A program made the translations under genes and the position numbers. A stretch of 64,000 nucleotides of DNA, taken from NCBI GenBank assembly GCA_965228855.1, contig CBDDIJ010000004.1, positions 64,001-128,000 on the forward strand, read 5' to 3'. This document shows positions 1-64,000 of this stretch, one piece after another; the stretch's first letter is position 1; every line of letters starts with the position of its first letter. The DNA is from Candidatus Obscuribacterales bacterium (GTDB taxonomy: Bacteria; Cyanobacteriota; Vampirovibrionia; Obscuribacterales; Obscuribacteraceae). The notes under the pieces were generated by a model. That model made no database searches, had not been told where the DNA came from, and saw only the letters and a list, made by a program, of their open reading frames with translations.

Positions 1-1255
1 GCGGGTCGGACCGCACGGCAATCGCTACTCTCTGGCGCCCCTGGATGTCCTCGAACTTGCGCAACTCGACGATCGAGCCCGGCGCGCTGTCACCCGCGGC
101 GTCAAGGTCGGGCAGCCTGATGTGGTGGGTGCGGCCGTCGACGGCGTCGATCACGACATAGGCGGTTCCGCTTAACTCGTCATCGAGTCCGCGATCGACA
201 AGTCGGCCGATGACGGGATCGTCGAGCTTCTCGCCGGCCAGGACGAAGCTCGACGCACCGCGGTCGATGCCGCGATCCGTGAGGGCGCGGTTCAGGCGCT
301 TGATGATGTCGCCTCGCTCGCCGACTTCGCGCATGGTCGCTTCCGCGTTGTCGGATAGAAACCACTGGCTGTGTCCGACCTGATGGGCGACGCCGAAGAC
401 CTCAAGCGTACGCAGGCGCCCGACCTTGAGCGCATGATACGCATCGGGCTGTTCGCCGGCGCGCGGGGCGAGATCGACGATGCCGCTCTTCATCCCGTCG
501 CGCTTGAGCTGCTGGTCGAGACTGGTCCAGCGCTCGGCCTCGACCTGGCTTTCGAGCTGGCGCCGGATATCCTGGTCGGTGCGCGGGCCAAGCTCCTGGG
601 TGATGAGATCGCGCGCGCGATCACGCATGCCCTCCTTGATGTAGTCGCGGGAGATGACGAGGTTCTCGCCGTCCTCGCGCACGCCGCGGACGATCAGATG
701 GACGTGCGGATGCTCGGTGTTCCAGTGGTCGACGGCCACCCAGTCGAGCCTGGTATCAAGGTCCCGCTCCATTTGATCGACGAGATCGCGGGTGAACGAT
801 TTGAGGGCGGCGATCTCAAGTGCATCGTCCGGTGAGACGATGAAGCGGAAATGATGTCGGTCGTCCTTGCAGCGCTCGGCGAAATCCTCCGCATCGACAT
901 CCTCCACGCCGGGACCGAAGAGCCGCGCCTTCTCCCCGTCCCGGGTGACGCCGTCGCGGCGGAGATACGACAGGTGGTTCGGCAGATTGCCCCCGCGCAG
1001 ATTCATGCGCACGACGCGGGCCTTGATCACCGCGCCGCGCGAACGTGCCGTGAGAAGACGATTGGCCTGCACCGATGCGCGTCGTCCGCGCCCGAAGCGC
1101 GAGCGATTGCCGGGGCCGATCCTGCCCTGGCGGGAGACTGAGCCGCCTGCTTTCTGCGCGGCGGCGAGCGCCTGGGCGACGAAGGGCCGCGCGCGCTGTG
1201 TCTTGCTCGAGCGGATACGGCCAGGGCGGACGCGGAACTCGCGCTCGTCGCTCAT
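1..1255 (-). CDS. VirD2/RlxS-like (MOBP, DUF3363) relaxase, 3' end beyond window
   Basis: Not in the ORF track; manual translation from ATG at 1255 gives MSDEREFRVRPGRIRS..., with in-frame HHFRFIVSP and DHWNTEHPHVH (HUH motif). Confidence 0.9.
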   Translation of the reverse strand, partial: MSDEREFRVRPGRIRSSKTQRARPFVAQALAAAQKAGGSVSRQGRIGPGNRSRFGRGRRASVQANRLLTARSRGAVIKARVVRMNLRGGNLPNHLSYLRRDGVTRDGEKARLFGPGVEDVDAEDFAERCKDDRHHFRFIVSPDDALEIAALKSFTRDLVDQMERDLDTRLDWVAVDHWNTEHPHVHLIVRGVREDGENLVISRDYIKEGMRDRARDLITQELGPRTDQDIRRQLESQVEAERWTSLDQQLKRDGMKSGIVDLAPRAGEQPDAYHALKVGRLRTLEVFGVAHQVGHSQWFLSDNAEATMREVGERGDIIKRLNRALTDRGIDRGASSFVLAGEKLDDPVIGRLVDRGLDDELSGTAYVVIDAVDGRTHHIRLPDLDAAGDSAPGSIVELRKFEDIQGRQRVAIAVRSDP

Positions 1256-1267
1256 CGTGCAGATCCT

Positions 1268-1415
1268 GCACATCGCGCCAAGGCGCGAAGAATTATGGAA
1301 AATTGCCCATAGCGCGATGTAGCCGCTGCAAGCGCACATCGCGCAAAAGTCCTGCAAGTCGTTGAAACATAACCCCCCGACCGCAGCGCACCTCGCGCCC
1401 CTTTATCCTGCCATC
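1268..1415 (+). other. Putative oriT with IncP/T-border-like nic site TATCCTG^C (1404-1411)
   Basis: TATCCTGC just upstream of the relaxase start; repeated GCAC(A/C)TCGCGC at 1268, 1334, 1388 and an inverted copy at 1312. Confidence 0.7.
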
Positions 1416-1499
1416 GTGCGGTTGTGGTGCTGGCTTCCCGCCTTGATGCCTTCCATGCCACGCTGCGGTTCGCCATGACGCGATGGGATGGAGCGCGCC

Positions 1500-2252
1500 T
1501 CATTGCGTGGCATCTGGCTCGGAGCGCGCGACGAACATGCCCTCTGAAGAGGCCGGTGTCGCGTCGTCGTGCTGCACTGAATCTGCCGCCGGGCTGCTGT
1601 CGGGTTGCGGCGAACCGGCAGGAGAGCCGCTGCCGAACGGGTCGACGAAGAGCGGAGCCTCGCGCCAGTCGATGGGGCGGGAGACGTTCGGGTCCGCGCC
1701 ATTCGGTAGCGGCTTGCCGCCCAGCAGAGGCGCAAGCGCGGCGACATAGGCGCGGGTCTCGGCCGGCAGTGGGCGGGCGTTTGCGAGGTATTCATCGTAA
1801 CGCGCCGGGCCGGCATTGTAGGCGGCGAGCATGCCGCCGATCGTGCCGTAGCGATCGAGCATCTCCCGCAGATATGCTGCGCCGGCGAGGATGTTGTCGC
1901 GCGGATCGAACGGGTCATCACCAAGCCGATACCGGTCGCGCAGTTCCTCCCAGGTGTCGGGCATGACCTGCATCAGGCCCATCGCGCCGGCGGGGGACAC
2001 CGCGCGAACATCGTGCGCGCTTTCGGCCGCCAGTACGGCGCGTATCCACTCCTCGGGAATGCGGAAACGCGCCGATGCTTCGGCGACGAAAGGATCGAAC
2101 CGTGCGTCGATGGTCTGCTCGGTGATCGGCCCGTACTGCGCCTGCACGCCGAGCGCGGGCGTCAGGATCGAGAGGCCGGAAAGGAGAAGGAGGACGACAC
2201 GACCGAAGCGGACGTGCCGCCGAACGACGGACCTCAGGCTGAGCGGGTGCAT
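1500..2252 (-). CDS. Lytic transglycosylase (SLT domain)
   Basis: AES, AMGLMQ and AAYNAG motifs; hydrophobic N-terminus. Confidence 0.9.
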   Translation of the reverse strand: MHPLSLRSVVRRHVRFGRVVLLLLSGLSILTPALGVQAQYGPITEQTIDARFDPFVAEASARFRIPEEWIRAVLAAESAHDVRAVSPAGAMGLMQVMPDTWEELRDRYRLGDDPFDPRDNILAGAAYLREMLDRYGTIGGMLAAYNAGPARYDEYLANARPLPAETRAYVAALAPLLGGKPLPNGADPNVSRPIDWREAPLFVDPFGSGSPAGSPQPDSSPAADSVQHDDATPASSEGMFVARSEPDATQ

Positions 2253-2255
2253 CGA

Positions 2256-2603
2256 TCAGTCCTGTGGCCTGTCCTGATCGTCGCGCCTCTTCTGGCGCGT
2301 CCAGTGCAAGCCCCAGTCGCGGCCATTCTCATCCGACTGGAACAGGCGTGCGCGAATCGGCTGCACGAAGGAGGGATCGTCGAGGATGACCGAGATGTAG
2401 GCGCCGGCGCGGTCGCCGGTCTGTAACCAGCCCGCGCCGATCTCGATGCCATCCTCGTCGCCGAGGCGAATGCGGTAGTCCGGGGCGTTCTCGACATCGG
2501 CTCTGTCGGTGGGAACGAAGACGATCGCGAGGTCGAGCGAGAGCGTGCGAACGCGCCCGGAATAACCCGTCTGCGTGCGGGTGAACTGACCGATCTGTGC
2601 CAT
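2256..2603 (-). CDS. DUF736 family protein
   Basis: MAQIGQF..APDYRI..EIGAGW..LDDPSF pattern. Confidence 0.85.
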   Translation of the reverse strand: MAQIGQFTRTQTGYSGRVRTLSLDLAIVFVPTDRADVENAPDYRIRLGDEDGIEIGAGWLQTGDRAGAYISVILDDPSFVQPIRARLFQSDENGRDWGLHWTRQKRRDDQDRPQD

Positions 2604-2638
2604 GGGAAGTCTCCTCTGTCTGGCGGTTGGGAAGGGCG

Positions 2639-3193
2639 TCAGGGCGCGTCGGGCGGATCGCCGACGTGCCAGTGGAAGCGGCCGTCGCCGTCCGCATCCG
2701 TCCAGATCGGGAGCGCGCGGGCGGTAACGGCGTTGAGGGGGAGCGGCCCGAAGTAGCGACCGTCAAAACTGTCCGCCGCGTCCCAGTTCATGAGGAAGAC
2801 CTCGCCTTCGGCGAGCGTCCGGCAGCCCTGCCAGGCCGGCAGTGGGCGCCCCTGGCTGTCGCGCTCGCGCGCCGCGCCATAGGCGTGGTCGAAGGCGACG
2901 ATGGTGCTACCCTGACGGCAGACCGTGTCGCCGACGACCGCCAGAACGCGCTTGAGCAGCGGCACGCCGCGCGGCAGGTAGCCGCGCTCGGCGAGGAAGG
3001 CGGCGAGCGGCTCGGGCGGCTCGACGACGACGAGATCGGGCGCCTCGACGCGGCTCACTGGCGCGAGCCGATAGAGCCCGATCGCTACGCTGGGCGAAGC
3101 GTTCCAGATGAACGCAGGGCTGTCGCGCCACATCGGCTCGGCGACGAGCGCGCAGGAGACGAGCATGGTGAGTGTGATCGCCGCGCGGCTCAT
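2639..3193 (-). CDS. traF: S26-family conjugative peptidase TraF
   Basis: WNASPSVAIGLY, PLLKRV, DSFDGRYFGP; start overlaps upstream stop. Confidence 0.88.
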   Translation of the reverse strand: MSRAAITLTMLVSCALVAEPMWRDSPAFIWNASPSVAIGLYRLAPVSRVEAPDLVVVEPPEPLAAFLAERGYLPRGVPLLKRVLAVVGDTVCRQGSTIVAFDHAYGAARERDSQGRPLPAWQGCRTLAEGEVFLMNWDAADSFDGRYFGPLPLNAVTARALPIWTDADGDGRFHWHVGDPPDAP

Positions 3194-3708
3194 GGCGCAA
3201 CGCTCCGGCGCTTGAGCCACGCGCCGTGACGCTCGGCCGTGTAGGTGCGCGGTTCGGCGCCGGTGGCGATATAATGATGGACGTGACGCCAGTGATCGGC
3301 CGGCACGGCGCCGGGATCGATGTCCAGCGCGTCGATGGTGTCGATATGCTCGAGCACACGGGCGACCTTCGGCCACCCCTCGGCGCGGAGCAGAATCTCA
3401 CCGCCGGGGCGCACGAAGGGCAGTGTCTGGAACGGTTCTCCAGGCGCAATGGCGCGCACGATGTCGATGCGCGACAACACGGTGCCGTAGTCGTTGGCGG
3501 CCCAGCGCACGAACGCGAAAAGCGTGTTCGGTGCGAAGCCGATGATCCGGCGATGCCGGTCGAGGACCTGCTCGTAGCTCTGGCTGCCGAAGCGGATCCA
3601 GTATTCGATCCGCTTCTCTCGCCAAGTGAGTTCGACCAGTGTTGTGGAGAGCGGCGGCCCGTCGACCGTGGGCAGCATGCTGAGCGGCAGCGAGGGGCGC
3701 TGGGTCAT
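3190..3708 (-). CDS. DUF2840 family protein
   Basis: IEYWIRFG, FVRWAANDYGT motifs; usual position between parG and traF. Confidence 0.8.
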   Translation of the reverse strand: MTQRPSLPLSMLPTVDGPPLSTTLVELTWREKRIEYWIRFGSQSYEQVLDRHRRIIGFAPNTLFAFVRWAANDYGTVLSRIDIVRAIAPGEPFQTLPFVRPGGEILLRAEGWPKVARVLEHIDTIDALDIDPGAVPADHWRHVHHYIATGAEPRTYTAERHGAWLKRRSVAP

Positions 3709-3956
3709 TCGCTGCCCTTTTCATCGGTGGGAAACTCGCGGGCGAAGAGGTCGCGCAGCATGTCGGCGACGGTGATGCCCCGCTGGAAGGCTGCCACCTT
3801 GATGCGGCCGCGCAGGTCCGGTGCGACATCGATGGTAAGCCGCGCCGTGTATCCGGCAGCCGCGCCAGCGCGCGGCGACGCCTCGGCGGACTTGATCCAG
3901 CGGTCCGGATCGCCAGGACGCGCGGTGAAGCGGTGTCGGGACGGCGCGCCGGTCAC
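3705..3956 (-). CDS. Ribbon-helix-helix partition protein (ParG-like)
   Basis: [24 protein letters not shown]; directly follows parA. Confidence 0.75.
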
Positions 3957-4606
3957 GACGTCACCGTCCCGATGCGGAGCCGCTCGATCTCGGAAGCGAG
4001 CGCGCCGATCTCACGCGCGGCGAGCCCCCCGACATCAAATTCGCAAGCGAGTTGCCCGGATTGCGCCGCCGCGGCGAACAGCACGCGCTGGCCAATCGTT
4101 GCGGCGAGAACGGGCGGATCGTGATCGGCGAGCGTCTCGGCGGTGTCGCGCGCGATGATGGTGCGCGCGCCGCACCGGTTGAGCACGAAGCGGGCGGCGA
4201 GTTGCGGCCGGTAGATGCGCGCCTCGGCGAGCAGCGCCAGCATCTCGGCCGAAGCCCAGCCGTCGAGCGGCGACGGCTGCACCGGGATCAGCACGAGGTC
4301 GGCGGCGAGCAGCGACGAGCGCATCAGGCCGGCGACGCGAGGCGGTCCGTCGATGACGACGTGGTCGGCGTCGCGGGCGAGTTCCGGCGCTTCGCGGTGC
4401 AGCGTGTCGCGCGCCAGCCCAACAACGCCGAACAGGCGCGGCGCCCCACTGCGGCTGCGCTGCTGCGACCAGTCAAGCGCCGAGCCCTGCGGGTCGGCAT
4501 CGACCAGGGTGACGCGCTTGCCGCGCCGTGCCCATTCACCGGCGAGATGCAGGGCGAGCGTGGTCTTGCCGACGCCGCCCTTCTGGTTGAGGAGCGCGAT
4601 GATCAT
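3953..4606 (-). CDS. parA: ParA-family partition ATPase
   Basis: Deviant Walker [21 protein letters not shown]. Confidence 0.92.
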
Positions 4607-5667
4607 CGGTCGCTCCTCCGGCGAATGGTGCCAGAAGGAGGGGAGTTATCCCCGGAACGCGTTCCCAAATAATTAGATTTAGACTCTTCTTTAGAGTCTT
4701 TACGGGCGTGATTCTGCTCGCTTGGCCAAAGGCTTAACTGAGGTTCGTGCGCCTGATGTACGGATAGGTTTGCGCCCGATGTACGGATACCGGACGCGCC
4801 CGATGTACGGATATCTGGCGAAGTTACGCACAGCTTTTCCACAGGGCGGATGTGGACAAGTTCTTCTCTGTCCGGTGCGCGTTCGATGGCGAGCGCATAG
4901 CCAGGCAGCGGCTGGCGGCGCGCAATGGCGCGAATGTCGATGGCGAAGTCGGAATAGCGCGCGAGCGAGCCGCTCTTGGTATGGAGATGCCGAAGCTCGA
5001 AGCGCCAGCCACCGGTCTGGCGGCCGGCGTGCTTGCGCGCCACGCGATAAAGCCAGCGCTCGATGCCACCAGTGAGGTCGAAGTAGTCAGGGTCGATGGC
5101 GAGGACCAGGCGGCGATCGACGATGCCTTGGTAGAGCCATTCGGGCAGGACGAACTCCATGCCCTCGACATGGCCGCTGTGCGTCGCCAGTTCTTCCCAC
5201 TCGTTGATCCAGGAGAATTGCTGGCGCCGCCAGTGCTCGCCCTGGCGGATGGTGGTGCGGATGACTGTCGATTGCAGGCGGGTCAGCGCACTCTTGATCA
5301 GGAAGTAGCTGCGCGCGCCCGTGGTGCGGCCGATGCCGTTGAGCAGTTGATAGGGCGTGAAGCGGAAGAAGCGCGAGGTCGGCAGGCCTCGATCCTGGGC
5401 GGCCAGGATCTGGCTTGCGGCCCAGATCAGCACGTCGGCATCCCAGATCGTCGCCATGCCGTGTTCGGCGACGGCATAGACTTGGAGTTCGACGTCGCCG
5501 GCCTTGTAATGGATCGGCGCGACGCGGCGCGACTTCGACAGCGAGAAGAAGGGATGCGCCATCAGATCGCGCTGATCGCGCGGCGGCACGTCGCCGCTCA
5601 GCGCCTCGAAGGGATCGAGTTGCGCACGTTCGCTGCGCTGGCGCGGTGATGCCGTCATTGGGATCAC
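4603..5667 (-). CDS. repA: Replication initiator protein A (RPA family)
   Basis: [41 protein letters not shown] motifs. Confidence 0.88.
4749..4813 (+). repeat. Three 18-bp direct repeats GCGCCYGATGTACGGATA (iteron-like)
   Basis: Copies start at 4749, 4772 and 4796, inside the 3' end of repA. Confidence 0.85.
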
Positions 5668-5670
5668 CGT

Positions 5671-5925
5671 TCAGCGAGCGTCAAGGCGGCGGGCCGGATG
5701 GACCGTGCCGTGACCGGGATCGGAGGTAGAGGTCTTGGTGCCGCGATCGGCCCAAGCCTGGAGATCCTCGAGCGCATAGACGACGCGGCCCCCCAGTTTC
5801 CGGTAGGCCGGGCCGGTGCCGTAGGTGCGGTGCTTTTCGAGCGTGCGGTCCGAGAGGCCAAGGAAGCGGGCGGCCTCGGGGGTCCTGAGATAGCGCGGCG
5901 GCAAGCCGGCGGTATTGGAAGTCAT
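5671..5925 (-). CDS. RdfS/AlpA-like HTH excisionase-regulator
   Basis: YLRTPEAARFLGLS..TLEKHR..GPAYRKLGGRVVY. Confidence 0.85.
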   Translation of the reverse strand: MTSNTAGLPPRYLRTPEAARFLGLSDRTLEKHRTYGTGPAYRKLGGRVVYALEDLQAWADRGTKTSTSDPGHGTVHPARRLDAR

Positions 5926-6063
5926 GAGCGGGTCTCCGCGAGTGCGATCAGACCGCCGGTGTTCGACGGCGGGCATTGATCACGGTGGCGAAGACGGGGC
6001 GCGAAGGGGGATGAGGAAGTTTGCAGGGCGAAAATCCTCACCCCTGCCGGTGACGATTCCGGA

Positions 6064-6820
6064 TTATTCCTTGCGGCGATGACGCAGAAGCTGACGGTAG
6101 CCGCCGGCAATCATGGTGCGGCCGCCATGGACAAGACCGATGATGGTGGCGCGCAGGGGAGAGGTCTTCCAGGGCTCAGCTGCGACGCGACCGGGCCCGA
6201 ACAAGACGATGGCGATATCGCGATAGCTTGCGCCGTCCAGGTGGCCATCGGTCGCCTGCAACATCTGCCGATGGCGGCGCTGCTGCTGAGGTGTCAGTCG
6301 GCGGTCATCGGGAACGGCGCGGCCCTGCAGGGCGCGCAGCAGGCGGTCGATGGCGTGGATCCGGTCAAAGCCGTCGGCATCAAGCGGCACCAGCGCGGCG
6401 AGCGCCGTTCCAGCCGGTGCGCCGGCAAGCCGCAGGATGCGGATGGCCTGGTTGCCGATAGCGAACACCGTGTGTTCGCCCTGGTCGTCCGACCGCGCGG
6501 CTGGATCGCGCAACTCGGAGGAGAGGTTCTCTGCCGTCGGCAGCACGATGGGCGACTGCGTAAGCAGTACGGCGCTCGTGTCCGCCTCGACGGACCAGAA
6601 CACGGGACCCAGGCCAGCACTCAGCGACGGCGGGACAAAAAAACTGCAATCCCCACTTTTTGCCGAGCTCTACCCGTGCGGAGGCATGCTCGGCGCGGGC
6701 ATAGTCCTGTTGATAGTCCTTGTTGCGCCTGAGCCATTCCCAGGCGAGGTCGGTCGAATTCAATTCGTCGAGATAGTCGTATGTCTCCGAGGAGCGCCAG
6801 TGGGAGATATCGGGCGTCAT
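6064..6820 (-). CDS. FseA-like activator (DUF6499 + DUF2285) joined by a +1 frameshift
   Basis: ORF1 has AWEWLRRN then TGG GGA TTG CAG TTT T; the +1 frame continues into VFW and a DUF2285 HTH. Confidence 0.8.
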
Positions 6821-6928
6821 CGTTGGTCCTCGTTGCCGCAACGTGGGGCGGGCAGCGTCCCGGAAACTTGACGGCTTGGGAAGAGTTTAAGAAAGCACCG
6901 CGCGATGCCTGAGGCGCACCGCGGCGTA

Positions 6929-7192
6929 CTATAGCGGTTTCCCGTGAAGCAGCTTGCGGTAACCGTGCTCCGTCATCCAGCGCGCGCGAGAGAGATGGCT
7001 GTCGTGGACACGCTGTGCCCGCTCGGGTTCGGCTTCGGGATCGATCTCGAAGATCACCGCCACGGCCTCACGCCAATCCGCGCCGTCGGTGGCTGCGTCC
7101 AGCACCCGCATATAAGCTTTCATATGCGTGCGATCGTAGTCCGTCAGCTCGGCGCTGTCGGGTGGGGCGTCCAGATACTCGATTGGCGCCAT
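6929..7192 (-). CDS. QseM-like antiactivator (stand-alone DUF2285)
   Basis: LTDYD..YMRVLDA..GADWREA..SHLSRARWM; divergent from an XRE gene. Confidence 0.8.
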   Translation of the reverse strand: MAPIEYLDAPPDSAELTDYDRTHMKAYMRVLDAATDGADWREAVAVIFEIDPEAEPERAQRVHDSHLSRARWMTEHGYRKLLHGKPL

Positions 7193-7290
7193 GGTCGTGT
7201 TTCTCCCCTCGGACCGAGCATATATCGAGAGGCCGGGTCCTGTAACGATGAAGATGAACGGCGTGTCAGTACCACGCCCTCTCGCGAATC

Positions 7291-7319
7291 GGAACTATCG
7301 TTCCTAGAACGATCGTTCC
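7291..7319 (+). promoter_or_regulatory. Tandem palindromic operators (C-protein/QseC-like)
   Basis: GGAACTATCGTTCC and AGAACGATCGTTCC with 15-bp period upstream of the XRE gene. Confidence 0.7.
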
Positions 7320-7340
7320 GACGCTGGTTCTCGTTCTGCC

Positions 7341-7556
7341 ATGGACCTCAAGGAGGTCATGGCGATCAACCTGCGTCGGATACGCCATGACAAGGATATG
7401 ACGCAGGAAGAACTGGCGGACCGGGCTGGCTTGAGCGCGCGGTATATCGGTGCGATCGAGCGCGCGAACAAATCGGCAAGCGTGACCGTTCTTGGCCGGA
7501 TTGCCGAGGCCCTCGGGGTGGAAGCGGCCGCACTGATCAAGCGCCCTCGGCAGTGA
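7341..7556 (+). CDS. XRE HTH regulator (QseC-like controller)
   Basis: MTQEELADRAGLSARYIGAIER. Confidence 0.88.
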   Translation: MDLKEVMAINLRRIRHDKDMTQEELADRAGLSARYIGAIERANKSASVTVLGRIAEALGVEAAALIKRPRQ

Positions 7557-7599
7557 TGATCTGATCGGGACGTCGAGGCGACATCCGCCTCGCGCGCGA

Positions 7600-7632
7600 T
7601 GTAGAGAATACTCCGTGGCAGAATTCTCTACA
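7600..7632 (+). promoter_or_regulatory. Operator inverted repeat upstream of the second XRE gene
   Basis: TGTAGAGAAT-N13-ATTCTCTACA, perfect 10-bp arms. Confidence 0.65.
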
Positions 7633-7651
7633 AGGCCGTGTCCTCTCGTGC

Positions 7652-7903
7652 ATGGAGATACGAGAGATACTGGCCCACAATCTGAAGACCTATCGCCGTG
7701 CGCAGGGCTTGTCGCAGGAGGAACTGGCGCACCGCGCCGGCATCGACCGGACCTATATCAGTTCGCTCGAGCGCTGCGTCTATGCGGCCGGCATCGATGT
7801 CGTGGACAGCCTGGCCAAGGTGCTCGGCGTCGAGGCGTCCGACCTGTTGAAGCGACCGGAACGCGGCGCGTCCCGGCGCCGGACGACTGGCCGTAGCAGT
7901 TGA
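7652..7903 (+). CDS. XRE HTH regulator (second controller-like protein)
   Basis: LSQEELAHRAGIDRTYISSLER. Confidence 0.88.
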   Translation: MEIREILAHNLKTYRRAQGLSQEELAHRAGIDRTYISSLERCVYAAGIDVVDSLAKVLGVEASDLLKRPERGASRRRTTGRSS

Positions 7904-7904
7904 A

Positions 7905-7934
7905 GGCCCCGCCCGGACCAGCCGGGCGGGGTGT
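7905..7934. terminator. GC-rich hairpin between convergent genes
   Basis: CCCCGCCCGG-ACCAG-CCGGGCGGGG. Confidence 0.6.
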
Positions 7935-7946
7935 TGGCCGTTCGCC

Positions 7947-8273
7947 TCAGTCGCCGTTGCGGCGGGTCGGGCGGGACCAGATGAGGCTGTAGCTCTCGCC
8001 GTCTTCGTCCTCGACCAGGTTGGCGTAGATCGGGGCGGTGAAGCTGGGGTCGTCGAGCTTGAAGCCCAGGTAGGGACGGCCCTCGTTGGACTGCTTGCTC
8101 CAGGCGGCGCCGATCTCGGCGCGGCCGACGAAGACCCGGTGGCTGGGGGCGTTCTCGCCGCTGGCGCGGGTGTCGGCTGTGACGCGGACGTTCTTGGCCT
8201 GGACCGAGAGGGTGACGATTTCGCCGGTGAATTCGTTGTTGGCGGTCTTCTTGAAGGTGCCGATGGTGGCCAT
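7947..8273 (-). CDS. DUF736 family protein
   Basis: MATIGTFKK..APSHRV..EIGAAW..KLDDPSF..LIWSR. Confidence 0.88.
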   Translation of the reverse strand: MATIGTFKKTANNEFTGEIVTLSVQAKNVRVTADTRASGENAPSHRVFVGRAEIGAAWSKQSNEGRPYLGFKLDDPSFTAPIYANLVEDEDGESYSLIWSRPTRRNGD

Positions 8274-8853
8274 GGTAGTTCTCCTTGGTTTCTGGCTCGA
8301 GCCCGCACCATGCGGCCTCGATGGCGATCGTCCGGCCGAAGGCGATCGACGGCGCACCCCGCAGGGGCCTGACGGCAGAGGAGGAACTATCTTGTTTCGC
8401 GAGGAACCCGGCCTCTTGGCCGGGAGGGGAAGATAGTTTTGACGGCGCTGTTGCGCCTTAGGCGATCGAGGCGAAGCCGGCCTTCGGACAGATCAAGCCA
8501 GACAAAGAGGCCGTACTGGAGCGGTCTTGAAGCTGAAAGGAACCGGGGAGAACTGCTCTGGCGACCTGGTGTGCCTAGGACCGTCTGACGGTTTCACTTG
8601 CGGGATTGCCTGCCGGCGTCCCAAGCAATCTCCTGTCCGCACCGCCGTCGCTCGAGCGGTGGCGCACCGCCCGGACCACGCGTTCCGGGCATGACGCTGA
8701 TCCCAGCGCTGGAGCAACCGATGACCAACGCCGCCCCCCTACGGGCTCCTCGAGTTCGACGAGTCGCTCGTTCACGGCCGCGCTTCCCCACCTTCCAGCG
8801 GCGGAAGACGCCGGCTCATTGTCGAGCTGGGTTGTCCCGGTCGGTCGCTTCGG

Positions 8854-9297
8854 TCACGAGGCTCGCGCGACACCCTGTCCGGCTGGTCCGGGCGGGGCCA
8901 TCATGGTGAGACGCATGAGGGCCGTGATGCCGACTGCGATGGCGCCAGCAACGGCGAAGACCACCTGCCAGGTCTCGGACGGCATGGTCAGCTTCACGAT
9001 GCCGAAGGTGGCGTGGTAGCCGGCGACGACTGCCGGGGCGACGAAGACGAGCAGCACGAGGAGTTTCAGCCATACGGGCTGCACGACGAGCAGCACGAGT
9101 TGGAAGAGACCGAAGGTGGCAGCCGCAGCCAGCGTACCGACAATAACGCCGCCGAGGCCGCCGGCCCCGGTGCTGTTGGCCCAGAGGCCGATGGAGATGC
9201 CGGCGAACACGGGGAGCGCGAAGACGGCGAGATTGAAGAGCAGCCAGCAGAGCGCGACGATGCCGGCGAGCGATACGAGAATGCCGATGATGATCAT
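8854..9297 (-). CDS. Integral membrane protein of unknown function
   Basis: Several hydrophobic segments; GGAGA RBS upstream. Confidence 0.7.
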   Translation of the reverse strand: MIIIGILVSLAGIVALCWLLFNLAVFALPVFAGISIGLWANSTGAGGLGGVIVGTLAAAATFGLFQLVLLVVQPVWLKLLVLLVFVAPAVVAGYHATFGIVKLTMPSETWQVVFAVAGAIAVGITALMRLTMMAPPGPAGQGVARAS

Positions 9298-9427
9298 GGT
9301 GGTGGTCTCCGTGGACGATGTCGAACGGGCGCGCCTCCACCACCACCGCGGCGCAATTGGAAGTATAGCGCAGCGAGCGTGTGGCGCAAATCACGCGCGT
9401 CGCTTCGGTGATGGTCGGGGACGGCGC

Positions 9428-10360
9428 TCACGCGCCGTCCTTCTTGCGGAAGTCGTAGGCATTGATGCCGAGCTTCCTCGCCTTGTCGGCGAAATTGTCC
9501 TGGATGCCGGTGCCCGGGAAAACGACGACCCCGATCGGCAGGATGTCGAGCATCGCGTCGTTGCGCTTAAAGGGTGCGGATCGGCCGTGCTTCTCCCAGT
9601 CCGGCGCGAAGCCGATTTGCGGCACGTTGCGATTGTCCGCCCACTTGGCGGCGATCAGTTCTGCGCCCCTGGGCGACTTGCCGTGGATCAGCACCATGTC
9701 GGGGTGCTTGGCGTGGACCTTGTCGAGCGCGTCCCAGACGAGGTGGTGATCGTTGAAGTCGAGGCCGCCGGTCAGGGCGATCTTCGGACCGGTCGGCAGC
9801 ATCACGTCGCTCTCGGCCTTGCGCCTTGCGGCGAGGAAATCGCGGCTGTCGACCAGGGCGGCGGTCAGGTGCCGGTGATTGACCATCGACCCCGAGCGTG
9901 GGCGCCAGGCCGAGCCGGTGTGCTGTTCGTAGCGGTCGGCGGACTGGTCGCGCATGAGTTCGAAGGCATCGCGCCGTTCGAGCATCGTCTGGCCCTGGGC
10001 GGTGAGGGTCTCGAGTTCGACCGCCTTGATCTCGGTGCCGTCCTGTTCGCGCTGCAGGCGGCGTTGGGCCTGCTCATTGTCGTCCAGTTGGCGCTCGATC
10101 CTGAGGACGGCGCGGTGGAAGACATTGCTGACCGACCAGAGCAGGTCGTCGAGATCGGGTTCGAGGCGTGTATCGGCCAGGGTGGCGATGAGGGCGTCGA
10201 AGATGTCGGCCACCGCTCCGGCCACATGGTCGCCATCGGGCAGCGGTCGCGGATCGGGCTCATCGCTGTAGGGGCGCCAGCCATAGAGCTGGAGTTCGGT
10301 GAGGACGTGGTCGGTCGGGGACGATGCGTGCTGCGGTTCGGTCTCGTCATGCTCGCTCAT
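9428..10360 (-). CDS. DUF2493 (YspA/SLOG-like) domain protein
   Basis: IALTGG, LIHG, GAELIAAKWA, APFKRNDAML, FPGTG. Confidence 0.82.
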   Translation of the reverse strand: MSEHDETEPQHASSPTDHVLTELQLYGWRPYSDEPDPRPLPDGDHVAGAVADIFDALIATLADTRLEPDLDDLLWSVSNVFHRAVLRIERQLDDNEQAQRRLQREQDGTEIKAVELETLTAQGQTMLERRDAFELMRDQSADRYEQHTGSAWRPRSGSMVNHRHLTAALVDSRDFLAARRKAESDVMLPTGPKIALTGGLDFNDHHLVWDALDKVHAKHPDMVLIHGKSPRGAELIAAKWADNRNVPQIGFAPDWEKHGRSAPFKRNDAMLDILPIGVVVFPGTGIQDNFADKARKLGINAYDFRKKDGA

Positions 10361-10698
10361 GGGGATCTCCCGTCGGCTGGACCGCGACCCTCGCGGCCTT
10401 CATGGCGACGAAAGCCCACGGGCGGGACGGCACGGCATCCGGAGCGGAGCGGAGGGCCGAAGCGTCAGCGGAGGATGGCAGAGGCCGACTATTTTGCCTC
10501 GCGATGGAAAGGCGTGCGCTCAGTCGCTGGCGTTCGCCAGCAATCGCGCGCCGCCGGAAAATAGTCGGCCGCCGCCATTGCCTGGCCGGCCCGTTTGTGG
10601 GCGCGATCGCCCTCTCGAAGGCCGGGTCGCGGCTCTCCTCTGGCGCGGTCCACAAGCGATTCAGGCGGCCCCGGACGTCGCCCTCGTCCCGTACCGGC

Positions 10699-11742
10699 TC
10701 ATGCCGCCCGCTTCATATAGCGCAGCCGATCCTGGCGCACGAGCTGCTCCGCGATTGCTGCCCGAAGTGCGTTGAGGCCGAAGTGGCGGAGATCGTCGTT
10801 GAAGTCCTCGAGCTCGGGCGACAGCACGATCGCCTCGATCCCGGCCGCGCGTGCGCGTTCGGCGAGCCTGTCACGGGCGGAGTCGCCGGCCGGATCGTTG
10901 TCGCGGACGACATAGAGCCGGTGCAAGGTCGGCGGGAAGAGGATGGCGCCGAGATGGGCCGCGGAGAGCGCTGCCGCCATGGCCATGTCGGGCAAAGCGC
11001 ATCGGAGCGATAGCGTCGTTTCGATGCCTTCGCCGGCTGCCATGACGCTGGTTGGTACACCGAAGCGGACGGCGTGACCGAGGAGATCACCCATGGCGCG
11101 TCGTGGCGTGTCGAGGGGCGCCTTGCCGGCACCGTCAGGGTCGAGCCAGGTCCGGTGCGCGCCAGTCTGATGTCCGCTCAGATCGGTGACCGCGGCGATC
11201 ATGGCCGGCCAGGTCTCGGTCGGTCCGTGGTCCTCGGGCCGATAGTAGCAGCGCGGGTGGAAGCGAAGTGATCCGGTTCCGTGCAAAATCGCAATGCCGC
11301 GTCCCCGCAGATACGATTCCACGAGCGTGCCGGGGATCGGTTGCGACATGGCGAAGAGGCGCCGCGAGGCTTCCGGCGATCCGGTCGGGACCGTTGTCGC
11401 GCCGGGGCGCGAAGAGTGCCGTTGTGGCTCCTGTCGAGGCATGGCGAGAAAGCTCCGGGCCTCGTTGGCCACGGCCTTGAAGTCGATGAGACCGAGCGCA
11501 TCGCGAATGACATCGAGCAGGTCGCCATGCTCGCCGGTGGCTGCGTCGGTCCACTTGCCGGCCGGTCCCTTCGGCGAATCCCTGAGCCGGACGAACATCG
11601 AACGGCCCGATGCGTTGCGGACATCGCCGACCTGCCAGTAATTGCCGGAGCGACGTCCGTTGGAAAGATAGTGTCGGCACACCGCCTCGGCATGTTCGCC
11701 GAGACGGTGCGCGAGTTCGGCGGCATCGTGGCGCGGCATCAT
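10699..11742 (-). CDS. Toprim-domain primase-like protein
   Basis: AGEGIET and DND toprim motifs, DFND; start overlaps upstream stop. Confidence 0.82.
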   Translation of the reverse strand: MMPRHDAAELAHRLGEHAEAVCRHYLSNGRRSGNYWQVGDVRNASGRSMFVRLRDSPKGPAGKWTDAATGEHGDLLDVIRDALGLIDFKAVANEARSFLAMPRQEPQRHSSRPGATTVPTGSPEASRRLFAMSQPIPGTLVESYLRGRGIAILHGTGSLRFHPRCYYRPEDHGPTETWPAMIAAVTDLSGHQTGAHRTWLDPDGAGKAPLDTPRRAMGDLLGHAVRFGVPTSVMAAGEGIETTLSLRCALPDMAMAAALSAAHLGAILFPPTLHRLYVVRDNDPAGDSARDRLAERARAAGIEAIVLSPELEDFNDDLRHFGLNALRAAIAEQLVRQDRLRYMKRAA

Positions 11743-14700
11743 GCGGTCTCCCGATCGCTGACGCACGCGACCGGCCAGCGTCCGAGCACGCGGCCCAGCA
11801 CGGGGATGCCGGCGGCATCGGTCGGCACGAACATCCTGAGCTTCCACGAAATGATCTCGTGGAAGAGCCCGTAAGCGGTGAGCCGCTCGCGCATCGTGTC
11901 GGTGAAACCGGAGAGTTCGATGCGCCAGGCGCCCATGACGCGGACGCGTCGCAGTTGCAGTCCCTCGGCGAGATCAAGGATGGTGCGCCCGTCCACCAGT
12001 GCCGCAAACACCTGCTCGGGCGGGAGCGAGGGAACGCCGGTCGTCGTGGCATTGGCGGCCCAGGCCGGCGAGACGCGGCGGCCGATGATGCGCTCGCCGG
12101 CATCGGTCTGTAGCCGATAGACCCGCGTCGACTCGTTCGGCAGGCGCCGCCAGATCGGCAGCAGCAGGCCGGTCACCATATGCAGGACGCTGTCGGAGAA
12201 TTCCGGCACCTCGGCGATTTCGGCCTGCCATGCCGTCACAAACGCGTTGCGATCGGCCTCGGTCCAGCGGGTTTCACCCATCGTCTTGAGCGGCAGGTTC
12301 TGGGATTCCATCGGCCGGATCAGGCGGACCCGCCGTTCGATCTCGCCATCATCGAGCATGACGCTGGTGGTCGGGATCTGCACGGCGGCGCGGCCGGACT
12401 GCTCGTTCACGAGCAGCATGGCGCGCGGATGGCCGAGGTGGTCAAACGCCGCATCGAGCGTGACCGGCCGGTTGCGCTGACGCTCGGTGATGGTCAGCAG
12501 GCGGGTCTCGGCGCCGGTGCGCGGATGCGTATAGATCACCTCCCGGCCGGTGACGGCGAAGCTCTCGGCCCGGAGTGTTTCGAGCCCGGCGTCGTAGGTG
12601 CCTGACGCGATGGCGCCCTCGATCCGTGCGGCGAGCAGTTGCTCGAAGGCCTCGAACAGCACGCCCTGCAACTCGATGGTGAGCGCGAGCATGCGGTTGA
12701 GGAAGGTGGTGATCGGCGGCAGTTCGTCCTTGATGCCGGTGTCGTCCATGAGCTTGAGACCGGTGGCGGACTCGAAGCGTTCGAGCGAACAGCCTTCGAC
12801 CTTGCCGCGGACGATGACCATGTAGAGCTGGCGCAGCGCGTCGCGAGCATAGTGGCTTTCGAGATTGTCCTCGGGGCGAAATAGCCCCTGGCCCCCGGTC
12901 TGGCGCTGCCCGCGGGTGATGGCGCCCAGCGTGTCGAGGCGACGCGCGATGGTCGACAGGAAGCGCTTCTCGGCCTTCACATTGGTCGAGATGGGACGGA
13001 ACAGCGGCTGCTGAGCCTGGTTGGTCCGGTGCGTGCGGCCGAGGCCCTGGATGGCGGTGTCAGCCTTCCAGCCGGCCTCGAGCAGATAGTGCACGCGCAG
13101 CCGCCTGTTCCGGGCGGAAAGCTCGGCGTGGTAGCTGCGTCCCGTGCCGCCGGCGTCGCTGAAGACAAGAACGCGCTTGTGGTCATCCATGAAGGCCTGT
13201 GTTTCGGCGAGGTTGGCCGATCCCGCGCGGGTCTCGACCACGAGGCGGTCGCCGCCAGGGGCTGATCCGGGCTTGCGCACGATGCGCCGCGACCGGCCGG
13301 TCACCTCGGCGATGATGTCAGTGCCAAAATGCTGGACGATCTGATCCAGCGCCCCAGGCACGGGCGGCAGGCTGGCGAGCCTTGCGATCAGGTCGTCGCG
13401 GCGGGCAACGGCCTCGCGACTCTCGATCGGCTGGCCGTCGCGATAGACCGGGCGCGACGACAGATTGCCCTCCGAGTTTGTGAACGGCTCGTAGAGCTGG
13501 ACCGGGAAGGAATGGGCGAGATAGTCGAGGACATATTCGCGCGGCGTAATGTCGACGCGAACGTCGTTCCATTCCTCGGTCGGCAACTCACTGAGACGCC
13601 GTTCCATCAGCGCCTCGCCGGTCGATACGATCTGGATGACGGCCGAATGGCCATCGGCCAGGTCGCGGGTGATCGAGCGGATCAGGGTCGGCGTCTTCAT
13701 CGAGGTGAGCAGGTGCCCGAAGAAGCGCTGCTTGGCGCTTTCGAAGGCCGAGCGGGCGGCCGACTTGGCCTGTGCGTTCAGCGTGACGGAATTGCCGGTG
13801 ATGTTGGCCGCCTGCATCGCCGCGTCGAGGTTGTTATGGATGATGGCAAAGGCGCCCGCATAGGCGTCGTAGATCCGGACCTGCTCGGGCGACAGTTCGT
13901 GCTCGACCAGTTCGTATTCGACGCCGGCGAAGGAGAGCGAGCGGGCGGTGTAGAGGCCGAGCGCCCGCAGGTCTCGGGCGAGCACCTCCATCGCTGCGAC
14001 GCCGCCGGATTCGATCGCCTCGACGAATTCGGCGCGGGTCGAGAAGGGAAAATGCTCGCCGCCCCAGAGGCCCAGCCGCTGGGCGTAGGCGAGATTGTGG
14101 ACGGTGGTGGCGCCGGTCGCCGAGACATAGAGGATGCGCGCGTTCGGCAAAGCGTGCTGCAGCCGGAGCCCTGCGCGGCCCTGCTGGGAGGCGGCGACAT
14201 CGCCCCGTTCGCCCTTGACGCCAACGGCATTCTGCATGGCATGGCTCTCGTCGAACACGATCACGCCGTCGAAATCGGCGCCCAACCAATCGACGATCTG
14301 CCGGACCCGCGAAACCTTGTCGCCGCGGTCGTCGGAGCGCAGCGTGGCATAGGTGGTGAATAGGACGCCTTCGGGGAGCGTGATCGGCTTGCCCTGCGGG
14401 AAGCGCGAGAGCGGCGTAACCAGCAGCCGCTCCATGCCGAGGGCCGACCAGTCGCGCTGGGCGTCCTCGATCAGCTTGTCGGACTTCGAGATCCAGAGCG
14501 CCTTGCGGCGCCCCTGCAGCCAATGATCGAGGATGATGGCCGCCGATTCACGGCCCTTGCCGACGCCGGTGCCGTCACCGATCATGAAGCCCTGGCGGAA
14601 GCGGACGGCACCCGCGGCCTCATCCGGCGCGGCGCTGACGACATCGAAGGTGTCGTCTACCGCCCAGGCGCCGGCGAGGAATTCCGAATGGGCTTCGCCG

Positions 14701-16086
14701 GCATAGATCACTGTCTCGAGCTGGGCGTCGGACAGCAGGTCGAGGACATTGTGCGGCAGGCGCGGCCGGTAGCTCGGCCGGGGTGGCGTGACGCTCGCCA
14801 TCGCAGCCGATTGCACGAGTTGGGTCGGGTGCGCCTGAGAGCCGGGAATACGGATCGCCTGAAGTCCGTAGGCCTCATAGATGGCATCGCTGATGCTGGC
14901 GTCCCTCGGCCGGCTGCGCGTCGACAATCTCATAGGTGAGCTCGATGCCCTCGGGCTCGGCGAGCGCGGCCCGCGGCGCGGCTCGCGTGGCACGGGCGAC
15001 ATAGCCCCGGACCGTCCGCGGCGCGGCAGGAGTCGAGGTGTTGGCCGACATCTCCGGGAGCGCGACCGGCAGGCGCGCCGGGACCTGCGCGCCGACCCAG
15101 GCCAGCAGCGTGGCGGCATCGGGCGCGACGCCGGGCGTTGTCGGGAAGACGGCGGGATCGTCGGCCGGCAGCTTGTCGATGACGGTGAGCCGCGTGTCGA
15201 TCGTCGTGCCGTGTCTGGCATAGACCGCGCCGTCGATCGCGGCCGAGAACACGACGCTGCCACGCTCCTGCAGGCGCGAAAATGCCGGCGCCCAGGCCGG
15301 ATTGTCGGGCGCGAAGCTGGCGCCCGTGATGGTCACGAGGCGGCCCCCCGGCGCCAGGCGCGCCAGCGCCGAGGTGACATGGCGGACCACCGCGTCTGCG
15401 ACGCGGCCCTCGACATTGGCCATCACCGAGAACGGGGGGTTCATCAGCACGACGCTCGGCACGGCGCCTGGGTCGAGATGATCGTCGATCTGGGCGGCAT
15501 CGAAGCGGGTGACGGACACGGCCGGAAAGAGGGAGGAGAGAAGACCGGCGCGTATGTCGGCGAGTTCGTTGAGCAGCAGCGTGCCGCCGGAGATCTCGGC
15601 GAGGATGGCGAGCAGGCCCGTGCCGGCGGAAGGTTCGAGCACGCGGTCGGCCGGCGTGATGGCGGCGGCGGTTGCGGCGACGAGGCCGAGCGGGATCGGC
15701 GTCGAGAACTGCTGGAAGGCCTGCGACTCTTCGGAGCGGCGCGTATGCGTCGGCAGCAGGCTCGCGATCGTCGACAGAGCGGAAAGCCGCAAAGCCGGAG
15801 ACGCGGCTTTGCGGAACAGCGCCTTTCCGTATTTGCGCAGGAACAGGAGGGTGGCCGCCTCGCAGGCCTCGTAGGCCTGCTTCCAGTCCCAGGCGCCGAC
15901 GGCATCGGAGGCGCCGAAGGCGACCTCCATGCTGGCGCGCAGGATCGGCGCGTCGATCCGCTCACCGCGCTCGAGATGGGGCAGGAGAAGAGTCGCGGCG
16001 GCGAACACCGCGGCGGCGGTGTCGGGTCTGGCGAGCGGAAGCGGCGCGGCGGCAAACGCTGCCGCGGATGCGGAGGTCGGGGTCAT
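11739..16086 (-). pseudogene. Methyltransferase + strawberry-notch helicase fusion with a 1-nt frameshift near 14904
   Basis: LEPSAGTG and NPPF in the 5' ORF; GDGTGVGKG, DESH, QGLGRTHR in the 3' ORF; removing one G gives E-D-A-S-I-S. May be a sequencing error. Confidence 0.75.
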
Positions 16087-16205
16087 GATGGGATCCTCGG
16101 AGAGCAGCAGGAAATCGAGCCGCGCGCAGCGCTCTCTCTGGACCGGAGCGGCTCGAACCCGTCCCGGCCAGCCTCTCCCTCTCGGTCATCCCCTGGACCT
16201 GACAT

Positions 16206-16238
16206 GAAACAAGCGCCCGGCCGCAGCACGGGCGCTTG
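16206..16238 (-). terminator. Probable intrinsic terminator
   Basis: CAAGCGCCCG/CGGGCGCTTG stem followed by short TTT on the minus strand, just after stop at 16263. Confidence 0.55.
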
Positions 16239-16262
16239 AGGAGGATCAGTGACGGTAATTTC

Positions 16263-16523
16263 CTATTCGGCCGCCTCGGCAGCGGGCAGGAAGCCGTTCG
16301 GGTCGGCGGGATCGGGCGGCCGATAGGTGTCGAAGGGATTGCCCTCGGCCAGATGCCCGAACGGTGTGAACGTGTAGTCCGCGCCGTCGCGACCGACGGC
16401 ACAGATCACGTAGCGCGGCTGCGCCGTTTCGGCGTCGAGGCACTCCATCAGTGTCAGATTGCCATCGTCGGCGGCGCGGAGCAGCGTCTGGAAATTGGCG
16501 CGGACAAACTCGGGAATGCTCAT
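16263..16523 (-). CDS. Small conserved ICE protein (DUF6117-like)
   Basis: ANFQTLLRAA..LMEC..RYVICAV..TPFGHL. Confidence 0.65.
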   Translation of the reverse strand: MSIPEFVRANFQTLLRAADDGNLTLMECLDAETAQPRYVICAVGRDGADYTFTPFGHLAEGNPFDTYRPPDPADPNGFLPAAEAAE

Positions 16524-16945
16524 GACACGCCCCTCGCGCTGCCCGGTTCGTCCGGCCCGCGTGCGCCATCGAGGACGGCTTCGGCGAGTTGCGCCGCCCA
16601 TTTTGCCTTGGCGGTCCATTCAGGGGCCGTCGTTCGACCCGCTTCGGAATCGGCGAGGAGGATCTTGAGCAGGCCGAGCAGGACTTCGAAGTGCCGCGCC
16701 TGGCGTTGCAGCGTTTCCTCAAACTGCGGGGCGACTTGTACTGCGCGACCACGGTGAGCGGCATCGGCGCCTTGCCAGATGCCGGTCACGAAGGTCTTGC
16801 CAGCGGACTCGCAATCCTCTTTCTGTTGCGACCAGTCCTTGTCCTCGATGGCGAGACGGCAGGCCGCTTCGGGCGTCTCGGCCGTATAGGTGCGGTGCCG
16901 GTAGACCGGCAGGTGATACGTCGTTTCAACGGTGAATTCGGGCAT
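16520..16945 (-). CDS. Hypothetical ICE protein
   Basis: GGAGA RBS; stop overlaps next start. Confidence 0.65.
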   Translation of the reverse strand: MPEFTVETTYHLPVYRHRTYTAETPEAACRLAIEDKDWSQQKEDCESAGKTFVTGIWQGADAAHRGRAVQVAPQFEETLQRQARHFEVLLGLLKILLADSEAGRTTAPEWTAKAKWAAQLAEAVLDGARGPDEPGSARGVS

Positions 16946-17068
16946 GATCGGTCTCCGCAAAGCGAACTGCCCGGCGCTCGTTCAGGAGCCCGGGCAGGTT
17001 CGCCTCGTTCGTGGGGATGATTGAGAGTGGCGGTCGTTCCGCCGTGAAAGGCGGTGGGCTCGCCGGTG

Positions 17069-17545
17069 TCAGGCTGCGGCGCGTCCCTCGACGGCATCAG
17101 CGCTGAGTTCGTCGGCGGTCACCTCGTCGATGCGGGCCTGGTGATGGCGGTTTCGCGCCAGCCACAACTCGGCCGCCTCGCGGCTTTCGGCGAGATGCAG
17201 CAGTTCTTCACCGTCGCCGACGGATTGCAGCACGCGGACTTGGCCAATGCGGGGACGTTCGATGACGCGGAACCTCAGATCGCTGTTGATCCCGTAGGTG
17301 CGCATCACCGAGACGAGGATGATGCCATTCTGGCCGAACGTCCCCTCATGCAGGGTGAAGCAGGGCGGGGACGTGTAGGTGGGGCGTTCGCGCGCCGGCT
17401 CCTTGCGAACCAGCCGGCCGGTGCCGTTGCGGCGCTCCCAGGCCGCGAGCTTTTTGGTGAAGCGCGCCGACGGTCGAGGCGCGCCGTCCGAATAGGCGAC
17501 CAGCGCGCCGAGCGGGGCGATGTCGAAGATCAAAGAGGCAGACAT
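17069..17545 (-). CDS. Hypothetical ICE protein
   Basis: AGGAGA RBS; protein-like composition; follows parB. Confidence 0.65.
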   Translation of the reverse strand: MSASLIFDIAPLGALVAYSDGAPRPSARFTKKLAAWERRNGTGRLVRKEPARERPTYTSPPCFTLHEGTFGQNGIILVSVMRTYGINSDLRFRVIERPRIGQVRVLQSVGDGEELLHLAESREAAELWLARNRHHQARIDEVTADELSADAVEGRAAA

Positions 17546-17560
17546 TGCAATCTCTCCTGA

Positions 17561-17589
17561 AACGGAAAGGCCCGGCAGAGCGCCGGGCC
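17561..17589 (-). terminator. Probable terminator after parB
   Basis: GGCCCGGC/GCCGGGCC stem followed by TTTCCGTTT on the minus strand. Confidence 0.5.
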
Positions 17590-17629
17590 ATGAGGATGAA
17601 GTGAGGGTGACCCGTCTGTTGGGGGGCTG

Positions 17630-19762
17630 CTACTCGGCAGCGATCGGCTGCACCGGCTCGTCGGTGTCGGCCCCGACAGGATCTTCCTCGCCGGCGAGGA
17701 AGGCCGGCAGCGCCGCGCGGTCGTCGTCATCCATGTCCTGCTGAACGCCGGCGGGTTCGTCACCGGCGAGGCGCAGCGGCTCGGGCAGCCAGCCGCTATC
17801 GGCAAGCAGCCGCTCCGCCTCCTTGGCCATCTCGCCCTTCTTGAGATGGTCGATCAGTTGCGCCGCGCGTTCGCCGGCACCCTCGCGCACCGCTTCGAGG
17901 ATGCGGGACTTGGTGACGCGGCCGAGATAGTTGGCGACGGTCGGCCGCCAGCCGGCGTCGACCATGTCCAATCCGGTCACTCGGGCCAGTCGGGCAGCCT
18001 CGCGCAGGCGCTGCTCGAGCCCCTGCTGGCTGACGCCGGAGCCGTAGGGGTTGATGCGCTCGTAAAGCGCATTGATCCCGAAACTGACGCAATGCGCCAG
18101 AAGCGCCAGCCGGCTGGCCTCGTCGAGGGCATCGAGCCACGTCCACAGCGCCTCGTCGTCGCCGAAGGGAATGTCCGCCTTCCAGGCCTCCTGCCGGTCG
18201 GCGACAGCCCTGGCGTCCGAACTGTCCTTGAGCTCGGCGTCCTGCGCGGTGAAGTAAACATGGCGGACGGAGGCTTCGAGACAGCCGATCGAGGAGCGCT
18301 GACCGAAGGTGTCGAGCACCAGCCGATGGAGCAGCGCCGTCATGGCGATGTGCGGGTTGCCGGCGACGGCATTACGCAGGGCCAGTGTGCGATGTGCGGT
18401 GAGGTCGATGACCAGCCGCTCCGGCAGCGGCTTGATGGCGTCGCTGTCCTCCTCCTCGTCGGGCTCCGACGCCTGCGCGCCGATGGTGATCGTGGTCCGC
18501 CGAACCGCGGGATCGCCGCCATCACCCTCGGGCACATCATCCGGCTGGTCGGCGTCGCCGCCGACCGGTTCGGGGGCCTCGTCCTCGGGCCGGACATAGC
18601 CGCGATCAACGACCAGATCGCCGTCGCGATCGATGCTGACGAACGCGCCGGCGCTGGTAATCTCGGCCGGCTCGTAGATCATCGGACGGTTCTCGAACTG
18701 CTCGAGCGCCTGCTCGATCTCGCCGAACCGCTGATCGACCTCATCGGGCAGTTCGTCGGCCTCGCCATACTGCGCCGCGATCTGATCATACTCGCTTCGC
18801 AGCGCTGTTCTGCTGGCCTGCTCCTCGTCGCTGAGATCGGCGAAGGTGCCGGTCAGGGAGCGCAGGCCGTGCTCATGGCCATAGGGCAGGTCGACGTCGA
18901 CGACGATCCACTTCCACCCTTCGGCGGCGATCGCGTCGGCACTGGCGCGCAGCTTCTCGCCGACGAGACGATCGAGCAGCGCCGGATCCTGCAGCCAGCC
19001 GCCATTGTCGACCTCGAACAGATCGCGCAGCACGACACCGCCGGCGGCGACATAGGCGTCGACCCCGACGAACAAGGCTCGACGGTCACTGGCCCGGATC
19101 GCCGTCTCGGTTAGCATGCGCCGGATCTGATGCGGCTCCTGTGACCAGGAATTCTGGAGCGCCTCCCAGACCTGTTCCTGGCGCGAATGATCGTCGGTCA
19201 CGGTGAAGGCCATGAGCTGGTCGAGCTTCATGCCATCCTGCTCATAGATGTCGAGCAGCTTGGACGAGACCTTGGCGAGACGCAGCCGCTGCTGCACGAA
19301 GGTGGCCGACACGAAGAAGCGTGCCGCGATCTCCTCGTGCGTCGCGCCCTGGTCGTGGAGCGTCTGGAAGGCCCGGAACATGTCGAGGGGATGCAGGTCC
19401 TCGCGCTGGAAATTCTCCGCGAGCGAGTCTTCCTCGATCGGCACGACGCTGTTGGCATCCGAGACGACGCAGGGGACCGTTTCGGTCCTGGCCATGCGCT
19501 TTTGCTTGACCAGCAGTTCGAGCGCGCGGTAGCGGCGCCCGCCGGCGGGCACCTCGAACATGCCGGTCTCGTTGCGCTCGCCATCGAGCACGGGCCGGAC
19601 GTTGAGGCTCTGGAGGAGCCCCCGCCGCGCAATGGACGCGGCGAGATCCTCGATCGACTGTCCGTTCTTGATGCGCCGGACATTGGCTTGGCTGAGCATC
19701 AGCTTGTTGAAGGGGATGTCGCGCGAGGCGTTGAGTGTGATCTTCTGCTTGGCGGTTGCCAT
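17630..19762 (-). CDS. ParB/Spo0J-domain protein (long ICE form)
   Basis: GLLQSLNVR, AGGRRYRAL, SLAENFQREDL, HTH. Confidence 0.88.
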   Translation of the reverse strand: MATAKQKITLNASRDIPFNKLMLSQANVRRIKNGQSIEDLAASIARRGLLQSLNVRPVLDGERNETGMFEVPAGGRRYRALELLVKQKRMARTETVPCVVSDANSVVPIEEDSLAENFQREDLHPLDMFRAFQTLHDQGATHEEIAARFFVSATFVQQRLRLAKVSSKLLDIYEQDGMKLDQLMAFTVTDDHSRQEQVWEALQNSWSQEPHQIRRMLTETAIRASDRRALFVGVDAYVAAGGVVLRDLFEVDNGGWLQDPALLDRLVGEKLRASADAIAAEGWKWIVVDVDLPYGHEHGLRSLTGTFADLSDEEQASRTALRSEYDQIAAQYGEADELPDEVDQRFGEIEQALEQFENRPMIYEPAEITSAGAFVSIDRDGDLVVDRGYVRPEDEAPEPVGGDADQPDDVPEGDGGDPAVRRTTITIGAQASEPDEEEDSDAIKPLPERLVIDLTAHRTLALRNAVAGNPHIAMTALLHRLVLDTFGQRSSIGCLEASVRHVYFTAQDAELKDSSDARAVADRQEAWKADIPFGDDEALWTWLDALDEASRLALLAHCVSFGINALYERINPYGSGVSQQGLEQRLREAARLARVTGLDMVDAGWRPTVANYLGRVTKSRILEAVREGAGERAAQLIDHLKKGEMAKEAERLLADSGWLPEPLRLAGDEPAGVQQDMDDDDRAALPAFLAGEEDPVGADTDEPVQPIAAE

Positions 19763-19944
19763 GATCGTGTCTCCGCGACGGGCAGCCGGGAACTCCTCTC
19801 GACCTCCAACCCGTCACGAAGAGCGGCGCCGCCCTCTCACTCTGAGGACGGCGCCGCATGCCCGGCGTTCGGGTGACTGGAAGCCACCACCCCGGGAGCC
19901 GCGTGCGGAGAACACCGGGCACCGCGGGGGGGGCCGACAAGCAA

Positions 19945-20433
19945 CTAGATTTCGCCTCGGGCACGCAGACTGACCTCCCGTCCGATACCGACGATGATGT
20001 GGTCATGCAGCGTCACGCCCAGAACCTTGCAGCTCTTCTGGATTTCCCTGGTCATCGCAATGTCGGCCAGCGATGGTTCAGGATCACCGGCAGGATGGTT
20101 GTGAACGATGATCAGCGCGGTCGCGTTGAGAGCCAGAGCCCGCCTGAGAATTTCCCGGGGGTAGACCGGCACGTGATCGACCGTGCCTACGGAGAGGCAC
20201 TCATCCGAGATGAGCCGGTTCTTCCGGTTGAGATACAGGACATGAAATCGCTCCACTTCGCCGCGGATCGTGAGAGCGCAATAGTCCAGCACCGCCTGCC
20301 AGGATGACAGGACGGGATTCTGGTTGAGGCAGCGCAGCAGGATCTGGCGCGCCTCATAGATGACGACCTGTTCCTTGGCCGAGAGCAGTACCGACTGTGG
20401 CTCCGCTTCGAGTGTCCTCTGATGTCGTGTCAT
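19945..20433 (-). CDS. radC: RadC/JAB-domain protein
   Basis: VYPREI, HNHPAGDPEPS..D, LHDHII. Confidence 0.9.
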   Translation of the reverse strand: MTRHQRTLEAEPQSVLLSAKEQVVIYEARQILLRCLNQNPVLSSWQAVLDYCALTIRGEVERFHVLYLNRKNRLISDECLSVGTVDHVPVYPREILRRALALNATALIIVHNHPAGDPEPSLADIAMTREIQKSCKVLGVTLHDHIIVGIGREVSLRARGEI

Positions 20434-21392
20434 GCCGCCCTCCTGTCGATCCCGTTCTCGCCGCCATCAATTGCCGCGCCGGCATCGGGCAGGAAGCCGA
20501 GGAGCCAGTCCGCTGCCTTGCTGGCCTGCGAGGCGGCGCGGACGATGGCACGATTGTCCTCGCGCAGCACCTCGAGCCAGGAGGCGAGGTAGTCGGTATG
20601 ACGCACGGTCGGCACGATACCGAGCGCGGCGCAGCAGAAGGCCGCGTTCATCTCGGCGACCAATTCCTCGAAGGCATATTTTTTGGTCCCGAACGAACCG
20701 CCGAGATCGCGGCCGAGCCGCGAGGCATGGCCGGTGGCATGCCCGAGTTCGTGCAGCGCCGTGCGGTGCCAGTTGATCGGCTCGTAATAGGCGGCCGGCG
20801 GCGGCACCACGACATAGTCATGCGCCGGCACGTAGAAAGCGCGGTCGCCACCGATGCGGAAGTCGACGCCGGTCGCCTTGATCAGCGCCTCGACGGTCGG
20901 CTCGATCATGCCCGGCAGAGGCGGCGGCACCACGATGGCGATGTCCTCCGGCAGGCCCTCGCACTGGGCCACGTTGAACACGGTGAAGCGCTTGAGGAAC
21001 GGGATGGCCTGGGCGTCTTCGCCCGTGTCGCGAGCGCGCTGTTTCTCGTCCTCGGGCACGAAGCGGTCGGCATAGACCACGGTCGTGCCGTGTTCGCCCT
21101 TGCGGACATTGCCGCCGAAGGAGAGCGCCTGCCGGAAGGTGAGCCAGCCCTGACCCGAAAAGCCGTGCTGGACCACAGCACCCCATAGGATCAGGATGTT
21201 GATGCCTGAATAGGTGCGGCCCGTGCTGGCATTCTTTGGCAGACCGAGCGGCGCCACGGCGGCAGACGTGCCCCAGGGCTGCACCCAGGGGAAGCGGCCG
21301 GCTTCGAGCTCTGCGATGATCTTGCCGGTGATGTCGTCATAGAGGTTCGCCCGGTCGGCGCCGGCGCGCGCATGGCGTTGAAGTTTGGACAT
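20430..21392 (-). CDS. ardC: ArdC ssDNA-binding anti-restriction protein with zincin-like domain
   Basis: PWVQPW, YSGINIL, WLTFRQA, VRKGE, HELGHATG, EELVAE. Confidence 0.9.
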   Translation of the reverse strand: MSKLQRHARAGADRANLYDDITGKIIAELEAGRFPWVQPWGTSAAVAPLGLPKNASTGRTYSGINILILWGAVVQHGFSGQGWLTFRQALSFGGNVRKGEHGTTVVYADRFVPEDEKQRARDTGEDAQAIPFLKRFTVFNVAQCEGLPEDIAIVVPPPLPGMIEPTVEALIKATGVDFRIGGDRAFYVPAHDYVVVPPPAAYYEPINWHRTALHELGHATGHASRLGRDLGGSFGTKKYAFEELVAEMNAAFCCAALGIVPTVRHTDYLASWLEVLREDNRAIVRAASQASKAADWLLGFLPDAGAAIDGGENGIDRRAA

Positions 21393-21610
21393 CGCGGTTC
21401 TCCGCGACGGGCGCCGGAAGCTCTCCTCCGGCTTGCAACCCGTCACGGCAAACCCGTCCGCACTCTCACTCTTAGGGGGGCGTTGCGGGGTCTCCCCGCA
21501 GAAGGGGGTGCGTCGGCAACGAGAGTGCCGACCAGGGGGAAGGCTTTCCCCCGATCCGCTCCTCGATCCACATCAACGGCCGGCGAGACGTTAAGCGGCT
21601 GCAAACCGCT

Positions 21611-22429
21611 CTACGCCAGGCCCTCCACGATGCTGTCGAGGATCCGACGAATGAACGCGCTGGGATAGACGGCGAAGCGATCACCCTTGGCGTGAGTGAC
21701 GATCCCGTCAAACCGCAGATGGCGCTCCTTGCCGCTGTCGCTCACGATCGAGAACACTGGGGACCCACTGAGGCCGTCGGGATCAATGCTCAACCGGGTG
21801 GACCGTTGGTGCTTGACGAAGATCTCGCGGTTGTCCGGGTCCAGCGGTTCCGGGCTCGCCTGCTCGAGGTCCTGGCGGATCCACCGCGGTGTGAACTTGT
21901 CGAGGCGAAGCTCGCCATCAGGGTCGAGTTCGATCACCATGGAACTGGTCGGGAATCCGAGCAGGAAGGAATAGTCGGTGGCAAGGCCGTTTGCATCTGA
22001 CCAGAGGGTTTGCGACAGGTCGAGATGATTGAGCGGCCGACCGGTCGTTGAATAATCGAGGAACATCAGGTCTTCCAGCGACCGATGTTCCGGGTCGTCG
22101 ATCTTGGGCTTGTGAATCGTGCTTGGCGGCAGGGCAAGCCGCTTGTCGCCGTCCTCCACCACGACGACGAACTTCTCGGCGGACGGCGCGCCGTTGGAAC
22201 CGGAACCCTGGTGCGCCGTCATCAGTCCGAATGACCAGTTCCGGTACCTGCCCATGAACGCTGTCCCGACCTTCTGAAGCTCAAAGAGGGTGTCGCCGGT
22301 GGAGAAGAGGGCTGGCCTGACATAGCGCTGCATCGCGTCGGGAACAGACTTGAACGGCAGGTATGCGCCATTCACCCGCACGCTCATCATGGCATTTGCT
22401 TTTGTCCAGGTCGGTATCGTCACGGCCAA
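21611..22429 (-). CDS. Trypsin-like serine protease domain protein
   Basis: MTAH (His), EDL (Asp), DGLSGSPVF (Ser); start uncertain. Confidence 0.6.
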   Translation of the reverse strand: MAVTIPTWTKANAMMSVRVNGAYLPFKSVPDAMQRYVRPALFSTGDTLFELQKVGTAFMGRYRNWSFGLMTAHQGSGSNGAPSAEKFVVVVEDGDKRLALPPSTIHKPKIDDPEHRSLEDLMFLDYSTTGRPLNHLDLSQTLWSDANGLATDYSFLLGFPTSSMVIELDPDGELRLDKFTPRWIRQDLEQASPEPLDPDNREIFVKHQRSTRLSIDPDGLSGSPVFSIVSDSGKERHLRFDGIVTHAKGDRFAVYPSAFIRRILDSIVEGLA

Positions 22430-22467
22430 GCCTCGAAATCACCAGCGTTCGACGCTAGAATACTTGC

Positions 22468-23091
22468 ATGTGCAATGCCTACGAACAGCATGTGAAATGG
22501 GTCGAGTATGTGAAGCTGATGCAGGAGCACGAGCTCGGCATCCCGACGCAGCAGACCGAACTCGACCTGCCGCAGTCGGACGACGTCCGCATCAATGACA
22601 TGGGACCGGTTATGCGGGCGACGGCCAACGACAATGAAGTCGAACTGACGCCGATGAATTTTGGGCTGCCCTCGGATCAGCCCAAGCGCGGTCCGGTGTT
22701 CAACTATCGCTCCGACGGGCGCAACTTCTCCAACAGCAGGCGCTGCCTCATCCCGGCGTCCGGGTTCTTCGAGTTCACCGGCACGAAATATCCCAAGACC
22801 AAGTATCGCTTCACGCTCAACGGAGCGCCCTTCATGGCGATCGCCGGAATCTGGCGCGAGGCCGAAGGCAATCATTCCGCCTCGTTCGCCATGCTGACAA
22901 CCGAGCCCGGGCCCGACATTAAGCCGTACCATGACCGGCAGGTGGTTGTGCTCAAGCCAAGCGACTGGGCGGCCTGGCTTTGGCTCATCAAACCGGAATC
23001 CGAACTGCTGCGTCCGCCCGCTGCCGGTGCTCTGGCGGTCGAGATGGTCCGCAAGGGCACGAATAAGGTTCGCCGGGCCGAGGTCGGTTAG
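22468..23091 (+). CDS. SOS response-associated peptidase (SRAP/YedK/HMCES family)
   Basis: N-terminal MC, RCLIPASGFFE, IAGIW, YHDRQ. Confidence 0.9.
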   Translation: MCNAYEQHVKWVEYVKLMQEHELGIPTQQTELDLPQSDDVRINDMGPVMRATANDNEVELTPMNFGLPSDQPKRGPVFNYRSDGRNFSNSRRCLIPASGFFEFTGTKYPKTKYRFTLNGAPFMAIAGIWREAEGNHSASFAMLTTEPGPDIKPYHDRQVVVLKPSDWAAWLWLIKPESELLRPPAAGALAVEMVRKGTNKVRRAEVG

Positions 23092-23108
23092 GGATATGGA
23101 GTGCGTGT

Positions 23109-23807
23109 GTGACTGAAACAGCCGAAGGAGCGGCCAAGACGTCGATCGACGTCATTGCGGCGGGCGCGGTTAAGACGTTCGAGAACGCCGAGCAGTTGTT
23201 TTTCGAGGCAGAATTGCTTGCCAAGGCGGGAGCGGTCTCGCGCGCCCTGTTCCTGCACCAGATTTCTCTCGAGGAGTGCTCCAAGATCGAGACGCTCGGC
23301 GCGTGGGCCGTCAGCCTGATTGTCGGCTTCGACGTGGACCAGAAGAAGGTCCTGGCCGCGTTGGCGCGGCACGCGTCCAAGAACAAGTCCAATGCCTATA
23401 TGCTTGAAGGATCCGCGGCCGAGAAGGAGGCCAAATCGCGCGGGGATTTCAAGGCGGCTCTGGATGCGTTCAAGAAGACCCAGGAGGAGTTTCACCACGC
23501 ATCGAACACGGCGAAGAATGCTTCGCTCTACGTGGACTGGGTCGACGGTGCCTTCGTGCCGCCCGGCGAGCGGATCACCAAGGAGATGCTGAGCGAGATC
23601 ACCGCGCGCAACGCAGAATTCTTGGGCTATGCCCACAATGGGATTAAGATGCTCCAGCGGCTGGCGACATCGCCGGACAAGATGGGCGGCCTGATTTCGG
23701 GATTCGTCGAGCAGACTGAAAAGCTCCGAGCCGAGAATCCGGACAACCCGATCCCGCCATGGAGGCACTGCTGGAGCGCTTTCTCGAAGAGGGCAAGCGC
23801 AAGCTGA
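23109..23807 (+). CDS. AbiV-like (HEPN) abortive infection protein
   Basis: ENAEQL..EA..L..SLEECSK..H..K..KNASLYVD; C-terminus may be frameshifted. Confidence 0.7.
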   Translation: MTETAEGAAKTSIDVIAAGAVKTFENAEQLFFEAELLAKAGAVSRALFLHQISLEECSKIETLGAWAVSLIVGFDVDQKKVLAALARHASKNKSNAYMLEGSAAEKEAKSRGDFKAALDAFKKTQEEFHHASNTAKNASLYVDWVDGAFVPPGERITKEMLSEITARNAEFLGYAHNGIKMLQRLATSPDKMGGLISGFVEQTEKLRAENPDNPIPPWRHCWSAFSKRASAS

Positions 23808-23886
23808 AGGACGACAATACGCCTTCGTGAACGGAGCGGCGTCCGCTCACGTCAGAAGCGGACGGCCCTCTGGCTGTTGCACGGTA

Positions 23887-26800
23887 TCACCGGAAGTCGC
23901 GTGTCTTCACCCTGATCGGATCGACATTCAGCGTCGGATCCACCACGTCGCGCGGCCTGAACCCTTTCGGCAGGCTGCGCGGATCGATCCCCGGGCCGCC
24001 ATGGTGTGCCTCGTCGCCGCGCCCATGTGGCAGCGGAAAAGGCGTATCGCGGTTGCCGACGCTGGCGAGTTCCCCGGACAGGTCAACGAGTTGGTTGGCG
24101 ACGAGATGAACGACCTCGCCTTCGCGCTGAATCCTGCCGCGAACGGCGAGCATCGACGAGGAGAGGAGCACGCGGCGGAATTTCTCGAAGACCTTGACCC
24201 AGACCACGACATTGGCGGCGCCGGTCTCGTCTTCCATAGTGAGGAACATGACACCCTTGGCCGAACCGGGGCGCTGACGCACCAGCACCAGCCCCGCGGC
24301 CTCCAGCCAGCGGCCGTCGCGGGCCTGCATTGCCTGGCGGCAGGTCACGATGCGGCGTCGGACAAGGTCGGCGCGCAGGAAGGACAGCGGATGATTGCGC
24401 AGCGTGAGCCCGACATGTCCGTAATCCTCGACCACTTCCCGTCCGGCTGTCATCGGGCGCAGGGGCACGGCCGGTTCGTGAATCTCGGAGACGGTATGCC
24501 GCTCCCGCGCCGAGGCGGCGGCAAAGAGCGGCAAGGGTTCGTCGCGCAGCCCCTTGAGGGCCCATAGCGCCCCGCGACGGGCCAGGCCGAGATCGGCGCG
24601 GAAGGCATCGGCTTCGGCCAGTTGCACGAGCGACGTCGCGGGAACGCCCGCCCGATGCCAGAGGTCATCGATCGAGGCGAAAGGCTCGTCCGCCCGTGCC
24701 GCGACGATCGCGCCGGCGTCGGCATTGGCGAGACCTTTGACGAGGCGGAGACCCAGACGGACGGCAAACCGGGCCATCCTCGCCGGCCGGTTCCAGCGTG
24801 CAGTCCCAGCGACTGGCATTGATGCAGACGGGTCGGATCTCGACACCATGATCGCGGGCATCGCGCACGATCTGTGCCGGCAGATAGAAGCCCATCGGCT
24901 GGGAGTTGAGCAGCGCGCAGCAGAAGACGTCGGGATGGTGGCATTTCATCCAGGATGACGCATAGGCGATCAGCGCGAACGAAGCGGCGTGGCTTTCGGG
25001 AAAGCCGTAGCTGCCGAAGCCTTCGAGTTGCTTGAAGGTGTTGGCCGCGAAGTCCGGGGTATAACCATTGGCGATCATGCCGCCGATCAGCTTGTCCCTG
25101 AACTTGCTGACCCCGCCGGTGTGCTTGAACGTCGCCATGGCGCGGCGCAACTGGTCGGCTTCGCCGGCGGAAAAGCCGGCGCAGACCATGGCGACCTGCA
25201 TCGCCTGTTCTTGGAACAGCGGTACACCCAGCGTCTTGCCCAGCACGCGCTCGAGCTCGGGCGTCGGGAATTCGACCGGCTCCTTGCCCTCGCGGCGGCG
25301 AAGATAGGGATGGACCATGTCGCCTTGGATCGGACCGGGGCGAACGATGGCGACCTCCACGACCAGATCGTAGAAGGTGCGCGGCTTGATGCGCGGCAGC
25401 ATCGACATCTGCGCGCGGCTTTCGATCTGGAAGACGCCGATCGTGTCCGCCTTGCGGATCATCGCATAGGTCGCCGGGTCCTCTGCCGGGATGCTCGCAA
25501 GGTCGAGGGTGACACCCTTGTGCTCGCTGAGGAGGTCGAAGGAGCGCTTCATGCATGTGAGCATGCCGAGCGCCAGCACGTCGACCTTCATGAATTTGAG
25601 GATGTCGATGTCGTCCTTGTCCCATTCGATGACTTGGCGATCTACCATGCGCGCCGGCTCGATCGGCGCCAGGTCATCAAGCCGGTCATTCGTCAAAACG
25701 AAACCGCCCGGATGCTGCGACAGGTGCCGCGGCGTCCCTTCCAGTTGCTGTGCGAGCTCGAGAGTCAGCCGCAGGCGTCGATCCGCCAGGTTGAAATTGA
25801 GTTCGCGGGCGCGCGTCTCGTCGATGCCCTCGCCGTGGCCCCAGACCTGGGAGGAGAGCAGCTTGGTGACGTCCTCGGGCAGGCCAAGCGCCTTGCCGAT
25901 GTCGCGGACGGCGCCCTTGGTGTGATAACGCACGACGGTCGAGCAGAGCGCGCTGTGGTCGCGGCCATAGGTCTCGTAGACCCACTGCATGACGATCTCG
26001 CGCCGTTCATGCTCGAAATCGACGTCGATGTCTGGGGGCTCCTTGCGCTCCTGGCTGACGAAACGCTCGAAGAGGAGGTTGTTGCGTTCGGGATCGATGC
26101 TGGTGATACCCAGCACATAGCAGACGGCTGAATTGGCGGCCGAGCCTCTGCCCTGACACAGGATCTCCCGGCTGCGCGCGAACTGCACGATGGCGTTCAC
26201 GGTCAGAAAATACGGCGCATATTGCAGCGTCGCGATCAGCCTCAATTCATGTTTGATGAGGGCGATGACCTTGTCCGGGACGCCTTCGGGATAGCGCCGT
26301 TCGGCGCCTTCCCAGGTGAGTTTCTCAAGCGCCTGCTGCGCCGTCAGTCCGGGCAGCATCTTCTCTTCCGGATATTGATACGCCAGTTCGTCGAGCGAGA
26401 AGCGGCACTGGCGGACAATCTCGTGCGTGCGCGCCAGGGCTTCGGGATAGCGGGAGAACAGCCGTGCCATTTCCTCGGGCGGCTTGAGATAGCGGTCGGC
26501 ATGGCGCTCGCGCCTGAAGCCCAACTGGTCGATGGTGATGTTGTGGCGAATGGCCGTCACCACGTCCTGCAGGATGCGCCGGCCGGGTTCGTGGAACAGA
26601 ACGTCGTTCGTCACCACCGTCGGCACCCGCATCCGGGTGGCGAGGTTGGACAGTTCGTGCAGGCGAAGCTGGTCGTTGGGCCTGCGCCGCAGGGTCAGGG
26701 CGAGATAGGCGCGGTCCTTGAAGGTTTCGCGCAGGCGCCGCAGCTGCATCGCGCAGGTCTCATCCGCCTGATCAGGGACAAGGACAGCGATGAGACCCTC

Positions 26801-27154
26801 CGCGTAGGTGGCGACGTCGTCCCACTCGAGGTGGCATTTGGCCTTGCCGCCGCGCTTCTTGCCCAGGGTGAGCAGCCGGCACAGCCGGGAATAGGCGGCG
26901 CGATCGGTGGGATAGACCAGCACCGACATGCCATCGACCAGATCGAGGCGGCAGCCGACGATGAGCCTGATGCCGGTGTCCCTCGCGGCCTGATAGGCAC
27001 GCACGATTCCGGCGAGGGAATTGCGGTCGACCACGGCCAGGGCCTCGATGCCGAGCAGAGCTGCCTGGGCGAATAGTTCGTCGCAACTGCTCGCACCGCG
27101 CAGGAACGAGAAGTGGCTTGTGACCTGCAATTCCGCATAGCGCGGCCCGCTCAT
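23887..27154 (-). pseudogene. dnaE2: Error-prone DNA polymerase DnaE2/ImuC with a 1-nt frameshift near 24772
   Basis: PHP domain, [24 protein letters not shown]-terminal OB fold and TRDFR; removing one C gives EDGRFAVRLG. May be a sequencing error. Confidence 0.85.
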
Positions 27155-28671
27155 GCGAAGACCCCATGCAGAAACCACTTGTGCGAGCCGGTCTCGGGGT
27201 CCTCGCCGTCGCCGGCGCGGTAGATCCAGAAGCGTTCCCCGGAGGCATCCTCCACCTGGAAATAGTCGCGCACGGCAATGAGCTCGGCATCGCGCTGCCA
27301 CCATTCGCCGAACACCCGCTCCGGGCCGTCTGCCCGGGCGACGCGATGCCGGATGCCGCGCCAACTGAACCAGACCGGCGGATGGTCGGGCAGCAGCGCC
27401 ATGGTCTCGATGGGTTCGGGATGCGCCAGCAGACGCGGCGGGCGCGGCCAGTCGCCTGGCCAACTCGTCCCGTCATCGGGCGCGGTCGGCGCAACGCGCT
27501 GGATCGAGCGTTCCGGCACGTCGCTCTCGACCGGGGCAAAGCGATAGAGCCGCTGTTCGCCGATGCGGTTGCTGAGCGTGTCGATGAGGTCGGTGATGTC
27601 CGGCTCCGGTTCCTCGACCAGCGATGAAATGATCTGCCTGGCGCCAAAGGGCTCGGCGAGCGTTGCGGCCAGCGTCATGACCTCGATGCCGAAACCGGGG
27701 TCGACGGTTTCGATCCGGTCGGTGAGGAGCCGGGTCAGCCGCTTGACGTCGCGCACGGGCACGGCGGTCCCGGCGCGGATGGCTTGGATCCGGTTGTCGA
27801 CGCGATGAAAGACGAGATCCAGCCGGCGGGCGCCGAGGCCCTTGGCCTCGAGCGCCTCGCAAAGCGCCGTCACGAGTTTGCCGGTATAGCGGGCGATGGT
27901 CTCGGCGGCGCTGATCGGCTCGCCGAAGGCGCGGCGCACTTCGATGATTTCGGGTGAGCGGGCGGGCTCGAACGGTTCGCCGCGCCGGCCCAGAGCCTGA
28001 TCGAGACGGCGGCCAAGCTCGGGCCCGAAGCGCAGGGTGAGAGAGGCGGGCGGCGCCGCTTCGAGGTCGCCGACCCGCTCGAAGCCAAGCGTGAGCAGGC
28101 CGGCGACGATCTCGTGGGCAAGCCGCAAGGCGCCGATTGGAAGCCCGCGCACTATCGCCGTGGCTTGCCCCACAGGCGCAATGAAGGTCGGGCGGGCGAG
28201 GAAGCGCGCGCAGGCATGCGCCGCGCCCCAGGTGTCCGCGACGGCGGCACGCGCGTCGATGCCGGACGCCGCCAGGCGCGACACCAGTCCCTCGAGCATC
28301 GCCTCTTCGCCGCCATGCAGATGATCGGCGCCGGTGGTGTCGATGATGAGGCCATCGGGCGGATCGGCGGCGACGATCGGCGCGTAGCGCAGGCACCAGA
28401 GCGCCATTTTATCGAGCGCTGCGGTATCGCCCGCCGCGTCGAGGTCGAAGCTCTGGAGGTTGGGTACCAGAACCTGGGCCTTGCTCGCCGGCATGCCGAC
28501 GCGCAGGCCGGCCGCGCGCGCTGCCGCATCGGCGGCCAGCACCAGCCGCCGGTTCCCCTTCCGGCCGAGCATGACGATCGGGGTTTTAGCCGAGGGCGCG
28601 GATGCGCCCATCGCGCGCCGCAGGCGATCGGTCGGCCAGGTCGGAAAATAGAGCGAGACGACCCTTGTCAT
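27151..28671 (-). CDS. imuB: ImuB (inactive Y-family polymerase)
   Basis: [17 protein letters not shown]-terminal [19 protein letters not shown]. Confidence 0.9.
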
Positions 28672-29347
28672 CGCAGGCTTCCACTTCAAAGTCGGCGCTT
28701 TCTCCCGCCCGCACTCGGATGAGTTCGAGCTGCCAGCGCGCACGGCCGACGCCGGGGACCGGCAAGGAACGGGAGGGAAGCGCGGAGACACGCCAGCGGG
28801 TGACCGCGGCGGTCGGTTGTCCAAAATCGGTCGCTTCGGTCTGCCGACGCCAGCGGCGGATGGCGATGCCGATGGCGCCGGATGTCTCGGCGGCCAGTTG
28901 CAGCCGGCGGGAGGCGGTCATGGAGAGCCGGGCCAGTTCGGCAACGACGGCGCCTAGCCCGCCATGGCGAAGCCCTTCCTCGAAGCAAGCGAGCACCGAG
29001 GCTTCGTCGCCGGCCTCGACATAGACGACACGGCCGGGCAGCAGCCCGGCCTGGGCCAACGCCGGAGCGAAGAGATCCTGCCGGGTGACACACCAGAGCA
29101 CCTTGCCTTTGGTGCGCGCGGCGATGCCGGCGGCAAAGAGCGCCGCGGCGGCCCCATCGATCGCCCCGTTGCGGCCGCCCGCAACCTCATGCAGCGCCCC
29201 GAGCGCCAGCCCGCCTCCCGGCAGGACTTTGTCGATACCGGGAACGCCGAAGGGGAGCACTGCACGATGGCGCGCCGGCCCGCCTTCGAGGCGTGCGATT
29301 CGCTCGCGAAGCGCAGCGATAGCAGGGCTGGCGGCCGGCTGACCCAT
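28586..29347 (-). CDS. imuA: ImuA (RecA-like)
   Basis: LPGGGLALGALHE, SRRLQLAAE, TRWRV; first gene of the cassette. Confidence 0.88.
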   Translation of the reverse strand: MGQPAASPAIAALRERIARLEGGPARHRAVLPFGVPGIDKVLPGGGLALGALHEVAGGRNGAIDGAAAALFAAGIAARTKGKVLWCVTRQDLFAPALAQAGLLPGRVVYVEAGDEASVLACFEEGLRHGGLGAVVAELARLSMTASRRLQLAAETSGAIGIAIRRWRRQTEATDFGQPTAAVTRWRVSALPSRSLPVPGVGRARWQLELIRVRAGESADFEVEACDDKGRLALFSDLADRSPAARDGRIRALG

Positions 29348-29396
29348 GGATAAATCACTCTCAAACAGGCTTCCCAATGGATTTCTGGGTTGAAAT

Positions 29397-29411
29397 GTTC
29401 CCTATTTGTTC
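29397..29411 (-). promoter_or_regulatory. Alphaproteobacterial LexA box upstream of imuA
   Basis: GTTC-CCTATTT-GTTC is a perfect GTTC-N7-GTTC. Confidence 0.85.
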
Positions 29412-29563
29412 TATTGATGCGGGAGGAGTCAATCGGACCCGTCGTCCACCTGCTAGAAAGGCATTTAAACTGATGGCTCGCATCTGGATCGAACTCGATC
29501 TAGCAGCAGTGACCGGCATAAACTGGCTCAGCTCCGATGGCCGCCCCCGTCTAGGGAGCAGAC

Positions 29564-30355
29564 CTATACCAGTTTGTTTTCACGGGAACCCTTGAAGGCG
29601 GTCCAGGCGTCTAGCCCTTCGCATGGTAGCTTTACCGTTCCCCTCGAGGCCAAGAGTTCAATCGTGCCTGGGGAATGACCGGTAAAGGCGCTGACAAATT
29701 CCTTGGAAGCGGTTGTTCCCGAGCCCGGTTCGAAGAAGGCGAGGTAGAAAATATAGCTCTGCAGGTGGACTATCCGAAGAAGCTTGCTCTTCCCGGAAAT
29801 CGTGACGTAGGCGTGTCCGACACGGTTTAGCCTCGGCTCCCAGATTTCTGGCTCATCTCCACCTCCGAGGTACTGCTCGCGGTCTCTCGGTGAGACCTTG
29901 CCGGGATAGCAGAGTTGGAGAAAAAGCCTCACGGAACGGCCGAGCTGCTCCTGCCCCTTAAGAATATAGGGAAGCAGCGGTGGGTACACGATCAGGTCCA
30001 TTGCCTCGTGCATGCGCGCCGAGTTGTAGGACATTTTCAGAAGCCACCGTTTGAGCAGATGGTAGTCGTAGTCGAAGGTGACCGTTTCCCCTCGCGTGAG
30101 GATGCGCGCACAGTGGCGATCAAAGAGGGAGCATATATACGCATCGAGTGTGGAGAGCGGGCCGTTGTTACAGACCTCGCATACATCCTTGATGACGGGT
30201 TCGCCCGCAATCTCTTGATCGATGCGCCGCAGCCAGAATCGGCTGCTTTCACGCGCGCCTAGGTCAAGCATGCGCTTATGCAGGGATGCGGGAAAGAGAT
30301 GTTCCTTCGTCCGCCTATTCTCTGTTGGACCGCAGTAAGCGCAGCTCCATTCCAC
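29564..30355 (-). CDS. HNH-endonuclease-like protein
   Basis: CAYCG..TKEHLFP..VCEVCNNGPLS. Confidence 0.7.
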   Translation of the reverse strand: MEWSCAYCGPTENRRTKEHLFPASLHKRMLDLGARESSRFWLRRIDQEIAGEPVIKDVCEVCNNGPLSTLDAYICSLFDRHCARILTRGETVTFDYDYHLLKRWLLKMSYNSARMHEAMDLIVYPPLLPYILKGQEQLGRSVRLFLQLCYPGKVSPRDREQYLGGGDEPEIWEPRLNRVGHAYVTISGKSKLLRIVHLQSYIFYLAFFEPGSGTTASKEFVSAFTGHSPGTIELLASRGTVKLPCEGLDAWTAFKGSRENKLV

Positions 30356-30465
30356 CAGCGATAGTCCTCCTATCAGATGTCAGCATCGTCTCTCTTTGCT
30401 GAAAGGCACAATTGGAATCTATCAGGCTGGTGGACTAACAGCCAAATGGCCTCGTATGGCAGGAG

Positions 30466-31305
30466 GTGCCATTGACCGCTACGAAGTTCGTCATCGATAG
30501 CAGCAGGCTGCAGTCGTCCGAGTTGCGCGAGTTCCTCAGCGCAAGTGCGGCGAACCTGGCTGTGCTTCCGGACTTCGCCTGGTTCGAAGTCTACAAGCAG
30601 GAGACCGTCGAGGCGGTTCTCGCTTTCCTGTCGGTCATCAGCGATTTCCCCGAACAGATCATCGTTCTCAAGTCCGGAGGAGAGATCGCGAGAATGAACC
30701 TCGGCCGGTCCAGCGAGATCGTAGCGATGGAGCAGCAGGGCATCGCACCCCTGCTTCGCGAGATGGCCGATATCATGAACGGACCTCGAAGCGGCGATGC
30801 AATTGTCCTGCAGCAACTAAGGAAGTTATGGAGCGCCGCTGCCGTCAATCGCGCTGGGATGTATGAGGGAGCGATCGACATCGTGACCTCGCTGCCGGAG
30901 ATGTCTGAGCAGATGTTTTCGCAGCACGAGGTACGGATCATCCGTACGAACGGGCGGTACACTGAAGCGATGTTCGCCAGCATTTTTGGTGCTGCTGAAC
31001 AGGTATGGGAAACCTTGGCTGAGGAGTACGGCCTGCCGTGGCGGTCAATGCACCGCGACAATGCAGTAAACGCCTACCTTTTCCGATATTCGCTCGGCAT
31101 CGTCATCTATCTCCTCTGGTGGATACGGACTGGCAGCCCGAAGATCGAGCGCGTCGATCGGATACAGAACGACCTTATTGACCTGAGCTTCGCGGTATAC
31201 GGAACCTACTACGACGGATTTCTCACCGCCGATCGCAAGGCAGAATGGATGTTTCTCAACCTATCTCGAGCACTCGAGACAGCACGAACGTCCGCCTTGC
31301 GCTAA
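30466..31305 (+). CDS. Hypothetical protein, possible PIN-like fold
   Basis: AGGAGG RBS; FVIDSS..E..NDLID..FLTAD acidic pattern. Confidence 0.55.
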   Translation: MPLTATKFVIDSSRLQSSELREFLSASAANLAVLPDFAWFEVYKQETVEAVLAFLSVISDFPEQIIVLKSGGEIARMNLGRSSEIVAMEQQGIAPLLREMADIMNGPRSGDAIVLQQLRKLWSAAAVNRAGMYEGAIDIVTSLPEMSEQMFSQHEVRIIRTNGRYTEAMFASIFGAAEQVWETLAEEYGLPWRSMHRDNAVNAYLFRYSLGIVIYLLWWIRTGSPKIERVDRIQNDLIDLSFAVYGTYYDGFLTADRKAEWMFLNLSRALETARTSALR

Positions 31306-31345
31306 CCGCAGCTGAGACCAGCGGCGACACCCGCGCGCGGCTCGC

Positions 31346-31807
31346 TCATAATTTCTGATCGACCTCGAACGCGAAGAATGCGCCCAGCGATTTGCGCATC
31401 CGATCGCCGTCACGAACATCGCATTCCCAGATAACGAGAACGCGATATCCTTGAGACTGCAGCGCTGCGATCTTTTCTGTGTCGCGAGCCTGATTGCGAG
31501 CAAGTTTCTCGGCCCAGTAGCCAACGTTCGACTTTGGCGACGACGCCAGCTTGCAGCCTTCATGCGAGTGCCAGAAGCAGCCGTGGACAAAGATTGCCCA
31601 TTTGTGAGTCTTGTTGGCAATGTCCGGTTTGCCCGGAAGGTCCTCGACGTGATTGCGGAAGCGAAGTCCGTGGGCATGCAAAGCCGATCGGACAAGTACC
31701 TCTGGTTTCGTATTCTTCGAACGGATCCGCGCCATCATTTGCGAGCGCGTAAGCGGGTCGCGCTTCCTTCGCGGTAGAATCTTGGCAACAGGGGACGACT
31801 TGGCCAC
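31346..31807 (-). CDS. vsr: Very short patch repair endonuclease
   Basis: RSQMMARIRSKNTKPE, LPGKPD, FVHGCFWH, VIWEC. Confidence 0.92.
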   Translation of the reverse strand: MAKSSPVAKILPRRKRDPLTRSQMMARIRSKNTKPEVLVRSALHAHGLRFRNHVEDLPGKPDIANKTHKWAIFVHGCFWHSHEGCKLASSPKSNVGYWAEKLARNQARDTEKIAALQSQGYRVLVIWECDVRDGDRMRKSLGAFFAFEVDQKL

Positions 31808-32965
31808 TCAGTTCCCCTTTGATCGGGTTTGAACCGCACCTGCTGGAACATCGGACGCTACGACAATCGGAAGATCATCCAGCGAAAAGACGCAGGTCGA
31901 CGCGTCCGCGCGAAGCCTTCCGTCGGCCTTAACTCTGGCGGAGACAACCCGCCATTGCGCCCCCCTCGGCGAAGCGGTGAGATCCCCATGAATACTGCGG
32001 CGCAGAACGAGCGGATGAAGTCCCGGTGGCATGGCTGGCTGGCTGACGCCAAGATATGCCGTATAGAGATCCCCATCCTGGCCCCGTTCGATCCGGTCAA
32101 GCATGCCCGTGGCCGCCGTATCAGGCAGGCTTTCAGAACCCGCAGCCGCTAGCCACGGCCAGAATGCCGGACAAAGCGCCTGGAACGGGCAGCCGCCGCA
32201 AGCCTCCTCACTGGGCTGACCGAGCGTTTCGGGCGGCCCGCCTGCTGCAAGGTGGCGATTCAGCCCGTCCAATGCCCCGAGCGCGGCACTGGCTTCCGCT
32301 TCACAGGCGGCAGGTTCGAGGGGGACGTTCATGGTTTGGCCGGATGCAGCAACGACCCGGCCCTCTATCGGCCAGGTGCCCCGTGCGTCCGCGATGATGA
32401 CCGCGTACAGCCGCAACTGCCGGCGAAACCCCTCAAGAACTGCCGCTGCTCCCCGCCACGCTGAATCGGGGATGAAAGATTTGTATTCGGTAAGGACGCC
32501 GCCATCGAACCGGTCGGGCCGGCCGGCGAGACGGCCTCCTCGTGCGACCAGCAGGTGTTCCGTCGATGCGGTGCCACGATGCGGTGCCTCCCGCTTACTG
32601 CCGGTATTCGACGTGATGGCACTCCGTGCTGAGGACATTGCACGCTGACGCACCAGAAAATAGTTCGGCCAACGGGCTGGCTCCGCATAGCGCGCGTCAA
32701 GCGGATGAGTGGTGGCCGCTGCAGCTGCCTCCGCGACGGCCGCCGTCCATGCTTGCTCGATGACTGCGTCCGACGCTCCAGGCTGCGCTGCAGACTCCAT
32801 TACCCTGTGGAACGCGGTTCCGAGCCAAGCGCGCGGGTCATGCAAAACCCAAGTGTTCGCTGCGTGCGCTGTACTCAGGGCTCCTCGCAGGGTGCAAAGC
32901 CGCATGTGCGACCACAGCGTTGGACCCGTCCGGTCAAGAGGCGTCAGGACAATCTGGGGGCGCAT
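31808..32965 (-). CDS. Cas4/AddB-like PD-(D/E)XK nuclease
   Basis: N-terminal Cys, GTAFH, GRPD, EYKS, QLRLY, CGGCPFQALC. Confidence 0.75.
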   Translation of the reverse strand: MRPQIVLTPLDRTGPTLWSHMRLCTLRGALSTAHAANTWVLHDPRAWLGTAFHRVMESAAQPGASDAVIEQAWTAAVAEAAAAATTHPLDARYAEPARWPNYFLVRQRAMSSARSAITSNTGSKREAPHRGTASTEHLLVARGGRLAGRPDRFDGGVLTEYKSFIPDSAWRGAAAVLEGFRRQLRLYAVIIADARGTWPIEGRVVAASGQTMNVPLEPAACEAEASAALGALDGLNRHLAAGGPPETLGQPSEEACGGCPFQALCPAFWPWLAAAGSESLPDTAATGMLDRIERGQDGDLYTAYLGVSQPAMPPGLHPLVLRRSIHGDLTASPRGAQWRVVSARVKADGRLRADASTCVFSLDDLPIVVASDVPAGAVQTRSKGN

Positions 32966-32966
32966 G

Positions 32967-35900
32967 CTAGACCGGACGCCGCAACGCCTCGAAGACGGAG
33001 ATGAAGCTGCGCTGCGGATCGACCCTGAGACTACGTCCACGCTCGGCATCGTCCCATGCAGCGGCAAGCTCGGGGCCTAAGGCTGCTCTGTCAGTGTTCC
33101 AAAGTGGATGCGTGACAATGAGTGCCTCGGTCCCATTCGTCAGGGCCGGCAGGCCTCCGAGAACCGTCCGGGTGTAGCCGGGCCGAGCCGCTTCTAGCGT
33201 GACAGCCGCGAGATCGGCGACGCGGCTCCACCTCGGAGAAGATAGCGATAGGGGTACCGCGGGATTGAGAGCAAGCTGCGCCATATCAACGGCGAGGCGC
33301 CAGTCGAGCAGATTGTGATAGGCGAGATTGCTATAGCTGCGTAGGCAGTCTGGGCAGGATGTATCGCATGCGTCCGCATGAGCATGAGCGACCAGATGAT
33401 CGTGAAATTCGCGCGGCGTTGGCTGCGCGACCATTTCTAAAAGCTCCTGCATAACCACCGGAGTTCCAAGGTGCGTGGCATAGCCCGCACCATTTTCTAG
33501 GGTGTCAGAGAGGAAAACCTGACCCACGACGGTACCGAGTGCCGGATCCTCCTGGCTGCGGATGCCGGCCTTCAGCTCATAGTCCTGAATATCAAGGTAC
33601 ACTGCGGCAGCGCGCCGGAGCATGAAGGCCAAGGAGTATAGCGCCGCCCGTCCCTGTGGCGTCCGCGGATCGGCAGCTCGTCCTGGGCCGTAGTCGCGGA
33701 TGCCCAGCAGCATCATGTCGGTCTCGCTGATCGCTGCCAGCGCGCATTCCACAATGGGAGCAGTCGGCGCCAGCGGGCGCGCGGGTCGGCGGCCGACCGA
33801 TGCAGCATGCTTTTCCTCGGCCGCCGTCGCCGCAGCGACGTCGATCATTGCATCCGTGCCCGCCCAGCGCTCTTGGGAGAACTGGAACAGCCTGCCGGCA
33901 TTGTCGTTGACCACGTGGAGCCGTCCTTGACCGGCGCCGACGTCGAAATTGAGGTGCGGTGCAATGGCGAAGGCGGGTCTTCCTACTTTCGGCCGCGCTG
34001 CGCGGGGAACAAAGTCGAATACCCCGTCATAGTCGCGGGCCTTGGTGAAATAGCTCACGAAGCCCTTGGGTTGCCGGAGATCCATGGGATGGTAGTCACG
34101 GTCGCTGGGACCTGCTGGCGACGCGCATACCGGGCAGGCCGGTACGTCGGGGGTTACAGTCTCGACATGCTGGCAGTTGCCACAAAGTCCGATACGGACG
34201 GATGGCCCCAGCGGGTTCGTTTCCTCGACGGCGCGGGGGCCCTGTGGCCGATAGTGCGCGACACCGATGGCGGTGTGGATAGTCCGTTCTTTGACGGTCT
34301 CGGCACCAGGCGCGAACATGCTGACCGCCAGCTCGAGATCGCGGTCAACGACCTGGCGTGGCGGCCAGTTCGCCGGCTGCTTGTGATAGAGCAGTCGCGC
34401 GCGGGTCGGAAAACCGAACATGGGAAGGATGCCGCGATTTGCGAGACGCTCGCTTAGCGGAATCTGTATGAGGCTCTGATCCTGGGTCGCGGCTGTGATC
34501 TCACCAACAAGCCGAGTTGCGATCCAGTTGATCGCGGCGAGCTGCTGAGCAGCGTCTCCGGCGAGACGTGTCCCGACGAGCAGTGCGTCGCACATGTGTG
34601 TGACGGCCGCACCATTATTTCCGATCCATTCCTGGATGATGTCGGCGACAGTGGTTCCCGTGTAGCCAGCAGGCGGATTGGGCGGCGGCAGTGTCCAAGC
34701 GTCGTAGGCGCCGAATTCGCCATGCACACTGTCGCCGGCTGTGCCTGTGAACAGGTTCAGTTCAGAAAAAGCCTGTCGAAGCACTTCTTTGGCCAGGACG
34801 CGTAGAAGGATCTGCGGCCGGTTCGTATCGACGTAGGGTGGCGGCGGCGGATCGGCGGTGATCCGCTCAGGCCGCTGGAAGTAATAGTCGTCGTGACTCC
34901 GGCCGCGGCACAGCGTGAGCGCGAGCGAAAGCGCCGCGCCGCGACGTCCCGCCCGCCCTACGCGCTGCTGATAGTTGAAACGCATAGGCGGCATGTTGGC
35001 CATCATCACCGCAAGGAGCGAGCCAATGTCGACGCCCGCCTCCATGGTCGTGGTGACGCTGAGGAGGTCAACATTGTCGGTGAGAGGCACCTCAGCGCCG
35101 ACCGTGATGTTCTGGAAGAGCCGCTGGCGGTCGCGAGCGAGCAGCTTGTCCGTCTGGCCGGTCAGTTCTGCACAGTTGAGGCGGAAAACAGGGCCCGCGC
35201 TCACTGCGAGCCACCGGTAGTAGTCGGCTTCCTGACCGGCGTCGTCGACGCCAATGTGCAGGGGCGTCCCGAGCGGGGCGTGACATCCGCTACAGATGCC
35301 ACCGCTTGCGTGAAGGTGGATGCGTGAGCAGCGGCCGCACTCATAATAGATGTCGCCCACGTCGGCGACGAAGAGGCCGCGAAACAGCAGCAGCCCCTGA
35401 TCGAATACACCGGCCCTGGTCAGAAGGTCGGTCACATCGCGCTCGAAGTCAGCGACGACTAGACCATTTAGGAGTGCGACGGCTTCAAGATAGTCCCGTG
35501 TGTATTTCGGAAGTCGCGTGTCATCAACTGTGGCTCGATGGGTATCGATCCGCCGACGTTTGCCGAGCATGCGGATGCAGCTATCCGCTGCCTCCTGGAT
35601 GGCCGCGGACGCGCCCGCGTAACGCATGCGGTCAAAGGTGAGGTATCCCAGCTTCAGCGATTCTAGGTCTCGCCGCCCCCCCGAGAAAAGAGTCTCAGCG
35701 ACGGCTTCGCGGGCCGCGACCTGGATGCGCGTGCGGTGAGCCTGCTCCTCTCCCGATAGAGCGGGCCGGTAGTCGGGTGGGAACCGGGTCCAGTCGAAGA
35801 GACGCTGCCATTCGCCCTGGTGCTCGTCGAGATCGGTCCACATGACGCTGCGGTCGACACCGCCGGGATTCATCCCCGTGGTAAGCAGGCGGCGAGATGC

Positions 35901-38612
35901 TTCGTCCTCAAGGTCCGTGACGCGGGAGAGGCCTGCCCTTGCTCGCGCTAGCACCTGAACCGCAAGCTGCTCCATCGTCAGGCCGCCGACGGCCGAAGGC
36001 AAGGTGCGCATGAGTGGATGCTGGGCCGAGAGAATGGCCTGGGCCTCGCTCTGCCGCGAAACTGCAAACCGGCCGGCGAGTAGTGTCTCCTCTGGGCTCA
36101 GGGCGCCGCCTTGCGCCTGGCGCTCGAAGAGGAGCACCGCACGCACGCTATCGGCCATGCCGTCGACCAGCGTCTGCCGCAAGGCATCGAGCCAATGAGA
36201 CTTGGCGACGCCGACCGAAAGCTTGGCCGCGTCTTGCCGGCTATCCGAAAAGAGAACCAGCTTGCGGCGCACATCCTCGGGTGGCGACCCGGCGGCAGGC
36301 TGAGGCGGTGCGATCTCGCGCAGCAGCGAGTCTGAGAGCACCTGCGCGACCTTCTGGAAGCCGGTGCGCTGGGTCCGGATCGGAGCCGAGCTAGCCATTC
36401 CGCTCCAATTGGCCTCGCAGTGGGGACAGACCGATGGCCGCTCGTTGCGGGCACTCGGAACGGCCGCGCGAATCGGCACGGGATTCTGATGGAGATCGGG
36501 AACATGGTAGATCCAGCCTGTCGCGTCCGCGCGCCTGCTCGCGACCTGGATTTCCCCCGTGCGATGGTCGAAGGCAGCCATGCGCCACCTTCGCGTGACC
36601 CCTTCCTGGACCCAGCTGTCGCGCTGCGGCTGGCGCAACGTGCCGTCGGGCATCCGAGCGGGCCAATAGATGGCATAGTTGTCATAGTCGCGGTCGTTTG
36701 CGGAATGATCCGGAGCCTTTTCGATGTTCGGATCATCCGGCACGAGCGACCAGACGTTCGGCTGTAATGTGCGGCGATAGCCGCCGAGGAAGATGTCCCC
36801 GCAGGGTTCGCAGTAGAGCATTTCGAGCACACGCGATCCGCACGCGCAGGTGGTTGTCGGCCGGTCGAAGAGGCGTCCGACCGGAATACTTGCATCTGCC
36901 CAGGTCGCCTCGGTGCACTGGGGATTGCTGCACGCCCATACCCCTTGGACGTTGCGGAAGAAGAGGTGGACCCTGACCGGCAGTAGTGGTGTGCTGCCAA
37001 CTGACTGTGCAGGTGCCATAGCCGCCACGATGCCAGCAGCCGCGGCCGTCGCATCTTCAAACGAGTCGCCGGGAAAGAGCGTAGCGCCGAGCGCGCCGAG
37101 GGTTCGGGGCACAATGGTTGGATTCTCATCTGACCCGCCGTTGCACGCTGCGCGAACGGCTTCGGTAACTCCCGCGTTGTCCAGCACAGCGCCCAGCTGC
37201 TGCTCTTCGGGCAGCGTCGGATCGGGCACCGGGAGACCTGCCGCGGCCGCGAAAGTGCCGGCGGCCGTGGCTAGACTAGTCCCGCCACCATCGGCAACTT
37301 GATGTCCGAGGGTTGCCAGTTGGGCCCCGAGGGCGCGTATTCGGCCCGTGGCACCGGGCGAAAGCGGGACTGCACCGCCTCTCACAAGGTTGAATGGACG
37401 TGACCGTCCGAAGAACTGTCGCAGATAGTCCTGCGCACGGGGTTCGTCTTCGCCGAGCGACGCGCTGGACGCCAGGATGCGCAGCTGCGGATGGTCCGGA
37501 TGCAGCCCGAGTCGATCATAGAGAACGCGCAGAATGTAGCCGACCTCGGTGCCTGGGGTACCTCGATAGCTATGAAGCTCATCAACGACGAGATGGAAGA
37601 TGTTTGCTTCGTCAGCATCGAGCCAACGGCGAGTCTGGTCGAAGATGGAAACCTCAACATCCCGCATCAGCATGATGTTCAGCATGCTGTAGTTAGTGAT
37701 GAGGACGTCTGGTGGTGCATCTTGCATATCCCACCTGCTCCACATCTCGCCGCCGTCGAAGCGGGGAAAGAAGCGTTCGGCATCTGTGCCGGCGACCCTC
37801 GCGGCTAGCCCGCTGAGGCGCTGCAGCTCGGTGCGGAGATCGGCTTCCCCGCTGTTGCGGTCCGGCCGTCCAGCGATCGGCGTCCAGCCGGTATAGCGGC
37901 CGAACCAGAAGCGATTGCCCGGACGGTTTGCGCCAAGCCAGGCGCGAACCTGATCACCATCAAGTGCCAGGCGGAGCCGGGCCATCTGATCTTCCGCAAG
38001 GGCGTTGAGTGGGTAAAGAACCAGCGCCCGCATGGCAGGGAGGCGTCCTCCCTGCTCATGCGCTCGCTGCGAAATTCGTGGATGGTAGCGCCGGTTCCCC
38101 GAGCCCGGTGGAGGCGGCATCGTCCACCAGTCGTTCCGTGGCGCAGCTCCAAGCACGGGCCAGGCGGCGGACTCTTTGACCAGCGCGGCGAGCACCGGAA
38201 GGTAGATGGATTCGGTCTTTCCCGATCCGGTGCCGGTAAGGATGACGGAATCCTCGCCGTTGACCACGCTCGAACGCAGCATTTCGACCTGATGTGTATA
38301 CAGTTCGATAGGAACGCCTGTTCGGGTGCGAAAGAGACCCTCCTCGGCGATGCCGGCGAAGTCCCCCACTGACGCCGCGGTCCAGCCGGCGGCTGAAGCA
38401 AGTTCGGTGGTGACAGCAGACCGGATGTCGTGTCCGCTGCCAGCGTATGGGGGCTGCGGTTCAATGAGCGGCTCGCGGTAGAGGACCCCATCGCGGTCCA
38501 GCAGCCGTCGCCGGGCCTGGACGAGTTCTTCAAAGCGCAGATCAAAAGGGCTGTCGAAATAGCGCAGATATGCGCCCTTCAGGCTTTGGAATGTCTGGAT
38601 TGGATCGCTCAT
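32967..38612 (-). CDS. Large DExH helicase with C-terminal DUF1998 (DruE-like), 1881 aa
   Basis: GTGSGKTE, YPLNALAEDQ, ITNYSML, DELH, SAS, TTTMEAGVDIG, QRVGRAGR, CDTSCPDC. Confidence 0.88.
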   Translation of the reverse strand: MSDPIQTFQSLKGAYLRYFDSPFDLRFEELVQARRRLLDRDGVLYREPLIEPQPPYAGSGHDIRSAVTTELASAAGWTAASVGDFAGIAEEGLFRTRTGVPIELYTHQVEMLRSSVVNGEDSVILTGTGSGKTESIYLPVLAALVKESAAWPVLGAAPRNDWWTMPPPPGSGNRRYHPRISQRAHEQGGRLPAMRALVLYPLNALAEDQMARLRLALDGDQVRAWLGANRPGNRFWFGRYTGWTPIAGRPDRNSGEADLRTELQRLSGLAARVAGTDAERFFPRFDGGEMWSRWDMQDAPPDVLITNYSMLNIMLMRDVEVSIFDQTRRWLDADEANIFHLVVDELHSYRGTPGTEVGYILRVLYDRLGLHPDHPQLRILASSASLGEDEPRAQDYLRQFFGRSRPFNLVRGGAVPLSPGATGRIRALGAQLATLGHQVADGGGTSLATAAGTFAAAAGLPVPDPTLPEEQQLGAVLDNAGVTEAVRAACNGGSDENPTIVPRTLGALGATLFPGDSFEDATAAAAGIVAAMAPAQSVGSTPLLPVRVHLFFRNVQGVWACSNPQCTEATWADASIPVGRLFDRPTTTCACGSRVLEMLYCEPCGDIFLGGYRRTLQPNVWSLVPDDPNIEKAPDHSANDRDYDNYAIYWPARMPDGTLRQPQRDSWVQEGVTRRWRMAAFDHRTGEIQVASRRADATGWIYHVPDLHQNPVPIRAAVPSARNERPSVCPHCEANWSGMASSAPIRTQRTGFQKVAQVLSDSLLREIAPPQPAAGSPPEDVRRKLVLFSDSRQDAAKLSVGVAKSHWLDALRQTLVDGMADSVRAVLLFERQAQGGALSPEETLLAGRFAVSRQSEAQAILSAQHPLMRTLPSAVGGLTMEQLAVQVLARARAGLSRVTDLEDEASRRLLTTGMNPGGVDRSVMWTDLDEHQGEWQRLFDWTRFPPDYRPALSGEEQAHRTRIQVAAREAVAETLFSGGRRDLESLKLGYLTFDRMRYAGASAAIQEAADSCIRMLGKRRRIDTHRATVDDTRLPKYTRDYLEAVALLNGLVVADFERDVTDLLTRAGVFDQGLLLFRGLFVADVGDIYYECGRCSRIHLHASGGICSGCHAPLGTPLHIGVDDAGQEADYYRWLAVSAGPVFRLNCAELTGQTDKLLARDRQRLFQNITVGAEVPLTDNVDLLSVTTTMEAGVDIGSLLAVMMANMPPMRFNYQQRVGRAGRRGAALSLALTLCRGRSHDDYYFQRPERITADPPPPPYVDTNRPQILLRVLAKEVLRQAFSELNLFTGTAGDSVHGEFGAYDAWTLPPPNPPAGYTGTTVADIIQEWIGNNGAAVTHMCDALLVGTRLAGDAAQQLAAINWIATRLVGEITAATQDQSLIQIPLSERLANRGILPMFGFPTRARLLYHKQPANWPPRQVVDRDLELAVSMFAPGAETVKERTIHTAIGVAHYRPQGPRAVEETNPLGPSVRIGLCGNCQHVETVTPDVPACPVCASPAGPSDRDYHPMDLRQPKGFVSYFTKARDYDGVFDFVPRAARPKVGRPAFAIAPHLNFDVGAGQGRLHVVNDNAGRLFQFSQERWAGTDAMIDVAAATAAEEKHAASVGRRPARPLAPTAPIVECALAAISETDMMLLGIRDYGPGRAADPRTPQGRAALYSLAFMLRRAAAVYLDIQDYELKAGIRSQEDPALGTVVGQVFLSDTLENGAGYATHLGTPVVMQELLEMVAQPTPREFHDHLVAHAHADACDTSCPDCLRSYSNLAYHNLLDWRLAVDMAQLALNPAVPLSLSSPRWSRVADLAAVTLEAARPGYTRTVLGGLPALTNGTEALIVTHPLWNTDRAALGPELAAAWDDAERGRSLRVDPQRSFISVFEALRRPV

Positions 38613-39481
38613 GCGAGTCTTAGCCCCGTGATGGCAAGCGTCAGTCTCAGAATTTCAAGTGGAATGCCTGCAAACGAAATTCGCCGGGTGGCAGCGTCGT
38701 AGTGCGGCGGCAGGCCACTGCAGAGAGCAAGGGCCCGGGCGATCGGAGCTGGCGGAAGCAGCTGGCCAGGAAGACCGAGCACTTCCGTGTCGGACGACCA
38801 GGAAAGCGTCTTGAGTTTAGCGGCGGCAGCAAGACGGCCGGCCCGGTCATCGATGTAGGCACATTCAGATACGTCGAGCTTCAGAAGGCTCACCCAGTCC
38901 CAGTCGCGTTTGATGCGGAAAAAGCCGGATCGGGCGGCAGAAGCCTCTGCAAGCGTGGACTCGACCCAGCCGATCCGTGAGCGAGAAAAACGGCGTACTG
39001 TTTCGACGCGCCCACCCACCATCGGACACGGTGTGCGGGGCCAGTCGCGGATGGTAGGAGTGCAGGCTAGAAGGGTGAGACCGGCGTCGAGCTGCAAGGG
39101 TATGCCTGCCGCAGACGCGACGGCTGCGAACTCGCCATTGGAAGCTCCTGTGAGCTGGACAGCGGCGGGAAGCGTCTCGATCGCGTTGGTTGCGAGTTGC
39201 ACACCGACGCTTGCGCATGAGGCGGCGAGCGAATCCAAGACGCCTGGCGTTCGCGCTCCGCACAGAACCGCTGACACTAGACCGTTGGGACGTTCTGGCA
39301 GGCCAGCAAGCACCGGAGGTGCAATCTTCCAGTTGTCATTGGGCAGCAGTTCCAAGTGTCCGAGCGTCGCCAGATTGTCGACGGTCCGGCGAACAGCACC
39401 AGCATCAGCAAGGTCCGCGGGTATGTCGTTCAGCCGGCCGGTTCGGCGAAACGACATCCATTCGAGCAGGCGGTCCGTCAT
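38609..39481 (-). CDS. Hypothetical protein, Druantia-associated candidate
   Basis: ATGA overlaps with both neighbours; 290 aa. Confidence 0.75.
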   Translation of the reverse strand: MTDRLLEWMSFRRTGRLNDIPADLADAGAVRRTVDNLATLGHLELLPNDNWKIAPPVLAGLPERPNGLVSAVLCGARTPGVLDSLAASCASVGVQLATNAIETLPAAVQLTGASNGEFAAVASAAGIPLQLDAGLTLLACTPTIRDWPRTPCPMVGGRVETVRRFSRSRIGWVESTLAEASAARSGFFRIKRDWDWVSLLKLDVSECAYIDDRAGRLAAAAKLKTLSWSSDTEVLGLPGQLLPPAPIARALALCSGLPPHYDAATRRISFAGIPLEILRLTLAITGLRLA

Positions 39482-41868
39482 GTGCGAGGCCTCCTGCTCC
39501 TAAGCTGGCGGGCGCGCGTCTTGGCCTTCCGCCATGCCTCCTCGCCGAGTGGATCGGCCTTGACGAGCGGAAGGCGCCGTGCAGTCGCAGTCCGGACTGT
39601 AGCAACCCACTCTGCATCATGCCGATTGGATGCGTTCTGTGCTGGTGCCGGACCAAGCCAGACGACCCGGCCTTGCGTTCGGCGCGCTCCTGTCGCCGCA
39701 AGAAGGAACGCGGGCGGCTCGTCCGAGAGGCCGACGGACACGGCGACATCGTGGCGCTGCCGAAGCGGCGTTGCACCTGATTTAGCCCCTAGCGCTACGA
39801 GCGTAGCCAGTGGCTCGTGTGCGATGACCCTCTCGCCAGCTGGGCCGAGAATTAGCGCACCGCAAATGCGCGCCCGAGCCCAAGGACCCTTAGCGCCTTC
39901 TCCGAAGCGCGTCGGGTGGGCATCCCAAAAATCCCAGCCATCAGAGAGCCAAGGGTCCCCCGCAATCTCGTAAGATACCGACGGACCGGGCACGACGTCG
40001 ACCATGTGCTGGCCCGCCTCGTCCCATCCAGCTGCGACCCACGAGCCGTCGGAAGAAAGCGTGGCTGGCTGTCCGCCGATCGTCACCGAAGCCCCGACCG
40101 GCGCTGGAACGATGGATACCCGCGGGGGATGGCCAGCAGCATAGACCCGCTGCCGAATCGCGAGCCCTCCATCAAAGATGATCTCAAGTCCTTCCCCCGG
40201 GTCTAGCGGCCGGAGGCCGGCAGGAAGCGGCGGCGCGGCGGAATGTGTTGGTGCGTAGCCCGAGAGCACGATCCAGCCTTCGGGAATGCCGTGCCAGTGT
40301 TCGAGCAGCTGCGGGGCTGGTGACCCCGTCGATTCCGCGGCGACGCGGACGGCTTCCACGTCGGTTGAACGGCAAAGCAGCGTATGCGCAATGCCAGCGC
40401 TTACCGCGCTGACTGAAATCAGATCGGGTTCATTGGCGTCGGCGGAGAAAACATGAACCTGTCGAGCGCTGCGCAACCACTGCAGGCGCTCAGCACTCGC
40501 AAGGCGGAGTTCACCGTCCAGAAGTTCACTCGTCCATGGCAGATTCAGGTCGTCATAGCGTCTTTCGTCATACGCCTCGACGATGTGGCTTCCGGCCAAC
40601 TCCACAATTACGCGCTCGGGAAATCCATCTGGACGTGTCATCACCACGGACAGTCTTGCCGTCCGGCGGATCGGATGGAGGGATAGGCGCAGCTTGGCTT
40701 CGGCTGGTGGACGAGGCGCAAGCTCCGGAGCACCTGCGGGGAGCTGTGCAGCTGTGTCGCTCGCAGCAATCGCCCGGCGCTTTCCACGGCGGTCTCTATG
40801 AATGGCCGGCTGTTTGGACCGAGGCTTGAGGGGTGCCGGAGCCTCGGTTGCCTCGTGTCCGTCGAGCTTGCGAGCTCCCGGAGGATCATCGACGGCTGAA
40901 TGCGCTGCATCGGTCGCATTGACGGTGGCCAGCAATTCTGCGTCCGGCTCTTCCTGGTGAGGGGAGCTAGCCGGATACTTGGCGAGACTCTCGTCTGGCA
41001 AACGAGGTGCGCCGTCTACGGCCGCAACGGTCGTGTTGTCCTCCAGCAGCGCCCGATCGTCCACGGCTTCCACTGGAGCGGTAAGATCGTCATCAAGGGG
41101 CGTAGCAGTCACATCTTCGCCTGCCGCCACAGGTCCCGCGCCGGGATCCTCAATTTCCTGAGGCGGCTCATCGGTGTCGGCAGGCAACACGTCGGGCACG
41201 GTCTCGACTATCGCAGTGCTGTTGGGCATCGGACCCAACGATGTTTCGGCGACAGGTTCCGCCGACGATTCCGGAGACGGGTCATGGGTGCCTGGGACGG
41301 GAAGACGAAACGAGCTAGGTTCCGGGCTGGCGATTTCCGGCGACGGGTCTGCGGGTTCCTCGACGCTCGGAGTGTCCTCCAAGGGAACCTCAAGCACCTC
41401 GGCGGGGTCGGCCGGCAGACTATCCTGCTCGATGCCGATCGCGATGATGCTAGAGGGTGTCAGATCCAGGGATGTTTTGGTTGCGGCCATCGACGTCGAG
41501 TCTGGCAGCGGCCCGGAGATGATCGGCTCGACCGGCGGGGATCCGCTGCTAGCGACTTCCTGCTCGGGGATCGCCTCGGCTGAGACCGTGGTCCCGGAGT
41601 TGCTCGGGGCCTCATCCATGTGAGCACGTGCTGAAGGTTCCGCTATACTTTCCTGCGTTTGACGCAGGTGGGCACTGCCAAGGTGTTCACTTCTGTCGAC
41701 GCCGCCGTTGCTGGCCGCACGCGCAGCGGGTGCTGTCACCGCGACCGGTGTAACACATGCTCCTGTATTGAGACCTTTCGGGCGCGTCAGCCAGCGTGGG
41801 GCTTTTGGGCCCAGCGTTTTCACGAGGGCCCCAAACAGTCCGGCAAGTGCACGAAGAAGCTTCTCCAT
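39478..41868 (-). CDS. Hypothetical protein (~796 aa) with a long acidic Pro-rich N-terminal half
   Basis: ATG 5 nt after the dcm stop; stop overlaps next start. Confidence 0.7.
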   Translation of the reverse strand: MEKLLRALAGLFGALVKTLGPKAPRWLTRPKGLNTGACVTPVAVTAPAARAASNGGVDRSEHLGSAHLRQTQESIAEPSARAHMDEAPSNSGTTVSAEAIPEQEVASSGSPPVEPIISGPLPDSTSMAATKTSLDLTPSSIIAIGIEQDSLPADPAEVLEVPLEDTPSVEEPADPSPEIASPEPSSFRLPVPGTHDPSPESSAEPVAETSLGPMPNSTAIVETVPDVLPADTDEPPQEIEDPGAGPVAAGEDVTATPLDDDLTAPVEAVDDRALLEDNTTVAAVDGAPRLPDESLAKYPASSPHQEEPDAELLATVNATDAAHSAVDDPPGARKLDGHEATEAPAPLKPRSKQPAIHRDRRGKRRAIAASDTAAQLPAGAPELAPRPPAEAKLRLSLHPIRRTARLSVVMTRPDGFPERVIVELAGSHIVEAYDERRYDDLNLPWTSELLDGELRLASAERLQWLRSARQVHVFSADANEPDLISVSAVSAGIAHTLLCRSTDVEAVRVAAESTGSPAPQLLEHWHGIPEGWIVLSGYAPTHSAAPPLPAGLRPLDPGEGLEIIFDGGLAIRQRVYAAGHPPRVSIVPAPVGASVTIGGQPATLSSDGSWVAAGWDEAGQHMVDVVPGPSVSYEIAGDPWLSDGWDFWDAHPTRFGEGAKGPWARARICGALILGPAGERVIAHEPLATLVALGAKSGATPLRQRHDVAVSVGLSDEPPAFLLAATGARRTQGRVVWLGPAPAQNASNRHDAEWVATVRTATARRLPLVKADPLGEEAWRKAKTRARQLRSRRPRT

Positions 41869-41873
41869 GAGTG

Positions 41874-43052
41874 CTATCGGCCAGCGTTCGGCGGCTGTTG
41901 CAGAAGTAGGCCCGAAACGATACGGGCGACGGCGCGCCCCATAAGCGGGGGAACGGCGTTGCCAACCTGCTTCAGCTGCTGGCACTCGCTCCCGTGAAAG
42001 ACAAAGCCGTCGTGAAAGGACTGCAGCCGTGCGGCCTCGCGGACAGTAATCCACCGGTCGTGTTTCGGGTGTATCCACTCAGAAAGGTCGCGGTGCATCT
42101 GGGCCAGGATAGTGTAGGACGGCTTTTTGGGATCGAGACGGCGCCACTTGTGGCCGCGAGTGCCGGTCCAGAGTGACTTCGGAAGGGAATCGCCGCGGGC
42201 TCCTGGCCGGATCGCGGCGATTATCTTCTTCCGTCGGGCTTCGATCCCCTTGGTATGGTGATTGTGAAGCGCATCCTCGGAAATGTTTGCGCGCTTGCAC
42301 GCGGAGCCGAGCAAGTCGTGGTCCCAATCCAGCCGCATGAGTTTCTGAAAGTCCGAATATCGCCCGCCGGGCTTCTTCGGATAGGGAAGCGGTCCGTCGT
42401 CTGCTGATACGGCTCCAGGAAGATCGGAAAGCGCTTCGTGGACCGTGACGGCGCCATCGGTTTTTTCCCGTTCGACTAGGGCCTTAAGCACCTCGTCGAA
42501 GTTCCCGGTGAACGGCTGATTGTCCCGGATACCGAAGACAAATACGCGCCGCCGGTGTTGCGGAACCCCAAAGTCCGAAGCGACAGCGGGGATGATCGCT
42601 GTCCGCACGTACCCAGCTTCCCGGAATGCGTCGACAATTTTTGCTTTGAAATGGCCATTCTTCATGGCCACCATGTTGGGAACATTTTCCATTACGAAGG
42701 CGCGCGGCCGCAAAACCCGCACAACACGAACGAACTCTTCGTAAAGGCGGTTTCGCGGATCGTCCAAGTTGCGGGGGCCGATCTGGCTGAAACCTTGGCA
42801 AGGGGGACCGCCGTAGACCATATCGATCTGTCGCGCAGCCAGTTCAGCTAGATTCGGCACGCCGGGCTGCTCGTCGCGCAGAAAGCGGGCAATGTCGCCC
42901 TTGAAGAGCGCGACCTCACTGAAGTTGGCTGCGTGAGTCAGACACGCGTGAGCGTCCGACTCTACAGCGCAAACAACATTCCAGCCCGCAAGTCGCACCC
43001 CTTCACAGAATCCGCCCGCTCCGCTGAACAGCGATACAGCGGTCAGCGTCAT
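41874..43052 (-). CDS. dcm: C5 cytosine DNA methyltransferase (DruM-like)
   Basis: FSGAGG, GGPPCQGFS, ENV, QHRRR, REAARLQSF, QVGNAV. Confidence 0.93.
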   Translation of the reverse strand: MTLTAVSLFSGAGGFCEGVRLAGWNVVCAVESDAHACLTHAANFSEVALFKGDIARFLRDEQPGVPNLAELAARQIDMVYGGPPCQGFSQIGPRNLDDPRNRLYEEFVRVVRVLRPRAFVMENVPNMVAMKNGHFKAKIVDAFREAGYVRTAIIPAVASDFGVPQHRRRVFVFGIRDNQPFTGNFDEVLKALVEREKTDGAVTVHEALSDLPGAVSADDGPLPYPKKPGGRYSDFQKLMRLDWDHDLLGSACKRANISEDALHNHHTKGIEARRKKIIAAIRPGARGDSLPKSLWTGTRGHKWRRLDPKKPSYTILAQMHRDLSEWIHPKHDRWITVREAARLQSFHDGFVFHGSECQQLKQVGNAVPPLMGRAVARIVSGLLLQQPPNAGR

Positions 43053-43312
43053 CGCGCGCCGCCCTCTAGGCTACGCCCGCTTCGGCCGTGATCACTGATC
43101 GAGATTCGTAAGAACGAATTACGCCCCATAGTCCCCCATCATGACCTGCGGGTCTTGGTTCCCGCAGATCCTTCCTCGTTACAAGCCGCGCCTGGTCCCC
43201 CGAAACTCCAGACGCACTGCGCGCCGGTAGAACGGCGCATTCCCGAGGCAAAGAGATCCGTATGGTGATCCTGGGCGCTTTTCCGACGAAATAGTATAGA
43301 CTGAAGAACTTC

Positions 43313-44173
43313 ATGTTCTCTAGTCCGCTTACTACGATGGCGCCGTTGTCCCCAATCCGTCTTACGAGCCTCCTCCTGGTTGAGGAGCGCCTCCTGGAAG
43401 CCAAGTATTTTGCCAGTCGGCTCGCGAAGCAGAACGACAGGGACAGGTTCGGGTACGAGCTGAATGCCTTCCTGGCGGCCGCACGCAGTGTGACATTCCT
43501 GTTGCAGAAGGAGATGGCGAGAGTCCCCGGTTTTGCCGATTGGTGGGACGTCCAGCGGCACCATCTCTCGAACGACCCCGCGGCAACGTTTTTTCTAAAG
43601 CTCCGCAACTTGTCCCAGAAAGAGGGGCGTGTGTCGCTGGTCGGAGGTTCGCTTGGTCAGGGTCGATGGACGTACCGGTTCGCAGGAAACTCTGAACGCG
43701 TTCCAGGGTGCCTTCTGAATCGCGACGTTGCCGACTGCTGCCACGAGCATGTGGGAAAGCTCGCGAGGGTCATCCTCGCTTTCTCGGAAGCGTTCCCCTA
43801 TCAGAGCTGCCCACGGATGGCCCTTACGCCGGCAGGAGTCGCTGCGCTGCACCTTCCTCTGGAGCAGATAGAGGAGGCGCTCGGATTTCCGAACGGGTGG
43901 ACAGACACCGGAGATGCCACAAACGGCGACCGGCGCATCCAGGTTCTCCGCGAGCATGTGGATGGCGTCGACTTCGCCGTGATCAGCCGGTTAGCAAACT
44001 GGAAGCCGAAGGCGGCGCCCATATCGGATGCGCCCGCGTCCACTTTCTCCGAAGAGATTCTTGCATCGATGGTGCGGCAGCTCGAAGGTTCTCAGCGGAG
44101 CGTGATGACTGCGCAGCTCGCGGCCGATCTGCTCCTCGGTGGAGGTTCCGACGCCAGTGCACAAGACCCGTGA
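43313..44173 (+). CDS. Hypothetical protein with HEPN-like N-terminal domain
   Basis: EAKYF..LNAFLAAARSV..LRNLSQKE; start may be 43337. Confidence 0.6.
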   Translation: MFSSPLTTMAPLSPIRLTSLLLVEERLLEAKYFASRLAKQNDRDRFGYELNAFLAAARSVTFLLQKEMARVPGFADWWDVQRHHLSNDPAATFFLKLRNLSQKEGRVSLVGGSLGQGRWTYRFAGNSERVPGCLLNRDVADCCHEHVGKLARVILAFSEAFPYQSCPRMALTPAGVAALHLPLEQIEEALGFPNGWTDTGDATNGDRRIQVLREHVDGVDFAVISRLANWKPKAAPISDAPASTFSEEILASMVRQLEGSQRSVMTAQLAADLLLGGGSDASAQDP

Positions 44174-44219
44174 ACGCAAACGCCGTTCAAGTCGATGGCA
44201 ATAAGGAGGATCGTACGTT

Positions 44220-44747
44220 GTGACCTTGAAAGCGCGTGAGGTTCTTGATGACTGCCGCATCGGGCTGTCGATGCTCGAGGATGAAACAGATGCTCGGAGG
44301 TGGCGCGTTCATTGGGCGGCGGCCGTCGCGCTGCTACGTGCGGTCGGCCACGTCCTCGACAAAGTGGATGGCGAAGATCCGATCGTTGGGCAAGCAGCCC
44401 GCGCTGCCTTCAAACAGTGGAAGGGCACCGATCCAAAGCACGAGATCTTCCGCGACTTCATAGAACGCGAGCGCAACAACCTGCTCAAGGAGTATCGCAG
44501 TGATGTTCATCCGCACGCGGAGGTTGCCTTGGCATTCGAATTCTCGGCAGCGCCTCCGAACGGCGGCCCTCGCGTCACATACACACAGGTCGCGGAGATT
44601 GATGAGAATATCTATCGGCCATTCCTCGACGGCCCGTGGAAAGGAACTGATGCTCGGGACGTCTTGAGTGACGCTATCGAATGGTGGGATGCGGAGCTTG
44701 GGTCGATCGAAACGGAAGCCGCTCGCAAAGGATCAGCGTCCAGATAG
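44220..44747 (+). CDS. Hypothetical HEPN-like protein
   Basis: AGGAGG RBS; AAVALLRAVGHVL..ERNNLLKE. Confidence 0.6.
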   Translation: MTLKAREVLDDCRIGLSMLEDETDARRWRVHWAAAVALLRAVGHVLDKVDGEDPIVGQAARAAFKQWKGTDPKHEIFRDFIERERNNLLKEYRSDVHPHAEVALAFEFSAAPPNGGPRVTYTQVAEIDENIYRPFLDGPWKGTDARDVLSDAIEWWDAELGSIETEAARKGSASR

Positions 44748-45059
44748 TCGAGCGACAGGGCCGAAGACCGGCCATTGACTCCCCTCACGGGGTTAAGTTG
44801 CGTTGGCCTTCGTTATACCGGCTGCCTTGCGGCACTGCGCGACTGGAGCCGCTCGCGGTACTTCTGAACCTGCCGACACGAATTGGAACCGTCTGGACGA
44901 TAACCCCAGAGCTCAGCGAGGTTGAACATCCTGCCCAGTATAGGCGAGCGTTCGGTTGGCGATGATCGGCCGATCCGTCATGCCTGTCATCATGGCTGGA
45001 ATATCGGCTCGCCTGGCTTCGGGCACCTTCAAACGACACGCTGGCAAGGATGCGACGCT

Positions 45060-45686
45060 CTAGGATTGTGTGGTCTGCATGATATCGGCCAGGAGGTCGT
45101 TGATGCTCCCGGCCGAAGTTGCAAGCCTGCCGTCCACGACATGCGGGAGGTCGTTTTCTTCTTCGTACCGGTAACTGGCCTCGAATTCGTCGAGCGCGTC
45201 TCCCGCTAGCGGGACGCCTCGCTTCTTCAGGCGCTCGTACGCTGCGACAACGAAGTTGAAAAGGGCCGGGTTGATATTCACGAGCGGGCCATACCAGTGA
45301 AACACGTCGTGGCAGGCATGCCGCGTCGCTTCCCGGTATCGTTCTGTCGTTCCTTCAATCGCGGCGACGACGATATCGCGCGGGACGAGGCACAGGGTCA
45401 TTAGATCCGCCACGATCGGATAGTCTCCGACTGGAATGAGCCTGACGACATGCCGCAGCTCCTGCTGATGGTGGAAATAGTTCCGGAGGCATTTGAGCGC
45501 CGTGAATTCCGCGACGTCGAAGAAATCGAGGTCGGCACCAATCTTCAACCGATCATTCAGACTGTGTCCGGCGGTGAGCAGCGAAAACAGCGTGTCACGA
45601 TCCGGTGAGACGCAATGCGTGCGATAAAGCCGGAAGAACCTGTCGGACGCTGCGCCAACGTTCGTCAGATCGCTGCTCTCAGCCAC
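45060..45686 (-). CDS. HEPN-like protein
   Basis: HSLNDRL..LRNYFHH (RxxxxH motif). Confidence 0.6.
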   Translation of the reverse strand: MAESSDLTNVGAASDRFFRLYRTHCVSPDRDTLFSLLTAGHSLNDRLKIGADLDFFDVAEFTALKCLRNYFHHQQELRHVVRLIPVGDYPIVADLMTLCLVPRDIVVAAIEGTTERYREATRHACHDVFHWYGPLVNINPALFNFVVAAYERLKKRGVPLAGDALDEFEASYRYEEENDLPHVVDGRLATSAGSINDLLADIMQTTQS

Positions 45687-45801
45687 AACGATGCTCCATC
45701 AAACAAGCGAGCTTTCGATTTCCGCTGCCGGGGCGGTGTCCTCGCGACTCACGTAGTATTGTCCTCTAGGACTCCAGAGGTCCTGACAGTGGATCATTCA
45801 C

Positions 45802-47277
45802 ATGAACACCGCCAATGTCACCCTCGACCCTCTTGCCCCGGCGGCAAGCGTACCGGATCCAGCGATCGAGGAGGTGATCGATAAGCGCACCGGTGAGATC
45901 ATCGACGTTGCGAGCTTTATTGGATCGCACAGTTACGACGAGATGATCGTGAAGCGGCAGCAGGTACGCGAGAGCCTTGATGCCGATCCGCACTTCATCT
46001 GCGCCCTTTGCCACCAACCGATCTACGTGGTCGGCAACCAGCTGAAGCGCTTCTTTTTCCGGCATGTGTCCGACGCCGACTGCGCAGTTACTCGAGGCAC
46101 GCTCTCACAAGACGAAATCCGGGCTCGAAAATACCACGGACTGCGTGAAAGCGACGCTCATCGGCGGATCAAGGCGCTGCTGACGCGCAGCCTTAGCGCC
46201 GATCCAGCCTATTCCGATATTGCCGAAGAGAAGACCTGGTCGTCTGCGACCAAATCCCGCCATCGACGGCCCGACGTCCAGTGCCGCTTCGGCGAGCACC
46301 GGCTTGCCTTCGAGATCCAGCTGTCGACCACCTTTCTCGACGTCGTGCTGGCGCGCCGCAATTTCTACCGAGACGAGGGCGGTCTGCTCATCTGGGTGAT
46401 GGGGAGCTTCGATCCAGAATACCGTCGGATGACGACCGATGACATGCTGTTCTCGAACAATGCCAACCTTCTTGTTGTCGATGACGAAACCACCGAAAGG
46501 TCGGAGCGGTCCGGCAAACTGCACGTGCGCTGCTGGTATCGCACGGCTTTTCGAAATGGGCCTGAGCTGGCGGGTGATTGGGCCGAAGCGATCGTTGCGT
46601 TCGAGCGCTTGACGCTAGATAGGGTAGGTCAACGGGCCTTTTTCTACGATCACGACGCCGCGCGGAAAGCGGTGCGAGATGAGCTTGAGCACGACGTAGC
46701 GGTTCGCGCCGGGAAACTGCGAGACACGTTTGTCGAGCGCTGGCTCGAGTTCGGTCATCTTTACGCCGAGCGCTATGAGCATGATGCGGCTTGGAGCGAC
46801 CTGCGTCAGGCGCTCGCGGCCGAAGGCATCGACGTATCGCCCGATCGCGACCGCAAGGTCACATCGCTATTGAATGCCATTCTCAGCGTGCGTGAGGGGC
46901 GGCCAGTCGGTTGGGATTTCGCCAAGCTCATCCAAGTCGCCCATCACATCGCCGAACGCAACGCGGACCTGCTTGCCGCCTTTGGCGCAGCGGTAAAGAT
47001 CTATGGTCGCGACGTCCTCCTCGAGGCCGAAGATGCCAAGGGAACCTGGGCGCGACGACGCCGAGCAATCCGCGAGCGCATGGCAGCTGGGGCGGCGAAC
47101 GTTTCCCCTAACACGGACGTTCTACCGTTGCTGTACTTCCTTTTTCCCGAGGTCGCTAGCGCGGTGCAAGCTTATCTGGCTCGTCACCTCAAGGAAGCCG
47201 CTGGTCCGGGTCGAACCGGCGCTGCACCGGCGGCCTCGATGCAAGCTCCGTCCGTAGACGCAAAAGCGCGAGGCTGA
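45802..47277 (+). CDS. DUF6035/CoiA-like PD-(D/E)XK nuclease
   Basis: CALC..FFRH..C, ESDAH, RRPDV, AFEIQLS. Confidence 0.75.
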   Translation: MNTANVTLDPLAPAASVPDPAIEEVIDKRTGEIIDVASFIGSHSYDEMIVKRQQVRESLDADPHFICALCHQPIYVVGNQLKRFFFRHVSDADCAVTRGTLSQDEIRARKYHGLRESDAHRRIKALLTRSLSADPAYSDIAEEKTWSSATKSRHRRPDVQCRFGEHRLAFEIQLSTTFLDVVLARRNFYRDEGGLLIWVMGSFDPEYRRMTTDDMLFSNNANLLVVDDETTERSERSGKLHVRCWYRTAFRNGPELAGDWAEAIVAFERLTLDRVGQRAFFYDHDAARKAVRDELEHDVAVRAGKLRDTFVERWLEFGHLYAERYEHDAAWSDLRQALAAEGIDVSPDRDRKVTSLLNAILSVREGRPVGWDFAKLIQVAHHIAERNADLLAAFGAAVKIYGRDVLLEAEDAKGTWARRRRAIRERMAAGAANVSPNTDVLPLLYFLFPEVASAVQAYLARHLKEAAGPGRTGAAPAASMQAPSVDAKARG

Positions 47278-47606
47278 ACCAATGGCAGGTCGTTCCGCAG
47301 CTTTTCCTTCCTGGCCTGCCGTGCGCAGATCTGGCTTACCCGCCCCGGGCTGAGTGCGTAGTCGCGGGCCAAAGCCGCAAATGTCTCTCCAGCGAGATGC
47401 CTTTCATAAATCTGACAAGCGCGATCTTCCGCATCCAGCATTTTGCGCTGGTTGCGGTCGAAGTCCTCGCGCTCCGCTGACGTCCAGACCTTGTAGGTTT
47501 CAACACCAGTCTTACGGTTGCGGATCCTGACGACATAGCGGCCATCGACGATGCTCCGGACATCGTACGATCCATCTCTGAATCTGATTACATCGCCGAG
47601 CGACAC
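47184..47606 (-). CDS. Small protein with C-terminal HTH
   Basis: AGGAGA RBS before GTG; GETFAALARDYALSPGRVSQI. Confidence 0.55.
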   Translation of the reverse strand: MSLGDVIRFRDGSYDVRSIVDGRYVVRIRNRKTGVETYKVWTSAEREDFDRNQRKMLDAEDRACQIYERHLAGETFAALARDYALSPGRVSQICARQARKEKLRNDLPLVQPRAFASTDGACIEAAGAAPVRPGPAASLR

Positions 47607-47691
47607 TCTTGCTCTCCTGTAGTCGTGGGACGCCCGCTTCGTTGAGTGGGGCAGTAGCGCACATCGAACATGGCTGGCTGCATGCTGGTGC

Positions 47692-48411
47692 TCATCGCTT
47701 CCGGGACTTACTTTTCGATTTCGATGTCGTGGTTGGGTAGCCGAAAGGGAGAAAGAAGTGGGAGACGCGGATCGTGCCGTGTGTGGGCGCCAGACTAGCG
47801 TCGCGCTGGTGCTCCGTATCGAAATCCGCGCCAGCAAAGAGAGTTGAGGGGCGGACATATGGCGCGCCGGCCGACGTAGGGCACAACCGCAGGGCGGCGG
47901 CCAAGGCGGCATCTTCGAGCGCCGTCCGTATCGGCGGTACGACTTCTTCTTCGGCATCGAGCAGAACACCGACCATTGCCGCGATCGCTTGCTTGCGGCT
48001 GTAGATTCCGGTCACAAATCGTCCGAGTCCTTGGTCCCGCAGGTAGTGGTCGCGATGCCGTTTCTGGCGTCCGAGACGCTTGAATTCGAAAACAAGGTGC
48101 ATACCCCTTACGTCGTCATTCCAGCCATAGACGATGTCCGTTCGCCGCTCCTCGATCAGAGCCCCGGTGGCAGGGTCGATGTCGCCGATAATGTCTTCGG
48201 CCGACCACATGCCGAGCAATCCACGTTCCCGCGCGACGTAGTTCTCGACATAGACCTTGAGCCGCTTGGTGAGACCGTTCTCCTTCGTCTTCGGATTGAA
48301 ATCAGGGCGAGGTCGGGCGGCCAACTCCGACCAACCCTGCCGCACGGCCTCAACGGCCTCCGTGGCCGGCCGAATTGGGAAAGCCGCAAGCCAGTCAGCT
48401 GGTGCAGTCAC
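47692..48411 (-). CDS. Putative PD-(D/E)XK restriction-like endonuclease
   Basis: E..RTDI..VFEFKRL; start overlaps the MTase stop. Confidence 0.65.
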   Translation of the reverse strand: MTAPADWLAAFPIRPATEAVEAVRQGWSELAARPRPDFNPKTKENGLTKRLKVYVENYVARERGLLGMWSAEDIIGDIDPATGALIEERRTDIVYGWNDDVRGMHLVFEFKRLGRQKRHRDHYLRDQGLGRFVTGIYSRKQAIAAMVGVLLDAEEEVVPPIRTALEDAALAAALRLCPTSAGAPYVRPSTLFAGADFDTEHQRDASLAPTHGTIRVSHFFLPFGYPTTTSKSKSKSRKR

Positions 48412-51400
48412 GCGGGCACCGCCGTCTTGCTGCCCACCTGGCGGGACTGAACGGTGCGGACGATATGCTCGGCGTCCCGCATGGCCTGCCTGACTGTCCA
48501 GCTCTTCCGTGAGAGCGGCCGCACGAGATAGAGCGCGCCGTCTATCCAGAGATGGACGTCTGGAACCAAAGCGAGGAAGTCGCCCGAGGCGACAACGCGA
48601 AGACCGACCTTTCGCAGCTGCGCGAGCGTTTCGATGACCAGGTCATCGCTCACTGTCGCGCTGACTTCCGGCGCCGCGGTGGATTGGCTGACGTAAGCGA
48701 CACGCACGATACCGGACGGTCCGGCGCGGCTTGGATCGCTTGCAATCACATCAACCCGAAAGCGTCCCCGACCTCGGGTTTTGGTTCGCCACGAGGTAAG
48801 CGCTTCGGCGAGCGCGTTGGCATAGATATCAAAGTCCCCGGCATCGACACGATGCTGCGCGGGGGTATCGAGACTTTTGAAGCTGCGCGGACGGATCGAG
48901 GGCATGAGGACCTCGACCGTTTCGCGGACCAGAATCTGCTCTTTGGTCGTGAGGCCGAAATAGTCGAATATGGCTTTGTCGAGCTCGTCGCGGAGTTCGG
49001 TGTAGCGAGATCCCTGTTCCAGTTCGGGGAGTGCGGCAAGGGCAGCCATGTGGGTTTGAACGATATCGAGCGCGGCCGCAGCTGCGTCGGCATCCGGTGC
49101 ATCCTGGGGGGTGAAGAACGGGAACGCCTCTACCTCCGCCAGGTGCACGCCATTGCGTTCACACAGCATTTTCCAGCCTCGCATCATCAGGAAATAGCGA
49201 GCGAGGGTGGAACGCAGATACACCGCTGCGAACTGCAGGAGCGCGGCGTCTTCCCGCCTGCCAGCGATGACTCCAATGCTGTGAGTGAAGCTGGCCGCAC
49301 CATCGTAGTAAACAGCGCGCACGTTCTGTTCGCCCTTGGAAAAGCCGTCGGGAAACAGAACGCGCGGACCATCGAAGACCGCCCGCACCGAATCGTTGAG
49401 ACCGACCACCGTCTGCTGCGTCTCGGGCCATTTGCCCAGCAGGATCGGGTGGAGGACCGGCGAGCCTGCGCTCAAGGCCGCGATTGGCACGAAAGGCTTG
49501 TCTCGCAGTTCTCCCGCATCGACGGCCTCACGGCTGCTGTCGTTGAGATGGATTCCTTTCCGATAGACCCAGCGCCGGAACTCGGGTGGCCCTCGCCAAA
49601 AGTCGGCGAAGGTGCCGCGTAGGGAGAGCCGGGTCCAGATGGCCAGATCGCTGGCGTCCCCCCACATCATGGTGACGAGCAACTGCGGATCCTCGACCAC
49701 CGAACGGGTGAGCAGAGAATGGCGGTCGGCGGACTGCATGGTCAGGCGACCAAGCGCCAGGCTGAGGTCGGCCTTAGGCACGAGATATTCGAAGGTTTCG
49801 TCAAGCGGGATGCTCACCGGCGGTTCGTCGCGGCGACGCTCCGCCAGAAACACGTGGCAGGTGTTCTCGGCTGTTGGGAACAGCAAGCCCTGAAGATCGC
49901 CGAAATTGATCAAGCGAATGGGACGATAGGCACCCAGCGCACGAGCTACGAACGTTGTGCTCGACGCTCCAAGGAACTGCCCTATCGGCAAGATCAAGCA
50001 TACGCGCCCACCGTCCGACAGGAACTCGCGCGCGCGCAGCGCATAGGCGCCGGCGATCTGTCGGCGAACAAAGGGGACGCCGGCATACTTCGCCCAATCA
50101 TCCGCGGACGTATGCTCTTCACCCTCGGGCTCTGCCCAGGGCGGATTCGAGATGATCAACGAGAAGCGGCGGGCATGGAATGCATGTGACGTTCGAAAAA
50201 AGTCGGCGTCCTTTGGTCCATGGACAAGGTTGCGACCGCTGAGCGAGGGGAGCTTCGTTCCATCACGCTCCTGTGCCGCGAGAATGTCCGCCGGCTTGAG
50301 GCCTTCGAGGAGGGACAGGTAAAGGCTGAATGCCGTTACGCGGCAGGCCATGAAGTTGATGTCGCCACCAAAGATGCTGCTCTCCAGAAGTCGGCTGCGT
50401 TCGGCAAACCCGAGCTGTCGGCCCTGCTTTGCTTCGGAGAGCGCGATGAGGCGGCGATATGCAGTGGTGAGCAGGATGCCTGAGCCGCATGCGCCATCGA
50501 AGATGATCTCTGCAAGCGGATCGGGCGAGGCCACTAGTGCTTGGTCGACGGCCAGCATGGCGAGGTTGCGGGGCGTATAGTACGCTCCGTCCTTGGCCTG
50601 CTGCTCCGGTGTCAGGAACTTTTCGTAGAGTCCGGAAAGCAGTTCTACGGGAATGTAGCTGAAGTCGTAGTTCCAGAAATCGGCTTGACCGGTCCGCATA
50701 TCGGTGCGTCGCAGGAACTGATTGAGAAGGTCGAATCCCTCGTCGGAAAGCGCGGTCCAGGGATCGTGCCGATCATCCCCGAGGAAGTCGCCGTTGAAAT
50801 CGCTTCGGAGCGAGTCGATCAGCGATCGGATGCCGTCGCGCCCACGCTGGGCGACTAGACCGTGAAGCTCAACCACGGCGCGGCGTTCTCGATAGGTCGT
50901 TCCGACGATCTCCCGGTGCTCGAGATAGGAGACGAAGAGCACCTGGCCCATAAGTAGTTCGGCCAGCCTGCGTCGGTCGCTCTCGGACACGGTTCCCGCG
51001 AAGCCGCCGTCGCGCAGTTTCGATACGGTGGTGGACAGATTTGTGAGCAGCTTACGATCTACGCGGGCGTTGACGTCAAACCACTTCGGTAGCCGGCGGG
51101 ACAAATTCGCCGTCGCCACGTCAAGTGCTGAGAATGGACCATCCGGACGTGCCTCGTCACGGCGCAGGTACTCACCGGCACGCCTTAATTTCCGAGCAGG
51201 AAGCGCGACGGCTTCGTCGCCCTTCAGCTCGATCACGACCGTCGCAAGGTTCTGGTTCCAGATACGCTTGCGCGCCTCGTCAAGATCGGCCGGCTGAAGC
51301 GGCTCGTCGTCATCACCCACGAACACAACGGTTGGGACACCTTCGACGTCAAAGACTGCCTGGGCGCGGATGGCACCGTCTGGACGAAGAAGGGCGTTGA

Positions 51401-51515
51401 TCTCAAGGGCGTAGGGGTGGGTTTCGGGAACCGGCGCTCCGCGCAGGTGCAGGACGTCTGGCTCGGCCGTGTAGCCAAGTTTTTCAAGCCAGTCCTGGAC
51501 TCCGATGCTCGCCAC
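48408..51515 (-). CDS. Large N6-adenine DNA methyltransferase with C-terminal TRD-like region
   Basis: GAYYTP, FDGACGSG, ISNPPW; GGGAGG RBS before GTG at 51515. Confidence 0.88.
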   Translation of the reverse strand: MASIGVQDWLEKLGYTAEPDVLHLRGAPVPETHPYALEINALLRPDGAIRAQAVFDVEGVPTVVFVGDDDEPLQPADLDEARKRIWNQNLATVVIELKGDEAVALPARKLRRAGEYLRRDEARPDGPFSALDVATANLSRRLPKWFDVNARVDRKLLTNLSTTVSKLRDGGFAGTVSESDRRRLAELLMGQVLFVSYLEHREIVGTTYRERRAVVELHGLVAQRGRDGIRSLIDSLRSDFNGDFLGDDRHDPWTALSDEGFDLLNQFLRRTDMRTGQADFWNYDFSYIPVELLSGLYEKFLTPEQQAKDGAYYTPRNLAMLAVDQALVASPDPLAEIIFDGACGSGILLTTAYRRLIALSEAKQGRQLGFAERSRLLESSIFGGDINFMACRVTAFSLYLSLLEGLKPADILAAQERDGTKLPSLSGRNLVHGPKDADFFRTSHAFHARRFSLIISNPPWAEPEGEEHTSADDWAKYAGVPFVRRQIAGAYALRAREFLSDGGRVCLILPIGQFLGASSTTFVARALGAYRPIRLINFGDLQGLLFPTAENTCHVFLAERRRDEPPVSIPLDETFEYLVPKADLSLALGRLTMQSADRHSLLTRSVVEDPQLLVTMMWGDASDLAIWTRLSLRGTFADFWRGPPEFRRWVYRKGIHLNDSSREAVDAGELRDKPFVPIAALSAGSPVLHPILLGKWPETQQTVVGLNDSVRAVFDGPRVLFPDGFSKGEQNVRAVYYDGAASFTHSIGVIAGRREDAALLQFAAVYLRSTLARYFLMMRGWKMLCERNGVHLAEVEAFPFFTPQDAPDADAAAAALDIVQTHMAALAALPELEQGSRYTELRDELDKAIFDYFGLTTKEQILVRETVEVLMPSIRPRSFKSLDTPAQHRVDAGDFDIYANALAEALTSWRTKTRGRGRFRVDVIASDPSRAGPSGIVRVAYVSQSTAAPEVSATVSDDLVIETLAQLRKVGLRVVASGDFLALVPDVHLWIDGALYLVRPLSRKSWTVRQAMRDAEHIVRTVQSRQVGSKTAVPA

Positions 51516-51534
51516 GCTATGCCTCCCGACACGA

Positions 51535-51549
51535 GAACATAACAGGAAC
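51535..51549 (-). promoter_or_regulatory. Alphaproteobacterial LexA-box match upstream of the MTase
   Basis: GAAC-ATAACAG-GAAC. Confidence 0.6.
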
Positions 51550-51602
51550 ACGTAGTTCTGTGAAACCCGGAATTCGCCGACGGGGCGATGACGACGCCCG
51601 GG

Positions 51603-52181
51603 TCATGCGGACCGCGTCCGAGCGCTTGTCGCCGCACGCGGACGGTTCTGAACGTTCCATTTGCCGTGCAAGCGAGGCAGTGAGAAGAGGTCCAGCTGGC
51701 CGGCAGCGGACGCTGCGTCCGGCAAGGAGAAGCCGTCCCTGATGACGACGAGATGTGGATTCAGATGGAGCACCAATGCGTCAGTCTCAACGACTGAGGT
51801 CCCGTCGTCGAGGAGGAACCATTTCCCGTGAGGGGCGAGAGCCACACGGCGTCCCCATAACCCGATGAAGGAGGTGGTGCGCAGGTGGTTGCGCAGGTCG
51901 GTCAGTGTCGCGCTGTATGCTTCAAGCTCCACGGCTAGGCGTTCGCGAAGCAACACCGCCAGCCGCAGAACCAAGATTGTTTGCCAGGTGAACTTTGCCG
52001 GCGAGCCTTTCCGCTTGGGTCGAACGTCGGCCGGGATGAGCACACGACGACTGGTCCATTCCCGGAGTTTGTCCGTGGAGATCCCAGTCAGTTGAGATGC
52101 GACAGGCGTCGGTACAAGGTTCAGGAGCGGCTCCCGCAAGGTCGGGGACAATACCCGATTTTCTGCAAGAACGGGTATCAT
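51603..52181 (-). CDS. MerR-like HTH protein
   Basis: TPVASQLTGISTDKLREWT. Confidence 0.6.
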   Translation of the reverse strand: MIPVLAENRVLSPTLREPLLNLVPTPVASQLTGISTDKLREWTSRRVLIPADVRPKRKGSPAKFTWQTILVLRLAVLLRERLAVELEAYSATLTDLRNHLRTTSFIGLWGRRVALAPHGKWFLLDDGTSVVETDALVLHLNPHLVVIRDGFSLPDAASAAGQLDLFSLPRLHGKWNVQNRPRAATSARTRSA

Positions 52182-52437
52182 GCCCGACCTCGCGCGTAAA
52201 GGATTCCGGCTGTTGGCACGATACTCAACCCGATGTCGGATCGATGCGACTGGTCACCGGGCTGTTCAGGAATGAGCAGGCGGCAAGCTCGTCGTCATGA
52301 CGATTATCGGGAAGAGCATCGCGTAAGCTGATCGTGTTCTGCCATGAGGAACATCAGGTAGCGGCGTCAACGCCTGACAGCGCTCATCGCCCAACGCTTG
52401 CTCCTCAGCCCACACCGAATATAGCCTCCGAGCTATG

Positions 52438-52731
52438 TTAGTCGACCGGAAGGATACGTGGTGCCTCGGGTGAAGCGGTTGTGGAGCGTCGGCAACTCTC
52501 AGCCCACAAGTCGAGGTCGGCAACCGCGTATCTGACATAGCGCCCGAACTTGTAGAATGTCGGTCCAGTGTCGAGGGACCGGTAGCATTCGAGAGTGTGT
52601 GCATCGAGCGCCAGGTATCTCGCAGCTGCCTCGGTATCGACGAAGCGGACTGGCCCGGCTTTATCGACGAGAACTGCGCGGGTCAGGATAGACGCAGACG
52701 GCCACCGAGCCCGCTGGTCAGTTCGCGGCAT
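52438..52731 (-). CDS. Excisionase-like HTH protein
   Basis: DTEAAARYL..TLECYR..GPTFYKFGRYVRY; overlaps the integrase end. Confidence 0.75.
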   Translation of the reverse strand: MPRTDQRARWPSASILTRAVLVDKAGPVRFVDTEAAARYLALDAHTLECYRSLDTGPTFYKFGRYVRYAVADLDLWAESCRRSTTASPEAPRILPVD

Positions 52732-54166
52732 CTTGGTGCTCCATACGAACTGGGGTCGCTCCCCGCTGTTCGGCATGTCGCGTGCCGGGAGGCACCGGCC
52801 GATTGGATCCAGCGCGATGGCGGAATGGACGGTAGTTGCCCGCCTTAGTACGCGAGGCATACTTCCGATCCTCGAAGCCCGGTGGCGGTGCGACCGGTGC
52901 CGATTGTGCCACCGGCATCCGGGTTTTGTGACCGCTGATTTCCGCTTCCGCTACGACGTCGGTGACGGCAACCTGTTTGGGGTCTGCATTTCCGGGTGCG
53001 ACGACGTTGCGTCGACGGGCCGCCACAAGGTCTGCGGCCACGCGCATCGGATCGTCTTCGGTGTGGATGTACCGCATGAACATCGTCACCGTCTTGTGGG
53101 CAGTGAGGGCCATTCCGACCTTGAGCGGAATGCCGGAGTTGGCGATGTCGGTCGCAGCGCGATGGCGGATGCCGTGCGTGCCGACATGAGGCACTCCCGC
53201 TCGCTCCAGAATGCGGCACCACCCATGATGGTATGTATTGTCGGTCATGCGTTTCGTGGGGTCAAAGATCGAAGGGCAGACGAACGGCGAGCCTTCAAAG
53301 CGAGGAGCCTCGCTGAGGAGACGGTGTGCCTCGTCGCTGAGCGGCTTGGTCATTCCGCCGGTCTTGCTGTCAGGCCAGGTGACACGTCGCTTTTCGAAGT
53401 CGACCCAGACCCATTCAAGCGTAAGCACCTCGGACATACGAGCGGCGAACTCGAATTGGAGCCGAATGGCCAAGGTGATGAAGGGATGCTCCAGCCCTTC
53501 GCGGTCAGCTTCGTCGAGATAGGCGAAGAGCTTTCGCATCTCGTCGTCGGTAATGAAGCGGGTTGATCCCTTCTCAGGATACTTCTGGACATGCCGGCAG
53601 GGATTGGAGCCATCCGGGCGATACCCCCAGAGTTCTGCGAGGTTGAACATCTTTCGCACGCAGGCAAGCGTCCGATTGGCGATGATCGGCCGATCTGCCA
53701 TGGCGGTCATCATCGCCGAAATGTCGGCACGTGCGACCTCATGAACCTTCATGCGGCCGAGGCGCGGAAGAACATGGTTCTTGATGTTCTGCTCGTTGGT
53801 CTCGACCGTGCGTGGCTTGTTGTGAAGCTTCGAGTGATCTTCGATGAACCGCCCGCAAAGCTCCTTTACGGTGGGGGCGGCGCGTGCTGCTGCCTTCTCA
53901 GCGCTCGGGTCCTTTCCTTGCCGGACGTCGGCAAGCCAATCCTGTGCGATCTTGCGCGCAAGTTCGACGGTCAATTCACCGAAGCGACCAATCGCGGGTT
54001 TGCGACGGATACCGGAGTTGGTGAGGTACTGGAGCATGAAGATCTTCCGCCCCGACGGCGTGACTTTGAGGAGGAAGCCCGGTACGGTCGTGTCGCGGAG
54101 TTCGTATTCGCGCTCCTTCGGGGTTGCGGCGTCGACTGCCGTCTTGGTCAGCTTGAGTTTGGTCAT
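52718..54166 (-). CDS. Tyrosine recombinase/integrase with arm-binding N-terminal domain
   Basis: ARMSE, HGIRH, H..MRY catalytic residues. Confidence 0.93.
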   Translation of the reverse strand: MTKLKLTKTAVDAATPKEREYELRDTTVPGFLLKVTPSGRKIFMLQYLTNSGIRRKPAIGRFGELTVELARKIAQDWLADVRQGKDPSAEKAAARAAPTVKELCGRFIEDHSKLHNKPRTVETNEQNIKNHVLPRLGRMKVHEVARADISAMMTAMADRPIIANRTLACVRKMFNLAELWGYRPDGSNPCRHVQKYPEKGSTRFITDDEMRKLFAYLDEADREGLEHPFITLAIRLQFEFAARMSEVLTLEWVWVDFEKRRVTWPDSKTGGMTKPLSDEAHRLLSEAPRFEGSPFVCPSIFDPTKRMTDNTYHHGWCRILERAGVPHVGTHGIRHRAATDIANSGIPLKVGMALTAHKTVTMFMRYIHTEDDPMRVAADLVAARRRNVVAPGNADPKQVAVTDVVAEAEISGHKTRMPVAQSAPVAPPPGFEDRKYASRTKAGNYRPFRHRAGSNRPVPPGTRHAEQRGATPVRMEHQDAAN

Positions 54167-54501
54167 TGTTCGTCTCCGAATTCAAAAAACTAGGAGCCGA
54201 ATAGGGGCACTCAGGCTCCTAGCTCCCGGCTACAACCGCGTGCTAGGGAGAACCTCGAGTGGTTGACGACGCAAGCTAAGTCTTTGTATCGTCGTACTGT
54301 TTCGGGGTATTACCTACAATCGGCGGGGACCAGCATAGACGCAAAGGCCCCGCTCAAAATCCGGTTGCCTCTACCCTCCACACGCAGCGCAATATCGATG
54401 TGGGTCAAGTAGTTAGGAGAGTTGCGCTTCTCAATTTGTGATCGTTCGGATTTTGCCTAGGTGCAAAATGAGAGCGCTCAGAGACAGTGAGTTAGCACTG
54501 T

Positions 54502-54586
54502 GCGGGTGTGGTGAAACTGGTAGACGCGCTGGATTCAAAATCCAGTTCCGAAAGGAGTGTCGGTTCGAGCCCGACCACCCGCACCA
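54502..54586 (+). tRNA. tRNA-Leu (CAA)
   Basis: GCGGGTG/CACCCGC acceptor stem, CTGGA-TTCAAAA-TCCAG anticodon arm, long variable arm, GTTCGAG T-loop, encoded CCA. Confidence 0.96.
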
Positions 54587-54639
54587 TCTCATCAAACTAC
54601 CAATCGGGTAGGAGCTCGGACTCTCACCGGTGCCGTCAT

Positions 54640-54800
54640 TTCCACGGCGCGGCGTTGGACGATGCTGTCGCGTTTGGACAGTGGCAGGGCGCGCGCCTGC
54701 TGGTTGAACGCGGAGTGCTGACTGCGCCGTGGCATTCGGCAGCTCTCGGTCTGCTGGGGCGGTTGGAGGCATATTTCGCCGACGCCAATCCGTTGCCCGC
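54640..54800 (+). pseudogene. Ankyrin-repeat gene remnant
   Basis: LDDAVAFGQWQGARLLVERG..WHSAALG with no credible start. Confidence 0.45.
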
Positions 54801-55057
54801 CTGGCATCCGAGGGGAGCGCCAATACGAGGCCCGTGAGTAAGGTCACGATTGCTTTCTGGTGTGTGTGTCATGGCGGATAGCGCGCGGCGGCCGAGTATC
54901 TCCTTGGACGCGGCGCTGACTTGGATGTCACCTTGAAATGGTCTGTCCCCACCGGATGCAGCCGCCCGTAGCGGCGCGGATGACATTGTGGCAAGTCTCA
55001 AATGACTTGGGGCAGGGTCGGCGCGAGAATGATGCCCGACTTCCTTCACCGAAGCCG

Positions 55058-55474
55058 CTAGGACGCGAGCGCTTCGAGCACCGGGCAATCGGGAACCGCC
55101 TCGCCCGAGCATTGTGCGGCAGTCTCGGCGAGCACGCGCTCGATGCGCCTGAGGTCGGCGATCTTGCCGCGCACGTCCTTGAGGTGCAGTTCCGTCCGCT
55201 GCTTCACCTCTGCGCAAGTCTGCCGCTCGGTATCGACCAAAGCCAGCAATCCCCTGATCTCCGCGATATCGAAACCGAGCTCCCGTGCTCTCAGGATGAA
55301 GCGAAGCCGCTGGACATGAGTGTCGTCGTAGGCGCGGTAGCCATTGGCGCGGCGCGGGGGCTCAGGCAACAGATCGATCTTCTCGTAATACCTGACGGTC
55401 TCGAGGTTGCAGCCCGTTCGGGCCGCGAGTTCGCCGCGCCTGAGGTTTGTCGCAAAATCGTGATCGGCGCGCAT
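55058..55474 (-). CDS. merR: Hg(II)-responsive MerR-family regulator
   Basis: ETVRYYE HTH; Cys pattern TC..QC..DCP; divergent from merT. Confidence 0.85.
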   Translation of the reverse strand: MRADHDFATNLRRGELAARTGCNLETVRYYEKIDLLPEPPRRANGYRAYDDTHVQRLRFILRARELGFDIAEIRGLLALVDTERQTCAEVKQRTELHLKDVRGKIADLRRIERVLAETAAQCSGEAVPDCPVLEALAS

Positions 55475-55485
55475 TCAGACACCCC

Positions 55486-55516
55486 TTGAGCCTGTAGTTG
55501 CTACAGAGACTATCGT
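55486..55516 (+). promoter_or_regulatory. MerR-type promoter/operator
   Basis: TTGAGC-N19-TATCGT with dyad CTGTAG-TTG-CTACAG. Confidence 0.85.
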
Positions 55517-55545
55517 GTGCCTCATCGGAAATCGATGGGCACCAT

Positions 55546-55950
55546 ATGCAGACCGCATCAAATGACCTTGAAGGCGCCGCCGCCGAGCATGCGACGCCAC
55601 GCGCGAGACGGACTCTTCTGGCTGCGGGCGGCATCGTCGGCGCCATCCTGGCGTCGGCCTGCTGCATCCTGCCACTAGTGCTCGTCACTCTCGGAGTCTC
55701 GGGCGCGTGGATCGGCAGCCTGACGATGCTCGAGCCCTTCAAACCCTATATCGCGGTCGTGACCCTCGGGTTGATCGGCGGCGGCTTTTGGCACGTGTAC
55801 GTCAGAAAGCCCGCTGCCGTCGTCTGCGGGCCCGACGGCTATTGCGCTCGTCCCGAGTCCACGGTCATCACTCAGGTGGTGCTCTGGATTGCGACAGCAC
55901 TCGTGCTTCTCGCGCTCACCATCGGCTGGTGGGCTCCGTTCCTCTACTGA
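55546..55950 (+). CDS. merT: Mercuric transport protein MerT
   Basis: [23 protein letters not shown]; three TM segments. Confidence 0.88.
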
Positions 55951-55962
55951 AAGTCGGAAGAT

Positions 55963-56283
55963 ATGAAACGCGCAACCCTCGTCCTCGCCGCCATGATTGC
56001 CATGGGAGGATCGTTCACAGCACTTACGACTGTCCCCGCCGCGCTCGCACAGTCGGAAGCAGCGACACAGACGACTGTGTTCGCCGTCGAGAACATGTAC
56101 TGCGAGTTGTGTCCGCTCGCCGTGAAGACCGCGATGGAACGTGTACCCGGCGTCACGCTTGTTGTTGTCGACTTCGACGACAAGACCGCGACCGTAACCT
56201 TCGACCCTGCGATTGCGACCATGGAGGCAATCGCCGCCGCATCGACGAACCTCGGCTATCCTGCTCACGTCTCGGGTGCTTGA
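55963..56283 (+). CDS. merP: Periplasmic mercury-binding protein MerP
   Basis: Signal peptide, MYCELCP HMA motif, GYP. Confidence 0.85.
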
Positions 56284-56336
56284 CCCTTCACCCGGTCGCC
56301 ACCTCTTCGATAGCGCCGACAACATTAGGGGCTGCA

Positions 56337-57779
56337 ATGAACGAACACGACCACTTCGACCTCGTCATCCTGGGGTCAGGATCGACGGCTTTCGCGGCCG
56401 CATTGCGCGCCCAGGAGATGGGCAAGACGTCGGTGATGATTGAGCACCGGGCCATTGGAGGCACGTGTGTCAACCGGGGCTGCCTGCCGTCCAAGAACCT
56501 CATCGATGCGGCACTGCTCGTTCATGAGTCCCGCAACCCGCGCTACTCCGGTCTCACGACGGACGGCCAGGGGCTGCGCGTCGACTTCCGGGAGCTGATT
56601 TCGCAGAAGGACGAAGTCATCCTCGACTACCGCAAGAAGAAGTACGACGGCCTGCTGGGCGGTCGGTTCAGCGTTGTGGAGGGCACCGCTCGGCTTGTCG
56701 ACGCTCAGACGGTCGAAGTTGATGGCCGGCGTCTCAGCGGCGAGCGTATCCTGATCGCCACCGGCTCGCGTCCATCCATCCCTGACATTGAAGGACTCGA
56801 CGCCGTCCCCTATCTCACCAGCGACCTGCTGACCCATGGCGAGGGCCAGGAGTTGGCTGACCTGCCTCCGTCACTGCTGATCGTCGGCGGCGGCTACATC
56901 GCGCTCGAACTGGGCCAGATGTTTGCGCGCTTCGGCACCAGGGTGACGATTGTCAGCCGCAACAGCCAGCTTCTCGCCCATGGCTACGAGCCGGAGGTGG
57001 GCCGTGAGATCGGCAAGGCCTTCGCCGACGAAGGCATCGCCGTTCTCAATGAGGCCACCGTTCAAAGGGTGCGCGCGGTCGAGGTGGGCATCTCCGCTGA
57101 GGTTCGGATCGGCGGCGGCATCCAAGTGTTAGAGGCAAGCCACTTGCTGATCGCGACCGGGCGACGGCCCAACAGCGATGACATCGGGCTTGAGGCCGCC
57201 GGTGTCAGGGTCAACAAGCGCGGCGAAGTCGAAGTCGACGCGGAGCTCCGCACGCCGGTGGCTCATATCTTCGCGGCGGGCGATGTGATCGGTGCCCAGC
57301 ACGGAAGCCAGATGGCGACGCCGGTCGGCGCTCGCCAGGGGATCATCGCAGCCCACAACGCGTTGTCGGTGGAACCGCCGCGGCGGTTCGATGATCGCGT
57401 CATCCCGCGCGCCATCTTCACCGATCCGCCGGTCGGGACCGTCGGCATGACGGAAGCCGAAGCGGTAGCAGCTGGACATCGCTGCTGGTGTCGGCCGCTG
57501 CCGATGAGCCTCGTTCCGCGCGCCGGCGCCACCCGCGACACGCGTGGCGTCATCAGGATGGTCGCCGATGCCGACACCAACGAGGTGCTCGGTGTCTCGA
57601 TGGTGGGTGCGGCGGCCCATGAGGTGATTCATGAGGCTGCGATGGCAATGCGCTTCCGTGCCAAACTAACCGATTTCGTCGACCTCTTGCACGTCTATCC
57701 AACGATGGCCGAGGCACTCAAGATCGCCGCGATCGCCCGGACCAAGAACCCGGCCAAACTTTCATGCTGTGCGGAGTGA
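56337..57779 (+). CDS. merA: Mercuric reductase lacking the NmerA domain
   Basis: [22 protein letters not shown]-terminal SCCAE. Confidence 0.92.
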
Positions 57780-57784
57780 GGACG

Positions 57785-58534
57785 ATGACTGATGCAGGCG
57801 GTAGCCCGGTGGAACTTCGGCCGGGGGTGTTTCGCCCAGATTGGTCAGCCGCCAAAAGTGCGGCAGCAAGGCGCGCACTCGAGGAACGCGCCGACGCTCG
57901 CGAGGGGCTATTGGACAAGTGGGCGCATGCTCTCGACCCCGAGACAGACCGAGTGTGGCGCTTGACGCTCCAACTGTACGGGAGTGCAGGGCTGCCGCCC
58001 TCGCCGGGCGAGATCGCCGCTCAAGCTGAAGTTCCAGAGCGGGTGGTCAAGGACGCGCTACTCGTTCTGCAGAGTCACGACCTCCTGAAGCTGCGGAACG
58101 ATGGGAGCATCCTCTATGCCTACCCATTCACGCAGGAATATTCGGGCCACACGATCGTCCTGGGCAACCACGAGCTAGAGTCCCTGTGCGCGATCGACGC
58201 GCTCGGGACGGGCGCGATGTTCGGTGCTGACGTCAAGGTGGGTTCTTCGTGCCCGGTGTGCGACGGACCGGTCAATGTCTCCACCAGTGACCGCGGCACA
58301 TCGATCGGCGAGGTCAGTCCTACCGACGCAGTCGTCTGGTATGAGTGCTCCTATGGCGAAAGCGCGGCCTCGTCATGCTGTCCCTCGATTGCCTTCTTCT
58401 GCTCGCGTGACCACCTCCAGGTTTGGCTGGCGCAGAACCCGGATGCGAACGGAATGCAACTCGCAGTCGATGAAGCCCTGGAGGTTGGCAGGGCGATCTT
58501 TGGCCCAGTGCTACAGACGAGCAACAGCATCTAA
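57785..58534 (+). CDS. merB: Organomercurial lyase MerB
   Basis: AYPF, LCAIDALG (Cys/Asp), SCCPSIAFF. Confidence 0.82.
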   Translation: MTDAGGSPVELRPGVFRPDWSAAKSAAARRALEERADAREGLLDKWAHALDPETDRVWRLTLQLYGSAGLPPSPGEIAAQAEVPERVVKDALLVLQSHDLLKLRNDGSILYAYPFTQEYSGHTIVLGNHELESLCAIDALGTGAMFGADVKVGSSCPVCDGPVNVSTSDRGTSIGEVSPTDAVVWYECSYGESAASSCCPSIAFFCSRDHLQVWLAQNPDANGMQLAVDEALEVGRAIFGPVLQTSNSI

Positions 58535-58656
58535 CGGCAGCGAGGGCGAGCCGTACGGAGCCGCGCAACTGGGATCTGGACCAGCCACGGCGGACCTCCC
58601 CAGGTTAGTTGCCCTGATATGCCAGTGATGACGCGGGAAACACTCGGGAATTCGGA

Positions 58657-59079
58657 ATGCCGCAGCCGCCAAAGTCCGACATCCTCATGCGACTGGTGAT
58701 CAGGGACCCTGTGCCGGGTGTCGTGCATAGCTTGCAGGACAGGGACGGCACGCCGGTCGACGCGAAGTGCTCGGCGTCAGGTGAGCCGATTTTGTTCGAG
58801 TTCCCGGTCCGTGTTTCGCCCGGCCCGAAATTCTATGGCGAACAGGTCCGCAACGGCGGCGCAGAACGTCGCTTCGTCTACATCGCGGTGGGCAGACAGG
58901 CTGGCGATCCAGCGTCATGTTGGGATCGACGCATGAAGATCGATATTCACACCATCCCGCAAGGCCTGGTTGAGGATGCGACCGATCGGAAGTTGCTTGA
59001 AGGCGTCGTTGGCGGAACTGGTGCGGACGGTAGCCCGGCCTGCGCCACAGTCCCGGTCCGGTCGTGGCGCACCGTTTAG
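58657..59079 (+). CDS. DUF5990-like hypothetical protein
   Basis: RRFVYI..G..WDRRMKI..GSPACAT. Confidence 0.6.
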   Translation: MPQPPKSDILMRLVIRDPVPGVVHSLQDRDGTPVDAKCSASGEPILFEFPVRVSPGPKFYGEQVRNGGAERRFVYIAVGRQAGDPASCWDRRMKIDIHTIPQGLVEDATDRKLLEGVVGGTGADGSPACATVPVRSWRTV

Positions 59080-59212
59080 TGGGGCTGAACGTGTCTGGAT
59101 ACGCGGGAAGGGAGCCACGCGGAACGCGCCAACGGCAATCGGTTTTCCCCACCTCGGCAGCCGACCAATTGGGATGCCGTTGACCGTTCGCGCTCAGGCT
59201 CGGAACGGCCGA

Positions 59213-59608
59213 CTAATCGGGGGCATCGTGGCAATTCGGGTCCCATTGGCATTTGCCCGACTGACAGTCGGCAATGACCTTCCGAATGCTGCTGCGGACT
59301 CGTTTGAGATCATCGATGCGACGTTCGACACGTTCGAGGACAGCGGTGAGCTTTGCCTGACCGTGGCGTTTGCTCATCATCCCAGCGTCGATCTGGCCCA
59401 GGGTCAGGGCAATCTCATCAAGACTGAATCCAAGTGTCTGCAGGAATTTTGCCATGCGGATCCGCTCCGCGGCGGCCGCCGAGTAAACGCGGTAGCCGGA
59501 GGGCCTGCGGTCGGGCGGCGGCAAAAGCCCCCGCCGCTCGTAAAAGCGGATGGTGTCGACGCTTACCCCGGCTTCGCGGGCCAATTCACCAATCTTTAGC
59601 GCCTGCAC
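59213..59608 (-). CDS. MerR-family regulator
   Basis: IGELAREAGVSVDTIRFYER; C-terminal Cys residues. Confidence 0.88.
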   Translation of the reverse strand: MQALKIGELAREAGVSVDTIRFYERRGLLPPPDRRPSGYRVYSAAAAERIRMAKFLQTLGFSLDEIALTLGQIDAGMMSKRHGQAKLTAVLERVERRIDDLKRVRSSIRKVIADCQSGKCQWDPNCHDAPD

Positions 59609-59617
59609 ATCACACCC

Positions 59618-59649
59618 TTGACTCTAGACCACGGTCCAGAGTCTAGAAA
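59618..59649 (+). promoter_or_regulatory. MerR-type promoter/operator
   Basis: TTGACT -35 with dyad GACTCTAGACC-AC-GGTCCAGAGTC. Confidence 0.75.
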
Positions 59650-59714
59650 GTCTCCCGTCAGGCCACAAGCCCGCATGGGAAAGTGGTCCCAGGCCATTTG
59701 GAAGGGATCAGGAA

Positions 59715-60122
59715 ATGAACGAACTAGCACCGGCAGCCGTGCCACAAATTGCGTGTGATATGACCGCTCTCGACAAGGACCAGCTTGCAAAGCTGGCCGC
59801 CGAAGTGGAGGCGGTCTATCGCAGCACAACCGATCTCCGCGTGCTCAAGGACGGCTTCGCGCTCGGTGTGGCGGATGCCGATTTTGAAACCTTCCGCCGC
59901 ATGGCAGAAGTCGTTGCCTATGACCGGCTGTGCTGCCACTTCATCCACCACGCCATCGTGGCCGAGCCAGAGTCGAAGACGGCGTGGCTCTACTTGAGCG
60001 GCGGCACTGGCGTGAAGGAGTACATCGCCGGGGATTTGCGTAGGGGCTTCCCACCCGAAAGCAGGCTGGGCGGACTCGTCCGCGCTGCCTACGGCGAAGG
60101 ACCAGTCGAGGCGATCGCTTAG
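59715..60122 (+). CDS. Small Cys-Cys protein (IAC...CC.F)
   Basis: [13 protein letters not shown]; downstream of a MerR promoter. Confidence 0.7.
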
Positions 60123-60457
60123 CTAGAGCGTGGGGCAAACAGGATGATGGCGGCGGCTGCGAGCGCGAGCAGTCCGCCGCCCATATCCCACAGGTCCGGA
60201 CGGCGCCCTTCCGCCATCCACAGCCATAGCAGCGACGCCACGATGTATACCCCGCCGTAGGCGGCATAAGCGCGGCCGGCGTAGTCGCTTGGTGCCAGAG
60301 TGAGGAGCCAGGCGAAGGCGATGAGCGAGGCCACGCCGGGAACAAGCCACCATATCGAGTGTCCCTGCCGCACCCACATCCAGAATGCGAAGCAACCGGC
60401 GATTTCGGCGACGGCCGCACCGGCGAAGGTCAGGAGAGTGGTCAGGGCTATGGGCAT
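60119..60457 (-). CDS. YnfA/UPF0060 SMR-like membrane protein
   Basis: [19 protein letters not shown]. Confidence 0.88.
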
Positions 60458-60495
60458 GGCGACGCTTCCATCAGGGATCGATCCATCAAGGTGGA

Positions 60496-61203
60496 TCATA
60501 TTCGCGTCGTCAGCGTAACCAGCCACTCCGGCATGACTCGCTCGAGCGCAATTTGAACTGGACGGTCGAGACCGCTCAAGATCAAGGCGCCAGCGACAAT
60601 CAGCAGAGCTCCCAAGGCCATTTTGAAACCCGAAGCGGCGCGGCTAAGCCGTCCACGCCACCGGAGCAGCAACTCCCGCGAAAGCACCCCGAGCAGCAAC
60701 AGCGGCAAGCCTGTGCCCAGGCCGAACGCGAGCATGGTCAGCGCGACGAGACCGAGATTCTCGCCACGCGCCGCCATGAGCGAGGCAGCGCCCAGGGTCG
60801 GGCCAACGCAGGGCGTCCACACCGCGCCCATGAGCAGGCCCACCCCGAATTGGCCACCCACGCCGGTTGGGGAAAACCGCCCAAAACGGCTTTGCGTCCA
60901 ATCACCGACCGGACCGGCTGCGACGGCTAGTTGCATCTGGAGGCGGGGCACCAGGAGCACAGTGCCAACAGCGATCAGCAGGATCGCCGCGATCATCCGA
61001 AACACACCGGTATCGAGCCCGACCGAAAAGCCGATCGTGGCCACGAACAGACCAATCGCTGTGAAGGAGATGGCGACACCGGCCGCCAGGGCCACGGGGC
61101 CCAGGCGGTGCTCCGCTACGGCTGCCCCCAGGACCACGGGAATCAGGGGCAGTACACAGGGCGACAAGGTGGAGAGGATGCCGGCGATAAAGGCGAACAG
61201 CAT
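60496..61203 (-). CDS. CcdA/DsbD-like disulfide transporter
   Basis: LSPCVLP, WTPCVGP. Confidence 0.88.
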
Positions 61204-61209
61204 GATCGT

Positions 61210-61602
61210 CTAGCACACCTGCCGCAGCAGCATCTCAATCTCGCCGGGATCGGTGATGCCGACCGCGCGATCGACTTCCCGGCCGGCCCGAAACACGATC
61301 ATGCTGCCCTGGAACTGCACCTTGAAAGCGTTCGCCACATCCTTCTGCGTGTCGAAATCCACGTTGAAGATGACGATCTGCGCAAGATCGGGCCTCGCCG
61401 TGAGCTCAGCTACGATCGGGATCTGCACATGGCAGGTTTCGCACCATTCGGCCGTCACGTGAACAAGGATCGGCACGCCGGCAGCCATGGCTTCGTCGAA
61501 CGCCTGCTGGGTAAACGGCACCCGCTCGGATGCCGCCGCAGGGCCGATCAGCAGGAGTGCGAGAATGGCGCCAAGAATCGTGCGGCGAAGGATCTGCATC
61601 AT
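61210..61602 (-). CDS. Exported thioredoxin-family protein
   Basis: Signal peptide, WCETC. Confidence 0.85.
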   Translation of the reverse strand: MMQILRRTILGAILALLLIGPAAASERVPFTQQAFDEAMAAGVPILVHVTAEWCETCHVQIPIVAELTARPDLAQIVIFNVDFDTQKDVANAFKVQFQGSMIVFRAGREVDRAVGITDPGEIEMLLRQVC

Positions 61603-61943
61603 GCGTCCCCCTGCTCGAGAAGCTTCCGCTGGCCGGTGGGCAACTCAACCGTGGCTTCTGATCCGCAGCCGCACCCGCTGTCCTTGACGGTAATCTCTGC
61701 CGGCGCGGCCGGAGCCTGTCTACGACGCGAGAACCAGATGTACCCGCCTGCCGCTGCGACGATTGCGAGAGCAACAGCCACCTGCCCGAGGAACGCCAGG
61801 CTGGCGCCACTCAGAGCGAGCACGCCCACCACCCAAGGCGCGATCAGGGGCGCCACCAGCGGCGCGCAACATGCCGCGCACGCGGCGATAAACAGGCCGC
61901 CGGTTGCGGCCGCGCCCTTCCCCATTTTTCCCGCGTTCTTCAT
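61599..61943 (-). CDS. Small Cys-rich membrane protein
   Basis: ACAACC in the first TM segment, CGC tail. Confidence 0.7.
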   Translation of the reverse strand: MKNAGKMGKGAAATGGLFIAACAACCAPLVAPLIAPWVVGVLALSGASLAFLGQVAVALAIVAAAGGYIWFSRRRQAPAAPAEITVKDSGCGCGSEATVELPTGQRKLLEQGDA

Positions 61944-62329
61944 GCGACCTCGCGGGCGAGGTGAGGCGCGAAATGCGCGAACAGTTCGTCGGCAGCAGTG
62001 GCTGCGGCCGCCGGCGCCGTGATCGTCAGTTCTACGGCCGTCTCGTCATAACGTAGGTCGAAATCCATGAAGGCACAGCAATCGGATTCCTTGGCGACCA
62101 GGTCCTGCATTTCGGCGAGGGCCTCCGGCCCGTAGGTCAAGTGCAGCCTCAAAGGTTCGCGCCGGCTCGCCTTGAGCGACCGGCGGGCGAGGTCCTCGAT
62201 GCCCGCGACGCGGGCCTTGAAGTCGCCGGCGCCCAGTGTGCAGGAGATCGCGAGGGTCGTCTGATCAACGGCCGGGCTGCAGGTGTCGCAGTAGGCGTCA
62301 GCCCGTAGCGCGGTTGTAATGGCATTCAT
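61940..62329 (-). CDS. Small Cys-Cys protein (ISCTL...CC.F)
   Basis: CDTC, ISCTL, ESDCCAF. Confidence 0.7.
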   Translation of the reverse strand: MNAITTALRADAYCDTCSPAVDQTTLAISCTLGAGDFKARVAGIEDLARRSLKASRREPLRLHLTYGPEALAEMQDLVAKESDCCAFMDFDLRYDETAVELTITAPAAAATAADELFAHFAPHLAREVA

Positions 62330-62362
62330 GCGAAATGCTCCTTTTCGTAAGCCTATGGCCAA

Positions 62363-62393
62363 GTCCTACTCCTTCAAGTAACTTGAAGGGCAA
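62363..62393 (-). promoter_or_regulatory. MerR-type promoter/operator
   Basis: TTGCCC-N19-TAGGAC on the minus strand; perfect dyad CCTTCAAGT-A-ACTTGAAGG. Confidence 0.8.
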
Positions 62394-62408
62394 CAGGAGC
62401 TTGTTCCG

Positions 62409-62852
62409 ATGAATGTTCACGTTCGCGTGTTGACGATTGGAGCGTTGGCCAAGGCCGCCGGCGTGACAACCCCCACGATCCGCTACTACGAGGAAATCGG
62501 TCTTCTGCCGGCAGCTGGTCGCACGGCGGCCGGGCAGCGCGTCTATGATGGCAGCGATGTAGAGCGGCTGACATTCATTCGCCGCTGCCGTGACTTTGGG
62601 TTTTCGATCGAGCAGGTGCGCGCTCTTGTCGGCCTCTCGATCAGCACAGACAGGGACTGCGCTCCGGTGCGCGATATCGCCAAAGGGCACCTTGAGGAGG
62701 TCCGCACCAAGCTCGATGAACTGAAAGCTCTTGAGCGCAGCCTCGAGACCTTCGTGGTCCAGTGCGACACGGTATGCGCAGGAGGGGCCGGGCGCGACTG
62801 CGTGATTTTCAAGGATCTCGCTAAGCCGGCAGCCGTCGCAGGATGTTGCTAA
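62409..62852 (+). CDS. MerR-family (CueR/CadR-like) regulator
   Basis: TIRYYEEIGLL; DC..CDTVC..DC, C-terminal CC. Confidence 0.88.
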   Translation: MNVHVRVLTIGALAKAAGVTTPTIRYYEEIGLLPAAGRTAAGQRVYDGSDVERLTFIRRCRDFGFSIEQVRALVGLSISTDRDCAPVRDIAKGHLEEVRTKLDELKALERSLETFVVQCDTVCAGGAGRDCVIFKDLAKPAAVAGCC

Positions 62853-62937
62853 GGGTCGCGCCGAGCGTGTTGAGGCGTGAACCTCAAGTTGCTTGAAGTC
62901 CTATCTTCCGAGCTCCCACGATCCAAGGAGCTCTTCA

Positions 62938-63873
62938 ATGGACACTCTCTCAAAGCGATTGGCGGTTGTTGGCGTCCCCTCCGGGGCCGGCGCGTGTGGT
63001 GTGGGCCAGGAGGAAACGCCGGCCGCGATGCGTGCTGCGGGGCTCATTGAGCATCTCGGCCGGGTAGGCTTCGACGTCGCCGACCTCGGCGACTCCGAAG
63101 TCATCCCATGGCGCCCGGATCGCGCTAGTCCCCGCGCGCAGAATGTTGGAGCGATCGCCGGCATGCTCCGATCAACCGTCAGTCGAGTGGCAAGCGCGCT
63201 GTCGGAGGAGCGCAAGCGGATGGTGCTCGTGCTCGGCGGCGATTGCACGGTAGGCATCGGGACCATGGCCGGCGTTCGACAGGCGCTTGGCCCCGTCGCG
63301 TTGGCCTATTTCGACCTGCACTCCGATCTCAACACCCCCGAGAGCATGTCCGACGGCGCGATCGACTGGATGGCGCTCGGGCACATGCTGGCGATCGAAG
63401 GCAGCGATCCCGACTTACTCAGCGCGGCCGGCCAACAGCCGGTCATCACACCTGACCACATCGTGATGATTGGCCAGGACCGTTCTCGCGCGACCAGGTT
63501 CGAACGACGCCAACTCGATGAGTTCGGCATCCCAATCGTGCCTGTCGATGAAGTCCGGGCCGATCCACGAGCTGCCGCCCGCCGCGCGCGCAATTTGCTC
63601 GCCGAGCGTAGCGATCGCTATGCGATCCATCTCGATGTCGACGTCGTCGACTTCACCGATGCCCCACTGTCCGAACACCCGTCGCGCAATGTCGGCCTCA
63701 GGCTCGAGGAGATGCTGAGCGCCTTGAGGGTGCTCGCATCGGGGCCGGGCCTGATTGCAATCACGCTCACCGAACTCAATCCTCACAACGCTGCTTACGA
63801 CCCAGGATTGCTTGATCGGTTCGTCGCAAGATTGTCCGAGGCCATTTCGCGTGCCGGCACCGATCTACGCTGA
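62938..63873 (+). CDS. Arginase/ureohydrolase-family protein
   Basis: GGDCT, DLHSD, HLDVD, TELNP. Confidence 0.85.
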   Translation: MDTLSKRLAVVGVPSGAGACGVGQEETPAAMRAAGLIEHLGRVGFDVADLGDSEVIPWRPDRASPRAQNVGAIAGMLRSTVSRVASALSEERKRMVLVLGGDCTVGIGTMAGVRQALGPVALAYFDLHSDLNTPESMSDGAIDWMALGHMLAIEGSDPDLLSAAGQQPVITPDHIVMIGQDRSRATRFERRQLDEFGIPIVPVDEVRADPRAAARRARNLLAERSDRYAIHLDVDVVDFTDAPLSEHPSRNVGLRLEEMLSALRVLASGPGLIAITLTELNPHNAAYDPGLLDRFVARLSEAISRAGTDLR

Positions 63874-64000
63874 CACGGGCAATCCATCGACGCCGTCGAA
63901 GCCAATATCCTTTGGATGTTTTGACGACTGGAATGCTAGCATCGTCACATGAAACTGGAGCGAATTTCCAACGGGATGCTTCCGGCCGGACTGCACCCCG

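Follow-up and report, generated by a model that had tools for sequence, protein, structure and literature searches.

A type IV-like Druantia operon with a C5-methylase, Vsr and a DruK nuclease predicted to dock on DruE

Described Druantia types and the six-gene operon

The type II Druantia gene set, reportedly laid out by Doron et al. in 2018, is DruM-DruF-DruG-DruE. The DruF-DruL-DruE core of type IV was published by Payne et al. 2021 (PMC8565338), and there type IV is defined as lacking DruM. According to the accessible text of 10.64898/2026.05.13.724313, type IV is one of four DruE clades, and types II and IV account for 22% and 18% of 566 Druantia loci. The same text describes a helicase-nuclease mechanism for type III, in which DruE has its own active PLD nuclease domain, no methylase takes part and DNA structures are targeted, and it gives DISARM as a system in which self is marked by methylation. 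For type I, methylation is tied to self/non-self in the available portion of 10.1101/2024.04.14.589459. In the accessible sections of Bell et al. 2025 (PMC12458937), type II is named 'Type IV CoCoNuT' and the DruE of types I and II is described as having an inactivated Vsr-like C-terminal domain. Our literature search found neither a mechanism nor an experiment for types II and IV, and no paper on DruK or on the six-gene set reported here.

The operon lies on the minus strand, from 43052 down to 31346, of the window, by which we mean the whole analysed stretch of 64,000 nucleotides from a Candidatus Obscuribacterales bacterium. It consists of six co-oriented ORFs:

41874..43052, minus strand: dcm, C5 cytosine DNA methyltransferase (DruM-like), 392 aa, first gene
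39478..41868, minus strand: druF, 796 aa from its ATG (longest ORF 866 aa, from a GTG at 42078)
38609..39481, minus strand: druL, 290 aa
32967..38612, minus strand: druE, SF2 DExH helicase with a DUF1998/MZB zinc module, 1881 aa
31808..32965, minus strand: druK, Cas4/AddB-like PD-(D/E)XK nuclease, 385 aa from its ATG (longest ORF 419 aa)
31346..31807, minus strand: vsr, very-short-patch-repair T:G mismatch endonuclease, 153 aa, last gene

All six genes are intact and translationally coupled, with intergenic gaps in operon order of 5, -4, -4, 1 and 0 nt for the chosen start codons, and the catalytic motifs of Dcm, DruE, DruK and Vsr are intact. An earlier note on this DNA had described six co-oriented, tightly coupled genes of a Druantia-like operon, with the nuclease and vsr outside the type II gene set. 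The ORF coordinates agree with that layout, and the Pfam and NCBIfam matches agree with its family calls for dcm, the helicase, the nuclease and vsr. The Druantia assignment is borne out by PADLOC, whose models name five of the six genes (DruM-like C5-methylase, DruF, DruL4, DruE4 and DruK), the sixth being Vsr. None of the six proteins has a PADLOC match to DruG at E <= 0.01, so the operon is not a classical type II system and that identity was rejected. The note's further suggestion of an undescribed subtype held as far as type II goes, but not beyond, as the DruF-DruL-DruE core is that of the published type IV and PADLOC-DB 2.0.0 already contains two 'DruK' PD-(D/E)XK nuclease models that match the operon's nuclease. 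The products of druF and druL have no Pfam or NCBIfam match, and Pfam detects no McrB/CnuB-like GTPase among the proteins of the window.

At 1881 aa, DruE falls within the size of roughly 1800-2100 aa that marks the DUF1998/MZB helicases of Druantia. It matches the PADLOC model DruE4 (PDLC00051) with 1726 bits over model positions 4-1816 of 1829, compared with 1599 and 1549 bits for the DruE2 models. Its Pfam domains are DEAD, Helicase_C and MZB/DUF1998, with MZB at 23.5 bits just below the cut-off of 24.2, and its translation contains the motifs GTGSGKT and DELH. The NCBIfam repair-helicase models score far under their cut-offs on DruE, and the operon has weak DrmA matches in PADLOC (E 3e-8). 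In the PDB, DruE matches chain 9wae_A, a 'Helicase' of 1970 aa (E 2.3e-177), and chain 9tu7_Y, a 2108-aa DEAD/DEAH box helicase that is presumably a type III DruE (E 1.3e-39). A literature search on the PDB codes 9WAE, 9WDS and 9WAF returned unrelated papers only. A further match, to 6znp, lies within the YprA/MrfA helicase family, where the accessible sections of Bell et al. 2025 (PMC12458937) also place DruE. The last 150 residues of DruE, aligned with a Vsr alignment by hhalign on sequence profiles only, gave a probability of 0.2%.

With type IV, the operon shares the DruF-DruL-DruE order, DruE4 and DruL4 as best PADLOC matches and the homology of the DruF C-terminus. It differs in that its branch nearly always has a C5-methylase, whereas the published type IV is without DruM, and in the added DruK and Vsr; its DruF has furthermore lost the approximately 275-aa N-terminal domain of canonical type IV and has a weak hydrophobic anchor and a long low-complexity linker instead. 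Type II resembles the operon in its C5-methylase, its DruF and the length of its DruE, but the window is without a DruG match, its DruL is a separate gene and DruK and Vsr are outside the type II set. Type III (DruH-DruE) also combines a large DruE helicase with a partner nuclease, whereas the operon described here encodes its Cas4-like nuclease as a protein of its own and also encodes a methylase. DISARM, too, combines a DUF1998-bearing helicase of the YprA family with a DNA methylase and an accessory nuclease encoded separately; it has, however, a different helicase branch, the PLD nuclease DrmC and SNF2/DrmD partners, and the DrmA matches of the window are weak. Judged by its sequence, the operon is best described as the published type IV core with a C5-methylase, DruK and Vsr as extras, from a predicted anti-phage family. 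We lean, with moderate confidence, towards a type IV-like Druantia operon that resides on an island and whose activity its own cytosine methylase likely gates; DruK, predicted to dock on the C-terminal part of DruE, would cut foreign DNA.

Relatives of the operon and the DruK nuclease

The synteny survey covered loci with complete gene context, divided into a close clade of 14 loci with DruE at least 63% identical to that of the window and a distant clade of 28 loci with 44-50% DruE identity. As control we used 27 canonical loci resembling type IV, taken with flanks of 7 kb; their DruE is 33-35% identical to the window's. Dcm, DruF and DruL are present in all 14 loci of the close clade, DruK in 10 and Vsr in 13, and methylase, DruK and Vsr occur together in 10. 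In the distant clade a C5-methylase was found in 26 loci, DruK in 8 and Vsr in 15. The control loci carry DruF and DruL, yet only one has Dcm and none has DruK or Vsr. The six-gene block is a recurring one that is not unique to the window and is no new system, and since the same order recurs in other genomes, the arrangement is not due to chance.

Loci recorded under cultured isolates also have the block, namely Propylenella binzhouense L72, Mesorhizobium alhagi CCNWXJ12-2, Methylosinus sp. Sm6, Endosaccharibacter trunci KSS8 and two Bradyrhizobium strains. A DruE4-like gene was found in two of 60 related genomes, far weaker in both. In the DruE tree, which was built without bona fide type II DruE (those with DruG), the methylase-linked loci group in a single branch (54 rows, support 100).

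DruK matches the PADLOC models DruK (PDLC00060, E 6.8e-23) and Cas4 (E 1.7e-4) as well as PDDEXK_1 (PF12705, E 1.4e-11). The PD-(D/E)XK core, the QxxxY motif and the four-cysteine pattern C...CxxCx5C are common to DruK and the Cas4/AddB family (PF12705), but DruK has no CRISPR or AddA context and is extended at its C-terminus by an extra domain of about 115 aa. In all 21 aligned sequences C24, E136, D151, K162, Q183, Y187 and C256-x2-C259-x5-C265 are unchanged, while E160 of the E160-Y-K162 motif is E or D. The four cysteines, putative ligands of an Fe-S cluster by their sequence features, bear out the earlier description of the nuclease as Cys-rich. Its profile had a best E of 0.063 against PDB sequences, and tblastn against the plasmid collection gave no match.

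The note had also proposed that the helicase works with a separate nuclease effector, and a predicted complex agrees with this. The model of DruK with DruE residues 1282-1881 scored 0.77, compared with 0.00 for the best of three controls; among solved complexes 116 of 157 attain this mark, among mismatched pairs 2 of 215. Because the alignments were our own, these figures are a rough guide here. At least 63% of contacts are shared between the runs, and the partner pLDDT is at least 83. The predicted interface involves DruK residues 95-111 and 318-357 and DruE residues 1842-1858 and includes the invariant DruK residues W99 and Y102, and the model places the conserved extra C-terminal domain against DruE. 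The model thus predicts that DruK binds to the C-terminal part of DruE. Wherever druK is present in the surveyed loci, it directly follows druE. It is missing in 4 of the 14 close and 20 of the 28 distant loci, so DruK cannot be the sole effector of this branch.

Cas4/AddB-type enzymes are end-processing nucleases, and DruK might accordingly be a loader, a Cas4-like exonuclease that makes a single-stranded entry for DruE by trimming forks or ends of the DNA, while another enzyme degrades it. We regard this as unlikely. The modelled position on DruE would fit a loader as well as an effector and DruK is dispensable in many relatives, but Pfam and PADLOC recognise no active nuclease elsewhere in the operon except Vsr, and no conserved replacement was found among those tested in the DruK-less loci. 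A precedent for a loader is type III DruH, which the accessible text of 10.64898/2026.05.13.724313 describes as a 3'-5' exonuclease preparing the substrates and recruiting DruE.

Methylase, Vsr and the surrounding island

The Dcm family makes 5-methylcytosine at a short motif, and Vsr nicks at the T:G mismatches that arise from deamination of 5-methylcytosine, limiting its mutational cost. The Dcm of the window matches DNA_methylase (PF00145, E 3.1e-59) and TIGR00675 (174.9 bits, cut-off 100.65), and in PADLOC it scores higher with MTase_II (PDLC03326, 375 bits) than with DruM2 (PDLC00033, 245 bits, E 3e-73). Its translation has the motifs FSGAGG, GGPPCQGFS, ENV, QHRRR and GNAVPP. Vsr matches PF03852 (E 1.6e-27) and TIGR00632 (137.2 bits, cut-off 97.85); D62 and G76-C77-F78-W79-H80 are invariant among 29 homologues and H75 is nearly so. 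The Dcm-Vsr pair of E. coli, known for very short patch repair, likewise has a C5-methylase and Vsr in one transcription unit, but in the window the two genes stand at the operon ends with four Druantia genes between them.

The 53 methylases of the comparison, the window's included, fall into eight clusters at 45% identity or more, and Vsr is present in 14/15, 0/11, 5/5, 4/4 and 3/3 members of individual clusters. In distant loci the methylases sit on either side of the Druantia genes and on either strand. Since its presence goes with the methylase family instead of the helicase, Vsr is the customary companion of a C5-methylase and no Druantia component as such. This qualifies the note's claim that nuclease and vsr are extras of the system: the survey of helicase homologues that it called for found both in other genomes together with homologous helicases, but for Vsr the link is to the methylase.

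The same pattern bears on a second alternative, in which the locus would be two independent modules, with Dcm and Vsr a solitary methylase/repair pair, or what is left of a type II RM system, that has no role in telling self from foreign. Vsr follows the methylase cluster and not DruE, the methylase module may lie up- or downstream on either strand, canonical type IV generally does without a methylase (1/27), and defence islands pile up unrelated systems. We nevertheless judge it more unlikely still than the loader, because a C5-methylase is found in 40 of the 42 context-complete loci of the window's DruE branch against that one of 27, and because in the clade of the window the operon begins with dcm and closes with vsr, here with 5-nt and 0-nt junctions. 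The eight clusters argue for selection and not hitch-hiking, and together with the varied side and strand they suggest repeated recruitment of methylases, hence a functional need for one. The single methylase among the 27 control loci also indicates that methylation gating is not inherent to DruF-DruL-DruE.

The operon's defence neighbours are a Type IIG RM gene (801.7 bits, 5 kb from the operon) and AbiV; also near are an integrase, a tRNA-Leu, an SRAP gene and the mutagenesis cassette imuA-imuB-dnaE2. In the operon GC3 amounts to 0.62-0.71, compared with approximately 0.8 left of 29 kb. A search within the window for a repeat of either tRNA-Leu end, which would give the far end of the island, found the tRNA itself only. 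A mobile DNA-repair module that acts with Vsr on damaged or deaminated DNA, like MrfAB in which MrfA partners the separate exonuclease MrfB, is highly improbable: the YprA/MrfA kinship of DruE (6znp match; Bell et al. 2025, PMC12458937, as accessible) and the neighbouring mutagenesis and SRAP genes would suit it, but DruE has its 1726-bit DruE4 match and repair-helicase scores far under the cut-offs, the distribution is patchy and island-borne with RM and Abi neighbours, and types I and III are proven defences in the available portions of 10.1101/2024.04.14.589459 and 10.64898/2026.05.13.724313.

Upstream of dcm lies one further feature:

43053..43350, minus strand: leader with a candidate promoter, TAGAGA-18 nt-TATACT at 43322..43293, approximately 240 nt upstream of dcm

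The promoter scan overall found 2 sites where 2.7 were expected, which is no excess over chance, and the candidate lies within a conserved block that, of 12 aligned loci, only L059 and L062 share. A small ORF at 43066-43608 (minus strand) was considered as a seventh gene and rejected because its translation looks non-coding; this, and a similarity to L059 and L062 in the frames of both strands, suggests that it is a conserved leader.

DruF, DruL and the proposed mechanism

DruF has a weakly hydrophobic N-terminal helix, a low-complexity linker of about 330-400 aa rich in Ala, Pro, Glu and Ser, and an all-beta C-terminal region (residues 400-796) that is conserved among relatives. In most relatives the N-terminus is a hydrophobic anchor, of which the window has a weak version. 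The single-sequence PADLOC match is weak (DruF4, E 0.0063), whereas hhalign aligns the C-terminal region with canonical DruF at a probability of 98.5% (E 2.3e-15, 350 columns, canonical positions 277-661); DruF is homologous to canonical DruF in this C-terminal half only. The AF2 model of the region has pLDDT 85.5 and pTM 0.55. Its Foldseek matches are weak and of Ig-like multi-domain kind (best E 3.9e-3), with none in the PDB at E <= 1e-3, and the PDB sequence search with DruF gave no relatives.

DruL, whose gene overlaps druE by 4 nt, matches DruL4 (PDLC00057, E 3.4e-18) and also the C-terminal end of the long DruF2 model PDLC00016 (positions 788-998 of 1030); the long DruF2 models correspond to DruF and DruL fused. 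Its AF2 model (pLDDT 95.7) has a predicted N-terminal winged helix and an alpha/beta body without a clear fold match. Residues 1-55 are winged-helix-like in VIA-align (52-57 residues, rmsd approximately 1.7-2.1 A) with Z 7.0-7.7, a range that VIA-align calls common. Foldseek found no PDB match for DruL at E <= 1e-3, and the best E of the PDB sequence search was 1.8.

In the favoured reading of a methylase-gated operon with DruK as the cutting enzyme, m5C would serve as the self mark, so that host DNA carrying it would be spared and unmethylated incoming DNA engaged. A modification-dependent reading, resembling type IV restriction, was rejected as the m5C is made by the operon itself. DruL with its winged helix and DruF as a beta-sandwich array, membrane-tethered in most relatives, may act as sensor or scaffold. 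DruE would translocate on and unwind the DNA, possibly in the 3'-to-5' direction if the analogy with type III DruE holds, and DruE-bound DruK would degrade it, supplying the nuclease that type III DruE carries fused.

For the branch as a whole it is possible, though we find it doubtful, that it forms a distinct Druantia lineage which is m5C-gated, tethered to the inner membrane by a single-pass DruF anchor and a long, flexible linker, and in a subset armed by DruK, as a Cas4-like Fe-S nuclease, on the DruE C-terminus. Such a lineage would act as a restriction machine whose methylases are interchangeable and which encounters unmethylated DNA at cell entry. The branch offers handles in a methylase expected to define self, in a nuclease that can be separated from the helicase on which it is predicted to dock, and in the DruF anchor of most relatives; as the block occurs in loci recorded under cultured isolates, it can be cloned. 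If methylation gating is true, a part of Druantia would work like DISARM and RM systems, unlike the DNA-structure-reading type III.

Gene content and family assignment of the operon

Six ORFs in the window translation lie on the minus strand between 43052 and 31346. The earlier note had described them as one coupled unit, and the junctions are exactly as it claimed (5, -4, -4, 1 and 0 nt), so the six-gene operon is real.

Genes of the operon, in order
dcm, minus strand, C5-methylase, 392 aa
druF (gene 2), minus strand, ATG at 41868, 796 aa
druL (gene 3), minus strand, 290 aa
druE, minus strand, helicase, 1881 aa
druK, minus strand, ATG at 32965, nuclease, 385 aa
vsr, minus strand, 153 aa

Pfam and NCBIfam models identify the methylase, a DEAD/Helicase_C/MZB (DUF1998) helicase, a PDDEXK_1 nuclease and Vsr, and have no match to the two middle proteins of 796 and 290 aa. 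Catalytic motifs are present in the translations of the methylase and the helicase. A promoter-like TAGAGA-18-TATACT with a GAAC-N5-GTTC palindrome lies at 43293-43322 on the minus strand, in a leader block conserved only with L059 and L062 (L-numbers denote loci found in other genomes with the DruE of the window as query).

The defence-family models of PADLOC-DB 2.0.0 name almost all six proteins. The helicase matches DruE4 with 1726 bits and DruE2 with 1599 and 1549 bits, the 290-aa protein matches DruL4 (E 3.4e-18) and the nuclease matches 'DruK, PD-(D/E)XK nuclease superfamily' (E 6.8e-23). For the methylase, generic type II C5-methylase models score highest (375 bits) and DruM2 reaches E 3e-73. 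The 796-aa protein matches DruF4 with an E-value of only 0.0063. Aligning its C-terminal 397 residues, together with 43 homologues, to the canonical DruF alignment gave a match with 98.5% probability (E 2.3e-15) over 350 columns, canonical positions 277-661. Gene 2 is thus a DruF that lacks the N-terminal domain of the canonical proteins. In addition, the long DruF2 models of PADLOC match DruL with their C-terminal end, so DruF and DruL are a single polypeptide in some systems, which suggests that they work together.

The earlier note had proposed an undescribed gene set that is not classical type II. The second part is borne out, as no PADLOC model of DruG matches in the operon. The set is only partly undescribed, however: DruE, DruF and DruL are the core by which type IV is defined in the accessible text of Payne et al. 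2021 (PMC8565338), and the nuclease already has PADLOC models. The name 'DruK' is absent from the supplement of that paper, and our literature search found no paper naming it together with 'Druantia'; for 'Druantia' with 'DruM' and 'DruF', Payne et al. 2021 was the only one found. PDB entry 9wae_A (1970 aa, titled only 'Helicase') matches the window DruE along its length (E 2.3e-177), as one of seven matching PDB entries; our literature search did not find the paper behind it.

Recurrence of the gene set and the DruE branch

The scan with DruE as query, at one genome per species, yielded 68 loci, each with flanks of up to 10 kb, and these were probed with the six proteins of the window in tblastn searches. 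A locus entered the counts only if DruE matched over its full length and the flanks spanned 5 kb or more upstream and 3 kb or more downstream.

Counted loci carrying each gene, by DruE clade
Close clade (DruE at least 63% identity), n=14: C5-methylase 14, DruF 14, DruL 14, DruK 10, Vsr 13; methylase, DruK and Vsr together 10
Distant clade (DruE 44-50% identity), n=28: C5-methylase 26, DruF 27, DruL 27, DruK 8, Vsr 15; methylase, DruK and Vsr together 0

The nuclease and vsr thus do co-occur with homologous helicases, both being present in 10 of 14 close loci. In the sub-clade of the window all six genes are fixed as a single operon, a finding that we did not meet in print as far as searched. 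Three more loci of the close clade, L058, L060 and L072, are truncated by contig ends and agree as far as their sequence reaches. One of the 10 complete loci, L065, has about 1.2 kb extra ahead of vsr. Decayed copies were also seen: among the complete loci, L063 has a DruK ORF shortened to 220 aa and the DruE of L067 is interrupted by frame breaks, and L084 is reduced to the methylase, a portion of DruE and Vsr. In the counted distant loci DruK and Vsr are never found in the same locus, and five loci have neither; L101, which carries both, was left out of the counts as its DruE match is incomplete.

As a control we used another sample, of 401 genomes from the phylum of the window, 26 of which have a DruE4-like gene. 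The 27 regions fetched from these, with 7 kb flanks, contain one methylase, no DruK and no Vsr, and in all 11 of the loci whose upstream ORFs were checked, PADLOC recognises DruF and DruL ahead of DruE. The control loci represent methylase-free, canonical type IV-like systems. Among 60 related genomes, a DruE4-like gene is present in only two, with far lower scores than in the window (1095 and 918 bits).

When 74 full-length DruE sequences are placed in a FastTree phylogeny, every locus retrieved with the window DruE falls on one 54-row branch (support 100), separate from two methylase-free groups; this tree is midpoint-rooted, was built with FastTree only, does not include reference type I-III sequences and omits L112 and L036, which have internal stops. 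The linkage of this branch to a methylase is almost universal, and is not in print as far as searched. According to the accessible text of a 2026 preprint (10.64898/2026.05.13.724313), 566 loci divide into DruE clades I-IV, of which clade IV makes up 18%.

Genomic island and neighbouring genes

GC3 is 0.62-0.71 in the operon stretch, compared with about 0.8 left of 29 kb, and the low-GC3 stretch ends at an integrase adjoining a tRNA-Leu. No repeat of either tRNA-Leu end was found elsewhere in the window, nor was the far end of the island.

Features around the operon
20430-21446, ArdC-like anti-restriction protein, left of the operon
22468-23091, SRAP peptidase, left of the operon
23109-23807, AbiV, left of the operon
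23887-29377, minus strand, imuA-like, imuB and dnaE2 cassette, left of the operon
30466-31305, plus strand, 279-aa protein, convergent to vsr
45802-47277, plus strand, CoiA-like nuclease-domain protein (491 aa; DUF7830, DUF6035), in the low-GC3 stretch
48408-51551, minus strand, Type IIG restriction enzyme-methyltransferase (1047 aa; PADLOC PDLC03623, 801.7 bits)
52718-54166, minus strand, tyrosine integrase, located 5' of the tRNA
54502-54586, plus strand, tRNA-Leu(caa)

With the Type IIG gene, which lies in the low-GC3 stretch at 5 kb from the operon, the island carries a second defence system. The 491-aa protein has no PADLOC match. The ArdC-like protein, SRAP peptidase and AbiV are typical cargo of conjugative elements. 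The dnaE2 gene is split between overlapping ORFs, one at 24665-27463 (PHP, polymerase and finger domains) and one at 23887-24861 (HHH and OB), pointing to a frame break or sequencing error. The 279-aa protein has no Pfam, NCBIfam or PADLOC match, and homologues with 80-83% identity adjoin vsr in L058 and L067. Apart from this gene, the flanks of the block are not common to other loci, so the six-gene block moves as a unit.

Partners of the helicase and of the methylase

In every counted locus with DruK, druK starts 5-109 nt after druE, so DruK is the partner of the helicase (in L101, which is excluded from the counts, 908 nt separate the incomplete DruE match from the start of the DruK match). 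An alignment of 21 DruK sequences has the invariant residues C24, E136, D151, K162, Q183, Y187, C256, C259 and C265, which form a PD-(D/E)xK core (GRPD ... E/D-Y-K), a QxxxY motif and C...CxxCx5C, the pattern of Cas4/AddB enzymes; the C-terminal domain of about 115 residues is likewise conserved.

We modelled DruK, as an alignment, with an alignment of the C-terminal 600 residues of DruE (1282-1881), and chose this region because other Druantia types fuse a nuclease to the DruE C-terminus. The accessible text of the 2026 preprint shows that in type III an exonuclease (DruH) acts with a helicase-nuclease (DruE). The DruK-DruE model scored 0.77 and the best of three controls 0.00. Of 157 solved complexes 116 reached this mark, as against 2 of 215 mismatched pairs, counts that apply only roughly here because we supplied our own alignments. 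The runs share at least 63% of contacts, with a partner pLDDT of at least 83. The modelled interface comprises DruK 95-111 (including the invariant W99 and Y102) and 296-357, and DruE 1491-1499, 1545-1557, 1635-1644, 1687-1694 and 1842-1858. DruK is therefore predicted to dock on DruE, which is not in print as far as searched, and a PDB sequence search found no like complex.

The predicted fold of DruL (pLDDT 95.7) has no Foldseek match in the PDB at E <= 1e-3. Its residues 1-55 resemble many winged-helix domains in VIA-align (Z 7.0-7.7, a range that VIA-align itself grades as common; rmsd about 1.7-2.1 Å over 52-57 residues). An all-beta fold is predicted for the C-terminal region of DruF (pLDDT 85.5, pTM 0.55), with only weak matches to multi-Ig-domain proteins (best E 3.9e-3). 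Of the 53 DruF ORFs of this branch that reach 550 aa or more, 40 have an N-terminal hydrophobic 19-mer (Kyte-Doolittle mean of at least 1.6) with an Arg/Lys cluster after it, and none of five canonical DruF proteins checked has such a segment. It resembles a single-pass anchor that would leave most of the protein in the cytoplasm, and is followed by a long Ala/Pro/Glu/Ser-rich linker. A predicted anchored DruF in most branch members is not in print as far as searched. The N-terminus of the window DruF (5' half of the gene at 40669-41868) is homologous in frame but weakly hydrophobic: the mean hydrophobicity is about 1.0 by hand count in the 19-residue segment from residue 4 of the ATG-start protein, and the best 19-residue segment (mean 1.62) begins three residues upstream of the ATG. 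In two Bradyrhizobium loci (L074 5104-9138, L075 5053-9138) DruF has 1344-1361 aa and a Walker-A-like motif near the N-terminus replaces the anchor; the L074 protein has no PADLOC match at E <= 1e-5.

The 53 methylases beside this DruE branch, including that of the window, form eight clusters at 45% identity or more. Vsr is present in 14 of 15 loci of the window's cluster, in none of 11 of the next, and in 5/5, 4/4 and 3/3 of three others. Because Vsr presence tracks the methylase cluster, Vsr is the companion of the methylase rather than a Druantia component as such. Bell et al. 2025 (PMC12458937), in its accessible text, places DruE in the YprA family and describes, for the DruE of types I and II, a Vsr-like C-terminal domain that is inactivated.

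Our main argument for a role of methylation is that many unrelated methylases, on either side and strand, are retained beside one helicase branch, from which we infer that this branch needs cytosine methylation. For type I Druantia, the accessible text of Ojima et al. 2024 (10.1101/2024.04.14.589459) links the system to host m6A methylation and phage escape from it to methylation; for types II and IV we found no experiment in the accessible literature searched. It is plausible, as a prediction, that a methylase-gated DruF-DruL-DruE system would use the DruE-docked DruK to cut foreign DNA.
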